Of a stretch of 64,000 nt of DNA, positions 1-64,000 are shown piece by piece. The stretch is from Sminthopsis crassicaudata (taxonomy: Eukaryota). A program made the translations under genes and the position numbers. Every line of letters begins with the position of its first letter. Position 1 is the first letter of the stretch. The notes beneath the pieces are model-generated. The model saw only the letters and a list, made by a program, of their open reading frames with translations, ran no database searches and was not told the DNA's origin. The DNA lies in the NCBI RefSeq assembly GCF_048593235.1, contig NC_133622.1:244222055-244286054 (forward strand), given 5' to 3'.

Positions 1-974
1 AGAAAAGATGAGGGTTTGCTGGAGGGAGGGACTGAGAACTGATTTAATTTAATAGTCCTTATGTCCTAGATGGAGGTAGAGCTGGGGTACAGATCCTTAA
101 TCTTTCAAAAACTATAGAAAGCTTAACATCTCTCCTACCTTTCCATGCAATAGAATGGATAACCGTAACTGTCAGAATGAACACAGGAATAGCCAGTTCT
201 GTTATCTGCCTTTTAAAAACATCATATTAGTGGCTAGCACCATCTGGTGCTAATGTGGTTAAATTGCACCACCCCCCATAACTACAAAAAATGAGCCACT
301 GAGCTGAAACTGTTTTCTTCTCAAGATTGGTTTGAAGAGCCTTAATTGTCTCGGTGAGGACAGAATGGTTGGAAGGAAAGAGATAGAATTCAGGATTTTC
401 AGGAATAGCACAAAATGGGCTACTCTGGCTGGATAATCCTGGAAAGAGAAGGAGCTTAAAAATGTTCCCCCCAATTTCCTCAGAATAAGTAAATACTCAT
501 ATTTAGATAGAAAACTATCTCAGAATGTCAGAGCTGGAGGAGTTCATCTGTGCCAGAATCCTTTCCACGTCCCTGATAAGAGATATGAGAGATTGTTAGA
601 AGTTAGAGAGTTGCTAGAAGAACTCCAGTGAAGGAGGATCCTAAAAGAGTCAGTTGGACTTTTGAGTAGCTCTTATTACTGGGAAGTTGCTTTCAATCAT
701 GTTTAATCCAAAGATTCCATGGGTATAGTATTAAACTTGAGTTTTTCATTTATAGCTTTTGACACACAATCATTCTAGAATTTTTAGAAGTAACTACATA
801 GCTACATTTAAAAGTCATATGAGAATTGCTTTTATACACTGGCTGCTTTTATATACTTTAATTTTATTCATAAGACTAGTGTATTTGGAATTGAGAAATA
901 CTAAAACAATTTTTGAAATTTGTCATCTTTAATTCCAACTTTTGCTTTAATATAGTTGCTTTATTTCTCTAGCG

Positions 975-1190
975 TTTGAAACAGGAATATCTGAATTCAA
1001 ATCTAGCTTGGATACTTTCAAGTTGTGCAACCTGGGCAACTCACTTAACTTTTGCTTGTTTTAATTTCCACAAGGATAAAATGGGGATAATAATACCAAG
1101 ATCATTATTGGGGATTACATGAGACAATATCTATGAAGTATTTAGCATAGTGCATGACACATGTGAGGTATTTAATAAATGCTTATTGCT
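975..1190 (+). mobile_element. Old MIR/CORE-SINE
   Basis: Degenerate core (ctgggcaactcacttaac...aaaatggggataataata...atgagacaat) and 3' tail (gcatagtgcatgacac...taataaatgct). Boundaries approximate. Confidence 0.5.
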
Positions 1191-1490
1191 TTCCTTCCAT
1201 CCCATTTGTCAAATAGGGATAATGGCTTTCCTACATACTCCAGGTAGAGGTTTGGTTGATAATATAGCATAGAAACTGAGGCACAGAGAGGAGAAACTTA
1301 GTTTTCCCAATCAGATATTTACTAAGTGGCAAAGCCATCATAAAATCAAGTATTTTGACTTCAAATCCATTGCTTTATTGTTTCAACCACTTCCCTTGAT
1401 AAGTGTGGAAACTGAAATTTAAGGCTAAGTGTATAGTTATTATATGCCTGTGGCTTCCCTTGTCCCCAGTGTCAAGATCTGTAAACTTGA

Positions 1491-2570
1491 TTTCTTCTTT
1501 TTAAAAAGATACTTTATTTCTTCCCAATTACATTAAAACAATGTTTTAGCAGTTTGAAACATTTTCAAGTACCAGAAACATTTTCAAGTACCAGATTTCG
1601 TCTCCCCATCCTTCCTGGTCTTTTCCACTTCCTAAGAAAATTGGATATAATTATGTACACTTACAATTATGTAAAACATTTCTGTTGTAGTCATTATGTA
1701 CAAGAAGATTCAAATTCTTGTTTAATTTGAATTAAACAATTTAATTTAAAAATTTAATCAAAATTTTATTTGATTTTTAAAATTATTTTTTATTTTTAAA
1801 TTTGATTTTTATTTATTAAAATTCAATCAAATTTAAAAAAATGAAAGAAAGAAAATGAAAATAGTATTCTTCAGTCTTTGTTGAAATGATATAAGTTTTT
1901 TTTCTGGAGATAGCGTGTTTCCTCATAAATTCTTTGGTATTTTCTTGCATTGCCGAGAATAGCTAAATTATTCATAGTTCTTTATCAAACAATATTGCTA
2001 TTACTGGGTACAATGATATATCTTTGTTCACTTCTCTTTGCATATAAGTCTTTCCAGGATTTTCTGAAATCATCTTGCTTGGTCATTTCTTATAGTACAA
2101 TATTCCATGACAATCATACACTGCAACTTGTTTAGCTCTTCTCCAATTGTTAGACACCCCTTACATTTTCAATTCTTTGCCACAACAAAAAAGAGTTGCT
2201 ACAAATATTTTTGAACATATAAGTCCTTTTCCTTTTCCTTATTTTTTATATCTTTGGGATATATATCTAGCAATGTTTTTTTCGAATCAAAGGGTATGCA
2301 TGGTGTTATAGCCTTTTGGGCAGACTTCCAGATTGCTCTCTAAAATAGCTGGATCAATTCACAACTCCACCAACATTGCATTGGTATACCAGTTTTCCTG
2401 TATCCCCTCCAATATGCATCATTTTCCTTTTTTGGTCATATCCAATAGAGGTGAGGTGGTATTTCAGAATTGTTTTAATGTGCATTTCTTTAGTCAGTTG
2501 TGATTTAAAAGCATTTTTCATATGATTATACAAATTTTTTCCATCTGAAAACTGCTGTTCCAATCTTGTG
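1491..2570 (-). mobile_element. Old L1 3' fragment (ORF2 C-terminus plus 3'UTR)
   Basis: ORF 2354-2563(-) reads HMKNAFKSQLTKEMHIKTILKYHLTS, resembling L1 ORF2p HMKKCSxSLxIREMQIKTTLRYHLTP. Contains a 19-bp tandem duplication gaaacattttcaagtacca (1556-1574/1575-1593). Confidence 0.75.
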
Positions 2571-5500
2571 ACTTAAAGTTAAAAAACCTTTTCTTAAGGA
2601 GATCCTGTGAGGCAGGTTGTACATAAGTTCCTATACCCTTTTAATATTGGAGGAAACTGTGATATAAAATTTAAGTGAGCTATCTGATATTCTGAATATA
2701 ATAAATGATAAAGAAAGAACTATAATTCAGGTCTTAGATAGAACATTAGATTCTCAGTCAGGAAGACTTAGATTTGAATCCTGCCTGTGACATTTATTAA
2801 CTCTAGGACTGGGAAAATTACTTAGCTTCTCTAATCTTCAGTTTTTCTCATTTATAAAATGAAGGGATGAAACATCATGATTTTATTAACACCCTCCAAT
2901 TCTGATCTTATCATCCTCTGACTAAATTGGGTGCTCTTTCTACTAATTCATTCTTTCTTCCCAAGAAAGCATTCTGAATTAAATATATAAATGAAAAAAA
3001 AAAGACTTCTTTTAAAGGAAAGCCTTAAAGTTGGTTTCTTCAGGGCCCAATGTTGATCTTACCTCTAAATAAATAAAGAATCATAACCTGAACTGAGGGA
3101 TTCTAGTTTATCAGTATCTATACACTTCTTTCCAGACAGAAGACAAATGATGACTTTTGATGAAATTATTTCTAAGGCCTTAGAAAACAATTTTACTGGA
3201 AATCTGCAAGGATGGATTTCAAATAAAAAGAATTATAATGCACAAAAAGAAGCACATTGATACAGTAGATTATTAACTCTAGAATTAGTGTTGAGGCATT
3301 ATTTTAAAATTGTTTGGAAGAGAATTTGGGTGACCTTAGGCCTTTAATCCACCACCTTGGCTCTATCCCCAACAATGCAAAGAGCATTGAATGCAGTGTC
3401 AGAAGATTTGGGTTAAAATATGGATTCTGCTACATAGTATTGGTTTGACCTTGGATAAAAACAAAACAAAACAAAACTAGCCTCTTTGTGGCTCAGCTTC
3501 TTCATCTATAAAATAAAGGAGCTGCCTTAGGTGACCTCTAATATTGATCGTGCCAGTTCTGTGATTATGGTACATTAGAATAATATGGAACATTAGAAAG
3601 AATGGTAGACTTGAAATGGAAAGAAATAGTTTTGAATACCAGTACTGTCGCTTAGTACTTGTGTGAGCATAGACAAGTGACTTTACATTTCTGATCTTCA
3701 GTTTCCACAACTTCTAATGTAGAGGGCCAGTATTGAATAAGTCCATGAATAGCAAAAGTCTGGTCCAATATTACTTGAGATCTTTCTTTTAGGGTGAGTG
3801 ATTCAGTCTATTGACTCACGATCTCCCTAACAATGAATTATAAAGACATAGTTCATAAATTTAGGATAATCTTGATGGAGAATGCAAGTGATAGAACAAG
3901 GTATATTAACTATACTATTTACCTCTTAACATTAAATTAAAGACTTATTTGAGGTAAACATATTCGTGTGATAATTTCTGCTATTTACTACTCTGTTTTG
4001 ACAAGTTCTTTTGTATTGATAAATGTCACAATTATTTATAGTTGCATTGGTATTAATGAGAATCACAACTATGCTATTTATAATTCTGTGTTGATAATAC
4101 CTTGGTATTGATAGTTAAAGTGGATACTGAAGTGCCAAAATATGGTTTGTGCATTAACTTTGGAAAATATATGATGTGCCCTGAAGGTAGCTAGTAATAA
4201 TATAACACTAGCCAAAAAGGTCTATAAACCCTAGATTAATAAATGGAGATTGTAAAGCATATCTTCTGCTGGCCTGGGATATTCATTCACTCTAAATATT
4301 CACTGGAGCTGGACTCCAACACTTTTAAGATGAAGGACTTACACTTAGTGGCCTCTATGGTTCCTCCAAGTTTTAAACATGATTTTTCAATTCAGTGCTT
4401 TTGAAACTATTAGTAGAGCAATAAGTCCGATTCTGGACTCTTTCTCCAAATATGGTACATCTACAAAGTCTAGATAGGTTAAATAAGTTGGGAACAAGAG
4501 GAAATGAAATGGAGTATGAGAAAATTGGCTGGATATGAAGAATGGCACTTTGCCAATATACATTTTTAAATATGCTATTAGAGAAGGATGGTCTGTAGAA
4601 TTGCCTTCTAAGCTCTTCATGCCTTCAGTGAGCACTTACTGAGATAGAATGTTTTAATGGAAAAAAAAACCTGAATGATTGTAGGCAAAGTATTCTAAGC
4701 CGGTTTTCTTGTCTATGAAATAGAGGTAACATGTTTCTTTCAGGGGAGATGTGTCTTAGCCTCCATGTTCAGGTGCCATTCATCTAGGGTGTGCTGTCCT
4801 GACAGTTGGTACATTCACTTCTGCAACCTTCTATGTAATAGAGCATTGAAAACTTTCTCTTTCACAGGATGCTTGGAGCACCTCACAGTAGTAGCAGCAG
4901 GAATATGCTGCCACCAGTTCCCCTGGGCCTCATGATTTCCCAAGATATAGATTCTTCCCATTGTGGAGAGAGGGGGAAATAATGAATTCCTTGATGAGTT
5001 GTGCCTTGAATCTGAGTTTCTCCTACATATTGGGAATGTCATATTTTTTTTCTGGGATTTAGTAACAAAGCTCTGGGCTTCAAGCCATTACCAAGGCCAT
5101 TAAAATACCCATTTGGTCTACACAACTAGACAGGTTGTCAATGCCACTCTGACTTTTACTTGGACCATGGAGATCTCTTTGATTCAGAGAAGAAAAAGTC
5201 AATCCAATACTGAATAATTCAGCCAAAGTTATTGGTGAACTGAAACGTCAGCAGAAATAATATATATCGAAAATTATAGTCAGTTCTGGCCAAATCAGCA
5301 GGTAAACTTGTGGGAAACCTCTTCAGAATCTGGATTTCAGTAATTAAATGGAAAAGGGAGAGTGAATAATTACATCTCTTGTGACCTCTAATTCTCCATG
5401 GCATTGATCTCCTTGAACCATCTTATTATTGAGAAGATCTGAGAAAATATATGTGGTGTCTTACAAAGGGAGCCTTCCATTTTACAGAAGCTTGAGAAAA

Positions 5501-6098
5501 GGCTATTTCCCAACACAGGTACTTTATATATTTCATTGATTCCAGAACATTCATAAAATATGGGGGGAGGTCAATAACTGAGGAGACTTTGTATCTTTTA
5601 TAGACATTATTTATGGGTAATGTGAACAGGAGGACACACTTGTAAACATGTGTCTGATTATTAGAGTGCAAGTTCATTTTGAGTAGAGACTATTTCCCTA
5701 GTATCTAGCTCAGTGTCTGGCATATAAAAGGCACTCAATAAATACTAATTGCTTGATTGATCATATGTAGCTAGAATATCTGCAATAGGAAGTAGCAATA
5801 GATTTCTAAGGAAATATTTTAAATATTCTAGTACAACATAGGTTTATAATTTCATTAATCTGGGTTATACCCCATAGATAAAATTCACACTTGCTTTCCA
5901 CCATTACAGATAATTTTGGGGTTGAAATGGGCCTCAAATGTCATCTTATCCAATTCTTATCTAAATAGGCTTCTCCTTTTACATGGTCTTCCATCATTTG
6001 AGTTAGAGACAACCAGTGATAAGACTCTCAGTATTTCTCAAGATAGTGCAAGAGGATCATCATTTTTGGCACCTTTTTCTTAAAAGAAATTGAAATCT

Positions 6099-6241
6099 GG
6101 GGCAGCTAGGTGGTACAGTGGATAGAGCACCATCCCTGAATTCAGGAGGACCTGAGTTCAAATCTGGTCTCGGACACTTAATACTTCCTGGCTGTGCGAC
6201 CCTGGGCAAGTCATTTAACCCCAATTGACTTAGCAAAAAAA
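6099..6241 (+). mobile_element. WSINE1-like CORE-SINE
   Basis: ggggcagctaggtggtacagtggatagagc...gagttcaaatc...ctgggcaagtcatttaacccc plus A-tail. TSD aaatct (6093-6098/6242-6247). The empty site is visible in the paralog at 12910-12915. Confidence 0.9.
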
Positions 6242-7021
6242 AATCTTACTCTCTTTTATTTCTTTGCGTTGCTCTTAGAATTGTCTTCTCAAAGAAAATA
6301 GATCTACTTTCTATCCAAATTCATGTTCCTTTCGACCATACTATCAAACAAATGACCAACTCTTTTAACATTCTCCGTATTTTGCTTTTCAATTCCTTTT
6401 TGAACTTGAATATCTCTCTTTGGACACAGTTTTTTGGTCTATCTTAGCTCTTTAGATTTTTGAGAACTAAATATAAACTGTTTGGTGGCTAAAGCAGGAG
6501 ACCTGCAATCAGGGAGATCAGAGTTCAAACCCAGAATCAGACAAGAACTATTTTACCGGACAGTCACTTACTTTTTGCCTCAGAATACTCATCTATAAAA
6601 TGAAGACAACAAAGCACTTATCTTTTAGGGTTGTTGAGAGAATCAAGTGAGATAATTGTAAATTACTCAGTACAGTGTCTGGCACATAATAAGTATGCCA
6701 AATATGTTAGATATTATTATTATTATTAGTAGTAGTAGTACAATCTCATCTTCTGATTTGGGCTTGCTCATTTCCTGATTAAGAACCCTTCTCTTTTACT
6801 CTTACCCATAATTACTTTTGCTTTCCACACCTAATGTCAAAGTTTTGGCTAATCAGAGATACTCATCCATCTTGCTTGGATAAGATGAGATAATTACTTT
6901 TCCTTAAACTGCCCTGTAAGACTTCACTGAGTTTCCTTCAGAGTGTGATAGATTGTCATGGTATGCCAGATCCGGGGATTTTAATACCATTTTTCTCCCT
7001 CTAAGGCAATAAGTGGAGTAA

Positions 7022-7122
7022 ATGGCTGAGCAGAATCACAGCACTGTGACAGAGTTCATTCTCATTGGCTTCTCTGATCGTCCGAACCTGGGAGTTCTTC
7101 TCTTCCTGGTGTTCCTCAGTTT
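7022..7122 (+). pseudogene. Truncated olfactory receptor (OR9I-like) 5' fragment, [33 protein letters not shown]
   Basis: ATG at 7022 after a pyrimidine tract/AG acceptor (7004-7005). 101 bp identical to 13569-13669, then replaced by an L1 T-rich tail. The OR does not resume. Confidence 0.9.
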
Positions 7123-7907
7123 TTTTAATTTAATTTTATTTTATAATTATAACATTTTTTGACAGTACATATGCATGGGTAATTTTTTACAACATTATCC
7201 CTTGCACTTACTTCTATTCAGATTTTTTCCCTTCCTCCCCCAACCCCCTCCCCCAGATGGCAAGCAGTCTTATATATGTTAAATATATTACAGTATAATT
7301 TAGATACAATATATGTGTGTAGAACCGAATTTTTTGTTGCACAGGAAGAATTGGATTCAGAAGGTAAAAATAACAGTTTACACTCATTTCCCAGTGTTCC
7401 TTTTCTGGATGTAGCTGGTTCTGTCCATCATTAATCAATTGGAATTGGATTAGTTCTTCTCTATGTTGAAGAAATCCACTTCCATCAGCATACATCCTCG
7501 TACAGTATCATTGTTGAAGTGTATAATGATCTTCTGGTTCTGCTCGTTTCACTCAGCATCAGTTGATGTAAGTCTCTCCAAGCCTCTCTGTATTTCTCCT
7601 GTTGGTCATTTCTTACAGAACAATGATATTCCATAACATTCATATACCATAGTTTACCCAACCATTCTCCAATTGATGGACATCCATTCATCTTCCAGCT
7701 TCTAGCCACTATGAAAAGGGCTGCCACAAACATTTTGGCACATACAGGTCCCTTTCCCTTCTTTAGTATTTCCTTGGGATATAGGCCCAGTAGTAGTATG
7801 GCTGGGTCAAAGGGTATGCACATTTTGATAACTTTTTGGGCATAATTCCAGATTGCTCTCCAGAATGGCTGGATTCTTTCACAACTCCACCAACAATGCA
7901 TCAGTGT
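7123..7907 (-). mobile_element. Young 5'-truncated marsupial L1
   Basis: ORF 7485-7901(-) HCWWSCERIQPFWRAIWNYAQKVIKMCIPFDPAILLLGLYPKEI is the L1 ORF2p C-terminus. G-rich 3'UTR and A-tail on the minus strand. Same family as 55002-55817. Confidence 0.95.
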
Positions 7908-8454
7908 GGGAGCAGGTTTCTTGAGGAGCTTCTGGAGGCAGCCTTAGTTTCAGTTCAGTTTAATAATCCCAAATGCAGCCAGAAGTTAAAAGACCAGATC
8001 CTTTATTGTGTCCTTCAAAGTGCTGAACCTTTTCTGGGCCTGATTAGCTTTAATAGAGGCCTATCTCTCTCCTTGGTTCCAAGAGCTCCCTCCAAATCTC
8101 TCCAGCCAGCTTCAGCCTCTCGTCTTCCCAATGTCTCCAGCTAGCACAAAGTTGGATGAATCTTGACTCTGAATCTCCCGAAGTCCTCCTTGACTCTGAG
8201 AGCTTCCTGCTTATATGCTGCCCACTGAGTACACACCAATTATTTCATCACTAGGAAACCATTATTTGTTGTAGGATTAAATCAATGCTAAATTAGATTT
8301 AACCATTGTCTCCTCAATTCCACTCAGTACCTTGTTTCAAGTTCTGGCCCATAATATCTCCTTGTAGGATCAAATCAATCATACTGAATCACGATAAATT
8401 AGATAATTATTCTCTATCCATTCCAGTGACTTAGCACCTTGTAAGAATCCTAAC
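7905..8454 (-). mobile_element. Solo ERV LTR
   Basis: Reverse complement matches 61985-62624 (gttaggattcttacaagg...gggccagaacttgaaacaagg...caataaagg...gaaacctgctc). Poly(A) signal tttatt near 7982-8010 on the plus strand. Confidence 0.8.
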
Positions 8455-9339
8455 CATACAGCAAGTATCTGAGACCAGATTTGAACTCTCATCTGCTTGA
8501 TTCCAGACTCAACACTTTATTCACTTCACCACTTACCAGCTATCTCTGTGATTAGTGATTCTACTCTGACTCCTGGGATTGAATAGAATAAATACCCCTG
8601 TACCATTTCTAGTAATATTATTCTGGATCATCTGGCAGAATATTTTGCCATTTGGAAACGCCAACTTTCCTTTGCCGGGTTGTGAGGATCAAATGAGGTC
8701 ATATTTGTAAAGTACCTAGTACAGTGACTGGGACTTAGTTGGTGCTTCATAAATATATATTCTCTTCTCTTCCCTGCTCTAGAAATTTCAGGGTGAATAG
8801 GGAAGGAGATAACTCTTTCCTCTTTGGCAGCAAGAAATGACTGGCATAGAATTCCAGTTTGTCGGAATCAGGAAAGTCTCTGACTTCAAAGAGCATGTAT
8901 TCTGGGGAAAGAAACAATGCAAATAAAAGAACAAAGTATTGTGAAGGCAGCTTTTGTCAGGGACAATACAAGCAGTATGACTGGTCTCATTGATTGTCTT
9001 TTTTTTAGTAACTGTGGAAATTTATTGATTTATTTACTGTTCCTGAATAAAAGATGGAGATGATTGGGTGGGAATAAGGTTAATGCTTTTTTTATGTGGG
9101 GAATCCATTAACTTAATCCAGATTAAGATTCTGGAGTAAATAGTTGTTTGGGATATAAAACAGGCTGTCCTGGGCCAGATTAGTTGATTTTGTGTTCACG
9201 CATTATTCATGATGGTTAGCCTCTACTCTGGGTAGAGTTCAAAGCTGACTGGGGGATCGGTGGAGAAGAATGAATTTGTTTCTGGAAGTACTATTAGAAT
9301 CTATCTAGAATGGATGAAAAATAAAACAGACTCTTACTT

Positions 9340-9503
9340 TCAATAGTCTTTAAATGAAATTTAGCATTTCCTTTACTTATGAATGTAGGAAACAAATAAT
9401 CCTCGAAGGGGTCCAAAGGTAGTTCCCAACATCTCAAAAGGCCAATGGCACCAAAAATAAATAAATAAATAAATGAATAAAATAAAAAAATTAAGAACCC
9501 CTG
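9340..9503 (+). mobile_element. hAT-Charlie-type MITE, 3' part
   Basis: aaggggtccaaagg...ttaagaacccctg terminus followed by gtctagat (NTCTAGAN Charlie target motif). 5' TIR not identified. Confidence 0.45.
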
Positions 9504-9764
9504 GTCTAGATGTTGTTGTTGCAAGTGGAGAAACAACAAGATTCTTAGTAATGGAGAGTTATACAGAATATAAAACACAATCTGGCACAGGTTGGATACA
9601 ATAGGTTGAATAGGGTATTGTATGGGAAAAACAGTCAAGTTACTGGTCATAAACAAGTAGGAGATTATAGACATCAGAGAAGCAAAAGTGAGGAGAGAGA
9701 ATGAGCAGAAAAGATGAAAAAGAAAAAGGCCAGTTGAAGTGACACATGGAACATGAATCTCTGC

Positions 9765-12700
9765 CTCTCCTCCACCATCTTGGCTCTGCCCCCAACAATG
9801 TAAAGTGTGTTGAGTTTAGTGACAGAAGACTTGGATTCAGATCTGGGCTTTATACTTACTATCTATTTGACTTGGATAAATAATTTAATCTTTCTGAGGC
9901 TATTTCCTCATATATAAAATAAGAGTTTGCTTTAGATGATCTTTAATGATCAATCCTGCCATCTCTTAATCTATAATTGATAGACATTGTGGTATATTAG
10001 AAAGAATAGGGACTTGGAGTTGGAAAACATAGTTTTGAATCTCATTTCTGACCCTTACCATTTGTGTGAGCATAGACAAATAATCTTAGCTCTCTGCTTA
10101 TCCATTTGTTCAACTTTTATGATGAGGGGATTAGGTCCAGTGACTTTTAGGGTTCCTTTCAGTTTTAAATTTATGATTCTCCAATTCAGCACTTCTCAGA
10201 CCATTACTAGAGCAAAAATCCAATTTGGCTCTTGACCTGAAGATGTTAAATTTGGAAAGCCTGTATAGATTAAGTAAGTTTGGGACAAGAGAAAATGAAT
10301 TACAACATGAGAGAATTGGCTGGAAATGAAAAATGGTACCTTGTTAACATGGGCTTTTAAATATGCTACTAGGGAAAGATGGTTGTAGGATTGACTTCTG
10401 GAGTCTTTATACCTTCAGCCAGCATTTGCTGTTTTTAGAATAGTGAATATTGTAAGAAAATTATTCTGAGCTTGTTTTCTTATCTGTGAAAAGGGAGCTG
10501 ATACATTTCTTGCAGAAGAGATATGCAGGAGATATGTGGCTTAGCTTTCCTGCTTAGGTGCCATTCAATCCGGACTTGCAGTCCTGATTGTGCTGATGCA
10601 ATTAGTGATGCAATCTCTTATCTAGTAGGGCATTAAAAGCTGGGAAGCTCTTTTAGGGGTTTCAGAGTATCTCACAGTACTAATAGCAGGAATATGCTGC
10701 CAGCAGCTCCCATGGGCCTCATGATTTCCCAAGATGTAGATTTCTTCCTCTGTTGTGGAAAGGAGGAGATAATGAATTCCTTCATGAATTGTGCCTTAAA
10801 TGTGAAGTCCTGCTGCCTTTCTCCTTAGGATCTGGAGTCTGTCTGTCATATTTCTCTGGGATTTACTAACAAAATTTTGTGCTTCAAATTGCTTCCAACA
10901 GTTAGCATGAAAAATATTTAAAAGATCCATTTGGTCTATACAGCAAGACAAGCTGTCGCCATTGTGATTTTTACCTGGACCATGGTGGGTTTCATGTATA
11001 CACACACTTATTTGATTCAGAGAGGAAAACATCAATCCAATTAATTATTCAACTGACCAATCCAGTCAAAATTGTTGAGTCACCCCACTTAAACATCAGC
11101 TGAAATCATATCAGCCTGTAAACTTATGGAAACCTCTTCAGAATCTGGATTTCAGTCATTAAATGGAAAAAGAAGAAGGGATAATTACATCTCTTGTGAC
11201 TTTTAATTCTCCATGGCATTGATCTCCTTGAACCATTGTGTTATTGAGAAGATCTGAGAAAATATATGTGGTGTCCTATAAAGGGTGCCTTCCATTTTAC
11301 AGGAGCTTGAAAAAAAGGCTGTTTCCAAACACAGGTATTTTATATTCTTCCTTGATTCCAGAGGGCTCAGAAAATATGGGGGAGAGTCAATAACTGAGGA
11401 GGCTTTGTATTTTTTATAGACATTATTTAAGGATAATGTGAACATGAGGGCACATTTGCAAACATGTGTCTGATCATTAGAATGCAAGTTCATTGTGAAT
11501 AGAAACTGTTTCCCCAGCATCTAGCACAGTGTCTGGCATATATTAGGCATTTAATAAATACTAATTGCTTAATTAATCACATGTAGTTAGAGTTTATACA
11601 ATAAGAAGTAGCAACATATTTCTAAGGAAATTATTTTAAATATAAGATATTTTTTATGACTTATTATGACTGAAGAAACTCCTCATCTATTGGCTGGCCT
11701 TCTGATGATGAATCTCTCTCTACTTGTTTAGGTTGGTCCTTAGAAAACAGTCTATTGCCAGGCTACAATGTAAACTTCTGATTGCTTGGTAGAATGTATT
11801 AAGAACCTATACTTTCCCAAAAAACACAATTGCCACCATGCCATGGCAAGTGATTAGAATATTTCAAAAATATTAATAAATTTCCCACAGTTAACTGACT
11901 TTCCTGTTACTACAATAATTTAAAAATTATTTTCCAATTTTTTTACCTTAATTAAACCAGTCAGTACTTAATTAGAAGTGGAGAAGGGAAGGCTAATGTT
12001 ATCATTGAGCCCAATTTGCTGAGAGGTAAATTGAAACTAAATTTAATGCTTTGCCTAAGTTCACATCAAATCAGAGAAGGGAGGAATACTACTTGTTGAT
12101 TTGGGTTGTGGATGTTACATCATAGAATGCATTGTAGACAGTGATGAGGACTGGAACAAAGCAGTAGATTTGGAGTTGGAGGGGATAAAATAGAGTTTGG
12201 AACTGTCCCACAGAATGCATGAACATCTGCCCAATGATTTGAAGAAATAACTCAGTTTAGTGTGTGTGTATGTGTGTGTATGTGTGTGTGTGTGTGTGTT
12301 TGATCAAGGATGGTCAATGATAACAAAAATTAGTTATTCCTCATTGTTGCTGGAAAGTTGGGAAAATTACAATGCTTGTCATGGAGGTCATTTTAATTAA
12401 CTTCAAGGCAGGAAGTGTAGAGAAAGAAGAATGCCATTCAAATGGGAGAAGAATCAGATAAAAGGGGAAGACTTTGAAGGTAGAACAAAGTGCTACATTC
12501 AACAGTAAGTTAGTTAATAAATATTTATTGAGTACCTACCATGTGCCAGGAGCTGGCTAAGAGGTGGAGAAAACAAAGAAAGGGAAAAAAATCATTGTTC
12601 TAAAGGGGCTCACCTCCTAAATAAGCAGCTAGAATAATGAAGTAAATTAGTCTTCCATTGGATGTCTGTCAAACTAGGAAGTCCTCAGTATCTGTCTCCT

Positions 12701-13669
12701 TTTAGAATCATGCAGAACTTCCGGAGTTAGAATGGATCTCAAATGTAATCTGATTCAATGCTTATTTCAATGCTTATCTAAACAGGGATATCCTCTTAGC
12801 TAGTCTTTTACCATTTAATTTAGAGAAAACTAGTAATGGGGCATTCACTATTTCTCAAGGCAGCTCAGGAGCATCATAATTTTTGAAACCTTTTTCTTAA
12901 AAGGAATTGAAATCTTACTCTCTTTCATTTCTATACATTGCTCTAAGACTTGTCTTCTAGAGGAAAATGGATGCCCCCTCTCTGCAAATTCATGTTCCTT
13001 TCTACCACACTATCAAACAGGGATCAACTATTTTAATATGGTGCATATTTTGCCTCATAATTCCTTTCTGATTTTTCAACCTGAATGCTCCACTACCGGA
13101 ACCACATTTCCTGACTTAGTCCCTCAGATTTTTGAGCACTAAATGTAAACTGTATTGGTAGAGTAGTTAGAAGAGCAGGTCTGTCCTCAGGAAGATCTGA
13201 GTTCAAATCCAGCTTCTTACTCTAGCTGACCCTGGGGAAGCCATTTAATTTCTGGTTGCTTAAGAATCCTCATTTGTAAGCTGAGGTTAATAATAGCACC
13301 TATCTTTTAGAGTTGGTGAGAGGATCAAATGAGATAATTATAAGTACTTAGCATAGTGCCTGGTACAAAATAAGTGTGCTATAAATATTAATTGTAATCA
13401 TAGATACTTGTTGACCATACTTAGGGTGAGAGGAAATAATTACCCTTTCCTTAAAGTGCTCCTTAAGTCCTCACTGAGTTTCCTTCAGAGTGTGATTGAT
13501 TGTCATGGTATGCCAGATCTGGGGATTTTAATGCCATTTTTCTCCTTCACAGGCAAAAAGTGGAGCAAATGGCTGAGCAGAATCACAGCACTGTGACAGA
13601 GTTCATTCTCATTGGCTTCTCTGATCGTCCGAACCTGGGAGTTCTTCTCTTCCTGGTGTTCCTCAGTTT
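9765..13669 (+). repeat. Tandem segmental duplication, copy B
   Basis: Paralogous to 3340-7122. Carries extra sequence at about 11650-12650. Confidence 0.85.
12260..12299. repeat. (TG)n microsatellite
   Basis: tgtgtgtgta tgtgtgtgta tgtgtgtgtg tgtgtgtgt. Confidence 0.95.
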
Positions 13670-14496
13670 CTATCTCATCACCGTCCTGGGCAATATGGGC
13701 ATGGTCCTGCTGATTTACTTGGATAACCATCTCCATGTACTTCTTCTTGAGTCACCTCTCTCTCTTGGATGCCTGCTACTCTTCCGTCATTATTCCTCAG
13801 ATATTGATCACTCTGGTTACTGGCAGGACGAGTGTCTCCTATAACTCTTGTGCTACTCAGTTCTTCTTTTTCACAGTCTGTGCTGGAACTGAATGTTTTC
13901 TGCTTTCAGTGATGGCCTATGACCGTTACGTTGCCATTAGGAATCCTCTCCTGTACACAACAGCCATGACACTAGGAACCCGTTGGGGATTGGTGGCCGG
14001 GGCTTATGCTGGTGGCGTATCAGGAGCCATCCTTCGCACAGCTTGCACATTCACACTTTCCTTCTGTGGGCCTAACAAGATCAACTTCTTCTTCTGTGAT
14101 CTGCCACCTCTGCTGCAGCTTTCATGCAGTGATACCACTACCAGCCAAATTCTGATTCTCTTCTTTGGCAACTTTGTGATCTTGGCCAATGCCCTCATGA
14201 TTTTGGTATCCTATTTGTTCATCATCAGGGCCATTCTACATATAAAGTCAGTCGGAGGTAAAGTCAAGACCTTTTCCACCTGTGCCTCCCACATCACAGC
14301 TGTGATTCTCTTCTTTGGGACCCTTACATTCATGTATATGCGTAGCAACTCAAATAAATCACTTGAAGAGGACAAGGTGGTGTCTGTCTTCTATACTGTG
14401 GTCATCCCCATGCTGAACCCTTTCATCTACAGCCTGAGGAATAAGGAGGTGAAAGCTGCCTTCAGAAAAGTCATGAATAGAACCCAGATCTTTTAG
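13569..14496 (+). pseudogene. OR9I1: OR9I1-like olfactory receptor, frameshifted
   Basis: Frame 1 [12 protein letters not shown]...LGN...DNHL (13569-13733) and frame 2 MYFFLSHLS...MAYDRYVAI...FSTCASH...PMLNPFIYSLRN (13735-14496). Only 1 nt separates L and M where HTP (9 nt) is expected, so 8 bp are deleted. Segments such as [31 protein letters not shown] and KSLEEDKVVSVFYTVVIPMLNP match my recall of human OR9I1. Confidence 0.85.
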
Positions 14497-14569
14497 TAGA
14501 TATAGTTCTGGGTGAGTCATTATTTATCTTAATGATATTCTCTTCCAAATAATAATTGTTATTCTTATT

Positions 14570-14770
14570 AAGTTATTTCAGTTGTGTCCAACTCTCTGTG
14601 AACCCATTTGGGGTTCTCTTGGCAAAAATCTCCCTCTCATTTTACAGATAAAGAAACAGAGACAAATAGAGATAAATGACTTCCCCAGGGTCACACAGCT
14701 AATAAGAATCTAAGGCTGGATTTGAAGTCAGTTTCTCCTGACTCCAAAGTTAGCATTCTATCACTGTGCT
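14570..14770 (-). mobile_element. MAR1/MIR-type SINE
   Basis: gttgtgtccaactc...cttggcaaa...catttacagataaagaaac...cccagggtcacacagcta...ggatttgaa. Confidence 0.55.
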
Positions 14771-16129
14771 ATTCATCTCTCCAGAATTAATAATAGCTGA
14801 CATCTATGAAAAAATTTTTAACTGATGCTCTATTAAGATCCAGTAGGAATCAAAGGACCAAGAATTGGAAGAGATCTTAGAGATCTTCTCATCTAGTTCC
14901 ATTTGCATATGTAATACAAGTTCTCAAACCTCAACAAGGTTATAGTTAATACAGCTAAACATGGTGTAGTAATCTAAAAGATTACTGAACCAGGAGGCAG
15001 AAGACTTAGTCATGGCACTAAGTGATTGTGTGACTTGTAGAATGTCAGTGTTTCTCTCTTAGTCTCAGTTCCTGTTTCCTGAAAGTTGAAAGTTGCATAT
15101 GGGGATCTTTCCAGTTGTCTGATTCTAAATATCTAAATAACTATATTGCAAGAAGTGCAAAATTCACCAGGCAAGAGTGTATCTCCACTTCCAAACCTTG
15201 CCAATATTTATATTAGAGATATTTAATATTTGAATGACTTACTAATTGTACCTTGTGAACCTTAAATTCTATAAATATGTTATAGTGGCAAAATAGTGAC
15301 AAATCCCACCATTATTATCTTCAGATCATCCTTCCAAGTTGAGGAGTTTTTTACTCCACTCTGAGAAGCTCTGTAATGGAATGGAAAGATGTTGTTTTAG
15401 ACACGTTTTCATCTGTAGAACACAACACAAAACACATAGAAAGTGAATCCCTAGGTGGTCAGAGAGTGGGGAGAAGTTTGATCCTAGCCCATAATCAGCT
15501 GGCTTACTTATCAGTTATCACTAATTATTCTATTTATGTTGTAAGGATTAAAAATGCTGTCAATACCTTTCAAGTTCAGCACCCTGGACAGAGTCCTAAT
15601 CACTTTACTCTGATTATCACTGCAGAAAGATGCATTGGATTTGCAATTCAGGGGACTGACTTGAAATCCAGGGTCTGCCATTTATTATACTCAAAATGGA
15701 CCTTATTGTGAAATGAGGGCCTTGGAAGAGTTGGTCTTTATGTCTAAATGCTGTGATCCCTCTGAAGATTACATCACCTTCTGTATTTGTCTCACTGTTT
15801 CTGATGTTTTCTTTTATAAGCATTTCTTTTGTTTTGCCAATACTCTGCTCCTCTATCCCTTCAAGCCTCTGTTACCTTTTTTAGGGCCCTGTGAGTCTCT
15901 TTTGGAACATGGCTTTTTTGCAGAGGTATGGAGGAAAAGAGAATTTAAAAGTCTACAGCAGTCCCAGTTTCTGCCTTACTGCTTTCCAGTTTTCCAAACT
16001 TTTTTTTCAAGCAAACAATTAATTCATAACTCAAAAACTTAAGTCTTTTAAATTCAAGGTTATTGTGTTTGTTTAATGCTATAAATTACATGTCTACTCT
16101 GTTTCATTAATTTATCTTTCTATTTCTTA

Positions 16130-17720
16130 GTCAGTGCCCGATAACTTTGTGAATTACTGTCTTATAATATGCTTTAAGATATGGATATTCCTTGTAAACC
16201 TTGTTCATTATGTCCTTTGATTGTCTAGACTTTTTGTTCTTCCAAATGAAATTTGTTTCTATTTTTTCCAATTCAATTAATTTTTTTTTGGTAATTTAAT
16301 TGGGATGTTGTTGAATATATAAATTACTTTAGGTAAAACTGTCCTTTTTATTATACTTATCTTGCCAATCCATGAACAATTTCTACTGTACAATTATTTG
16401 AATAAAAAAATTAAAAAAATAGTTTCTGGGTTTGTTTTGAGAAATGTATTATCAGGTATTTTATACTGTTTAGGATTATTTTAAAAAGGCTATTTCCTTT
16501 TTGCAGAATTCTGTTTATGATGAGTAGGAATGCTGATGATTTATGTGGATTTACTTTATATCTTGCTAAAATATTATTAAATTATTGTTTCAACTAACTT
16601 TTTAGTTGAGTCTTTGGAATTTTCCATGTATATCATAATATTGTTTTCAATAAAAGATTATTTTGTTAGCCCATTTTTTATTCTAGGTTTTTCTGTTTCT
16701 TTTTCTTTTCTTATTGATATTTTTAGGATTTCCAGTATAATACTGAACAATATTAGTGGCTGTGGCCATTCTCATTTCACAGTTGATTTTACTGGGGAAG
16801 CTTCTAGTTTATCCTCATTACAACAATGCTTGCTTATACTTACAGATAAATGCTTTTCATTAGTACTTAATGAAAAAAATCCATTGATGCCAATATTTCC
16901 AAATTTTTTAAAAATAGAAATGCTTGTTAAATTTTATCCAAAGCCTCATAATTGCCATTGTATTTAATGTCGTTATTGATTATTTCTGTGATTTGTTCTT
17001 TAACCCACCTATTCTTTATAATTATATTGTTTAATCTCCAGTTAATTTTTAATCTTTGTTTCCTTGGTTCTTTATGAAACATTATTTTTATTGCATTGCG
17101 ATCTGAAAAGGTTATTTTAAATATTTCTGCTTTTAAAACTAAATTTTTCCTGCCCTAATTTATGATGAATTTTTGCAAATGTACCATGACCAATTGAAAG
17201 AATGTGTATCACTTTCTATTTCTGTTCAATTTTCTCCAGATATTTATTATACCTAACTTATTTAAAATTGTATTCATATCCTTAACTTCTTTCTTAATTT
17301 TTTGTTATCTAGTTCTGAGAGGGGAAGATTAAAGTCCCTTACTATTAGAGGAATATGATTTATCTCCACTTATAATTTATTTTTTTTAAATTCAGGTGGT
17401 ATGTCATTTGGTATGTATAGATTTGATATTGTTACTATTTCATTGTCTATGGTACCTTTTATTGAAATGTGATTACACTGTTCATTTCTTTTACTTAAAT
17501 TTATTGTAGCCATAATTATGTCTAAGATAGTAATCACTAATTCTATTTTTTTACATCAGCTGAAACATAAAAAATTCTACTCTGTGTATATCTCTCATTC
17601 TTAAATGTGTTTCTTGCAAACAAATACTCTTACATTCTGATTTTTAATCCATTCTGCTATTCATTTCCATCCACATTCAAACTTATAATTATATATATCA
17701 TATAATATAAAGAAAATTTA
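16130..17720 (-). mobile_element. Old L1 ORF2 internal fragment
   Basis: Antisense L1 signatures (ttggtaatttaattgggatgttgttgaatatataaattactttagg; tgctgatgatttatgtggatttactttatatcttgc; ttctgagaggggaagattaaagtccc). Boundaries approximate. Confidence 0.75.
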
Positions 17721-17994
17721 TCTGCAAATTTCCCTTCATCTTATTTTTATTTACTACTTCCTTCTCAGCATTTTTACTCTATCCCTGTAACCATGTTTTC
17801 TCCCCTTATCCCTGTAACCTTGTTTTCTCCTCTTACCTTCTTATTACTTATTTTACTGACCCCTCTAAAAGTCTCTCCCTTATATTCTTCCTTGACCTTT
17901 TCATCTTGGTCTATGTATCCTTCTAAAACTCTCTTCTACATCCTGCCCCCAATTTTCTCATCTCTCTAGAAATTCAGAAGATATTTAAGCTTCT

Positions 17995-18790
17995 TTAGTC
18001 AAAGTTGTTGATGAGTTACCCCATTGAGAGATCAGCTGAAATAATATTCATCTAAAACAATAATGAGTTCTGGCCATCTCAGTTTGTAAACTTGTGGGAG
18101 ACCTCTTCTAATTACATCTTTTATGATTTCTACCTTAACTTCTATGGTACTGATTTCCTTGGATTATTGTGTTATTGAGAAAATCTGAGAAAATATATGT
18201 AGGTTTCTTATAAGAAGACTCTTCCACTTGGCAGGAGCTTGAGAAAGAGCTGTTTTAAAAGATAGGTCCTGTAAATACCATAGTGATGTCATAGAGATCA
18301 TAAAATGGGGAGCCAATAATTGAGGTGACTTTGTGTTTTTATAGACATTATGGATAATATGTACAAGAGGACACAATTGCATTCATATTTCTGATCATTA
18401 GAATGCAAATTCTAGGGACTGTTTTCCCAACACCTAGCACAGTGTCTGGCATATAGTAGGCACTTAATAAATACTAGTTGGTAGCTCGAGTTTCTTCAAT
18501 AAGAAGTAGCAACAGATTTCTGAAAGAAATTATTTGAAATATTCTAGTACAACATAGATTTACAATTTCATATAATCTGGATTATCTTCCATGGACATGA
18601 GTCAAACTTGCTCCCCATCATAACAGATGATTTTTGTGGATTATTATGGCTGAAGAAATTTCTCCCCTATAGAGTGGTCTTTTAGTGATGAACCTTTCTA
18701 CTTGTCTAGGTTGGTCCTTGGGAAACAATCTATTGTAAGGCGGTAAGGCAAACTCCTGACAGCTTGGTAAAATCTACCAGAGCCTGTGTT
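17995..18790 (+). repeat. Third, orphan copy (C) of the OR9I-like non-coding 5' region
   Basis: Matches 5220-5900 and 11070-11800 (ttattgagaaaatctgagaaaatatatgt; ctgatcattagaatgcaa; ataagaagtagcaacagatttct). No OR coding sequence follows. Confidence 0.8.
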
Positions 18791-19624
18791 CTGTAGTAGT
18801 GCTATATGTTGTATTACCCATTAAACACTGAACTCTTGATAGTAAAACCCATATTTTATCTTTTTTATATCCTCATTACTTGTTATAGTGTCTAACCTGT
18901 AGTAAATACTTAATAAGTACTTGTTGACTAACCAAATGGCAAAGGAGGAGATATTGTGATTGATGTAAGTAAAGGAAAAGAGTATAAATACTAGGACTAT
19001 AATTTTCCAGCCTTCATTTTCCATGAGGATACTTTCTGGATTAATAGAATGTGAACTGGAAGAAACCTTAGAGATAAATGTATCTAAAACTGTTAGTCAA
19101 GGAAAGACACTCAACCAAGGACACTATACTCAAGCTATTCCGGGGCCAAACATGGATAGGGCCTATGGCCTTCATCTCAAACACAGAACTCTAGCCCACA
19201 GAATTATTAATTTAGTAATGGGTGGGTATAACAGTGGTGGATTTAGACACAGGAAAAGGTGAGATTCAATTTATTTTAGCACCCAGGGATTTTGTCTTTT
19301 GATTAAAAATTACTTGTTCTTTCGATTATGTTATGCTATCACCTTAACTGAAAACTCCCTAAGTGGTGAAGAACTAAGTTTAGTCTTTTTTCCTATGTTT
19401 AAAACCATCATTTTTATATTCCTCATTTCTAAGTTAATTGACTTAGGGGTTAGAGTTCTGTGTCTGGGACCCTGGCCATGGGCCCATATATTTTATTCTG
19501 CTCCATGGACCAAAGATTATTTCTCTTGCCTCAAATCATGGGGTAGGTCCCAAATGTCACTCCCACTCAGCAACTCAGTTCCAGCAACCTTGTGATCTAA
19601 GCAAAGTTTGTTTTCAGGACCTTC

Positions 19625-19870
19625 CTCCCCCCTGCCTCTCTTTCTCCCTCTTTCTCTGCATCTGTTTCTCTTTATCTCTTTATCTCTCCTCCCCTCTCTC
19701 TTTTCTCTTCTCTTTCTCTCTCTATTTCTGCCTCTTTGTCTCTTAATACACACAAACATGTACACACAGAGACATATATGCACACCCAGACACACATAGA
19801 CACATTTACATGCACACCCACAGACACATATGCAGGCGTACATACAGACACACACACAGGGACACACACA
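19625..19870. repeat. Compound (CT)-rich/(CA)-rich microsatellite
   Basis: ctctctttctccctc... followed by acacacaaacatgtacacacag...; explains the low-complexity ORFs at 19517-20008. Confidence 0.85.
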
Positions 19871-20441
19871 CAATCTTTATTCCTTCCCACCATGAGTGCC
19901 AAGAACTGCCCATGTAGACCCTTGTTACATTCCTTAATGGTTAAGGTTCTTGATTTGGATTCAGGAAGTCCTTGGTTCCAATCCTACCTCAGAATTTACT
20001 TGTTGTAAGATCCTAGGCAAGTCACTCATTCTCTCTCTTTGTTCCTTACTTTTCTTGTCTATAAAATAAAGGTGTTGTTGGATAGGGTTGATGATCTATA
20101 AGTTTCCTTGTAGCTAAATCCTTAATCTTATGATTTGGACAGAACTGAGAATTTATTATTATACATTTTCATAACATGCTCACATCACTTTTCTATCCTG
20201 TCTTTTTCTCTCAACCATGACCTGCCCCTTTTCTCTTCAGTTTCCTTGGCCAGCAAAACCCTGTGTTTCTCTTCTAATAAAGTCTGCTCTCAGGATAGTA
20301 TCTGCTGTTTGTCACATCCAGTTGAGGAGCTTGAATCATTAGGATCTGCTTCTCTGGTGGATCTAGTTTTTAAAGTCAGTTCTTTTTCTCTATTATTAGA
20401 GAATGGAAAATTTGGATGAAGCTTTAGATCTAAATCTAATT

Positions 20442-21372
20442 CTGTGTAATTCATGAGCTCAGGATGGAATAAAGGATCAGATGCTGTACCAGTGAGAACA
20501 GTCCCCATTGCTCTGGAGGGGTGTAAAGTGTTTCAAAAATTACCTTCCTTTCTCATAATAACAGCCTTTTGAGGTAGCAGATGTGTGATTATCACTATTT
20601 TATATGTGATTTTATATGTGAAATATAAGAACATTCAGGAAGGTAAATGACTTTCACACAATGCAATCACACAACTACTCTAAAAGAGCATTCAAAATCT
20701 AAATGTGGTTCTGTTCCCTACTCAATTATTCACAGAATATCCAGGGCAGGACGGGCGGTATGTGATATATAGACCAGATTAAAGGGTCTCAGAGTTTTAG
20801 ATTCTTGCTCTGACTCCACCATTCACTCAGGGTGTGCCCTTAGGTTAGAAAGTCACTTCCTATGTGCCTCAGTTTCTTCATCTGTCAGCTGGAGATAATC
20901 TCTGCCCCATCTACCTTTCTCATAAGTTGTTTTTAGAATATAAAGTTCTATGGAACAAAAAAAAAACTTAAATGGAAATATCAAAGGTTATAACATAGAA
21001 TGGACACTGGTTTGGAGAACTGAAGCTGACTTCTGCCCTTGGTTGAGTGACCCAGGAAAAGTCATCGAATGCCCTTTTAGAGTAGTTGTGTGATGGTATG
21101 GTGTGAAAGTCATTGACCTTCCTTAATGTTCTTATATGTCAAATATAAAATAATAATATAAATATGAATAAACAAAAATATAAAATAAATATAATATAAA
21201 TATAAACTAAAATTGTGAGATAATCATACATGTCTGCTACCTAAAAAGGCTGTTATTATGAGAAAGGAAAGTAGTTTTTGAAACATTTTACACTCCTCCA
21301 GAGCAATGGGGACTGTTTTCACTGGTACAGCGTCCGATTCTTTATCCCATCCTGAGCCCATGAATTACACAG
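20442..21372. repeat. Local inverted duplication: arms 20442-20693 and 21067-21372, spacer about 370 bp
   Basis: The left arm ctgtgtaattcatgagctcaggatggaataaagg...taaaagagcattc is the reverse complement of the right arm (gaatgccctttta...cctgagcccatgaattacacag). About 90% identity by eye. The right arm has an extra AT-rich block near 21150-21210. Confidence 0.9.
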
Positions 21373-22056
21373 TAGAATGAGCACTGGACCGTCAATCTCA
21401 CTGTGGTTCATTTCTATTAGTTAAGATGATCTCTGGTGCCAGATGATGTGAGACATAGAAATTTGCCCAGGAGTTCTGGAGTAATGGATTGCATATAGTT
21501 GTTTTTCATCTTTGTCCAGGGGCCTGTGTGCCCTCTTGGGATCATGAGGATGGCCTCAGGAGAACATTGAGATCAATATTGTCCACATGCTACTCAGCCT
21601 AATTTTGGCTTTGCAGATTACAGGTTGTGCTCACACCTTGGAGGCTCTGGGGTTGTGAGGGGGTCTAGGCTGAATCCTTCATAAACATAGATGTAAGAAA
21701 TGTAAGGGGGGGTCACTTATCTGCCAGTCCCTAGCTCCTTCTCAGGGAAAGGGACTTGGTGCTTCAAAGAGCATCAGCTCAGCCATGATAAAACAGGAGG
21801 AGAAGCGATTGAGGACTGTTAGATTGTGAGCAGAGCTAGCACAGGCTTTAATTGAGGAAGCTTTAAAAGGGATAACCCAGAGACTGCATTAACTGAAAGA
21901 AACTATTCTAAGGACAGAGCAAAGTGGGCATAGTGTCAGAGTCCTGAGCAGGGCTTATTCCTCAACTTCCAAGAATTAACAATCCCTGCTCTCTGGGACT
22001 TTAGAGAAGAGCTGAACACCAGATGCTGGTAGCTCATTCTCTGAGACTGAAGATAT

Positions 22057-22286
22057 ATGGAGGAGAAACCCATCACCATGCTGTGTTTGCTGCTCTTTGC
22101 CCTGATCCCACGCCCCTCTATGTCCAGTGCTGTCCAATCTCCCTGCCAACTACCTGCCCCTAGTGCCACTGAACAGCTCTCTACTGAGGGGGATGTGCTC
22201 ATTGGAGCTGTCACCCCCTTACATGCCAAGCTTGTCCGGCAGAAGGTGACCTTTCTCCAGCCTCCAGAGCAGCCACCATGCCAACA
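22057..22286 (+). CDS. Class C GPCR exon 1 (signal peptide, start of Venus flytrap)
   Basis: M(EEKPIT)MLCLLLFALIP...EGDVLIGAVTPLH...PPCQ. The second ATG at 22078 has Kozak-like accATG. Donor gtaagt at 22287. Confidence 0.85.
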
Positions 22287-25200
22287 GTAAGTATTGGCCT
22301 TTATTCCTGGGGATGGATAAAAGGAGAGAGGCAAGCATGCTCTAAGTGATGGGGTGGGGAGCATATCTGGGAAGATTGAGCCATGGTCCTTCCATACCCT
22401 TTTTGCCAAGGTTGGTCAGTCTGAATAGGTAGAGCTGGACCCCTTGTAGATCTTTTAAGGTAGTGAGTANNNNNNNNNNNNNNNNNNNNNNNNNNNNNNN
22501 NNNNNNNNNNNNNNNNNNNNNNNNNNNNNNNNNNNNNNNNNNNNNNNNNNNNNNNNNNNNNNNNNNNNNNNNNNNNNNNNNNNNNNNNNNNNNNNNNNNN
22601 NNNNNNNNNNNNNNNNNNNNNNNNNNNNNNNNNNNNNNNNNNNNNNNNNNNNNNNNNNNNNNNNNNNNNNNNNNNNNNNNNNNNNNNNNNNNNNNNNNNN
22701 NNNNNNNNNNNNNNNNNNNNNNNNNNNNNNNNNNNNNNNNNNNNNNNNNNNNNNNNNNNNNNNNNNNNNNNNNNNNNNNNNNNNNNNNNNNNNNNNNNNN
22801 NNNNNNNNNNNNNNNNNNNNNNNNNNNNNNNNNNNNNNNNNNNNNNNNNNNNNNNNNNNNNNNNNNNNNNNNNNNNNNNNNNNNNNNNNNNNNNNNNNNN
22901 NNNNNNNNNNNNNNNNNNNNNNNNNNNNNNNNNNNNNNNNNNNNNNNNNNNNNNNNNNNNNNNNNNNNNNNNNNNNNNNNNNNNNNNNNNNNNNNNNNNN
23001 NNNNNNNNNNNNNNNNNNNNNNNNNNNNNNNNNNNNNNNNNNNNNNNNNNNNNNNNNNNNNNNNNNNNNNNNNNNNNNNNNNNNNNNNNNNNNNNNNNNN
23101 NNNNNNNNNNNNNNNNNNNNNNNNNNNNNNNNNNNNNNNNNNNNNNNNNNNNNNNNNNNNNNNNNNNNNNNNNNNNNNNNNNNNNNNNNNNNNNNNNNNN
23201 NNNNNNNNNNNNNNNNNNNNNNNNNNNNNNNNNNNNNNNNNNNNNNNNNNNNNNNNNNNNNNNNNNNNNNNNNNNNNNNNNNNNNNNNNNNNNNNNNNNN
23301 NNNNNNNNNNNNNNNNNNNNNNNNNNNNNNNNNNNNNNNNNNNNNNNNNNNNNNNNNNNNNNNNNNNNNNNNNNNNNNNNNNNNNNNNNNNNNNNNNNNN
23401 NNNNNNNNAGAGATGTAGAGAGGAGGAGAGAGAGAGGAGAGAGAGAGAGTGAGAGAGCTGATTGGATGGGATGCTAATAAAATTAGTATAAATGTAATAT
23501 GTGAACATGGGGTTTAAGAAAGGGAAACTGCCCCTACTCTTTGTTAAAGATTTTCTAATCTGAGGCTGGCACTTAGAATCTCTGGCTCATAGTAACTCAA
23601 TAAGAGTTAGAGGGACCCCAATGAGCTATCCTATTCTCTGCCCCCCCACATAATCAACACTCCCTTGTACAACACTGTACAAGAATATTCTTTGCTTGAC
23701 CACTTCCTGTGATGAGGAAATAAACACGTTTACTAGCAGTCAGCTCCATTTTTAGACAGTTCTAGTTATTAGAGACTTCATTATCATGTGTGCTCTAGTC
23801 TGCCTCCCTGTAGCTTCTATTCATCAGATGCAGTACTGTTTTTTGGGCCCAAGCAGAAGAGCTCCAAAACCTTTTCTATTTTGTGTCTGTTCACATATCG
23901 GAAGACAATTATCTTCTCCCTAGCACCCCCAAACAGAACAAGGCAAACAAACAGCAACCGCCTTCTGGCCCTTCCCCTTGTTTTCTTTTCTCCAAAACAA
24001 ATTTCCTGGGTTTCCTTAGGTAGTATGTCCTCCTCTTTCTGGACAGACACAATGACCTTCCTGAAGTGGGACATCCAAAATCCTAGAATTCGATTCAAAT
24101 GAACATTTAAGTCTTTTGGACCTGAAAGGAGGCTGAGTGGATACTGATTTCAACCTCTTCCTAAATGATAATTCCTATAAAAAGCAAGAAAGCTCGATAG
24201 TTCAGTGAATAGACTACTGAGCCTCCAGGATAGAAGGCTGAATTCAAATCTGATCTAAGACACAGAGTAGTCATTCAACCTCTTGTTGTCTAATTCACTG
24301 GAGAAGGACATGGCAAACCACTTTAGAAGCTTTGCCAGGAAAACCCTATACAAGTCACAGAGTCAGACCTGATGCAGCCCTACCAGGTATCGAACCAGCT
24401 TTTTTTTTTTTTTTTTTTTCCTGAGGCTGGGGTTAAGTGACTTGCCCAGGGTCACACAGCTAGGAAGTGTTAAGTAAACTTTGAACTCGGGTCCTCCTGA
24501 ATTCAAGGCTGGTGCTCTCTCCACTGCGCCACCTAGCTGCCCCTTGTTGAACCAGCTTTTATCAAAATTACTTCAGAGAGAGGAAAACCACTGCTTTCCT
24601 AGGCAGGTCTTGTCATTTTCTATTGGGTCTAATTGTTTGGAATTTTAGATTCTTTTCCACTAAGTCTCTATCTGCCTCCCCTCTACATTTTACCTGTGGG
24701 CTTCAATGGGGCCAAGACTAGTGCTTCAGGACAGAGCACAAAAGTCTCTTCCTTTTTATTGTTGCAGCCAAACACTTCAGTTTTTCCCCGTTGCTATGTC
24801 ACATTGTTGGCTCACGTTGGTTTTGGAATCATCATAGACTTCAAAGTCCTTCCCCTTTCCAGATATCGCCTTCATTATTTCCTACAGGTTTTTTAAAACA
24901 AAAAAGAATCCTTACCTTTATGTCAGCTGAATTGTATCTTGTTGGATTTGGCCCATTCTTATGATCTGACTGGTTAATAATCCCGTCTCATCATATATTC
25001 ATCTGTGTATCAGTAGCCAATTTAAGAAGTATTACACTAATATTTCCATTCAAGTAATTTGTCAAGAGATGCAACAACTAAAGTATCTCACATTTAAACC
25101 ACAAATGCAGTTGACATATCTTGTCTCTTTTGAGTGGGTATCCTTCTTAGGTTAGGAGAGATGAGTGACTTCTTTTGGGCCACATAGTAAATGTGTGAAG

Positions 25201-28200
25201 TTGGATCTGAACCAAAAGCTTCCTCTCCTGAGCCTCAAATTATATTCACTTAATTTAGAAATCCCCCGGTCCAGATATTATTAACCTGGGGAAAGGGGGA
25301 GAGGGAGTTGTCTATGAATTTGCATAGAAAAAAAAATCTCATTTTTAATCTGACTTTTGGTTTCCTCTGTAATCCTATCTATTTGTTTTATACATTTAGA
25401 ACCATTATTGTGAAAAGGCCTCTGATGATGTTTAATTCTGTCTTTTTTATGATGAGGAAACTGAGACTCAGGGAGAGGGAGGGAATAACCATTGTATCAC
25501 CAAGACTATGTCCAGCTCATGGGGAAGGAGAGAACTTTCCAAAATTTTATTGTTATCCAAGGCTGTGGCTACTTTGAGTCTGCTGTATTTTGTTTCTTCC
25601 TCAAGGTTCAAAGCTAGATTTTTCCTGGATGCTCTGGGCATGCTATTTGCTGTGGAAGAGGCAAATAGAGACCCCAACTTCCTGCCCAATGTGACAGTGG
25701 GATTCCAGCTCTATGACTCCTGTGTGTCTGGAACCCGGGCTCTTGGGAGCACTCTTGGTCTCCTGTCTGGACAGCTCCTCCCAACACCCAACTTTGATTG
25801 CCACCCCCAGCATCGACTCCTGGGAATCATAGGTGGGATGACGTCCCCGGAGTCGGAGGCCATGGCTGAACTGCTCTCTGTTTACCAAGTCTCTCAAGTG
25901 AGTAATATACCTAGAGACATAAGTAGAGAATTCATAGGTAGAAAGTGGTGCTTGCTCTAGTAGTTTCTTCTCTTCTCCAAGACTAAAAGCCCTTCTTTGT
26001 TCCTAAAAACCCAGAGTCATTCCTACTCACAGTTTGGTATGATATACTCCATGATATAGTGGATGGATGGTCACATAATGTGACTTGAAGAGTCCCAGGA
26101 AAAAACTTTGTGCTGGGTTTTCAATGATTCCTGACATTTTACTATTAGAAATTCATTTATTTTGATTCCAAACTCTTAAAATGAAAATACTCCATAAAAG
26201 AATACCTAACAATTTACTAAAAACAATAATTTACTTTTAGATAATACTTTCAGATTTACCAAGTGTTTTCCTTACAAAACTTTTGTGAGCTAAGTAAGGC
26301 AAGGGAAATGAATCTCATTTTACGAGTATATAAACAAAAAGCTCAGAATGTTTGTATGACTTGCTCAGTGTCCACAGTGGGTTTTTTTAGACTTCAAGCC
26401 ACTTGGCTTTCAACTTTATCACTAAGCTGCCATGGGCAAAATAACCATTTAACATCACTCAGCCTCACTTTTACATCTCTAAAATAGGTATAGCAATGGC
26501 AAGTATTTCACAGGATTGTTGTGAAGGTAAAATGAGATAACATGAACAGAATGCTTTAAAATCTTAAATCACTATATACAANNNNNNNNNNNNNNNNNNN
26601 NNNNNNNNNNNNNNNNNNNNNNNNNNNNNNNNNNNNNNNNNNNNNNNNNNNNNNNNNNNNNNNNNNNNNNNNNNNNNNNNNNNNNNNNNNNNNNNNNNNN
26701 NNNNNNNNNNNNNNNNNNNNNNNNNNNNNTGAGGTCAGATTAGAACTCAGGTCCTCCTGACTTCAGGTCTGATGCTTTATCCACTGTGCTATCTAGCTGT
26801 CCCAATAGTATATTATATTTATACATAATATATAATATGATAGAAATTTACTATATTTATATTATATTTAATCACATCAATATTTTATTTAATTATTAAT
26901 ATATTTAATATTATATTATATTTCATGTTGTATTTATTAATAATTATATTAATGTCAAATAATATCAATCTATTATATTTATATTATAATTATTAATAAT
27001 TATATTGATGACAAATAATATCAATATATTATATTTATATTATATTTAACTACATCAATATTTTATTTAATATATTTTATTAAAATATTTAATAATTTAA
27101 TATTATATTATATTTCATGTTGTATTTATTCATAATTATATTAATGTCAAATAATAGCAATTTATATTATATTTAACTACATCAACATTTTATTTAATAT
27201 TATATTCTATTAATGCATTTAATAATTTAATATTACATTACATTTAATGTTGTATTTATTAATAATTAAATTATATCATTATAAAATCAAATAAAAAATT
27301 TTGAGTTAATTTTAGAGCAGATAGCACATGGGCCTCTTGTTTCCAGGTTCAGTATTTCTTTATACCATATCAGCATTAGGCTTATAAAGCTTCATTAAAG
27401 AATAGTGAATTAATTTTGTCCTTGAGAATTTTTGAATCTTTTGCAATGATGCTAGGATGTTGCAGAGGCTGTAATTCCCAGAATGCCCCACAATATAGTG
27501 AGTTGGATTGGGAATATGAACTTGGTAGAAGTTGGCTCTGGAGAATAGCTCATGGCAAGGATTTGACAATTAGCTATATACACTCTTAGGGATAAGAGCC
27601 AGGAGGAAGCTGAGGGATAGGCCGATCCAACTCCCTTATTTTTCAGAACAGAGAGCTGTTATAATTTCCCAAGGTCACATGGGTAGTAAATAGGAAAATT
27701 GAGCTTCAAGTCCATATGCTAGACTCCAAATTCAGGGTTTTCTCACTACTTCACCAAGACCTCTCCATGCTAGGGATATTCAGATGACCTTAGAGTGTCT
27801 TCACATACTCAGTGATCTCTAATGACTTCTTATTACTTCTACAATAAAGTTCATGTTCTTTTCTTCTATTTAATTTTTAAATCCTTTTACATCCTGGACC
27901 TAAGCCACCTTTAAATCAGTCAATCAAAAGACATTAATAAGCACCAGATATGTTCCAAGAGTTGGAATACAGTACAAAGACTGAAAAAATCTGTATTCTC
28001 AGGGGGGATCTCTATATCTATCTCTAAATCTGTATCTATATCTGTATCTGTATCTCTATCTATCTATCTATGAGTATATACATAATAAATACAAAGAGGA
28101 CAAATGCAAATGAATATAAACTAGTTACATTATATAGAACTGCTAGGCGGTACAGTGGAAAGAGTACTGTGCTTGGAGCCAGAAAGACTCATCTTCCTGA

Positions 28201-31200
28201 GTTCAAATCCAGACTCAAACAAATGCTTACTGTGTAATTTTGGGCAAATCACTTAACCATTTTTGCCGCAGTCTTCTCATCTGTAAAATGAGATGGAGAA
28301 GGAAATGGCAAACTGTAAAGGGCTAGAACTGAGCAATGCACTTGGATAATGAAGACGTTTAGTGATCCTGACTCCAGCTGATTTCTGGGAAGACAGAGTT
28401 CCAGCAGCAAACCATTCCACTATCTTTGGGTCATGGAGAGTTGGACATAATTGAGATGATACAACAACAAAATAACATATATNNNNNNNNNNNNNNNNNN
28501 NNNNNNNNNNNNNNNNNNNNNNNNNNNNNNNNNNNNNNNNNNNNNNNNNNNNNNNNNNNNNNNNNNNNNNNNNNNNNNNNNNNNNNNNNNNNNNNNNNNN
28601 NNNNNNNNNNNNNNNNNNNNNNNNGAGACCAGATTTGAACTCGGGTCCTCCTGAATTCAAGGCTGGTGCTCTATCCACTGCGCCACCTAGCTGCCCTTTT
28701 TCAGTCATAGTTTCTTAAAACTCTTATTTACCCTGTAGGAGATGCTGCATCCAGGAGGGAGCATAGTGAAGTAGACAGAGTTGGGGGGCAGGAAGAATCA
28801 GGAAATGGCTCTAAGTTCTATCAGCAGAAAATAGAATTGACAATACCCTTGTGTTTATCCCTAGAACTCAACACAAGGCCTGGAACATATTAGATGCTTA
28901 GTAAATGTTTATTGGCTGATTGAGTATAGATTTAAAAGCAAATTCTCCCTGGAAAGTGTAAGCTGAGCCACAGAGAGAAATCTTGTAAAGCTATTGAACC
29001 CATGGAAGAACAGTAGGGAATTCCTAATAAGAGGAAGGACACGGGGACCCCACACGCCGGGAGGAACAGATTTTCCTTGGCCACATGTGTTCCTCACTAC
29101 CATTGTACTCAAGGTGATCACCCTTCCCACTGGTACTGTGTGTATTTGTGAGATTTGTGACCCAGATTTTGTATTAGGAATACTTGGCAGCTACTGTTCT
29201 TACCGTGCTTAGTAAAGCTTACCAGCTTGGTAAAGGCCTTGAGCTAATATATAATTAGCTACTGGCTGACTGACTATTGAAGGTGAATTTACTGGCCTGG
29301 CCTTGTGAGCTCTAACTTTAGGAAGGCAGACCCATGGGTCTGTGGTCCCAAGTTACAAACTTGAGATCTCAATGATAATTCCAGAGTGGGGGAGAGAGAA
29401 CATGACAAGGCATTCACAGAAGAGTTGTTTAAATAATAATGCCTTCCATTTTTATTTTTATTTTAGGACTTTTAGGTTTGCAAATTTCTCTTTTCCCAAC
29501 CTAGTAGTTAGGTGGTACATATATTATTACTATTGCTGCTGCTGCTATTATTACCACTATTATTATTACTAACTTTAGGCACATAGTCCACATTATCTCA
29601 TTTAAGTCACAATATTTCTATAGGATGGATTCTATTATTATCCTCATTTTAGGAATGGGGAAACTGAGGCTGAGAAAAGGTTAAGTAACTTGCCCATGAT
29701 CACCCAGCCATGTGATTTTTGACAGGATTTGGGTACTAGCTTTCCTGACTCCAAATTCAGAACTCTATTCTCTCTGCCATCTTGCTCCCTCCAGCTCTAG
29801 TTTATGGATGAAACTTTGTGAAGAATGGTGAAAATAGAGCAAGGTTTAAATTTCCAGGCAGCTACTTGGAGGCCTCAGGAAATATGAAGCCATATGCTGT
29901 TTTTTTTTTCTGGCCAGGAACATTTGGGCCTTTTTCTTTCCCCAGATAAGTCATGGATCTCAACATCCCCAATTTTCTGACCACCAGCGGTTCCCCTCCT
30001 TCCTTCGCACAGTCCCCAGCAGAGTGCACCAACCTCAGGCCTTGGCTAAAATACTTCTCTACTTCAACTGGACCTGGGTGGGCCTGGTGGGCTCAGATAG
30101 CGGTGCCTTTGAGTGGCTGGACCAGGAATTCCGGAAGGAGGTTGGAAAGAACGGCGGCTGTGTGAGCTTCTCGAAGAGAATTGATGGCCACATCAATAAT
30201 GTGGGTGATGTGGCTGATGCCATCTGGAATTCTACTGCCAAGGTAATCATCTGTGACTGCTACCACATCCACTTTGTTCTCCTTGCCAAGGCCCTCCAGG
30301 AAAAGAGTATGACCAACAGAATCTGGCTCATGTCCACTTCTTTTTTACTGGATGCCTCAGTGTTGAGCAGAGAAGCCAGAGAGATGCTAAATGGGAGCCT
30401 GTCTCTGGGGATACACTCTGGACCAATACCTGGCTTCAAGCACTTCCTGTCCACTCTGCGTCCAGCCATGTACCCAGAAAACCACCTGGTAAAGTTGTTC
30501 TGGCAAGAGCTGTTGGGCTGCACCTGGCCTGGGCCAAAGTCCGTTGACAATCAAGCAGGAAGTGTTGTCCAAAATTGCACAGGGCTGGAGCAGCTGACTC
30601 AGCTCCATCTATCTGTACTGAATCTGGATGACTTGACCGCTACGTATCAAGCCTACCTGGCAGCCAAAGCCTTCCTGGTGGCCTATCAGAATCTGAGGGC
30701 CTGCTCTCCTAGAGAAGGACCATTTACTGGTAGCAATTGCACCAGGACAGAAGATGCCAGACCATGGCAGGTGAGACAGAGACGAGGAATCCATGTCCTA
30801 CGTCCTGCTCTCTCTAGCATGGGATAAGTACTCATGGTTATTGAATAGGATGAAGGAGACTATGAGTAGGAGGGATAACAAAGGAGGTTAGGAGGGCTAA
30901 ACATTTCTTGGGTAAATTTGTAAAATAAACGGGTTGGACTAGATGGCCTCTCAGTTTTTAGCTCTATTCCAGGATCTATGATGCTGTGAATGGAGGACCA
31001 AGAAGACGTGGGAGAAATTAGGAATAAAAATTCTGGAAAAGAGCCAATAACTGTTGCCATAAAAGGCAAAACTATAATAATCCCACAAATGGGCCTAGAG
31101 ATACCTTTTCTCCCACATTTAAGTATCTCAACCAATCAGAGAACCAGTCAAGGAAAGGGGACATCTCAAAACATCCCCAAGAGACTTCAGATAGAAAGTT

Positions 31201-34200
31201 CAGTGATAGTGGTAAGAACAAAGGGATTCTCAGGCAGGCGAGAGACTCAGTCTTCTGGGGTGTTCAGCTTCTTTAATCTTTAGGTAGAACGAGTAATGAG
31301 GAAGTACAAGGAAGAATTAATGGGACCACGCTGGAGAAGTCCACTTGTCATGGCCAAAAATATGTGAGAAGGTTTGCTATAAAGGCAGTGCAAGGTTTAT
31401 TATAAAGGCAGATCCGTGGACCCTTTCTCTGACCTCTTCTTGTCTTCCTACTTGTGTTTTTGTCTCAGTTTTTGCACTATCTAAAGGCTGTCTGCTTCAC
31501 TACTCGAGCCCAGGAAGAGATCTTCTTTACCCAGGATGGAGAGATCCCAGCGATTTTTGATATAGTGAATATTTACCTTGCTCTTAACCATACTTTGCAG
31601 ACTGTCAAGGTTGGACACTTAGACTTCAGGGAGCCTCCAGGGCAAGAGCTGGTGATAAATAGCAGTACTATCATTTGGGCTGAGGGTCTTGGAAAGGTGA
31701 GAACCAAAATCCATTCTCTTCTGCTGCTCTCCTTCAATAATAATACCAACTAATCAGGGGAAGGAAGGAATTCTGGGACTCAGTCATTACATCCTAGCTC
31801 CAACTATGTACCACTGGAATTTCCCCCATTAGTGAGAACTCAGAAAAGTACAAATTTGGGAACTCCTGAAAATGACTTATTTTACAAATGTTGTTAGGTT
31901 ACCTCTAAACTTTACTCAGTTCTCTCTCTCTTTTTTTTTCTGTCTGTCTTTGAGTAGGTCCCTCTTTCAGTTTGCAGCAAAACATGTCCTTTGGGAACCC
32001 GGAAGTCAGCTATTCAGGGGCAACCAAGCTGCTGCTACCAGTGTCTTCACTGCCCCAAAGGAGAAATAGCCTATATTTCAGGTAAGAAAGACTGGAGAAT
32101 GGTGGGACCATTTAGACTCAAGCAACTAGTGGAGCTAGATTCCGGGTGAGAGCATTATGGAACTAGTTGGTTGGAAGTGAGAAGAGTCAGATGGGAGAAA
32201 TGGGAAAGAATAATACTAGTAATTTCTGATGGGAAGAAAACAGAAAACATGAAGATATCATTCACAGAATTTCACAGTTGGAAGAACCGTAGTGGATTTC
32301 AAGTCTGGTCCCTACTTAAGAATTTTTTTTTTTAAATAACATATCTGAAAAGTCATCATTCAGTCATTTCTTGAAGGATTCCTTCTGGCAAGAGTTAAAA
32401 ATCTAGTTTAAAATGAGCCAAAGAACTTGGAAGACATGGTTCAAATCCAGGTTTTATTTTGAACTAGCATAATAGAAAGTAGAGACACACGGCTAAAATA
32501 CAGCATGTTATGATCAGGATCCAAAAAGATTTCAGTAGGTTTGAATGGTAGATTGGAACTGTCAAGTCAAAAAACATTTATGAAGTCCATACTATGTGCC
32601 AGGTACTGTTAATAAGGGAAAATGATTTAAAATTTAAAAAGCATTTACTATGTGCTGGGCATTGGGCTAAGTGGGTGCTATTATCCTCCCCATTTTACAG
32701 ATAAAGAAACTGAGGCAAACAGAGGTTGTGACTTACCCAGGGTCACAATAGATGTCAAATTTGAACTCAAATGCTTGTGACTCCAGCACCAGCTCTCTAT
32801 AGTAGTCTCAAATACAAAACTTGAGTCTAAAGATCAATTGAACAAATGCAGGATAGGACAGAGAATGTTAGAAGTCAATTCATGTTATATATATATAAAA
32901 AAAAGACATAACTTTAGTGTACCACGTGAGCAAAAGGCAGCAAGCATATTAAGTGGAGTCTGTATGTCAGGTATGGTGACCATGAGCACAGTGTCATGGG
33001 ATAACTAGCAAGCGAATGGGAATTAAGGTTGCTTTTACAGAAGTTTTGATAACACGGGAAGCTGGGGGTAGTTGTGAATCCTTGTGATCCTTGCTGCTAG
33101 GGAAGGCGAAGCTAGGGAATTGCTTGAGTTCAGGAGTTCAGAGAGCTGCAAATAGGATCAAGGTGTCCAGATCAACTGATGTCAGCCCCAATATGACAAA
33201 TCTCTAGAAATGAAGCCCTTCTGGTTACCTAAGGAGAAAAAAACTGGCCCCATTGAGAAAAATGGAGCAGGGTAAAGCTTCTATGCTGATCAGTATTGGA
33301 TTAGATCAATAAGGTTGTATTTTCAACCTGGACATTGAAGAGATTAAATTAAATTTCCTAAAATATTTAAAATTTCTGGTGAGGGGCAGCAAGGTGGCGC
33401 AGTGGATAGAGCACCAGCCCTGAATTCAGGAGGACCTGATACTTAACACTTCCTAGCTGTGTGACCCTGGGCAAGTCACTTAACCCCACTCTCAGAAAAA
33501 GAAAAAAAAATTTCTGGTGAACTGGATATAATAAGATTCAACAATATCATATGGCAGTCATCACAATGTGATGAGAATATATACTGCTTTCATATCAATA
33601 CAGTGACAAGAGGAAAGGAAGATTTACTCGAGGAAGGAAAAGTTCTCCCAGTGTGAAAAATCTCTCTCTTCTTACTTTCTTTGTCTGATTTATCACCCCA
33701 AATCTGTTTCAGACAGCGCCAGTTGCTTCAAGTGCCCAGAGGACCAATGGCCAAACAATGAGAAGGATCGGTGCATCCCCAAGATTCTTGACTTTCTCTC
33801 CTACACGGAGCCCCTGGGCATGGCTCTAGCCTTCTGTACAGCCTTTCTCTTCCTCCTTTCCCTGACCATCCTCGGCACATTCATACACCATCACCACACT
33901 CCCATAGTCAGAGCCAACAACCACAGGCTAAGTTACATCCTTCTCTGTTCCCTGGCGCTCTGCTTCCTCTGCCCATTCATGTTCATTGGCCCCCCAGTCC
34001 CCCTGACCTGTGCCCTGCGCCAGGCAGCCTTTGGGATTTTCTTCACAGTCTGTGTGTGTGCCACTCTGGCCAAGACCATCATTGTTGTGTCTGCCTTCAG
34101 GGCCACCAGACCAGATGCCAGACTGAAGCGGGCAGGACTCAATCTCCCCAGTGCCATCCTCATTGGCTTCTCCTTGGTCCAAGTGGTTCTGTGTATGTTC

Positions 34201-34617
34201 TGGGTCATTGGCTGGCCTCCGGTGCCCGTGAACTCGGCAGAAGCAGGACCCACGGTCACCATGCTGTGTGGCTCAGGCTCCTCAGAGTTTTTCTACACCA
34301 TGCTGGGCTACCTGGGCTTCCTGGCCCTGGTCAGTCTGGTGGTGGCCTTCCTGGCCCGTCGACTGCCCGACACTTTCAACGAAGCCAAGCACATCACCCT
34401 CAGCATGTTGGTCTTCTCCTGTGTCTGGATCTCCTTCATCCCAGCCCACCTGAGTGCTCAGGGCAAGGACACTGTGGCTGTGGAGATCTTTGCTATTTTA
34501 GCATCCGGGGCAGGCCTGATGGGCTGTCTGTTCTTCCCTAAGTGCTACATCATCCTGCTACGGCCTGAGAAGAACACAAGGGACCAAATGAGGGGCAAGC
34601 AGCATTTCAAGAAATGA
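22057..34617 (+). CDS. Class C GPCR, V2R/CaSR-like; six-exon model join(22057-22286,25606-25897,29946-30770,31469-31696,31958-32081,33713-34617), 867 aa
   Basis: Exons of 230+292+825+228+124+905 = 2604 nt give 868 codons with no internal stop. All introns are GT-AG, phases 2,0,0,0,1. Signal peptide, Venus flytrap domain, 9-Cys domain and 7TM with LPDTFNEAK and PKCYIILLRPEKN are present. Confidence 0.92.
22470..23408. other. Assembly gap (N run). Other gaps: 26582-26730, 28483-28624, 36796-37166, 40533-40664, 48130-48282, 48632-48781, 58408-58560
   Basis: Runs of n. None overlaps a predicted coding exon. Confidence 0.99.
24400..24543 (-). mobile_element. WSINE1-like SINE in intron 1
   Basis: T-tail then ctgaggctggggttaagtgacttgcccagg...ccactgcgccacctagctgcccc. 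TSD gaaccagctttt (24392-24403/24549-24560). Confidence 0.9.
24760..25080 (-). mobile_element. Old CR1/L3 fragment
   Basis: gtcacattgttggctcacgttgg; ttatgtcagctgaattgtatcttgttggatttggccca; ccattcaagtaatttgtcaagagatg resemble antisense CR1 RT sequence. Confidence 0.45.
25606..25897 (+). CDS. Class C GPCR exon 2
   Basis: FAVEEANRDPNFLPNVTVGFQLYDSC is the class C motif FAIEEINxxxxLLPNxTLGYxIYDSC. Acceptor tttcttcctcaag, donor gtgagt. Confidence 0.93.
26805..27300. repeat. AT-rich degenerate minisatellite (about 3 units) in intron 2
   Basis: Blocks tttatattatatttaa(tc/ct)acatcaa near 26855, 27035 and 27161, and tattatattatatttcatgttgtatttatt, recur. Confidence 0.75.
28625..28696 (-). mobile_element. 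WSINE1-like SINE, partial (abuts gap)
   Basis: gagaccagatttgaactcgggtcctcctgaattcaaggctggtgctctatccactgcgccacctagctgccc. Confidence 0.85.
29946..30770 (+). CDS. Class C GPCR exon 3
   Basis: ISHGS...FPSFLRTVP...YFNWTWVG...GPIPGFKHFL...FWQELLGC...ARPWQ. Acceptor ttttctttccccag, donor gtgaga. Confidence 0.93.
31469..31696 (+). CDS. Class C GPCR exon 4
   Basis: FLHYLKAVCF...FFTQDGEIPAIFDIVN...VKVG...INSSTIIW. 228 bp, acceptor tttttgtctcag, donor gtgaga. Confidence 0.92.
31958..32081 (+). CDS. Class C GPCR exon 5 (cysteine-rich domain)
   Basis: VPLSVCSKTCPLGTRKSAIQGQPSCCYQCLHCPKGEIAYIS. 124 bp, phase 1, donor gtaaga. Confidence 0.95.
33061..33343 (+). pseudogene. Degenerate 7SL (SRP RNA) retrocopy in intron 5
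   Basis: Colinear matches to 7SL: ttgcttgagttcaggagttc (TCGCTTGAGTCCAGGAGTTC), ggttacctaaggag (GGTTGCCTAAGGAG), aaatggagcagg (AAACGGAGCAGG), tgctgatcagta (TGCTGATCAGTA), caacctggaca (CAGCCTGGGCA). Confidence 0.8.
33383..33506 (+). mobile_element. WSINE1-like SINE with internal deletion of the B-box
   Basis: 14-bp TSD aaaatttctggtga (33369-33382/33507-33520). Confidence 0.9.
33713..34617 (+). CDS. Class C GPCR exon 6 (end of CRD plus 7TM)
   Basis: DSASCFKCPEDQWPNNEKDRCIPK...TPIVRANNHRLSYILL...LAKT...LGYLGFLA...LPDTFNEAK...VAVEIFAILAS...PKCYIILLRPEKN...FKK*. Confidence 0.96.
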
Positions 34618-37600
34618 AAGCCAAACCAGTCCTTCCATTTTCCTCATCATAGATGGGAGGGAAGATTCTCAGCACTTCCTAGCTCTCTCCAAACTATCTT
34701 TGTGCCATGAAAGGGCCTGTATCTCATCTTGATACCTGGCTATCATTCATACATGCCATAGGTTTTCTCTCCTAAACTGGAATATTTCCCTTTTACTTTT
34801 AAGCCAATCCAAATCTTACCAGTCCTTCGGACCCATTTAAAATATTCCCTTCAATTATGAAGCTTCTGATGACTGTTGTTCAATCATCAATCATTTTTGA
34901 CTCTATGTGACCTGTGGACATTTGTGCACAGGGTTTTCTTAGCAAAGATACAGTAAAGACTTGTTATTTCATTTTCCAGTGTGTTGTCATTTTCACAGAT
35001 GAACAACTGAGGCAAATAGAGCTTGTAACTTTTCTAAGGTCATGCAGTTTAGTAAACATCGGAGGCCACATTTGAACTCAGATCTTGACTTCAGTCTCTG
35101 CACTGGCTGCAGTCTTCCCTGACCATTTAAATTTCCATTGATGACTTCTATACTTTTTATTAGCATCAAATATGGAGCTTAAACATTCGCAGATAGTTGC
35201 ATGTGTTCTAGAACTGCCTATTGGACTAGAAGGTGAACTTCGTAAGAGTAAGCACCAAATCTTATTTCTTCTGTATCCATTTCAGTATTTGGTCGAGAAT
35301 TGAGTATCAGTAAATGTGCAATAGATCCCTGTTTATTGATTATGTTGTACTTGTAACACACTCTTCTCATGTATGTGGACACCAGGAAAACTATTCCAGT
35401 TTTAGCTATCTTTTTGGTTTTTACTTGCTCAAAACTATAGATCATGAACCTCCAGGGATGCTTGTACTTTTACTAGTCAACCAGGGAACATATAAATAAA
35501 GTTCAACATAAAGGGATTTATTTAGTGAAATGGTATCGTATAGTATAGAGAAGAAGAAATTGAATACTACTCCCTGAACTTGGGGCACATTCACTCTAAA
35601 TATGCCCACGTGTTTTATGACCCACATTTGAAGGAGTAACTCATGTTCCTGATAATATATTTGTACTGTTCACAGAGGACTTGCTCCTCCCTAGGAATGG
35701 TATCTCCATTTTTATTGTATCCATAGCAGTTACAGTTGGATATAATTCTCCTGGTGTTTCTTAGTCTCTTTGTGAGGGACATTCTAGATACTTGTAGCAA
35801 CAACCCTATGAATAGTGAAGGTGTGCCTAGGTCAGAGGAATAATCATTTTCTCCTTTTGCTTGCTGTTATCCTCTATAATGTTTCATGCTATAACCTGGG
35901 CCTCCGTGGATCAATTGTCAAACTAGGATGTACTTTGGAGCTATCTGTCTATGAATGTTTCCTCTCTTTTGTTTTATGAGCTTGCTTTTTTGGACTCCCA
36001 GTAAGCTTTGTTTTCCTTATCTGATCTAATTAAATTATTACTATGATTTCCTGCCTTGGGAATGTGCCCTCAATATAGTAATTAAGACTTTGTCTGGGGT
36101 AGAAAAGTATGTAGATTTGTGATGATGGCCAGTTCTCACTATGAATCAATCCCTCTCTCTTTAGTCAGTAAAACAAAGACTAGTAATCCCCAGGATCAAG
36201 CTGACTGCATCTTTTATCCAAGGGTTCTTACTGAGAGTTTGCTGGGGCAGTCACTGATGGTGGTCACTGATTAAGATGAGTTCCACGTTGCATTGTTTGG
36301 AAGTTTTGGACAATGCTGTAGTCACTGACTAGGGATAAAATTGTCTTGTGCAGAGTGATGTCTAGTTTCCCTTTTCATATTTTGCAGGAGGCTTTGGGGA
36401 GAACTAAAGTATAGTCTCGTTATTAGATTTTCATTGATTAGATGTATAATTTCATTACACATTTCACTCAGTTCATCATGTAGGTGCTGAAGAAATTAAT
36501 AGTTAAATAAATATAATATATTTATAATATAATAGATATTACATATCTATTATATTAAATAATTGTAGATGTAATATCAATATAATAGTTAAATAAATAA
36601 AATAGTTAAATCAGTTAAAGGATGGTTGTCAGAGAGAAGGTGGAGGAGACGTTTCTTGCCTACATGAGAAAATTCCTCTGACATCTCATTACCCAGTAGT
36701 CTGTCTGGTAATGAAGTTCTCTATCCTTAATAAGAATTGTCCTAGAATGCTTGATGTAATTAATTGTTGATTCTTTCCATCTAGGTGCATTTTTCNNNNN
36801 NNNNNNNNNNNNNNNNNNNNNNNNNNNNNNNNNNNNNNNNNNNNNNNNNNNNNNNNNNNNNNNNNNNNNNNNNNNNNNNNNNNNNNNNNNNNNNNNNNNN
36901 NNNNNNNNNNNNNNNNNNNNNNNNNNNNNNNNNNNNNNNNNNNNNNNNNNNNNNNNNNNNNNNNNNNNNNNNNNNNNNNNNNNNNNNNNNNNNNNNNNNN
37001 NNNNNNNNNNNNNNNNNNNNNNNNNNNNNNNNNNNNNNNNNNNNNNNNNNNNNNNNNNNNNNNNNNNNNNNNNNNNNNNNNNNNNNNNNNNNNNNNNNNN
37101 NNNNNNNNNNNNNNNNNNNNNNNNNNNNNNNNNNNNNNNNNNNNNNNNNNNNNNNNNNNNNNNNNNTGAAAGACATGAAAAATATCAGTGGAGAAGTAAA
37201 AATCATGCTTACTACAGTGATCAAAGTATTGATGTAAAATGTGAGAGACAATTTGGCAAGATTCAGCTCAGATCCAATGGCAAGAGCACTTTATAGCATA
37301 AGGAAAACTGCAAAAATTGTGTTTTTTTTCTCTTCTCTCTTTAACCCTTACTCAGTAGGGAATGTATACATCGTAAAGGCTGATAATTAGTTACCTGTGA
37401 ATTCACATGGAATAGAAAGTATAGTGGAAGAATAATTAAGGGATACTAATAGCAACTTTTAAGAGATAAAGAAACATTAAAATTCAAAGTGGGGAAGACT
37501 GATCATAAAATGTATGATAATAGTCTCAAGGTTTATTGCCCATTTATTTGAAAGGAGAGTTGTCCTTGACTTGTATCAGGGAGCTTTTAGGAGCATGACA

Positions 37601-38416
37601 AGAGAAGGGCTAGTTGGGACTATGCCGGCATAGAAGATATGAACCATCCTATGTAGCATCTGAAAGGTTGAGTAGGATTCTGAACACATCAGGAATTCAC
37701 AGCTCCCATGATCAAATTGAATTACATGGGATGTTCTTCCTTTGTTTTTCCTGCAAACCAATTCACTCTAAGAGGTAGTAGAGGAAAGCCAAATAAATGT
37801 GAACTCAAATGATAAAAATGGAAATAATGAAACTGTTCTGTTGCCAGGAATAGTAATGTCCATGATCTAAGTGATCAAGAGCATACACAGTTCTCTTAAA
37901 TAAATGGTGTCCTTAAAAACCTGAGAATATGAGTTACAAGATAAGCCACGGTGTAAATAATTGAGAATTAACTGCATCTGGATGTGGACACAAGCCTCAA
38001 GTCATCATGGAACTGAGCCTCCTGACCCTAAGAAAGACTGAACATACAACTACTTATATATAGTAAATGATGATCATCTTGCCTTTGACCTAACCTAGTT
38101 TTAAGTAACAAGTCAAAAAGGAACTTGGGTACGTGGGCATGTCATAGGGCTGATCGTGTGGGGTAGCATTCAAGGTAAATTGTATAGAATGTATCTTCTC
38201 TCTCAAACTGCCTCATCTTAGACTCAACATTTCCATTCAAGGAAAGAGGGATAAGACCTCACCAAATTGAACTCGCATCCATAAATTCTATGCTCCACAT
38301 AAAGCAGTATAACTTGCTCACTCCCAGTCAGGATATTTCATTTCTTGCCTCCAAGATTTTTCTTAAGCTGTGCTCTGGGCATGGTACACACTCCTTGGAA
38401 GAGCTAGTTTCTTTCT

Positions 38417-38559
38417 TTCTTTCTTTCTCTTTTTCTGAGGCTGGGGTTAAGTGACTTGCCCAGGGTCACACAGCTGTTAAGTGTCTGAGATCAGATTTGA
38501 ACTCGGGTCCTCCTGAATTCAAGGCTGGTGCTCTATCCACTGTGCCACCTAGCTGCCCC
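38417..38559 (-). mobile_element. WSINE1-like SINE
   Basis: Full length. TSD gctagtttctttct (38403-38416/38560-38573). Confidence 0.92.
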
Positions 38560-39218
38560 GCTAGTTTCTTTCTAATCTCAACCCAAGTGCTCCCTCTTTT
38601 TAGATGCTTTTTGTGATCTCTCCAGCTTATGATGCACCCCCAACAATTGTATTCATTCTGCATCTTAATAGATACATCTCTGTGCATATTCAATAGAATA
38701 TCAACTCTTTTAGGGAAGAAATAAATAAATAAATAAAACAATCTCTGTGACTCTAATACCTGAAACATAGTAGTAAGTGCTTAATAATCTTGTTGAATGA
38801 ATGAAGTAATGAATGAATTTCTACATTGGATATCATGGATAGTACATTGTGTTAGTGTTTATTAAATGCTTTTATATGCATAGTTCATTCATTTCTCCCA
38901 ACAAATCTATGAGGTAGACAAGGAAGGTATTCCTTTCCCAACATTTCAGATAAAGGAACAGAATCAGAAAGATGAGATGATTTTCCTAAGAGCAATCCGC
39001 CAGGACTTCCCCTAGGTCTCCAGATCTAAGTCCAGCTTTTTGCCTTTTGATGGTACAAGGCTTATGGGCAACTATATATTCTTGGTCTTTTTAGCACCAT
39101 ATTGGTAAGACTCCACTTTTCTCATTGGTTAACCACTCACCTCATTGCCGCCAACCTCTGTCTATATGGGCCCTTGTGATTAGAGACCAGAGTTATCCCT
39201 CTGGTTTACCATAGTATC

Positions 39219-40169
39219 CTAGAGAGAGCTTTTCTTGGAGAAGACATTTCTTGTGAGTACTTTTGCCAGGGCCCCTTTCATGTCACTATTCCTTAGGGTG
39301 TAAATCACAGGGTTGAGAAGAGGAGTACCTAGTGTATATACCAGTGAAAGCAACTGGTCCTGCTTGGGGGAATAGCTCGAGTTTGGCCGAAGGTACATGA
39401 ACATGCAGCAACCGTACTGTAAGAGGACCACCATGAGGTGGGAGGAGCAGGTAGAGAAAGCCCGGCGGCGGCCTGATGTAGAATGGATGCCCAATATGGC
39501 AATCGTAATGAGGGCATAGGAAATAGCAATGAGGAGAAAGGGGAAGGCGATGGCCAGCGTGCCCGCCACCAGCACCGAGAGCTCAGGGAGGCGGCTGTGG
39601 GTGCAGGTCAGTCGCATCACTGGGGGAACATCACAGAAGAAGTGCTCAATGCTTCTGGAACGGCAAAAAGGCAAGCAGAAGATGAAGACCACCAGCTGTA
39701 GGGATAGGATAAAACCGATGGCTATGGAGGCCACCACCAGGTTGACACAGAACTTCTGAGTCATGATCAAGGGGTACTGTAGGGGATAGCAGATTGCCAC
39801 GTAGCGGTCATAGGCCATAACAGCCAATAGGAAGCAGTCAGTGCTACCAAGCCCAATGAAAAATAGCATCTGGGTAGCACAACCCAGAAATGTAATGGCT
39901 TTATGCCTCTTCACGGTGTTCACCAGGATGTGGGGAACCACTGTTGCAGTGTACCAGATCTCCACAATAGACAGGCTGCCTAGGAGGTAGTACATTGGTG
40001 TGTGGAGACGGGCTTCCATCTGAATGGCAGCCACTATAAGGATATTTCCTGTGAGGATCGTGGTGTAGACTAGACTGATCCCCAAGAAAACCAAGACCTG
40101 CAGCTCTGGCTGGGTAGGATAAGCTAGGAATACAAACTCTGTTGATAATGTTTGGTTCACCCAAGTCAT
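39219..40169 (-). CDS. OR10W1: Olfactory receptor, OR10W1-like, intact (316 aa)
   Basis: NQT glycosylation site, [83 protein letters not shown] and SYSPKQD match my recall of human OR10W1. Confidence 0.9.
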
Positions 40170-40664
40170 TGAGGTGCTGAGGCTCTCTGTATGGCAAGAG
40201 ATAAAAGGATAGAAGAAAGAATCAATCTATGAATGCATAGGGATGTCTTGCATATCGTCACAGTATGTCTGCTCTAATCAGAGCTTGGGATTGTGTGAGA
40301 GAGTATGGAAGAATGGAAAAAATGCTAGATTTGGATGCAAGACTTCCGGCTCAAATCCTGCCTATAAGATGCTGGTTTTATGATCCCAAGCCAATCATCT
40401 AGCATCTCTGAGCCTGTTTCTCCATCTGGATAAGTGGGATAATAACACTTTAACTGCCTACATGATAAGATTGTGATAAAAAAATCAAACATTATTTTTT
40501 TTTAAACTTTAAAGCATGATATATGATTTAAANNNNNNNNNNNNNNNNNNNNNNNNNNNNNNNNNNNNNNNNNNNNNNNNNNNNNNNNNNNNNNNNNNNN
40601 NNNNNNNNNNNNNNNNNNNNNNNNNNNNNNNNNNNNNNNNNNNNNNNNNNNNNNNNNNNNNNNN

Positions 40665-40832
40665 TATATTATTTTTATTTTTTTTTATTATAGAACATTG
40701 ACAGAACATATGCATGGGTAATTTTTCAACATTATCCCTTACACTCACTTCTGTTCCAATTTTTCCCTTCCCTTCCTCCACCCCCTCCCCTAAATGGTAG
40801 GCAGTCTCATACATGCTTAACATGTTAAAGTT
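40665..40832 (-). mobile_element. Short L1 3' end (tail runs into gap)
   Basis: catatgcatgggtaatttttcaacattatccctt as in 7123-7260. TSD atgatatatgattt (40516-40529/40833-40846). Confidence 0.75.
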
Positions 40833-41041
40833 ATGATATATGATTTTGACTGTGATAGTGATGGGAAATAGGAGAATGAGAGGGTACTTGGTTCAAGAGG
40901 GGAAAATCCACTGGATTTAGTGTTAGATGATTGATAGTTCTGTTACTTGTTACTTGTGTTATTTTGGGTGAGTCATTTTTTTTCTCCCTGTGCCAGTTTC
41001 CTCCTCTGTAAAATCGTGGTTGGATTAGGCACTCTCTGAGG

Positions 41042-41210
41042 CAGGGGTCCTTAACCTGATGTCTGAGAACTTTTTAAAAACTGGTAATAGTATTTCAACA
41101 TACTGTTTTTCCCCCCAATTTAGTGCATTTTAAAACATTTTGAGATTGAATCTATAGGCTTTCCCAGATAATTAAAGGGATACATGAACCCCACAGTTTA
41201 ACAACTCCTG
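41042..41210 (+). mobile_element. Old hAT-Charlie-type MITE
   Basis: Degenerate TIRs caggggtccttaacc...tttaacaactcctg. TSD not recognisable. Confidence 0.55.
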
Positions 41211-42649
41211 CATAAGTCTAAGGTCAATTTTGTCTTTAATTCCTCTGATTTTCTGATTCTGCTTTGCCTGACCCAGCCAATAACACTAGTCAATGACACC
41301 CTGCAAAGTGATGGATGAAATCTAAAAGGAGAATTAAAGAAGAGAAAAAGAGGTTAGGGAAAATGGGGGTGATAATGGAGGGAGACCTAGAATAATTTTT
41401 GCCTTCTCGGATGATGCAGGAGGAAATCTAATTATTCCCCTAGATATGATATAATCACAAGATTTCGGAATTGGGAGACATTGGAGAAAACACATATCCT
41501 AACTCTTATATGAGCTGAATCCCTTTCTCACGTCTCCATGACTCTTCTGCACAACTGCATAGCGTGGTCTCCAGTCTGCTCATCCCCATGGTCTCCCTTC
41601 TTATCATGTACTCTACCTGGTAAATTTCCTCCAGAATGTGTCATGTCTTGGATATAGAAATGTCAAGGAGGATCCAGTAGTAGGAGGCAGTTCCAAGAGA
41701 GTGAAAAGGGCATAGACATAATATGACATGATGACAAATCTAAGGGGATGCTCTAGTAACAGAAAGGTGGGACCCAAGAAGAAAAGGAAGGTCTTTGTTT
41801 CCTTACCTGGAGCCTTATCCACACTTAGTCTCCCCAACAGCCTCAATTTAGGAAACTTGTGGGAACTATGAGAAACAGAGAGTGTTTCCTCATGGAATTC
41901 CTCATCTCTGTAGAAATAAAAAGCTAGACAAGAAAGAAAGAAGATGGATTTGAGTCCTGGTTCTTTTATCTATTAATTAGGAGACTTGGATATCACTTTT
42001 AGGTCTCAGTTTCCCCACCTGAAAAATGAGTACATTTGAGCTCAGAATACTCTGTTAGATATTTAAAAGCAGTGTGAGATGGTTGGAAGCAGCCTTGTGC
42101 AGTGCAAAAAGCAACGTTTCTGGAGACAGAGGATGAAAATCCAAATTCTTCCTGACACTTATTACCTGTGTGCTTGAGGGCTAGTCACGTAACCTAGCTG
42201 GGTATCAAGGTACAAAACAGGAACTTGGGCTGGATGACCTCTGAGGTTTCTTTTAGCTCCGATATAGGATTGTAGGATCTCTCTAAAATCAGGAAGATCA
42301 TTAATTTCAGCATGATAATGAAGAACTACTCTTTCAAACGTATAAAGGGAGATTTCTGTATTATAATAGAGCATTTTTATACTCCAATTCATAGGTTCAA
42401 AGTGAAACTAGAAAGGACCCTTAAAGATTATTTGATTGAATGTAATTTTGAGGTCTGGCAATTATGGCCCAGAGAAGGGAAGGGAGTTATATTGAGCATC
42501 CCTCAGATTGGGGATGGCACAGCTAGAATTTGGACCAAGATCTTTTGGCATTGAATTCAAGGTTCCCTGTATCAGTGATGTCTTTAGTCTAATGAGACTC
42601 CATCTGGAGTTTTGTATGTATTCCTGGGCATCACTTTTTAGAGAGGGTA

Positions 42650-42940
42650 TTGACAAATGGGAATGTCTAGAGAAGGTTAACTAGGATGAAAAGAGGATGT
42701 GAGATGATACCCTAAGAGGACTTCTTGAAGAAAACAAGATTGTTTATTTTGTAGAAGTCACACTAGCCATTTTCAAACACATTTACAAATGACAGACATT
42801 TAGAAGGATTAGCCAGTAGAGTTATCTGGAAAGAGGAGATGCCTTCAGAGGTAATGAATTCCTTCTTGTTGGAGGTTTGCAGACAGAGGTCAGATCATGA
42901 ATTGCTTCGGACATTGTACAGATAATTATTGATCAGTAAA
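42650..42940 (+). mobile_element. CR1/L3 3' fragment
   Basis: gacaaatgggaatgtctagagaagg...ctaggatg; gccttcagaggtaatgaattccttcttgttggagg resemble the CR1 3' end. Confidence 0.5.
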
Positions 42941-44859
42941 TAGTTCGATTAGGTGGCTTCTATCTCATAAAAGTGGGAGATATTATTATCACAATGATCC
43001 TGGGTCTGGAATTGGGCAGGGAGGATACCATTTTAAGTATGGAGAAATTGAAGCAAGGAACTTAGACTATGGTTTAGAACAATAGTCTAAGACATGGAAG
43101 GAGTCAAAATTCTGCCTCTCAGCTCATGACTCATTCCTTTTACTGAGCCCTGGAAACTATCAGATACGTGGGTAGTTAAAAATGAGAATTTAGGGAAATG
43201 CCAATAAAGATAAAGTACTGGATGAACAGAACAGTTAAGTGATGAGGTTTTATTTTTGATTTTGGTACTAATAAGCTGTGTAATCTTCAGCAATCTAAAT
43301 ACCTTCTGTGTCTCCCTTTGGAAAATGAATCAGGCTAGAATAGATGTTTTGCAATATCTCTTCCAGCTTCCCCAATCTATGGCCATATAGCAACACCTTA
43401 CCTCAGAAGTGTGTGGATGCTATAGCTTCCAGATCTTCAGTTATAGCTCCATGCTCAGAACCAAGCCATCAGATCAAATATCTGATGGACAATGCTCATA
43501 TCTTTCTAGGGACAGGTCAAGGAGGAGACATCCATAACCTGGAGAGCCTATTCAATAGGGATAGGCATTTATATAACCTTCTTAAACAAAACCTCAATTC
43601 TTCATTCATTAGCACCCAGGCAGAAATAAATGGTAATAGGTCTTAGGGTCCTATCTTCTCAGTCCCATCTCCCAGAGGTGAACAGTACCGCAAAAGTTAC
43701 TCTCTCCTGAGACTCTGTTGGAGGTAATTAGCCCACAATAGATCTCTCTCTCCACGTGGGATCTCTGTGTCTCTGGAAAATGGAGGGCACATCTCTAGAG
43801 AAGCAAAATAAATTATTAAACACGTTCACTGCCACAACATCATGGATTGTGCTCCAAGTTGAAGGTTCAAATACCTTGAGGGGAAATTTTGGAAAGATCT
43901 TCAATGGAGGCAGCTTCATCATTCTCTCCTTAGCTCTGCACTTCACAATTATATAACCAACAAAACTAAGAACTAAGAACAAGTAGATTATGTCTTTAAA
44001 AATCTGAATATAAAATTCCCAGATTAACAGAACATGACATAATACCCAGTTATGTGTGTTTAAATTGTATTCCCCTACTAGACTGCAGGCTCCAAGAAGG
44101 ACAAGGGAACGTCTTCCTTAGACTCTCTTCTTTTATCAAGCACCGTGAAATGTCCCTAGCACCTGGGTCATGCAAATTGCCTTGAAGCTTAATTAAACAT
44201 CAGGGGTACACTTAGTAATATTGAAAGCAGACTGGGGCTTATGATCTTTGCTTTTTATTTCTACTGTCAGGGCAAAAAGGTTCTTATATTCTTATATTAT
44301 TCTTATATTAATTCTTATTCTTCTATTAATAACTATCCCCAATATGTTAATTTAAGGATTTGCAATTTTTTTTTCAGTGCACTTTTCTAACCTAGTAAGC
44401 TTCCTAGAAACTCTGCAGCTGGTGATGAACCTGTGTGGAATTATCTTGGTTGATCTAGGCAGCACACAATTTATCACTATCCTTATATGTGAAACTTTTA
44501 TAACTTGATAGGTGAGTTTCCATTATGCTGACAAAGCTTTTGAGGACCTAGGATCATGCTCATATAATAAGGAGGTATATCATGTTAAAGATTTTGTTGA
44601 GTGCCTAATGGACAATTAAAAATATTTTTAAAAAGTAGAAAAGAAATTAATTAATGGAATACTTGGAGAATAGAGTCTTGGATTTTAGAAAAATGGCATA
44701 GAGGAAAGACCATTGGATGTCAAATGAGAAATTTTTGTAGTTAAATCTTGGTTCTGTTACTTATAGGCTGGGTTATTATAAGTGTGTCATTTCACTTCTT
44801 GTTTCTGAAAGCAAGCATAAACATTTTTTACTATCTTCCTCCCAAGTATGGGATAGTAT

Positions 44860-47800
44860 CTATTCATTTTAACATTTTTATTTAAAATTTTGAATTCTAA
44901 ATTCTATCCCTTCCTTTTCTCCCTTCTCCCTAAAATGGCAAGCAATTTGATATAGGTTATGCATATGCAATTATGTAAAACTTTTCAATATTAGTCATTT
45001 TGTACAAGAAGATGCAAAAGGGAAAAAAAAGAAAGTGAAAAAAATATGCTTCCATCTGTATCTTTACTTCACTATTATATACCAACAAAATTAATAACCA
45101 AGAACAACTACATGAAAACTTATTCAAATCTGAATATAAAATTCTCAGATTATCAGAAAAAAAGAAGTAGAAAATTTTAAAAAACATAATATCAGCTGTC
45201 TCATAGCACATAGTTTTGCACTTTTCTTGGGCAAGTAGTGTGCTTTTTCATTAGTTCGTTGGGATTGTCTTGAATCATTGTATGACTGAGAATAGTCAAG
45301 TTCTTCATCAAAAATACTTCCCTACATATCAGTTCATATAAGTCTTTCCAGTTATTCTGAAATAGCTCTGCATGTTATTTCTTACAGCACAATATTCCAT
45401 GATAATCATACCAGAGGTCCACAATTGATGGGCATCCCTTCAATGTTCAATTCTTAGCCATTACAAAAAGAGCTTCTATAAATATTTTTGCACAAGTAGG
45501 CCCTTTTTTCTTTTCTTTTTTTTGGGATGTCGTCAGAATATAGATTTAGTCTTTTGGGCGTGGTTCTAAATTGCGCTCCAAAATTCTTGGATCAATTAGT
45601 TCACAACTCTACCAACAAAGCTTAAGTGTCCCAGCTTTCCCACATTCCCTCCAATACTCAACATTATAAATTATTAGACAATAGGTGTGATAGGTATGAG
45701 GTGGTAGCACAGAGTTGTTTTGATGAATTTGTTAGTAATAGATAGAAATGCCAAAGATTTTTGTGGCTTTATTTTGTATTTGCCCACTATGTTAAAGTTT
45801 TTTTAATTGATTTCCTAAGATTCTCTATGGACTCCATATCATCTTCAAAAAAATGATAGTTTCGTTTTCTTGTAGTTTATTCTAATTCTTTTAATTCCTC
45901 TTTCTTCTCTTATTAATGTAGCTAACATAATGGACATCCTTGCTTCACCCCTGATTGTATTAGGAAGCTTTCTAGCTTGTCCTCATTATAGATAATGCCC
46001 GTTGATAGTTTTAGAAAAACATCATTTTAAGGTAAACTCCATTTATTACCTCTTTTTAATATTTTCTCTCAATCAATTGGATTTCCTTTTTCTCTCTGTT
46101 CCTCTATATTGGAGTTATTTCTTTTTCTTTTTTTTTTTTAAAGTAATTCCTTAAGTTTCATTTTTTTGTTCCCCTTTCTATTCCCCCCTAAATTTCTACT
46201 TATTTTCATTCCTAAATTTTCTTTCTTTCCTTAATCCCTCTCTCTCTTATTATGAAAGCAAAAAAGTTTAATGCCTATCATGCATATGAAGTCATTCAGA
46301 ACATATTTCTACATTATCAATGTTCCAGAAAAAGATAAAAATAGCAGTAGAAATAAAGGAAAAATATGCTTCAGTTTGCAATATGAGTCTGTCAGTTCTT
46401 TATCTTGTAGGTGGGTAGAATTTTTTATTATGGGTTCTTTGGAGATATGGCAGATTATTGTATTGATCAAAGTTACTCTTTGATAGTTGATTATCTTTTA
46501 ATGCTTTATTAGTGTGTGTATTATTTTCCTGGTTTTTACATTCTTTTGCATCCATTCATATAACTCTCCCATTTCCTTATCAATTTCTTAGAGCACAATA
46601 ATATTCCATTATATTCATATTCTTGCCATTCCTCAATGAACATTCCCTCAGTTTTCAATTCTTTACTACCATATAAAGACATGTTATAAATATTTTGGGC
46701 ATATTGTTTCCTTCCCTTTGATATCTGTGAAGTATAAAGCTAGTAAAGGAAATGTTGAGTCAAAGGGTATCAAATTGTACACAGAGTTATACACAGTACT
46801 CATTGTACACAATTTGATGATTGTTTTGAGCATAATTCCAAATGGTTCTCCAGAATGGTTGGACCAGTTCACATTTGTTCCCTTTGCTATTAAAGGATTT
46901 CTCACTTATTCTCTTCATTATCCATCTTCTCCTTCTTTCTGCTCCAGATTCTTTTCTGCTTCATGACCCTTATAATTATCTATTCTCTCACTGTTGTTTG
47001 TATTCCTCATGTAGGTAACCATTTTGGTCTTTCTCACCTAGACATTTTCTTTCACTGCTTTGTAGAGATCCTTTTTTGGGTTGTGACTCATTCCAAGCAA
47101 AATACCAGTCCTATAGTTGACAAAGGGACATTATTGTTCTATTACAGAATGTGCTCCCATATCCAATCTCAGGTTTTACCATGTGCAACTAGCCTGTATG
47201 CTTCTCCTGGTTACCCACCTTCACCATGTGCCTTCAGATCTCCTCCTTGGATCCATATCTAATGATTTCCCAAGATGCAGTTGTTCTAAGGATTTCCATT
47301 TCTCTTCTTCATGAGAAGGAACAAGTAGTCTTTTGCCCTGATTTCCCCCACACCTTTAATCAACACATGCTTCCCATCTCTCTTTACCAAATTCTTTCCT
47401 TAACTAATAGGATCATTTATCAACAGATTTTCTTCCAAACCTTAAAACAAGGCCATTCTTTTTTATCTCTTTTCAGTGTTTACCTTCTCCTCACTCTTTC
47501 TCCTGCAGACTCTTTTCTTTCTGAGAGACCACAAAGATCAACTTCTTCTTGTTAACCTTCAATTGGACCTGTGTATAAGGCACACACTATTCTATTTTTC
47601 TCTGCTCCTCTCTTTCTTCCAAACACCCTCACATTTTGTAATTTAATTCCTTAAAAGCATTTATATATCTATAAGTAAAGTGTTGTGAATTTCTGTCTAT
47701 AATACACAAGGCCTGCTTCTTGATTTTCCATCCACCTGACTTCCACCTTCACTTTTTCTTCCATATATATATTCCCTACTAATTTCCTTTATCTCATTTT

Positions 47801-48110
47801 CTTTTGTTTTTATTCATTCCTCTTACAATTCAATTATGTGAGATCAAGAAACCTTTTTCCATTCTTTTGAATTTGTTTAATTGATTCTTGATGTCTTACA
47901 GTCATTGACTTCCACTTGCCCAATTCTAACTTTTAAGGGGTTTTCTTCAATGAGTTTTAGTACTTTCTTTTCCATTTAGACAATTGCACTCTTTAAAGAG
48001 TTGTTTTCTTCAGTGAATTTTTTGTGTCTCCTTTTCTATTTGGACAATTCAAATTTCTAAGCAGTTATGTTATTCACAGCTAGATGTCATTTCTCCTATT
48101 CATCCAATCA
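44860..48110 (-). mobile_element. Nest of several old L1 fragments
   Basis: Two 3'UTR/ORF2-end pieces (44860-45720, 46230-46900; ORF 46684-46905 LIPFDSTFPLLALY), an internal ORF2 piece and ORF1-like antisense repeats (47900-48080). Confidence 0.7.
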
Positions 48111-48880
48111 GTGAGGGAAAGGGAGGGGANNNNNNNNNNNNNNNNNNNNNNNNNNNNNNNNNNNNNNNNNNNNNNNNNNNNNNNNNNNNNNNNNNNNNNN
48201 NNNNNNNNNNNNNNNNNNNNNNNNNNNNNNNNNNNNNNNNNNNNNNNNNNNNNNNNNNNNNNNNNNNNNNNNNNNNNNNNNNAAAAGTAGTTCCATTTTA
48301 AGCTTGGTTCAAATTGGAATTATCTTCTAAATATATATTAATATGCTTATTTCATATTTCTTTGGGGATATACTAAAGAAGGAAGCATATAAATTATTAT
48401 CCCAAATGGATGGGCCAAGAGAATTATGAATTATTGTTGGGATATCTATGCTTCTAAATAGGAAGGCAGAACTCAAGTAGTACATATGAGATAGCTGGTG
48501 CTTTCATTCCCTGTGCCATTAGTGAGCTGGCATGGAAAGCTACAAGTGCCACTTGGTGGCTTCTATAGGTATAACACCTTGAGCAGTGGCTGGAAGGGAT
48601 ATCATTTAATGCAGCGCATATGGGATTATCANNNNNNNNNNNNNNNNNNNNNNNNNNNNNNNNNNNNNNNNNNNNNNNNNNNNNNNNNNNNNNNNNNNNN
48701 NNNNNNNNNNNNNNNNNNNNNNNNNNNNNNNNNNNNNNNNNNNNNNNNNNNNNNNNNNNNNNNNNNNNNNNNNNNNNNNNNTTAAAAATTTTGTTCAGAG
48801 GCTTCATTTACAAAGACAAATGAATTGACTACATCTGAATAGTTAGGCAATTTTTTTCATCTTGCTCTTTATCTTGCTGA

Positions 48881-48914
48881 TAATTGAAATGCCGTTCCCT
48901 TGAGACCCTAATTG
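48881..48914. promoter_or_regulatory. Candidate homeodomain-O/E-homeodomain (Lhx2/EBF-type) motif cluster
   Basis: TAATTG (48881-48886), TTCCCTTGAGA (48895-48905), TAATTG (48909-48914). Motif match only. Confidence 0.35.
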
Positions 48915-50371
48915 TCTCTGTTACAAAGCAAAAAAAAAAAGTAGTAGATCTATGGGAGTTAATGTGCATGTTTGAGTGTCAGTATGAGCAGTAAGTTCAT
49001 AGAATTATCCATATGTATTTCTGGGTCAATTCCGGGGCAATTGCAAGGGGATATTTCTTCTTGTGGGAACCCTATAGAGCTAATGATATATAGGGTATAT
49101 GAATGTATTTAAATGTGGATCCCTCAGTCAGTGACTGGTGCAAAATCTAGCTTTGTGGGACCCTTGAGAGTTGGGCTCTTACAGATTACAAAGATGAATG
49201 AATATAATCAAGATATTTCTGGAGGCAAGCAAGATCTTTCTGTGGAACAATTGAGAGCCCTGGGTTAGAAGCCGTTCTCTGTACTGGCACTGTTATCTAG
49301 GTTGTCACATGGTTGAAGTCATGATATTCTGCAAAAGAAGGGAGAACCCAGTGAGAAAGCAATGGATCCAGAAACTAAATGAGACACAACATAAGTGACC
49401 ATAGCTTACCTTTGTGTATGCTCTATTCTTAAAGACCTATATGCATTTAAATTATTTTACTCTTATTATTTTATTAATAAAAATACATTAAGATGCTTCA
49501 ATTTCATGATCATGAGTACCTCTTTGACTTGTGTAGATTTCACCTCTTTATAATCTAGTATATATTCTTCAAGAATCATAACTGTTAGGTCAACCTGATC
49601 ATGAGTCTTTCCTGAGTTAACTAGACAAATCAATTAGTTAAAGAGTATTTATTAAGGATTTGGATTAAGCACCAGAGATCATTGTGGTCCATTGGATGGA
49701 ATTCCATTCAGACAATCCATTCCGGGCAAGCGGAAGCCAATGACTCTATCCAATCCATTCATTAGACTAATACTTGAAGCCTTTCTACCCTGATAAGACA
49801 TGCCCAGATTTCTTTGGTTATGGGAACTCATAAAAAAATAACATGATACTGAGTCCAGGGATAGATTTGTCTTTATTTAATAATAATAATTGCTTGTATT
49901 GATATGGCATTTTAAGGTTTACAAAGCATTTGACAAATATTATCACATGCTTTCCTTACAAAAGTCCTGGGAGACAGGTGCAATTATTATTCTCACTTAT
50001 AAGTGAGGAAACTGAGGTTGAGAGCTTGAGTGACTGATCCAGAGTCACACACTATAACAAACTATGATCAAGGTTCATGACAATGGGATCACTATTTTCT
50101 AACTCAAATGCTATCTCCAAAATGAAGTAAAAATTCCCACATCTATGTAAAAAATGTCATTTTGCATAGTTAGTCTATCACTTTTCTGTAATCAGTAGAT
50201 AGATGCTTTATCATTGGTCATTAGGAGGATATTCATAGTATGGGATCCCTGCTTAATAGAGATAGGAAAATCTTTTGAAAGATGGGTTGGGGGGGTCCCT
50301 AAACAGAAGAGAGTCTAGCAGACCAATGCTAAAATTTTAGGGAATGCCCTCTACTCTTGACTTTAGTTTTG

Positions 50372-50407
<36 letters not shown>

Positions 50408-50486
50408 ATTTATGAGTTTGTTAAAGTTGGAAAGTCTTGGTGAGAAACTTCCTTTACTAGGGCAGATCAGCCTCAACTCTCTAGTT

Positions 50487-50712
50487 CAGGGGTTCTTAAA
50501 CTATGGCCCGTGGGCCAAATGTGGCCTGCTGAGGATGTTTACACAGCCCACTGGGTTATGGCAAATGGGCTGAGGGGCGGAGACAGAGCGTGAGCTTTTG
50601 TTTTTACTATAGTCCAGCGCTCCAACAATCTGAGGGACAATGAACTGGCCCTTCTTTAAAAAGTTTGAGGAACAGTGACCTGGCCCTTATTTAAAAAGTT
50701 TGAGGACCACTG
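50487..50712 (+). mobile_element. OC1 (OposCharlie1)-like non-autonomous hAT MITE
   Basis: caggggttcttaaactatggcccgtgggcc...tatagtccagcgctccaacaatctgagggac...aaaaagtttgaggaccactg. Near-TSD ctctagtt (50479-50486)/gtctagtt (50714-50721). Family assignment is from recalled consensus termini. Confidence 0.75.
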
Positions 50713-51739
50713 TGTCTAGTTTATGATTTTAGAAAGTAGCCTGGGACTCTGGGAAGTAAACTAACTTATCCAGGGCCACACAGTTAGTATATGTCAGAAG
50801 CAGGAATTCCCAACTGCAAAGCCAATTCTATCTACTATGGCAAGCAGTAGGCCATTGCTTTATTGCAAATAGAAACTAAACACGTGGGTTGTCCAACCTG
50901 CTTATTTTATATTTCCTGGGACTGGTTGGAGGTAGTGACAAAAATAGGAAAATATAAGTAGAGGATAAACTAAGGTAATTATGACTGCAATCAAGCTCTA
51001 ACATCAACAATAATACTACAATGGTTCTGCCTCCAGAATCCTCCTATGGAGGGATTATTATAACCCCCTCCTCAAGACATAGGTCCAAAGATGACAAGGC
51101 CTCTTGAACACATTCTATTTAGGCTCTTCTCAGTGGCATGGGCAGGATTGTTCAGTCATGTCTGACTCTTTGTGACCTTCTTTGAGGTTTTCTTGGCAAA
51201 GATCCTGGAGTAGTTGGCCATTTCCATCTCCAACTCATTTTACCGATGAGGAAACTGAGGCAAATAGGAGCAACTTACCCAGGACCACACAACTAAGAAG
51301 TATCTGAAGCTAGTTTTGTGCTATCCACTGCACCATTTAGTTGCCCCAAGTAAAGGATAAAAGGTTGAATTTAAAGGACCTGAGTTTAAATTTCAGTTTC
51401 CTGTGCAGCTTTTGGCAAGTCAATTAACTTCTACACGTGTCAATTTTCTCAGCTATAAAATAAATGAATTGGCCTAGAAGGCCTTTAAGAGTCTAATTCT
51501 AAGCCTATTATCTTAGTTAACTGTAGATCACCTATATTTCTAATGAGGGGGATAAACTCTTTGAAATAGCTTGCACATTTGTCCTTTTCTGGGATAGTTC
51601 TATAGTTAACAAGAATGGTGTGTTTAGTATTTCAGAGAAGCAAACAACAAATTTAAGAGACAACATACAAAGTATGTTTTAATTATGCTTTTTTAAAGTT
51701 TCACTGTCTTAACAACCATAAGGTTTCCACCTTGCTCCT

Positions 51740-52702
51740 TCATGGAGTTTCAGAGGTTCCTTTGCGGCTCACAGATTTTTTGAGAGCACCTTTGACATCC
51801 TTGTTCCGTAGTGTGTAAATGAGAGGGTTTAGCAAGGGAGTAACAAAAGTATAGACCAAGGCAATCTGTCGATCCTCATCCTCTGAGGTGCTGGACCTGG
51901 GGCGTAAATAGACAAGGCTACAGCAGCCATATTGCAGCAGCACCACAGTGAGATGGGAAGAGCAAGTGGAGAAGGCTCGGCGGCGGCCCTCAGCTGAGCG
52001 GATACGCAAGATGGTGGTGGTGATGAAGACGTAAGAGATGCAGATGAGCAGGAATGGGACAGTCAGAACAAGGATTCCTACCACATAGAGGACAGCCTGA
52101 TGAATTTTGGTATCAGCACAGGCCAGGCGTAGGACAGGTGGCACATCACAAAGGAAGTGGTTGATCTCCCGGTGGTGACCACAGAAGGGCAGGGTGAAAA
52201 TCAGTGCTGTCAGCTGGAGGGAGAGAAAGACAGCCAGACCCAGGGAGCCGACCACCATCTGGGTACAAAGCTTCTGAGTCATGATGAGGCTGTAGTGCAA
52301 AGGATGACAAATGGCCACATAGCGATCATACGCCATGACAGCCAATAGAAAACAGTCAGTACTGCCAAGGGTGACAAAAAAGAACATCTGAGCCCCACAG
52401 CCAGCCAATGGGATGGGTTTCTGGGCTCCAACGATGTTGGAGAGCATCAATGGTACCACAGTAGTGGTGTAACAGATCTCCAGGAAGGAGAGGTTGGACA
52501 GGAAGAAGTACATGGGGGTACGGAGGGAAGTATGGGTGCATACAACCCAGATGATAGCAGTGTTCCCACAGAGTATCATCACATAGAGGAGGAAAAAGAG
52601 AAGGAAGAGAAGGGCCTGGATTCGGGGGGAAGTAGTGAACATCCGGAATACAAATTCAGTAGGGCCAGATTGATTGAGAAGGATAAAGTTGGGTAGAACC
52701 AT
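51740..52702 (-). CDS. OR10Q1: Olfactory receptor, OR10Q1-like, intact (320 aa)
   Basis: NQS site, [82 protein letters not shown]. Very close to my recall of human OR10Q1. Confidence 0.93.
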   Translation of the reverse strand: MVLPNFILLNQSGPTEFVFRMFTTSPRIQALLFLLFFLLYVMILCGNTAIIWVVCTHTSLRTPMYFFLSNLSFLEICYTTTVVPLMLSNIVGAQKPIPLAGCGAQMFFFVTLGSTDCFLLAVMAYDRYVAICHPLHYSLIMTQKLCTQMVVGSLGLAVFLSLQLTALIFTLPFCGHHREINHFLCDVPPVLRLACADTKIHQAVLYVVGILVLTVPFLLICISYVFITTTILRIRSAEGRRRAFSTCSSHLTVVLLQYGCCSLVYLRPRSSTSEDEDRQIALVYTFVTPLLNPLIYTLRNKDVKGALKKSVSRKGTSETP

Positions 52703-53086
52703 CTTACCTGCTAAAGAAAAGTATAAAGGATGAGTTACTGATTTATCTAAATAAAATCAGAATCCAAAATGTCATTTTTATTGTTGCTCAGAATACATCA
52801 CAATAAAAGTTGATTTACGTGAGGAGTTCTTTCTCTGTCCCTTCGGTAGGATGATAGGAACTGATTCTCCCTTACTACACCTGCCTCTACATCCTGGGGT
52901 CATCTCAGGCCATCACTACTTGATGTTCCTATACCTCCTCCTCCTCCCTTTTCTTCCATGAAAGTAGAGTCTCTTTATTCAAAGTGACTTGTTGGTTTGG
53001 AGACAAAATCTTATACAAGCATAGATCTCATTTCCAAGTGGCTTTTTTTCTTAGCAAAATTATAAAGCTTAAAAATGTAGACAACT

Positions 53087-53212
53087 GGGGGCAGCTAGGA
53101 GAGAGCACCAGCCTTGAATTCAGGAGGACCCGAGTTCAAATCTGGTCTCAGACACTTAACACTTCCTAGCTGTGTGACCCTGGGCAAGTCACTTAACCTC
53201 AGCCTCCAAAAA
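53087..53212 (+). mobile_element. WSINE1-like SINE
   Basis: TSD aaaaatgtaga(c/t)aact (53071-53086/53213-53228). Confidence 0.9.
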
Positions 53213-55001
53213 AAAAATGTAGATAACTAATAAAATCAATAATTAATAATAAAATCAATCTCAAATTATTTTAATAACCAGTCTAGAAATCTGGTTTTCC
53301 AGTCCTGTTATATTCAACTATTTGTCTTTTTCTTGATCTCTATAGAAAAGATGCTAATTCAGGATACAATGTAATTAACTTTCCTTCATCCAGAAAGAAC
53401 AGTCATTAAGACATAAACACATGGAAAAAAATTAAAAGAGCAAAGAAACTGTGGTAAACAGTGATCCAAAGTTGCATGTGGCAATGAAACAGAAAGAGCA
53501 GGAACAGAAGGGGGAATTCAGTAGCATTCTGGAGGCTGGCCGAGTTCTTTCACTCCCTGCTGGGTTTATCTTAAGACGATTCCTAGGAAGCTGAAGGAAA
53601 AATGGTTGAAGCCAAGTCAGCTTCATGGAAAGTGTGCTTCTTTTCTGATGCTGTTTGTCACTCATTAGTATTTCTCTTTGTCTCCCCCCCCCACTATCTC
53701 TGATTCTTTCATGTCTCCCACAGAAATACTTTAAAAATTCATTACAATAGAAAACAAAAATAAAATGTTATACCCCGATTTCAGTCTCATTGATGGTTTC
53801 ATTATTTCACTCTTTGGAAAAGCTACAACTTTCATTGCAATTGGATTAGCTAATTAATGCCCACATCAAGGCAATCGGTCCACTCTTTGTCTGAATCACT
53901 ATTATGTTAAGATGAAAGCATACCATTTCAGACTTCAATGTTCAGTTAAAATCATCTTGATGCAATCATTTCATCTCACTGGGTCTTTATCTATATGAGA
54001 AAGTGCTTGAATTAGATGCCTTCCCTAATTTGTTCTAGTTCTAACAATCTATGTCGTATTTACTAAAGTTCCTTAAAGCTTGGAGATTCAAAATTCAAAG
54101 CTGTAAGTTTATTCCAGATCGGATGTAAATCATTGTTCTACTCTAATATTTTATATAGCAAAGTTCTTGGTTCTGAATACCTCTGTTCAAAGATATATCC
54201 TGGTTCTGATGTTCTGTATTTTATGTTCTAAAGTCCTTTCTAATACTGATGATGTATGTTAATTCCCTTGGAAGCATGAGATTATGTTCTAAATCTGAAA
54301 CTTGAGTTAGGTCCTCTCTGTCAGAGGTTTTACTCCGGCATAGTAGGATTACATGCTTACCACATATAAATATATAATTCTAGATAAATAACTATAATGT
54401 AAGCTCCAAACCTGAAAAAAGGGAGGAAAATATGAAAGAGAAAAAAGAAGAGGAGGAAAAAGAGAAGAAAGAGAATTAGGAAGAAAAGACAAGAAGGAGA
54501 AGAATAATAAGAAAAAAGGAGGAAGAGGAGGGAATAGAAAGAAAAGGATGGGAAGGAAGAGGAAAAGAAGAGGAGGAGAAGTATGTCAACAATAATGATG
54601 ATGAAAGTAATTAGTAAGTGGATAATGGCAGGAGAAGATGGAAGACAGGATAAAAAGAAAAAAAAGAACTAAGAGAAGATAGATGAAAAGAACAAAAGAA
54701 AGATAGTTATTTCAACTAATATTGATTATATACCAACCTAAGTCACAAACTTTTTTTTAAGTCTCTGAAAGCCATAAATAAATTGAAAATATCATAGAAC
54801 CTCAGAGTTAGAAGGCCTTTGAAATCATTGAATTTGACCTGTTTATGAATGTTTCCATTCTACAACTTACTTATCAGGTGATTCTTGAACCTTTTGTGAA
54901 GGACTCTAACAAGGAATAAACCACTACCTTCAGAGGCTATGTACTCTTTTCTTTAGGATAGCTCTAATAATAAGAAAAGATTTTAAAAAATATTTCCCAT
55001 G

Positions 55002-55817
55002 GGATGTGGGAAAACTGGGACACTAATACATTGTTGGAGGAGTTGTGAAAGAATCCAGCCATTCTGGAGAGCAATTTGGAACTATGCCCAAAAAGTTATC
55101 AAACTGTGCATACCCTTTGACCCAGCAGCGCTACTACTGGGCTTATATCCTAAAGAAATACTAAAGAGCGGAAAGAGACCTATATGTGCCAAAATGTTTG
55201 TGGCAGCTCTTTTTGTTGTAGCTAGAAACTGGAAGATGAATGGATGTCCATCAGTTGGATAATGGTTGGGTAAATTATGGTATATGAAGGTTATGGAATA
55301 TTATTGCTCTGTAAGAAATGACCAGCAGGAGGAATACAGAGAGGCTTGGAGAGACTTACATCAACTGATGCTGAGTGAAATGAGCAGAACCAGAAGATCA
55401 CTGTACACTTCAACAACAATTCTGTATGAGGATGTATTCTGATGGAAGTGGAAATCTTCAACATAAAGAAGATCCAACTCACTTCCAGTTGATCAATGAT
55501 GGACAGAAACAACTACACCCAGAGAAGGAACACTGGGAAGTGAATGTAAATTGTTAGCACTAATATCTGTCTGCCCAGGTTACTTACACCTTCAGAATCT
55601 AATACTTAATGTGCAACAAGAAAATGGTATTTACACACATATATTGTATCTGGGTTATATTGTAAAACATGTAAAATGTATGGGATTGCCTGTCATCGGG
55701 GGGAGGGAGTGGAGGGAGGGGGGGATAATTTGGAAAAATGAATACAAGGGATAATATTATTAAAAAAATTACTCATGCATATATACTGTGGAAAAAATTC
55801 TAAAAAAAAAAAGCTAA
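55002..55817 (+). mobile_element. Young 5'-truncated L1 with TSD
   Basis: ORF2p C-terminus GCGKTGTLIHCWRSCERIQPFWRAIWNY, G-rich 3'UTR, A-tail. 17-bp TSD aaaaaatatttcccatg (54985-55001/55818-55834). Confidence 0.95.
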
Positions 55818-56929
55818 AAAAAATATTTCCCATGTTTAGCACAGTGCCTGACACATAATAGATACATGTTTATTGACTATTGGTTAGTCTGTGATATATT
55901 TCTTTCTTTCCATGTAGACTCTAAGAATGATGAGCAAAACCAAAACTTGTTAGAAACTTGCCATTTCTCTTTTGAATGAGACCAAACACATTTAAGCAAA
56001 TTAACCTGATTATCTTGGAATAGGTTTGTAAATCACACCCAGGAGAAACGGAGGCAGTGCTAATATTCCCACAACGCATAAAATCTTTTTTTCATGTATA
56101 GGACAAAAAAAATGAAGAAGAAATGACTGAAGGTGCCTGAATATCTGACTTCAAGTATTTTAATTGCTTTCATGTAGGAAAAAAATTAAGCTTATTTAGG
56201 TTGGTCCCAGTAAGAAGAACTAGGGATCAGTAGGGGAAAGTACAGAAAAACTTCCTTGAGCATGGCAAAAGGAAAACGTTGCTGATAACTGGAGCCATCC
56301 CAGAATGCAATGAGCTGCTTCCAGCTCATTGATCATTTGTCATTTGTCAAGAAACATGATAGAGAATATTCCTATTCCAGTAGGAGCTGGACAAGATGAC
56401 CCTGAGAGTCTCTTCCAATATGGATATGTTGAGATTCTATCAACTAACAGAATATCTTGATCTCTTAAATAAATCCTAGAACATCCATGCGATCATAGAC
56501 AGGGGTAGCAAAGTCCTCAGAGATTAATTAATCTTCCCCTAGAAGATGAGGAAACTGAAGCTTTGTAGAGAAAACTGAGGCTCATAAAGATATAATGTTT
56601 GAGGTCACATAGCTCCTAAATAACTTAGTCAACATTCAAACCCAGCTCTTCTGCCACTCAGTCTAGTACTTTCTGTACTAGAAGTGCCCTTGCATTCTCC
56701 TTAGGTGTGTGATTGGGAAATCAGCATCTCTTATAGAGAATACATGAGAACTGAAAGGACACATATTAGTGTCCCCTAACCAGAGAGAAATTAGGAGACA
56801 GTAAGCGAAAAAAGACTTTCTCTAGAAATGTTTCTTGGATAAACTTTAAATTCATATTATCTAACCCTATCTGGACTCTCATGGCAGCAAGCCAAGCCTT
56901 TTTTCTGCTTTCTTATCTTGTTTCCCAGA

Positions 56930-58370
56930 AAAGCATTTCTCAGCATCTTCTCCTCTCCTCCAATCTCACACATTTCCTCTCTTCTCATCGTTGTGGATCT
57001 GTATATTGCTTTTTTTTTTTAAATTGAAATTAATCATCCATTGTGAGTTCTCTCTTTTCTCTTTTCATCTTAAAACTTCTTCAAATTCTCTTTATTTTCA
57101 CCAGAATCTGATAAAGAGGTAACTCATTGTTTTTGACAAGATAAATTCCACCATATATCTTCTTGATCCCAGCTTCTCCTATCTTTCCCAGAAGATTACA
57201 ACCTCAATAATCTCTTAATGATTTTCAGCTCCTCCTTATCGCTTTGCTCCTTTCCTCTAGTCTTTTAACATATGTAACTCTCCCCTATATTAAAAAAATC
57301 ATTAGACTTCACCACTCTCTTCAGCAATTGTCCCATTTCTCACCCCACTTCCTCAACTATTCTCCTCCTAGAATAAACTATATACACTCACTATTTCAAT
57401 TGCTTCTTTTTTTCAATCACTTCTCAATCCTTTGCACTCTGGTTTCCAACCTCATTACTCAGCTGTAACTGCTCTCTACAAAGTTACCAAAAATCTCTTA
57501 ATTGATAAATCTGGTGGTCTTTTTTTTTTAGTTCACAGCATTCTCCAACTAGCTGCTGAATCTAAACCTTTTGAATACCCTCTTCTCCTTGATACTTGTT
57601 TCTCTCTAGGTTTTTTTAAACACCACTCTCTCTTACCTCTTTAATTACTCCTTTTTAATTTCTTTTGCTTATCCATCATCCTGGTCATTCCCCCTACTTG
57701 GGAGTGTCACTCAAAGTTCTTTGCCAGGTTCCTTTACTCTTCTCTTTCTGCATGCTCTATTTTTGAATTCATCAACTCATACATTTTTAAATGCTCATTC
57801 TATTCTCAGATGCGGATATATAGCTCCAATCTCTTTCTGACTTTAAGTCTTGCATTACCAATTGCCTATTGGGCATTAAAAATGTATGTCAGAAAATGTC
57901 AAATTCAATATACTCAAAACAGACTCATCTTTCCCCATAACTCATCCCTCTTCCAAACTTGCTTATATTCATTGAGATTATTTCTGCTTTCCAGATTCAT
58001 AATCTTAGTGTCATCCTCTATTCCTTACTCTCCTTCTTCATTATCTCCCATATTCAATTACTTGCCAAATCTTGCTATTTCTACTTCCCCAATATCTCTT
58101 GCCATTTTTTCCTACTCAGATGGTAATTGCTACAGTTGCCTAAGTATAGTCTTTCATCCCAAATAGCCTAGATTAGTGTATCACTCTCTTGGCTAGTTTT
58201 TCTGTCTTCAGTCTTTCTACATTTCAGGCCCTCATCCATGATACTTGAAAGCAATTTTTCTTAAGTACAGATCTAACTGTGTCAGTTCCCTACTATACTA
58301 ACTCCAGTGGCTTCCAATTGGCTCTAGCATAAAATACATCTTTGTCTTTAGCTTTTAAAGCCTTTCTCAA
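56930..58370 (+). mobile_element. Ancient L2 LINE (RT region)
   Basis: ORF 57432-57644 SGFQPHYSAVTALYKVTKNLLIDKS resembles L2 RT SGFxPxHSTETALxKVTNDLLxAKS. Boundaries approximate. Confidence 0.7.
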
Positions 58371-58729
58371 ACTCTGTTAAGTAGCTGTTGTTAAATTTCT
58401 GAGGATANNNNNNNNNNNNNNNNNNNNNNNNNNNNNNNNNNNNNNNNNNNNNNNNNNNNNNNNNNNNNNNNNNNNNNNNNNNNNNNNNNNNNNNNNNNNN
58501 NNNNNNNNNNNNNNNNNNNNNNNNNNNNNNNNNNNNNNNNNNNNNNNNNNNNNNNNNNNNAAAGAGTTTTAAATCTATCACCACTTTAATTTAACAGATA
58601 AGAAAACTGAGAAAGAAAGTGGCACAGTGGATGGAATGTTTGATTTAACAATCAGGAAGACCTGAATTTGATTTTGCCTTAGACTTTTACTAGACTAACT
58701 AATCTCTCCAAATCTGTTTCTTCATTTCT

Positions 58730-58782
58730 TTCTTTTTTTTTTTTCTGAGACTGGGGTTACGTGACTTGCCCAGGGTCACACA
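58730..58782 (-). mobile_element. Heavily 5'-truncated WSINE1-like insertion
   Basis: ctgagactggggttacgtgacttgcccagggtcacac plus T-tail. 15-bp TSD tgtttcttcatttct (58715-58729/58783-58797). Confidence 0.85.
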
Positions 58783-59549
58783 TGTTTCTTCATTTCTGAA
58801 AATAAAGTGCTAGGACTGAATTACATGGCCTCTAAGGGAACTTTCAATTCTAACTGTAGTGGAATGAATTGTTGCCCAAGATCACATGGTAAATTAGCAA
58901 CAGAATTGCTTTTAAAACTCATATTTCTTTATTCTCATGTCTTTTCTGTACTTCAGTTTATGATATACTTGATGAGATAAGACTGGCACACCTGAGCCAC
59001 TGAAGTACATTATAGAAGAAGGAGATCTTGAGAACTGGATCCAGTGACAATAAGATGGGGGAGTATGTCCAAGTGGTCTACTTTTTTTCTATCTTTACCA
59101 TTTTCTTTATTATTGTGAACTTAATAACCATCCATAAAACAAATAATATTTTGTAGAGGGCCAGGAGGTAAAAATCCATTTCAGGTTTTGAATCTTATAA
59201 TGACTTGGCTCACCAAAACTGCCTTATTGAAATAGCAGAGGCTGCTTGTCAATATAATAAATTAATAATCTAGTGACTGACTGAAGCAAAATGTAAACAC
59301 TACTCTTTGGATTAAAGGCAAACCTTTGAATTTAGGACGAGAAAAAGAGACCACAATAGACACTAAAGGCATTTGGGAGAAAGATATTTGAGACAATGGT
59401 ATGTGTATCTGAACTATATGCATCTCTGACTAATTAACCAAGATCTGGGGCTTAATTTAATCATTTACATCTCAGTAGATCTTGTTTGTTAGAGAAAACT
59501 GCAGGAACTTCAAAGAGTGTACTTTGTATCAAGTCTATAAGCATTTGAA

Positions 59550-59550
<1 letters not shown>

Positions 59551-59589
<39 letters not shown>
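59551..59589. repeat. (TA)n microsatellite
   Basis: About 19 perfect TA units. Confidence 0.97.
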
Positions 59590-59593
<4 letters not shown>

Positions 59594-61984
59594 CTCTCTG
59601 ATCAATAAACTTTAAAGAGTCCATAATCACGACTCTCTCTGCCTGGTCCTCCCTCGTAAAAATCCCACCCTTCATTTCACTATAGGAGCAGGACTTCAAC
59701 AATATATAAAAAAATAAAATTGTGTAAGAAATCTCAGACTTATGTAATGCTCTTCCAGAAACATTTATATGCACACATATATGTATATACACACATATAT
59801 ACAATTTAATGATTTTATAAAGAATTTTTGTGTTCTATTTTGCAGTTCTTTTTAATTTCTTCTCTGAATTTGAAATATTTCCTTGATGGTCTACTGACTG
59901 CTGACTCTCCCAACCCCCTCTTCTCCCCACCAAGAGAAATCTCTCCTTCATTAGAAATAGGAATCTAGCCAAAGGAAATGACCATATTATTCATATCTAG
60001 AAAAATACATCTACAAATTTGATTGATATCAAAGATTGCTCTTGCCTTTAACCATAGTCCTACATGAGGACCAAATAGATTGGCTGGTTTATACATATTT
60101 ACGATAATCCCTGAAAAGTCCATGAGAATGAAAAGAATATTGGAGTTGAAACCGAAACTCCTCAGTTGACTGTATTTTCTTGGCCAGCACTTCCTATCAC
60201 TGGGATTCAGTTTTGTTCTTAAAAGGGGAGGCTTTAGACTGAATTAATTCTAAGGAACTTGCCCTGCTCCAAATCCTGGGATCTCAAGTGATATAAGTAA
60301 ATAAAAAGGAAGCAGCAAAATTACCTCTTCTTTCCAGCATCTCTGAATCCATCAGTCATCTGAGGGAAGAGCTGATCAGCAGTCTGCTTTTGTCCTGAGA
60401 TACTCCTGTGCACTTCTACAACAGAGCTCAATTACTTTCTTTCTACCTTCTTATTGATTTAAATGGAGTGAGATTACATGATTTTCAAAGGGTATCATAA
60501 ACTAGATAAAAGAGACCTAGAAACTAAATCTAGAAAACAGAGACCCCGCCTAATGGATATTCCCCTTTCTTTTACTCTCTTGCTAGATCTGATAGAACTG
60601 AAGGTGGGAACAGAGTCTGGTATCCTTCCCTACCTAGGGTCTTAGAGTGGAGATAGCTTTAGTGTATAGTGGTCATATGCATCATGGATACTTTCTAGAC
60701 TGAGACTCAGGATGCTTCTGCTGAATGAAAAAAGCCAACAAAGGTAATCCCTGTTGACTCCAATCATAGTCTAGTCATGTTTTTCTTTAATGAAATTATT
60801 TACGGTTTTCTCTGCGCTCTCTCTCAGAGGAATGGGTCCCTGAAGCAAAGGGTTTGGGGAAAACTTGGTGAATTGAGGACAACTCAGGTAAAGCTAATGG
60901 ACATTCATATCTCTATAGGCTTGTTCAATGGCCATCCCAATAGGAGCCTGAGCACTAATAGAAGGGAATCTTGCTCTCTCTATCACCTCTTTTTTTTCTC
61001 TCCTCAATCGGGACCTTAGTTGACACTAACTGATTTCCCAAGGCCTGTATCCATTTTTTTGATAGATTTTTTTTGACTACAATTTAATATCAATTTATGA
61101 AGAGTGTGGCTAAAGAGAGGTATGTTTCAGTTTTGTCAAGTGGAAAAATGTCAAAAAAATCTAATTCATCTAAAATGATTTAAAGTGTTTGCCACGTATA
61201 AAGCATTGAACCAGGTCCTGAAGATAGAAGGATAGAATGTAATACAGTGGCTCCCCTCAAGGAGCTTCTACTCTTTTGGAGAGTGGGAGAGGAAGAGATT
61301 TGCAAAGAGAAACACAATACTTTGACTGTGGCAAGGGGACTATTAAAAGTACTCCAGAAAAATTTGATGAGGGAAAGATTGCTTCCAGCTCAGAGGATCA
61401 GAAAAAGCTCCTCCAAGTAGGTAGCGTCTGATACAGGCCTTGGGAAATCAGTTAGTAATAACAGTAGTTCATTCAAGCACTCTAAGGCTTGTGAATCATT
61501 GTAATCTGTTGTCTTTGATCCTATAAACAACTCTGTGAAGTAGACTCTATTATTTCCACTTCAGTGATGAGAAAATTGAGGCACAAAGAGTAACATGACT
61601 TGTCAAAAGTTACACAGGAAATATCTGAGACGAAATTTGAACTAAGGTCTTCATGATAACACACATAGCACTCTTACCCACTGGACAACCAAGCTGCTTT
61701 CCCTGTTTGATGTGCTTAGTTCCCGGGTACCTAAGCATATTGTAAGATCTGCTCACAATTTTTCAAATGCTGTTCTCTTTATTCTTTGGATATTCTCTGA
61801 AGCATTAGTACTTTTTTCTCGTTCTCATCCCTGGCAGCATTTCTCTGGTGGGAAGCTGACTTCCTGAATCTCTTTTGGCTAGTGTTCAGCAGAAGAATAA
61901 ACTCTTGACATCTCCCTCTTTCTATGCTTCTAAAAAGATTGTTACCCAGAAAATGCTCAGGGAAATCGAACAACTCACATTTTC

Positions 61985-62624
61985 TGTTAGGATTCTTACA
62001 AGGTACTAAGCAGTGGAATTGATAGAGACAATAATTATCTAATTTAGCATGGTTCAATATGATTGATCTGACCCTACATGGAGATGTTATGGGCCAGAAC
62101 TTGAAACAAGATACTGTGTGGAATTGAGGAGACAATGGTTAAATCCAGTTTAGAATTGATTTAATCCTACAACAAATAATGGTTTCCTAGTGATATAATG
62201 ATTGCTGTATACTCAGTATAGAGCATATAAGGAGGAGGTCTCAGGGCTAGGAAGGAGAAGCCCATTAGAAGCTTTTCGGAGGCTGAGACAGATTCATTCC
62301 ATCTCCCACCTTTGTTGTGGCTGGAGGCTGAAGTACAAACCTTTGGATTTGAAGACATTTGGAGGGAGCTAAAGAGAGAAGCTGGCAGAGGCAAAGGACT
62401 AGTGGCAGGAGCTCTCAGAAACCAAGGAGAGAGATAGGCCTCTAAAAAAGCTAACCAGGCCCCAGGAAAAGAGACAAGACTTTGAAGGAAACAATAAAGG
62501 ATTTGGAATTTAACTCCTGGCTGCATTTGGGGTGATTACACTGAACTGAAATGGAGGCTGCTCCCAGAAGCCTCCCAAGAAACCTGCTCTCAGAGAAAAT
62601 TAGATTTTCGAGAAGAATATTACA
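61985..62624 (+). mobile_element. Solo ERV LTR
   Basis: TG...CA termini (tgttagg...tattaca), TATA-like catataa, AATAAA near 62493. 6-bp near-TSD attttc/gttttc. Same family as 7905-8454. Confidence 0.85.
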
Positions 62625-64000
62625 GTTTTCTATTTCAGATTCTCTTGGAGCCCACACTAAACGCCCTGTGAATTAAGTTTCGTTCTCTCTAGGGCACTTG
62701 TGTCTCATGATCCTTGAATACAGTGAATACATGAAAAAAATGTTATTCACCTCTGAGTGTCTATCTAGGTGAACTATGATTTGGGCAATACTGGAAGTCC
62801 AGACAGAGAAAACCAAGCTCTCCATTGGTGGGAGATTAGATGGGTCAAGATTTGCAAGTTTTTCTCTTTTCTCAGATTTTCTTTGACTCATTTGTCTTTC
62901 TTCTTTGCTCCGATCAAAACTCATTTGGATCATATATTTCTCTGATAAAGCTCTTGGCTTTCTAGGACAATATACAAAGTTTATTGAAGACATGGACTGT
63001 CATTACAAAAATCAATACATTTGTTTTTTATACTATAAGTAAAACCAAATACCATTGATATTGAGCTCTTCCTTGTGATAAAAACAAACAACAACAGCAA
63101 CAAAAAACCTATCACCCAAACCACTTCACTTGACAACAAAACAATTTTCTATGCTTTGGGGAATACAATTTTTTTTAAATCTTATATGACCAGCAATTAG
63201 GTTATCACCTTACAAATAGCAGAATAATAATAAAATGAATGAATAATAATAAATCTTTATTTCTGTTAATCTATGTATTTTGTACTTTTATTTTATATCC
63301 ATGAGGATAGATCTTGTGTATTCTTTCATTTTTCAAATCTCATTTGGTAGCGAACACCAAGCTCTGTACCTAGTAAGTGTTTACTGTATACTTTTATACT
63401 TTAAACGGGCCAGCACAGTGCTTGGACATTCTCAAGTGTCCAATACTTGTTGAATGAGTGAGAAAATGAATGAATGAATGAATGAAGAGCTCTCCAAAGC
63501 ATCCTTCAACACAATAAGAAAAATCTTTCTCCTTTTCTGTTACCTACTATGGATAACAGTTGACATCAGTCATTCTAAGCTCTCTGAAACGATGCTATAT
63601 TTCTATATTGACAAATCCTTTTCTTTCCCATTATTTTATGTAATTTGTGCAAGGCCATAAAGGAGGTGGAACAGTTGTTGTTATACACCTTAGAAAAGTG
63701 AATTCATTTGTTGACTTGGAAGTGCTGGGATTCCTATCATATGGAATATAGATTGTTGAGAATCAGGCTAACTGGTCACCTAACTATCTCCTTCTGGCCT
63801 TAGGCTGTCTCCACTGTTTCTGAGAAGGAAAGAATATCAATCAAGAAATTATTTTTGGAAAATCTGAACATAATGGAAGGCATGTCTGTTTTTCTAGGGC
63901 AAACATGTTTACAGTAACACATTAAATGGAAAGAAAACAGCAACAGTGGAGATCTTGGAGTGGCAGGGGAAGAATCAAAGGAATAAAAAGCCTTGATAAT

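Follow-up and report, generated by a model that had tools for sequence, protein, structure and literature searches.

Gene content of the locus

The window, by which we mean the whole 64,000-nucleotide stretch of Sminthopsis crassicaudata (dunnart) DNA that was analysed, carries one class C receptor gene, and its remaining coding features are three olfactory receptor (OR) loci. The gene model rebuilt from the window spans 22057-34617 on the forward strand in six exons, with GT...AG introns throughout and consistent phases. Its coding sequence of 2604 nt encodes 867 amino acids plus the stop codon and has no internal stop. The features are as follows.

13569..14496, forward strand: OR locus with a frame shift near 13730; a recorded gene call spans 928 nt and yields 309 aa
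22057..22286, forward strand: exon 1; start codon, signal peptide and start of the VFT domain; ends in phase 2 with the donor gtaagt
22470..23408, no strand: run of 939 N (assembly gap) in intron 1
25606..25897, forward strand: exon 2, 292 nt; VFT lobe 1; Pfam ANF_receptor
26582..28624, no strand: stretch of intron 2 with two N gaps (26582-26729 and 28483-28624)
29946..30770, forward strand: exon 3, 825 nt; predicted main ligand-binding part of the VFT; Pfam ANF_receptor, 2.3e-19
31469..31696, forward strand: exon 4; closes the VFT; its 228 nt are the canonical size in V2R/CaSR genes
31958..32081, forward strand: exon 5, 124 nt; CRD cysteines 1-6
33713..34617, forward strand: exon 6, 905 nt with the stop codon; CRD cysteines 7-9, 7TM and short C-tail; Pfam 7tm_3, 6.9e-71
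33707..34619, forward strand: putative gene-conversion tract, with 98.2 % identity to the paralog's exon 6
39219..40169, reverse strand: OR10W1 ortholog, intact, 316 aa; Pfam 7tm_4; convergent with the V2R gene and 4.6 kb downstream of it
51740..52702, reverse strand: intact OR, 320 aa, 57 % identical to the OR10W1 ortholog

Pfam PF01094 (ANF_receptor) falls on exons 2 and 3, and the VFT domain is collinear with the CaSR ectodomain, with exon 1 aligning to CaSR residues 24-62 and exon 3 opening with the motif ISHGSQ, typical of the lineage described below. The nine CRD cysteines lie at residues 531, 535, 550, 551, 554, 557, 571, 574 and 587, and PF07562 (NCD3G), located between VFT and 7TM, is listed for the identical RefSeq protein. 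PF00003 (7tm_3, 6.9e-71) covers exon 6, which aligns with the CaSR 7TM and displays the class C motifs: the TM3 Cys/Lys, NEAK, WISFIPA with the TM6 Trp, and the PKCY (PKxY) of TM7. The C-tail extends only 18 residues past the TM7 motif PKCYIILL. The same six-exon layout, in which exon 4 has 228 nt and exon 5 has 124 nt, recurs at the related loci L002-L005.

An earlier note on this DNA had described an intact gene with a complete 867-aa six-exon frame, canonical splice sites and all nine CRD cysteines, and the rebuilt model agrees with it on each of these points. The exact protein is already present in RefSeq through automatic annotation (P0154, S. crassicaudata, 'extracellular calcium-sensing receptor-like', 100 % identity over 867 residues), so the gene is not unannotated.

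All three N runs within the gene are intronic (introns 1 and 2) and the reading frame continues over both gapped introns. No indel relative to CaSR was observed at the exon junctions 77/78 and 174/175 of the protein. The dunnart paralog (L002) and a Sarcophilus locus (L005), both free of gaps, show an identical layout of exons 1-3 with no extra coding exon.

Searching the whole window with the protein by tblastn returned only its own six exons. The gene had been described as solitary, with no second class C gene, and this holds inside the window but not beyond it, as a paralog lies about 124 kb away. The names of the OR genes were assigned from protein-cluster look-ups. The convergent OR at 39219..40169 belongs to a 90 % cluster whose named members, from six other marsupials, are all OR10W1, and the look-up for the 320-aa OR, a candidate OR10Q according to the earlier note, returned no name. 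The locus at 13569..14496 is probably a pseudogene or a sequence error.

Phylogenetic position

The maximum likelihood tree was built from 60 rows and 788 columns under LG+C20, rooted with GPRC6A and including a verified true CaSR. The window gene falls in a group of squamate, placental and marsupial sequences, here called lineage X, with support of 100/100. Lineage X is nested inside the t-V2R clade (100/100), and fish and ray V2Rs, a hagfish sequence, CaSR and GPRC6A are all placed outside it. Its sister group consists of caecilian genes (99/97), within a clade together with amphibian and lungfish sequences (100/99). Canonical amniote V2Rs form a separate clade (99/96), and the AU test rejected a single amniote V2R clade (p=8.7e-6). 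Mouse Vmn2r26 (family A) sits in that other clade with monotreme, marsupial and squamate V2Rs; for families B, D and E of the mouse, and likewise for V2R2 and ancV2R, exclusion is based on identity levels, published topology and synteny and not on the trees, which lack them.

Among squamates, lineage X was found in a gecko, an agamid and lacertids; the genes of Pogona and Eublepharis join its squamate branch, and Eublepharis has a canonical V2R as well. In placentals, intact-looking models are present in tree shrew, galago, guinea pig and elephant, while those of several other species are damaged, and several placental models are flagged LOW QUALITY. No lineage X protein was found in mouse, rat or human, all mouse and rat matches being at most 37 % identical.

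Lineage X parted from the canonical V2Rs of amniotes before the origin of that group; it is older than therian and at least amniote-wide. The earlier suggestion that the receptor looks unlike rodent family A/B was supported: its non-marsupial relatives are placental, squamate and then amphibian genes and not the canonical V2Rs of rodents or marsupials. The tree places the gene in an old lineage and not within a recent marsupial expansion, which is ruled out also by the AU test and by paralog clades that predate crown marsupials. The proposal of an old single-copy therian lineage that decayed in many placentals stands in part: age and intactness are supported and the LOW QUALITY placental models fit the decay, but marsupials carry two copies and the lineage is amniote-wide.

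Conserved OR neighbours

Synteny supports the same grouping. In Lacerta, the order is OR10W1-like (+), V2R-X (+) and OR6Q1 (-), and in Tupaia V2R-X is followed by OR6Q1. In six marsupials (dunnart and five further), V2R-Xa is followed by a convergent OR of 316 aa identified as OR10W1. OR10W1 and/or OR6Q1 thus adjoin lineage X in a lizard, a tree shrew and six marsupials, and lineage X has been kept beside one or both of them since before the mammal-lizard split. A class C gene had been anticipated at the syntenic placental locus, and orthologs were recovered at OR-flanked loci in a placental and also in a lizard. Among the papers listed as matches, none mentions OR6Q1 or OR10W1, and we found none linking these genes with V2Rs. 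In humans, the two conserved neighbours, OR10W1 and OR6Q1, presumably belong to the cluster on chromosome 11 that harbours the pseudogene VN2R9P. The statement in the earlier note that a human V2R pseudogene lies among OR genes is matched by a published map, in which VN2R9P is the sole vomeronasal-receptor pseudogene in the OR cluster at chr11:54.6-59.7 Mb (PMC6744719). By its position, VN2R9P would be a putative ortholog of lineage X.

Two marsupial paralogs and probable conversion of exon 6

The second dunnart copy (b) lies about 124 kb upstream of the window gene in inverted orientation, beyond the window. Marsupials possess two paralog clades older than their crown radiation, represented in the opossum by Vmn2r615 and Vmn2r616, and the idea of a single-copy lineage therefore does not hold for them. 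A single duplication of lineage X, later than the divergence of marsupials from placentals but earlier than the crown radiation of marsupials, produced copies a and b, and the window gene is copy a. Copy a was not found among Sarcophilus proteins. We also considered whether paralog b is a pseudogene, its model lacking exon 5, but exon 5 is open and has good splice sites at L002.

At exon 6 the window gene and its dunnart paralog share 98 % identity and at the other exons 72-85 %, a difference that points to gene conversion between the paralogs. The dS between them is 0.025 in the putative conversion tract and 0.47 in the VFT. For exon 1, nucleotide identity with the b copies of Sminthopsis and Sarcophilus is 73-74 %, and the ectodomain of the window gene does not fall within the copy b clade. 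At 16 sites exon 6 remains distinct from its counterpart, and its flanks are unique. It seems, then, that exon 6 of dunnart copy a was homogenised with that of copy b. Recurrence of this conversion in all marsupials was considered too, but the pattern is clear in Sminthopsis only.

Selection

The NG86 estimates of dN/dS were 0.31 between copies a and b, 0.28 between Sminthopsis b and Sarcophilus b, and 0.19 against Tupaia or Lacerta, with all upper 95 % limits at or below 0.42. The constraint on copy a is thus read from comparisons with paralogs and distant orthologs, in a set without the loci of Monodelphis, Vombatus, Petaurus, Trichosurus, Macrotis and Notamacropus. In Tupaia, Lacerta and Sarcophilus, the lineage X loci have open exons 1-2. 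The window gene appears to be under purifying selection.

Binding pocket, expression and putative function

Compared with CaSR T145/S147/S170/D190/Y218/E297, the window protein has M/S/Q/R/A/T, meaning that five of the six site residues are replaced. The amino-acid-binding signature is lost in this way, and the substitutes are mostly conserved within lineage X: across 17 lineage X sequences, five of nine pocket columns are invariant, as against 18 % of VFT columns (p=0.01).

Regarding expression, there is a hint of transcription in four dunnart runs of one study, which contain 0.43-0.63 of the k-mer words of exons 3-6 with their introns but a smaller share, 0.25-0.51, of those of intron 5; the kind of these runs is a guess ('RNA?') and they carry intron sequence too. 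In fifteen other dunnart RNA runs, the share of words from the window gene was about 0.01-0.04.

The receptor would act as a dimeric chemosensory receptor in vomeronasal or olfactory neurons and would signal via its 7TM domain, the class C motifs of which are intact. Its predicted ligand would be conserved across species and bound otherwise than in the canonical alpha-amino-acid mode, since the backbone-binding positions S/T170, D190, Y218 and E297 are replaced, mostly by residues invariant in the lineage.

Alternative readings

We consider it likely that the locus holds an intact, constrained V2R gene of tetrapod type (VFT, nine-cysteine domain, 7TM, short tail) belonging to the old, low-copy lineage X. 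An unlikely alternative that has several observations on its side is a class C sensor with a physiological instead of a chemosensory role, which would be a true 'CaSR-like' receptor expressed outside the nose. A non-chemosensory role would account for the low copy number and the conservation without an expansion of the pheromone-receptor kind. Against CaSR structures the window protein scores 574 bits and a canonical mammalian V2R 484 bits, orthology is near 1:1 over more than 300 My at dN/dS of 0.2-0.3, RefSeq names the protein CaSR-like, and Vmn2r1, a conserved family C V2R, has been reported from non-neuronal cells (PMC4316634). However, lineage X lies within the t-V2R radiation far from true CaSR, its CaSR amino-acid-binding residues are replaced, the short C-tail of the window protein is V2R-like, the gene sits inside an OR cluster, and the lineage seems damaged in, or missing from, the protein sets of many placentals. 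The position inside t-V2R bears in a similar way on a co-receptor or dimer partner like the family C V2R2, broadly co-expressed instead of following ligand-specific choice in single neurons. Low copy number and conservation recall V2R2 and ancV2R (PMC9018814), and the conserved VFT pocket of lineage X also speaks for such a role, but published V2R2 branches outside the f-V2R and t-V2R clades. Moreover, the models of tree shrew and elephant look intact although some reviews list no intact V2Rs in these groups, where lineage X would perhaps have had little to partner with. We regard this role as quite improbable.

The least credible reading is that the frame lost its function recently, or that it is an assembly chimera joined over gaps or collapsed with the paralog at exon 6. 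The three N gaps between exons 1 and 3, the 98 % identity of exon 6 and the failure to find copy a among Sarcophilus proteins could all be cited for it. Against this, splice sites and phases are all intact, the protein is collinear with its orthologs, and NCBI independently predicted an identical protein. Exons 1-5 are 16-28 % off the paralog with an ectodomain outside the copy b clade, exon 6 retains its 16 differing sites and unique flanks, and dN/dS is far under 1.

Relation to known receptors and significance

The closest known relatives of the lineage X V2R in the window are marsupial. Vmn2r616 and Vmn2r615 of Monodelphis domestica (NP_001093040.1 and relatives) and the CaSR-like RefSeq models of other marsupials are orthologs (616-type) or paralogs (615-type) with 80-84 % identity at the protein level, and they share the exon structure and the downstream convergent OR. 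The dunnart differs in having a full-length model, whereas the other marsupial models mostly lack exon 1, and in its homogenised exon 6. Young and Trask reportedly catalogued Vmn2r615/616 in 2007; the name 'Vmn2r616' was not found in any searchable paper.

Canonical t-V2Rs (mouse Vmn2r26; the marsupial, monotreme and squamate expansions; V2RC14 of Policarpo et al. 2024) have the same architecture with six exons and a short tail, likewise lack the amino-acid signature and belong to the same t-V2R clade. They are only 35-40 % identical to the window protein, they form a separate clade with a common amniote clade rejected, and they expand in species-specific clusters, whereas lineage X has one or two copies in an OR cluster. 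Lineage X is probably one of the V2RC subclades that go unnamed in the text of the 2024 vertebrate survey (PMC10869828). Lemur VN2R2 was described as 'close to family D' (PMC5251345).

With ancV2R and V2R2/family C, lineage X shares a low copy number, orthology following the species tree and long conservation (Zhang et al. 2022, PMC9018814). Those two genes form a tandem beside PLCH1 and belong to neither the f-V2R nor the t-V2R clade, and ancV2R is reported missing from reptiles and mammals (PMC9018814). Lineage X, in contrast, falls within t-V2R and has OR genes on either side. The motif HHHTP of the lineage had no match among the sequences in the supplement of PMC9018814, a weak sign given that the text is OCR. 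Identity with ancV2R is ruled out by the tree position and the OR10W1/OR6Q1 synteny, in a tree that holds no ancV2R sequence, and the position inside t-V2R argues against membership of family C (Vmn2r1/OlfCc1), which is basal to all other V2Rs, again in a tree that holds no verified family C sequence. CaSR is the best match among solved structures, collinear over residues 39-860 (E=5.5e-171) with the nine-cysteine CRD and 7TM motifs conserved. True CaSR (P0296, 1905 bits to PDB CaSR) nevertheless falls outside all V2Rs, and the window protein lacks the long C-terminal tail and has T145, S170, D190, Y218 and E297 replaced; orthology to CaSR is ruled out on these three grounds.

A bolder reading, possible but doubtful in our opinion, is that lineage X joins V2R2 and ancV2R as a third V2R orthogroup of deep conservation, the sole one kept in amniotes besides V2R2, and that the OR10W1-OR6Q1 block has housed it for over 300 My.

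The novelty is limited in that the protein is in RefSeq already and the opossum orthologs have been named since 2007. Non-C V2Rs are usually species-specific expansions, with mammalian, frog and squamate clades cleanly apart (PMC3590772). Lineage X consists of non-C V2Rs that keep orthology, copy number, pocket signature and OR neighbours from geckos to marsupials, making it a tractable place to look for a V2R whose ligand is conserved. It is also a natural case of a class C gene within an OR cluster, which bears on the regulation of receptor choice, and its position would explain why the human OR cluster at 11q12 contains a single V2R pseudogene. As the dunnart is a laboratory marsupial, expression and knock-out tests would be feasible.

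Gene model and content of the window

The model of the class C GPCR gene was built from the sequence itself and consists of six exons:

22057-22286 (+), exon 1
25606-25897 (+), exon 2
29946-30770 (+), exon 3
31469-31696 (+), exon 4
31958-32081 (+), exon 5
33713-34617 (+), exon 6

All introns are GT...AG with consistent phases, and the CDS of 2604 nt encodes 867 aa plus a stop codon. The three assembly gaps (N runs) in the gene all fall within introns 1 and 2 and leave the frame uninterrupted; five more lie outside it:

22470-23408, 26582-26729 and 28483-28624, gaps in introns 1 and 2
36796-37166, 40533-40664, 48130-48282, 48632-48781 and 58408-58560, gaps outside the gene

The alignment with CaSR has no indel at either of the gap-affected exon junctions, and the gap-free loci of the dunnart paralog and the Sarcophilus ortholog show matching exons 1-3 with no coding sequence in between. 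Pfam places ANF_receptor in exons 2-3 and 7tm_3 in exon 6, there are nine cysteines within residues 531-587, and a tblastn search of the window with the protein matched its own six exons exclusively. The intact six-exon class C GPCR described in the earlier note is confirmed.

The remaining coding content of the window is three OR loci. The upstream OR (13569-14496, +) shows a frame change near 13730 and is a probable pseudogene or carries a one-base sequence error; in public records its gene call spans 928 nt and yields 309 aa. A 22-codon fragment at 7022-7087 (+), identical to a piece of this OR's translation, is probably a small duplicated piece. One of the five outer gaps begins 364 bases past the start codon of the OR10W1 ortholog.

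Annotation and a second dunnart copy

The protein is identical over all 867 residues to P0154, a RefSeq protein named 'extracellular calcium-sensing receptor-like [Sminthopsis crassicaudata]' by NCBI (gene at CM109186.1:244,244,111-244,256,671), so the gene had already been predicted automatically, under a misleading name. The dunnart genome encodes another such protein, P0161 (82 % identity), on the opposite strand at 244,110,847-244,120,024, some 124 kb off and outside the window. The gene, described earlier as solitary, is solitary within the window only. We refer to the window gene as copy a and to this paralog as copy b.

The NCBI model of copy b (825 aa) omits exon 5. In the DNA of the locus (L002) this exon is open at 15317-15440 (124 nt, with AG/GT splice sites), which makes an error in the model, and an intact paralog, probable. 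Similarly, for the orthologs of Tupaia, Lacerta and Sarcophilus the RefSeq/GenBank models (713-719 aa) begin within exon 2. Exons 1-2, which many RefSeq models lack, exist as open sequence further upstream in the DNA of all three (Tupaia, L003 8522-10060; Lacerta, L004 8593-10060; Sarcophilus, L005 8728-10060), meaning that these annotations are N-terminally truncated.

Relatives and phylogenetic position

With exon 6 as query, an exhaustive phmmer search recovered one close representative, opossum Vmn2r616 (83 %), followed by lacertid lizards (61-63 %), a camel fragment (67 %) and caecilians (56-58 %), with most V2Rs at 50-55 %. Full-length searches returned marsupial proteins in two sets (78-84 %), placental proteins (53-66 %) from Tupaia, Otolemur, Cavia and Loxodonta together with LOW QUALITY models from Erethizon, Trichechus, Dugong and Hipposideros, and squamate proteins (52-54 %) from Lacerta, Podarcis, Zootoca, Pogona and Eublepharis. 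Amphibian proteins reached at most 46 % and ordinary marsupial, monotreme and rodent V2Rs just 35-40 %. These full-length searches yielded no mouse, rat or human protein of the lineage, which we call lineage X (V2R-X).

A maximum-likelihood tree of 60 sequences and 788 columns (LG+C20+F+G4) was rooted on GPRC6A-like proteins and included a true CaSR, checked against PDB (1905 bits). CaSR, a hagfish sequence, and the fish and ray V2Rs branch off in this order before the tetrapod-type clade (100/100). Within the latter, lineage X is recovered as squamates plus placentals with marsupials (100/100), a branching that agrees with the species tree. A caecilian group is sister to lineage X (99/97) inside an amphibian and lungfish clade (100/99), and the canonical amniote V2Rs, i.e. 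the rodent, monotreme and marsupial expansions and squamates, form a separate clade (99/96). Constraining all amniote V2Rs to a single clade cost 68.9 log-likelihood units (AU p = 8.7e-6, for a group defined after the tree was seen, though the earlier note had itself named nesting inside a recently expanded marsupial V2R clade as an outcome that would count against it), and a recent marsupial expansion was rejected. Pogona and Eublepharis fall on the squamate branch of lineage X; as Eublepharis also carries a canonical V2R, both lineages coexist in one genome.

The marsupial sequences form two clades. In the careful tree clade a (99/98) contains the window gene, Vmn2r616, Vombatus and Trichosurus, and clade b (98/92) contains Vmn2r615, Dromiciops, Sminthopsis b and Sarcophilus; a quick tree added Macrotis, Notamacropus and Petaurus a to the former and Petaurus b to the latter. 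Since American and Australian species are present in both, the duplication dates before the marsupial crown and after the split from placentals.

Conserved genomic neighbourhood

In Lacerta agilis (L004 1708-25404) the order is OR10W1-like (+), V2R-X (+), OR6Q1 (-) and OR11L1-like (-), and in Tupaia a convergent OR6Q1 comes after the V2R. The lizard and Tupaia OR6Q1 proteins are 70 % identical, an unusually high conservation among olfactory receptors. Copy a is followed by a convergent 316-aa OR at 4.6-6.8 kb in Sminthopsis, Monodelphis, Vombatus, Petaurus, Trichosurus and Macrotis; in a cluster look-up of the dunnart OR, all named members were OR10W1.

In human, OR10W1 and OR6Q1 belong to the OR cluster at chr11:54.6-59.7 Mb, and orthology of the pseudogene VN2R9P to lineage X is proposed from position. 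VN2R9P is the single vomeronasal pseudogene of that cluster (PMC6744719). The location of lineage X differs from that of ancV2R and V2R2, which adjoin PLCH1 (PMC9018814).

Probable gene conversion of exon 6

The two dunnart copies are 98.2 % identical over exon 6 (window 33707-34619 against L002 18268-19180) and 72-85 % identical over exons 1-5, with dS of 0.025 in the 7TM and 0.47 in the VFT (Venus-flytrap domain). At either end of the exon, a few bases are enough for identity to drop to about 0.5, while between copy b and Sarcophilus b the flanks hold 0.85-0.90. In the exon 6 tree the window gene groups with Sminthopsis b (100/99) and then Sarcophilus b (99/99), whereas in the ectodomain tree it lies outside the b clade. 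The pattern was absent from the opossum and glider paralog pairs.

The near-identity could be an artefact of the assembly; this is unlikely because 16 differences are left (split 8:7 relative to Sarcophilus b) and the flanks are unique. The simplest reading of the sequences is that gene conversion homogenised the 7TM exon of the two dunnart copies once their lineage and that of the devil had separated. Such a tract would end where alignable sequence ends, and the grouping with Sarcophilus suggests, though it does not prove, a b-to-a direction.

Selection and expression

We estimated dN/dS by NG86 with bootstrap, with codons mapped exactly at five loci.

Pairwise dN/dS of lineage X genes
Sminthopsis a vs Sminthopsis b: 0.31 (95 % CI 0.25-0.40)
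Sminthopsis b vs Sarcophilus b: 0.28
Copy a vs Tupaia: 0.19 (dS saturated)
Copy a vs Lacerta: 0.19 (dS saturated)

Together with the unexceptional branch length of copy a in the careful tree and intact a-type models in seven marsupials, these paralog and distant-ortholog values point to constraint on copy a. Four runs of one study, guessed to be RNA, matched a larger share of the exon-rich stretch than of intron 5, a hint of expression of the window gene; fifteen other dunnart RNA runs contained essentially none of either.

Binding pocket and proposed function

In the alignment, CaSR residues T145/S147/S170/D190/Y218/E297 correspond to M155/S157/Q180/R200/A228/T305 of the window protein. The amino-acid signature S-S/T-D-Y-E/D is kept in fish-type V2Rs, GPRC6A and CaSR, while canonical mammalian V2Rs carry still other residues at these positions. 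Across 17 lineage X sequences from lizard to marsupial S157, G178, S179, Q180 and Y280 are invariant and T305 nearly so. At the site of D190, marsupials carry R and the other sequences S or N; at that of Y218, marsupials carry A, placentals N and lizards Q. Of nine pocket columns five are invariant, compared with 18 % of VFT columns (p = 0.01, a generous test because three of the five are adjacent). The 7TM still has its class C motifs, and the protein shares the short C-tail of V2Rs. The product of lineage X would be a ligand-gated dimeric chemoreceptor, whose ligand may be conserved across species and bound in a mode other than the canonical amino-acid one.

Lineage X in the context of known V2Rs

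In reviews, non-C V2Rs appear as clade-specific expansions (PMC3590772), and intact mammalian V2Rs are listed just for rodents, strepsirrhines, opossum and platypus (PMC11035023). Zhang et al. 2022 defined ancV2R as a receptor kept from sharks through frogs but missing from reptiles and mammals (PMC9018814); their species set, with anole and mouse, would probably have missed lineage X. Policarpo et al. 2024 divided tetrapod-type V2Rs into V2RC1-14 and assigned the mammalian and lepidosaur expansions to C14 (PMC10869828), and lineage X is probably one of their other subclades, without discussion in that text. Mouse family D is of the Vmn2r56 type (PMC3170373). Lemur VN2R2 is reported to be close to family D and to lack exon 4 (PMC5251345), unlike the Otolemur protein of lineage X, which has it.

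The gene was already annotated and its kind already known. The lineage-level picture, with conserved OR neighbours, a conserved pocket and exon-limited conversion, appears to be undescribed in the searchable literature. The earlier idea of a surviving ortholog of an old single-copy therian lineage stands in substance, but it errs on copy number and makes the lineage too young. The window gene is genuine: an intact V2R under constraint that belongs to an old amniote lineage and sits among ORs.
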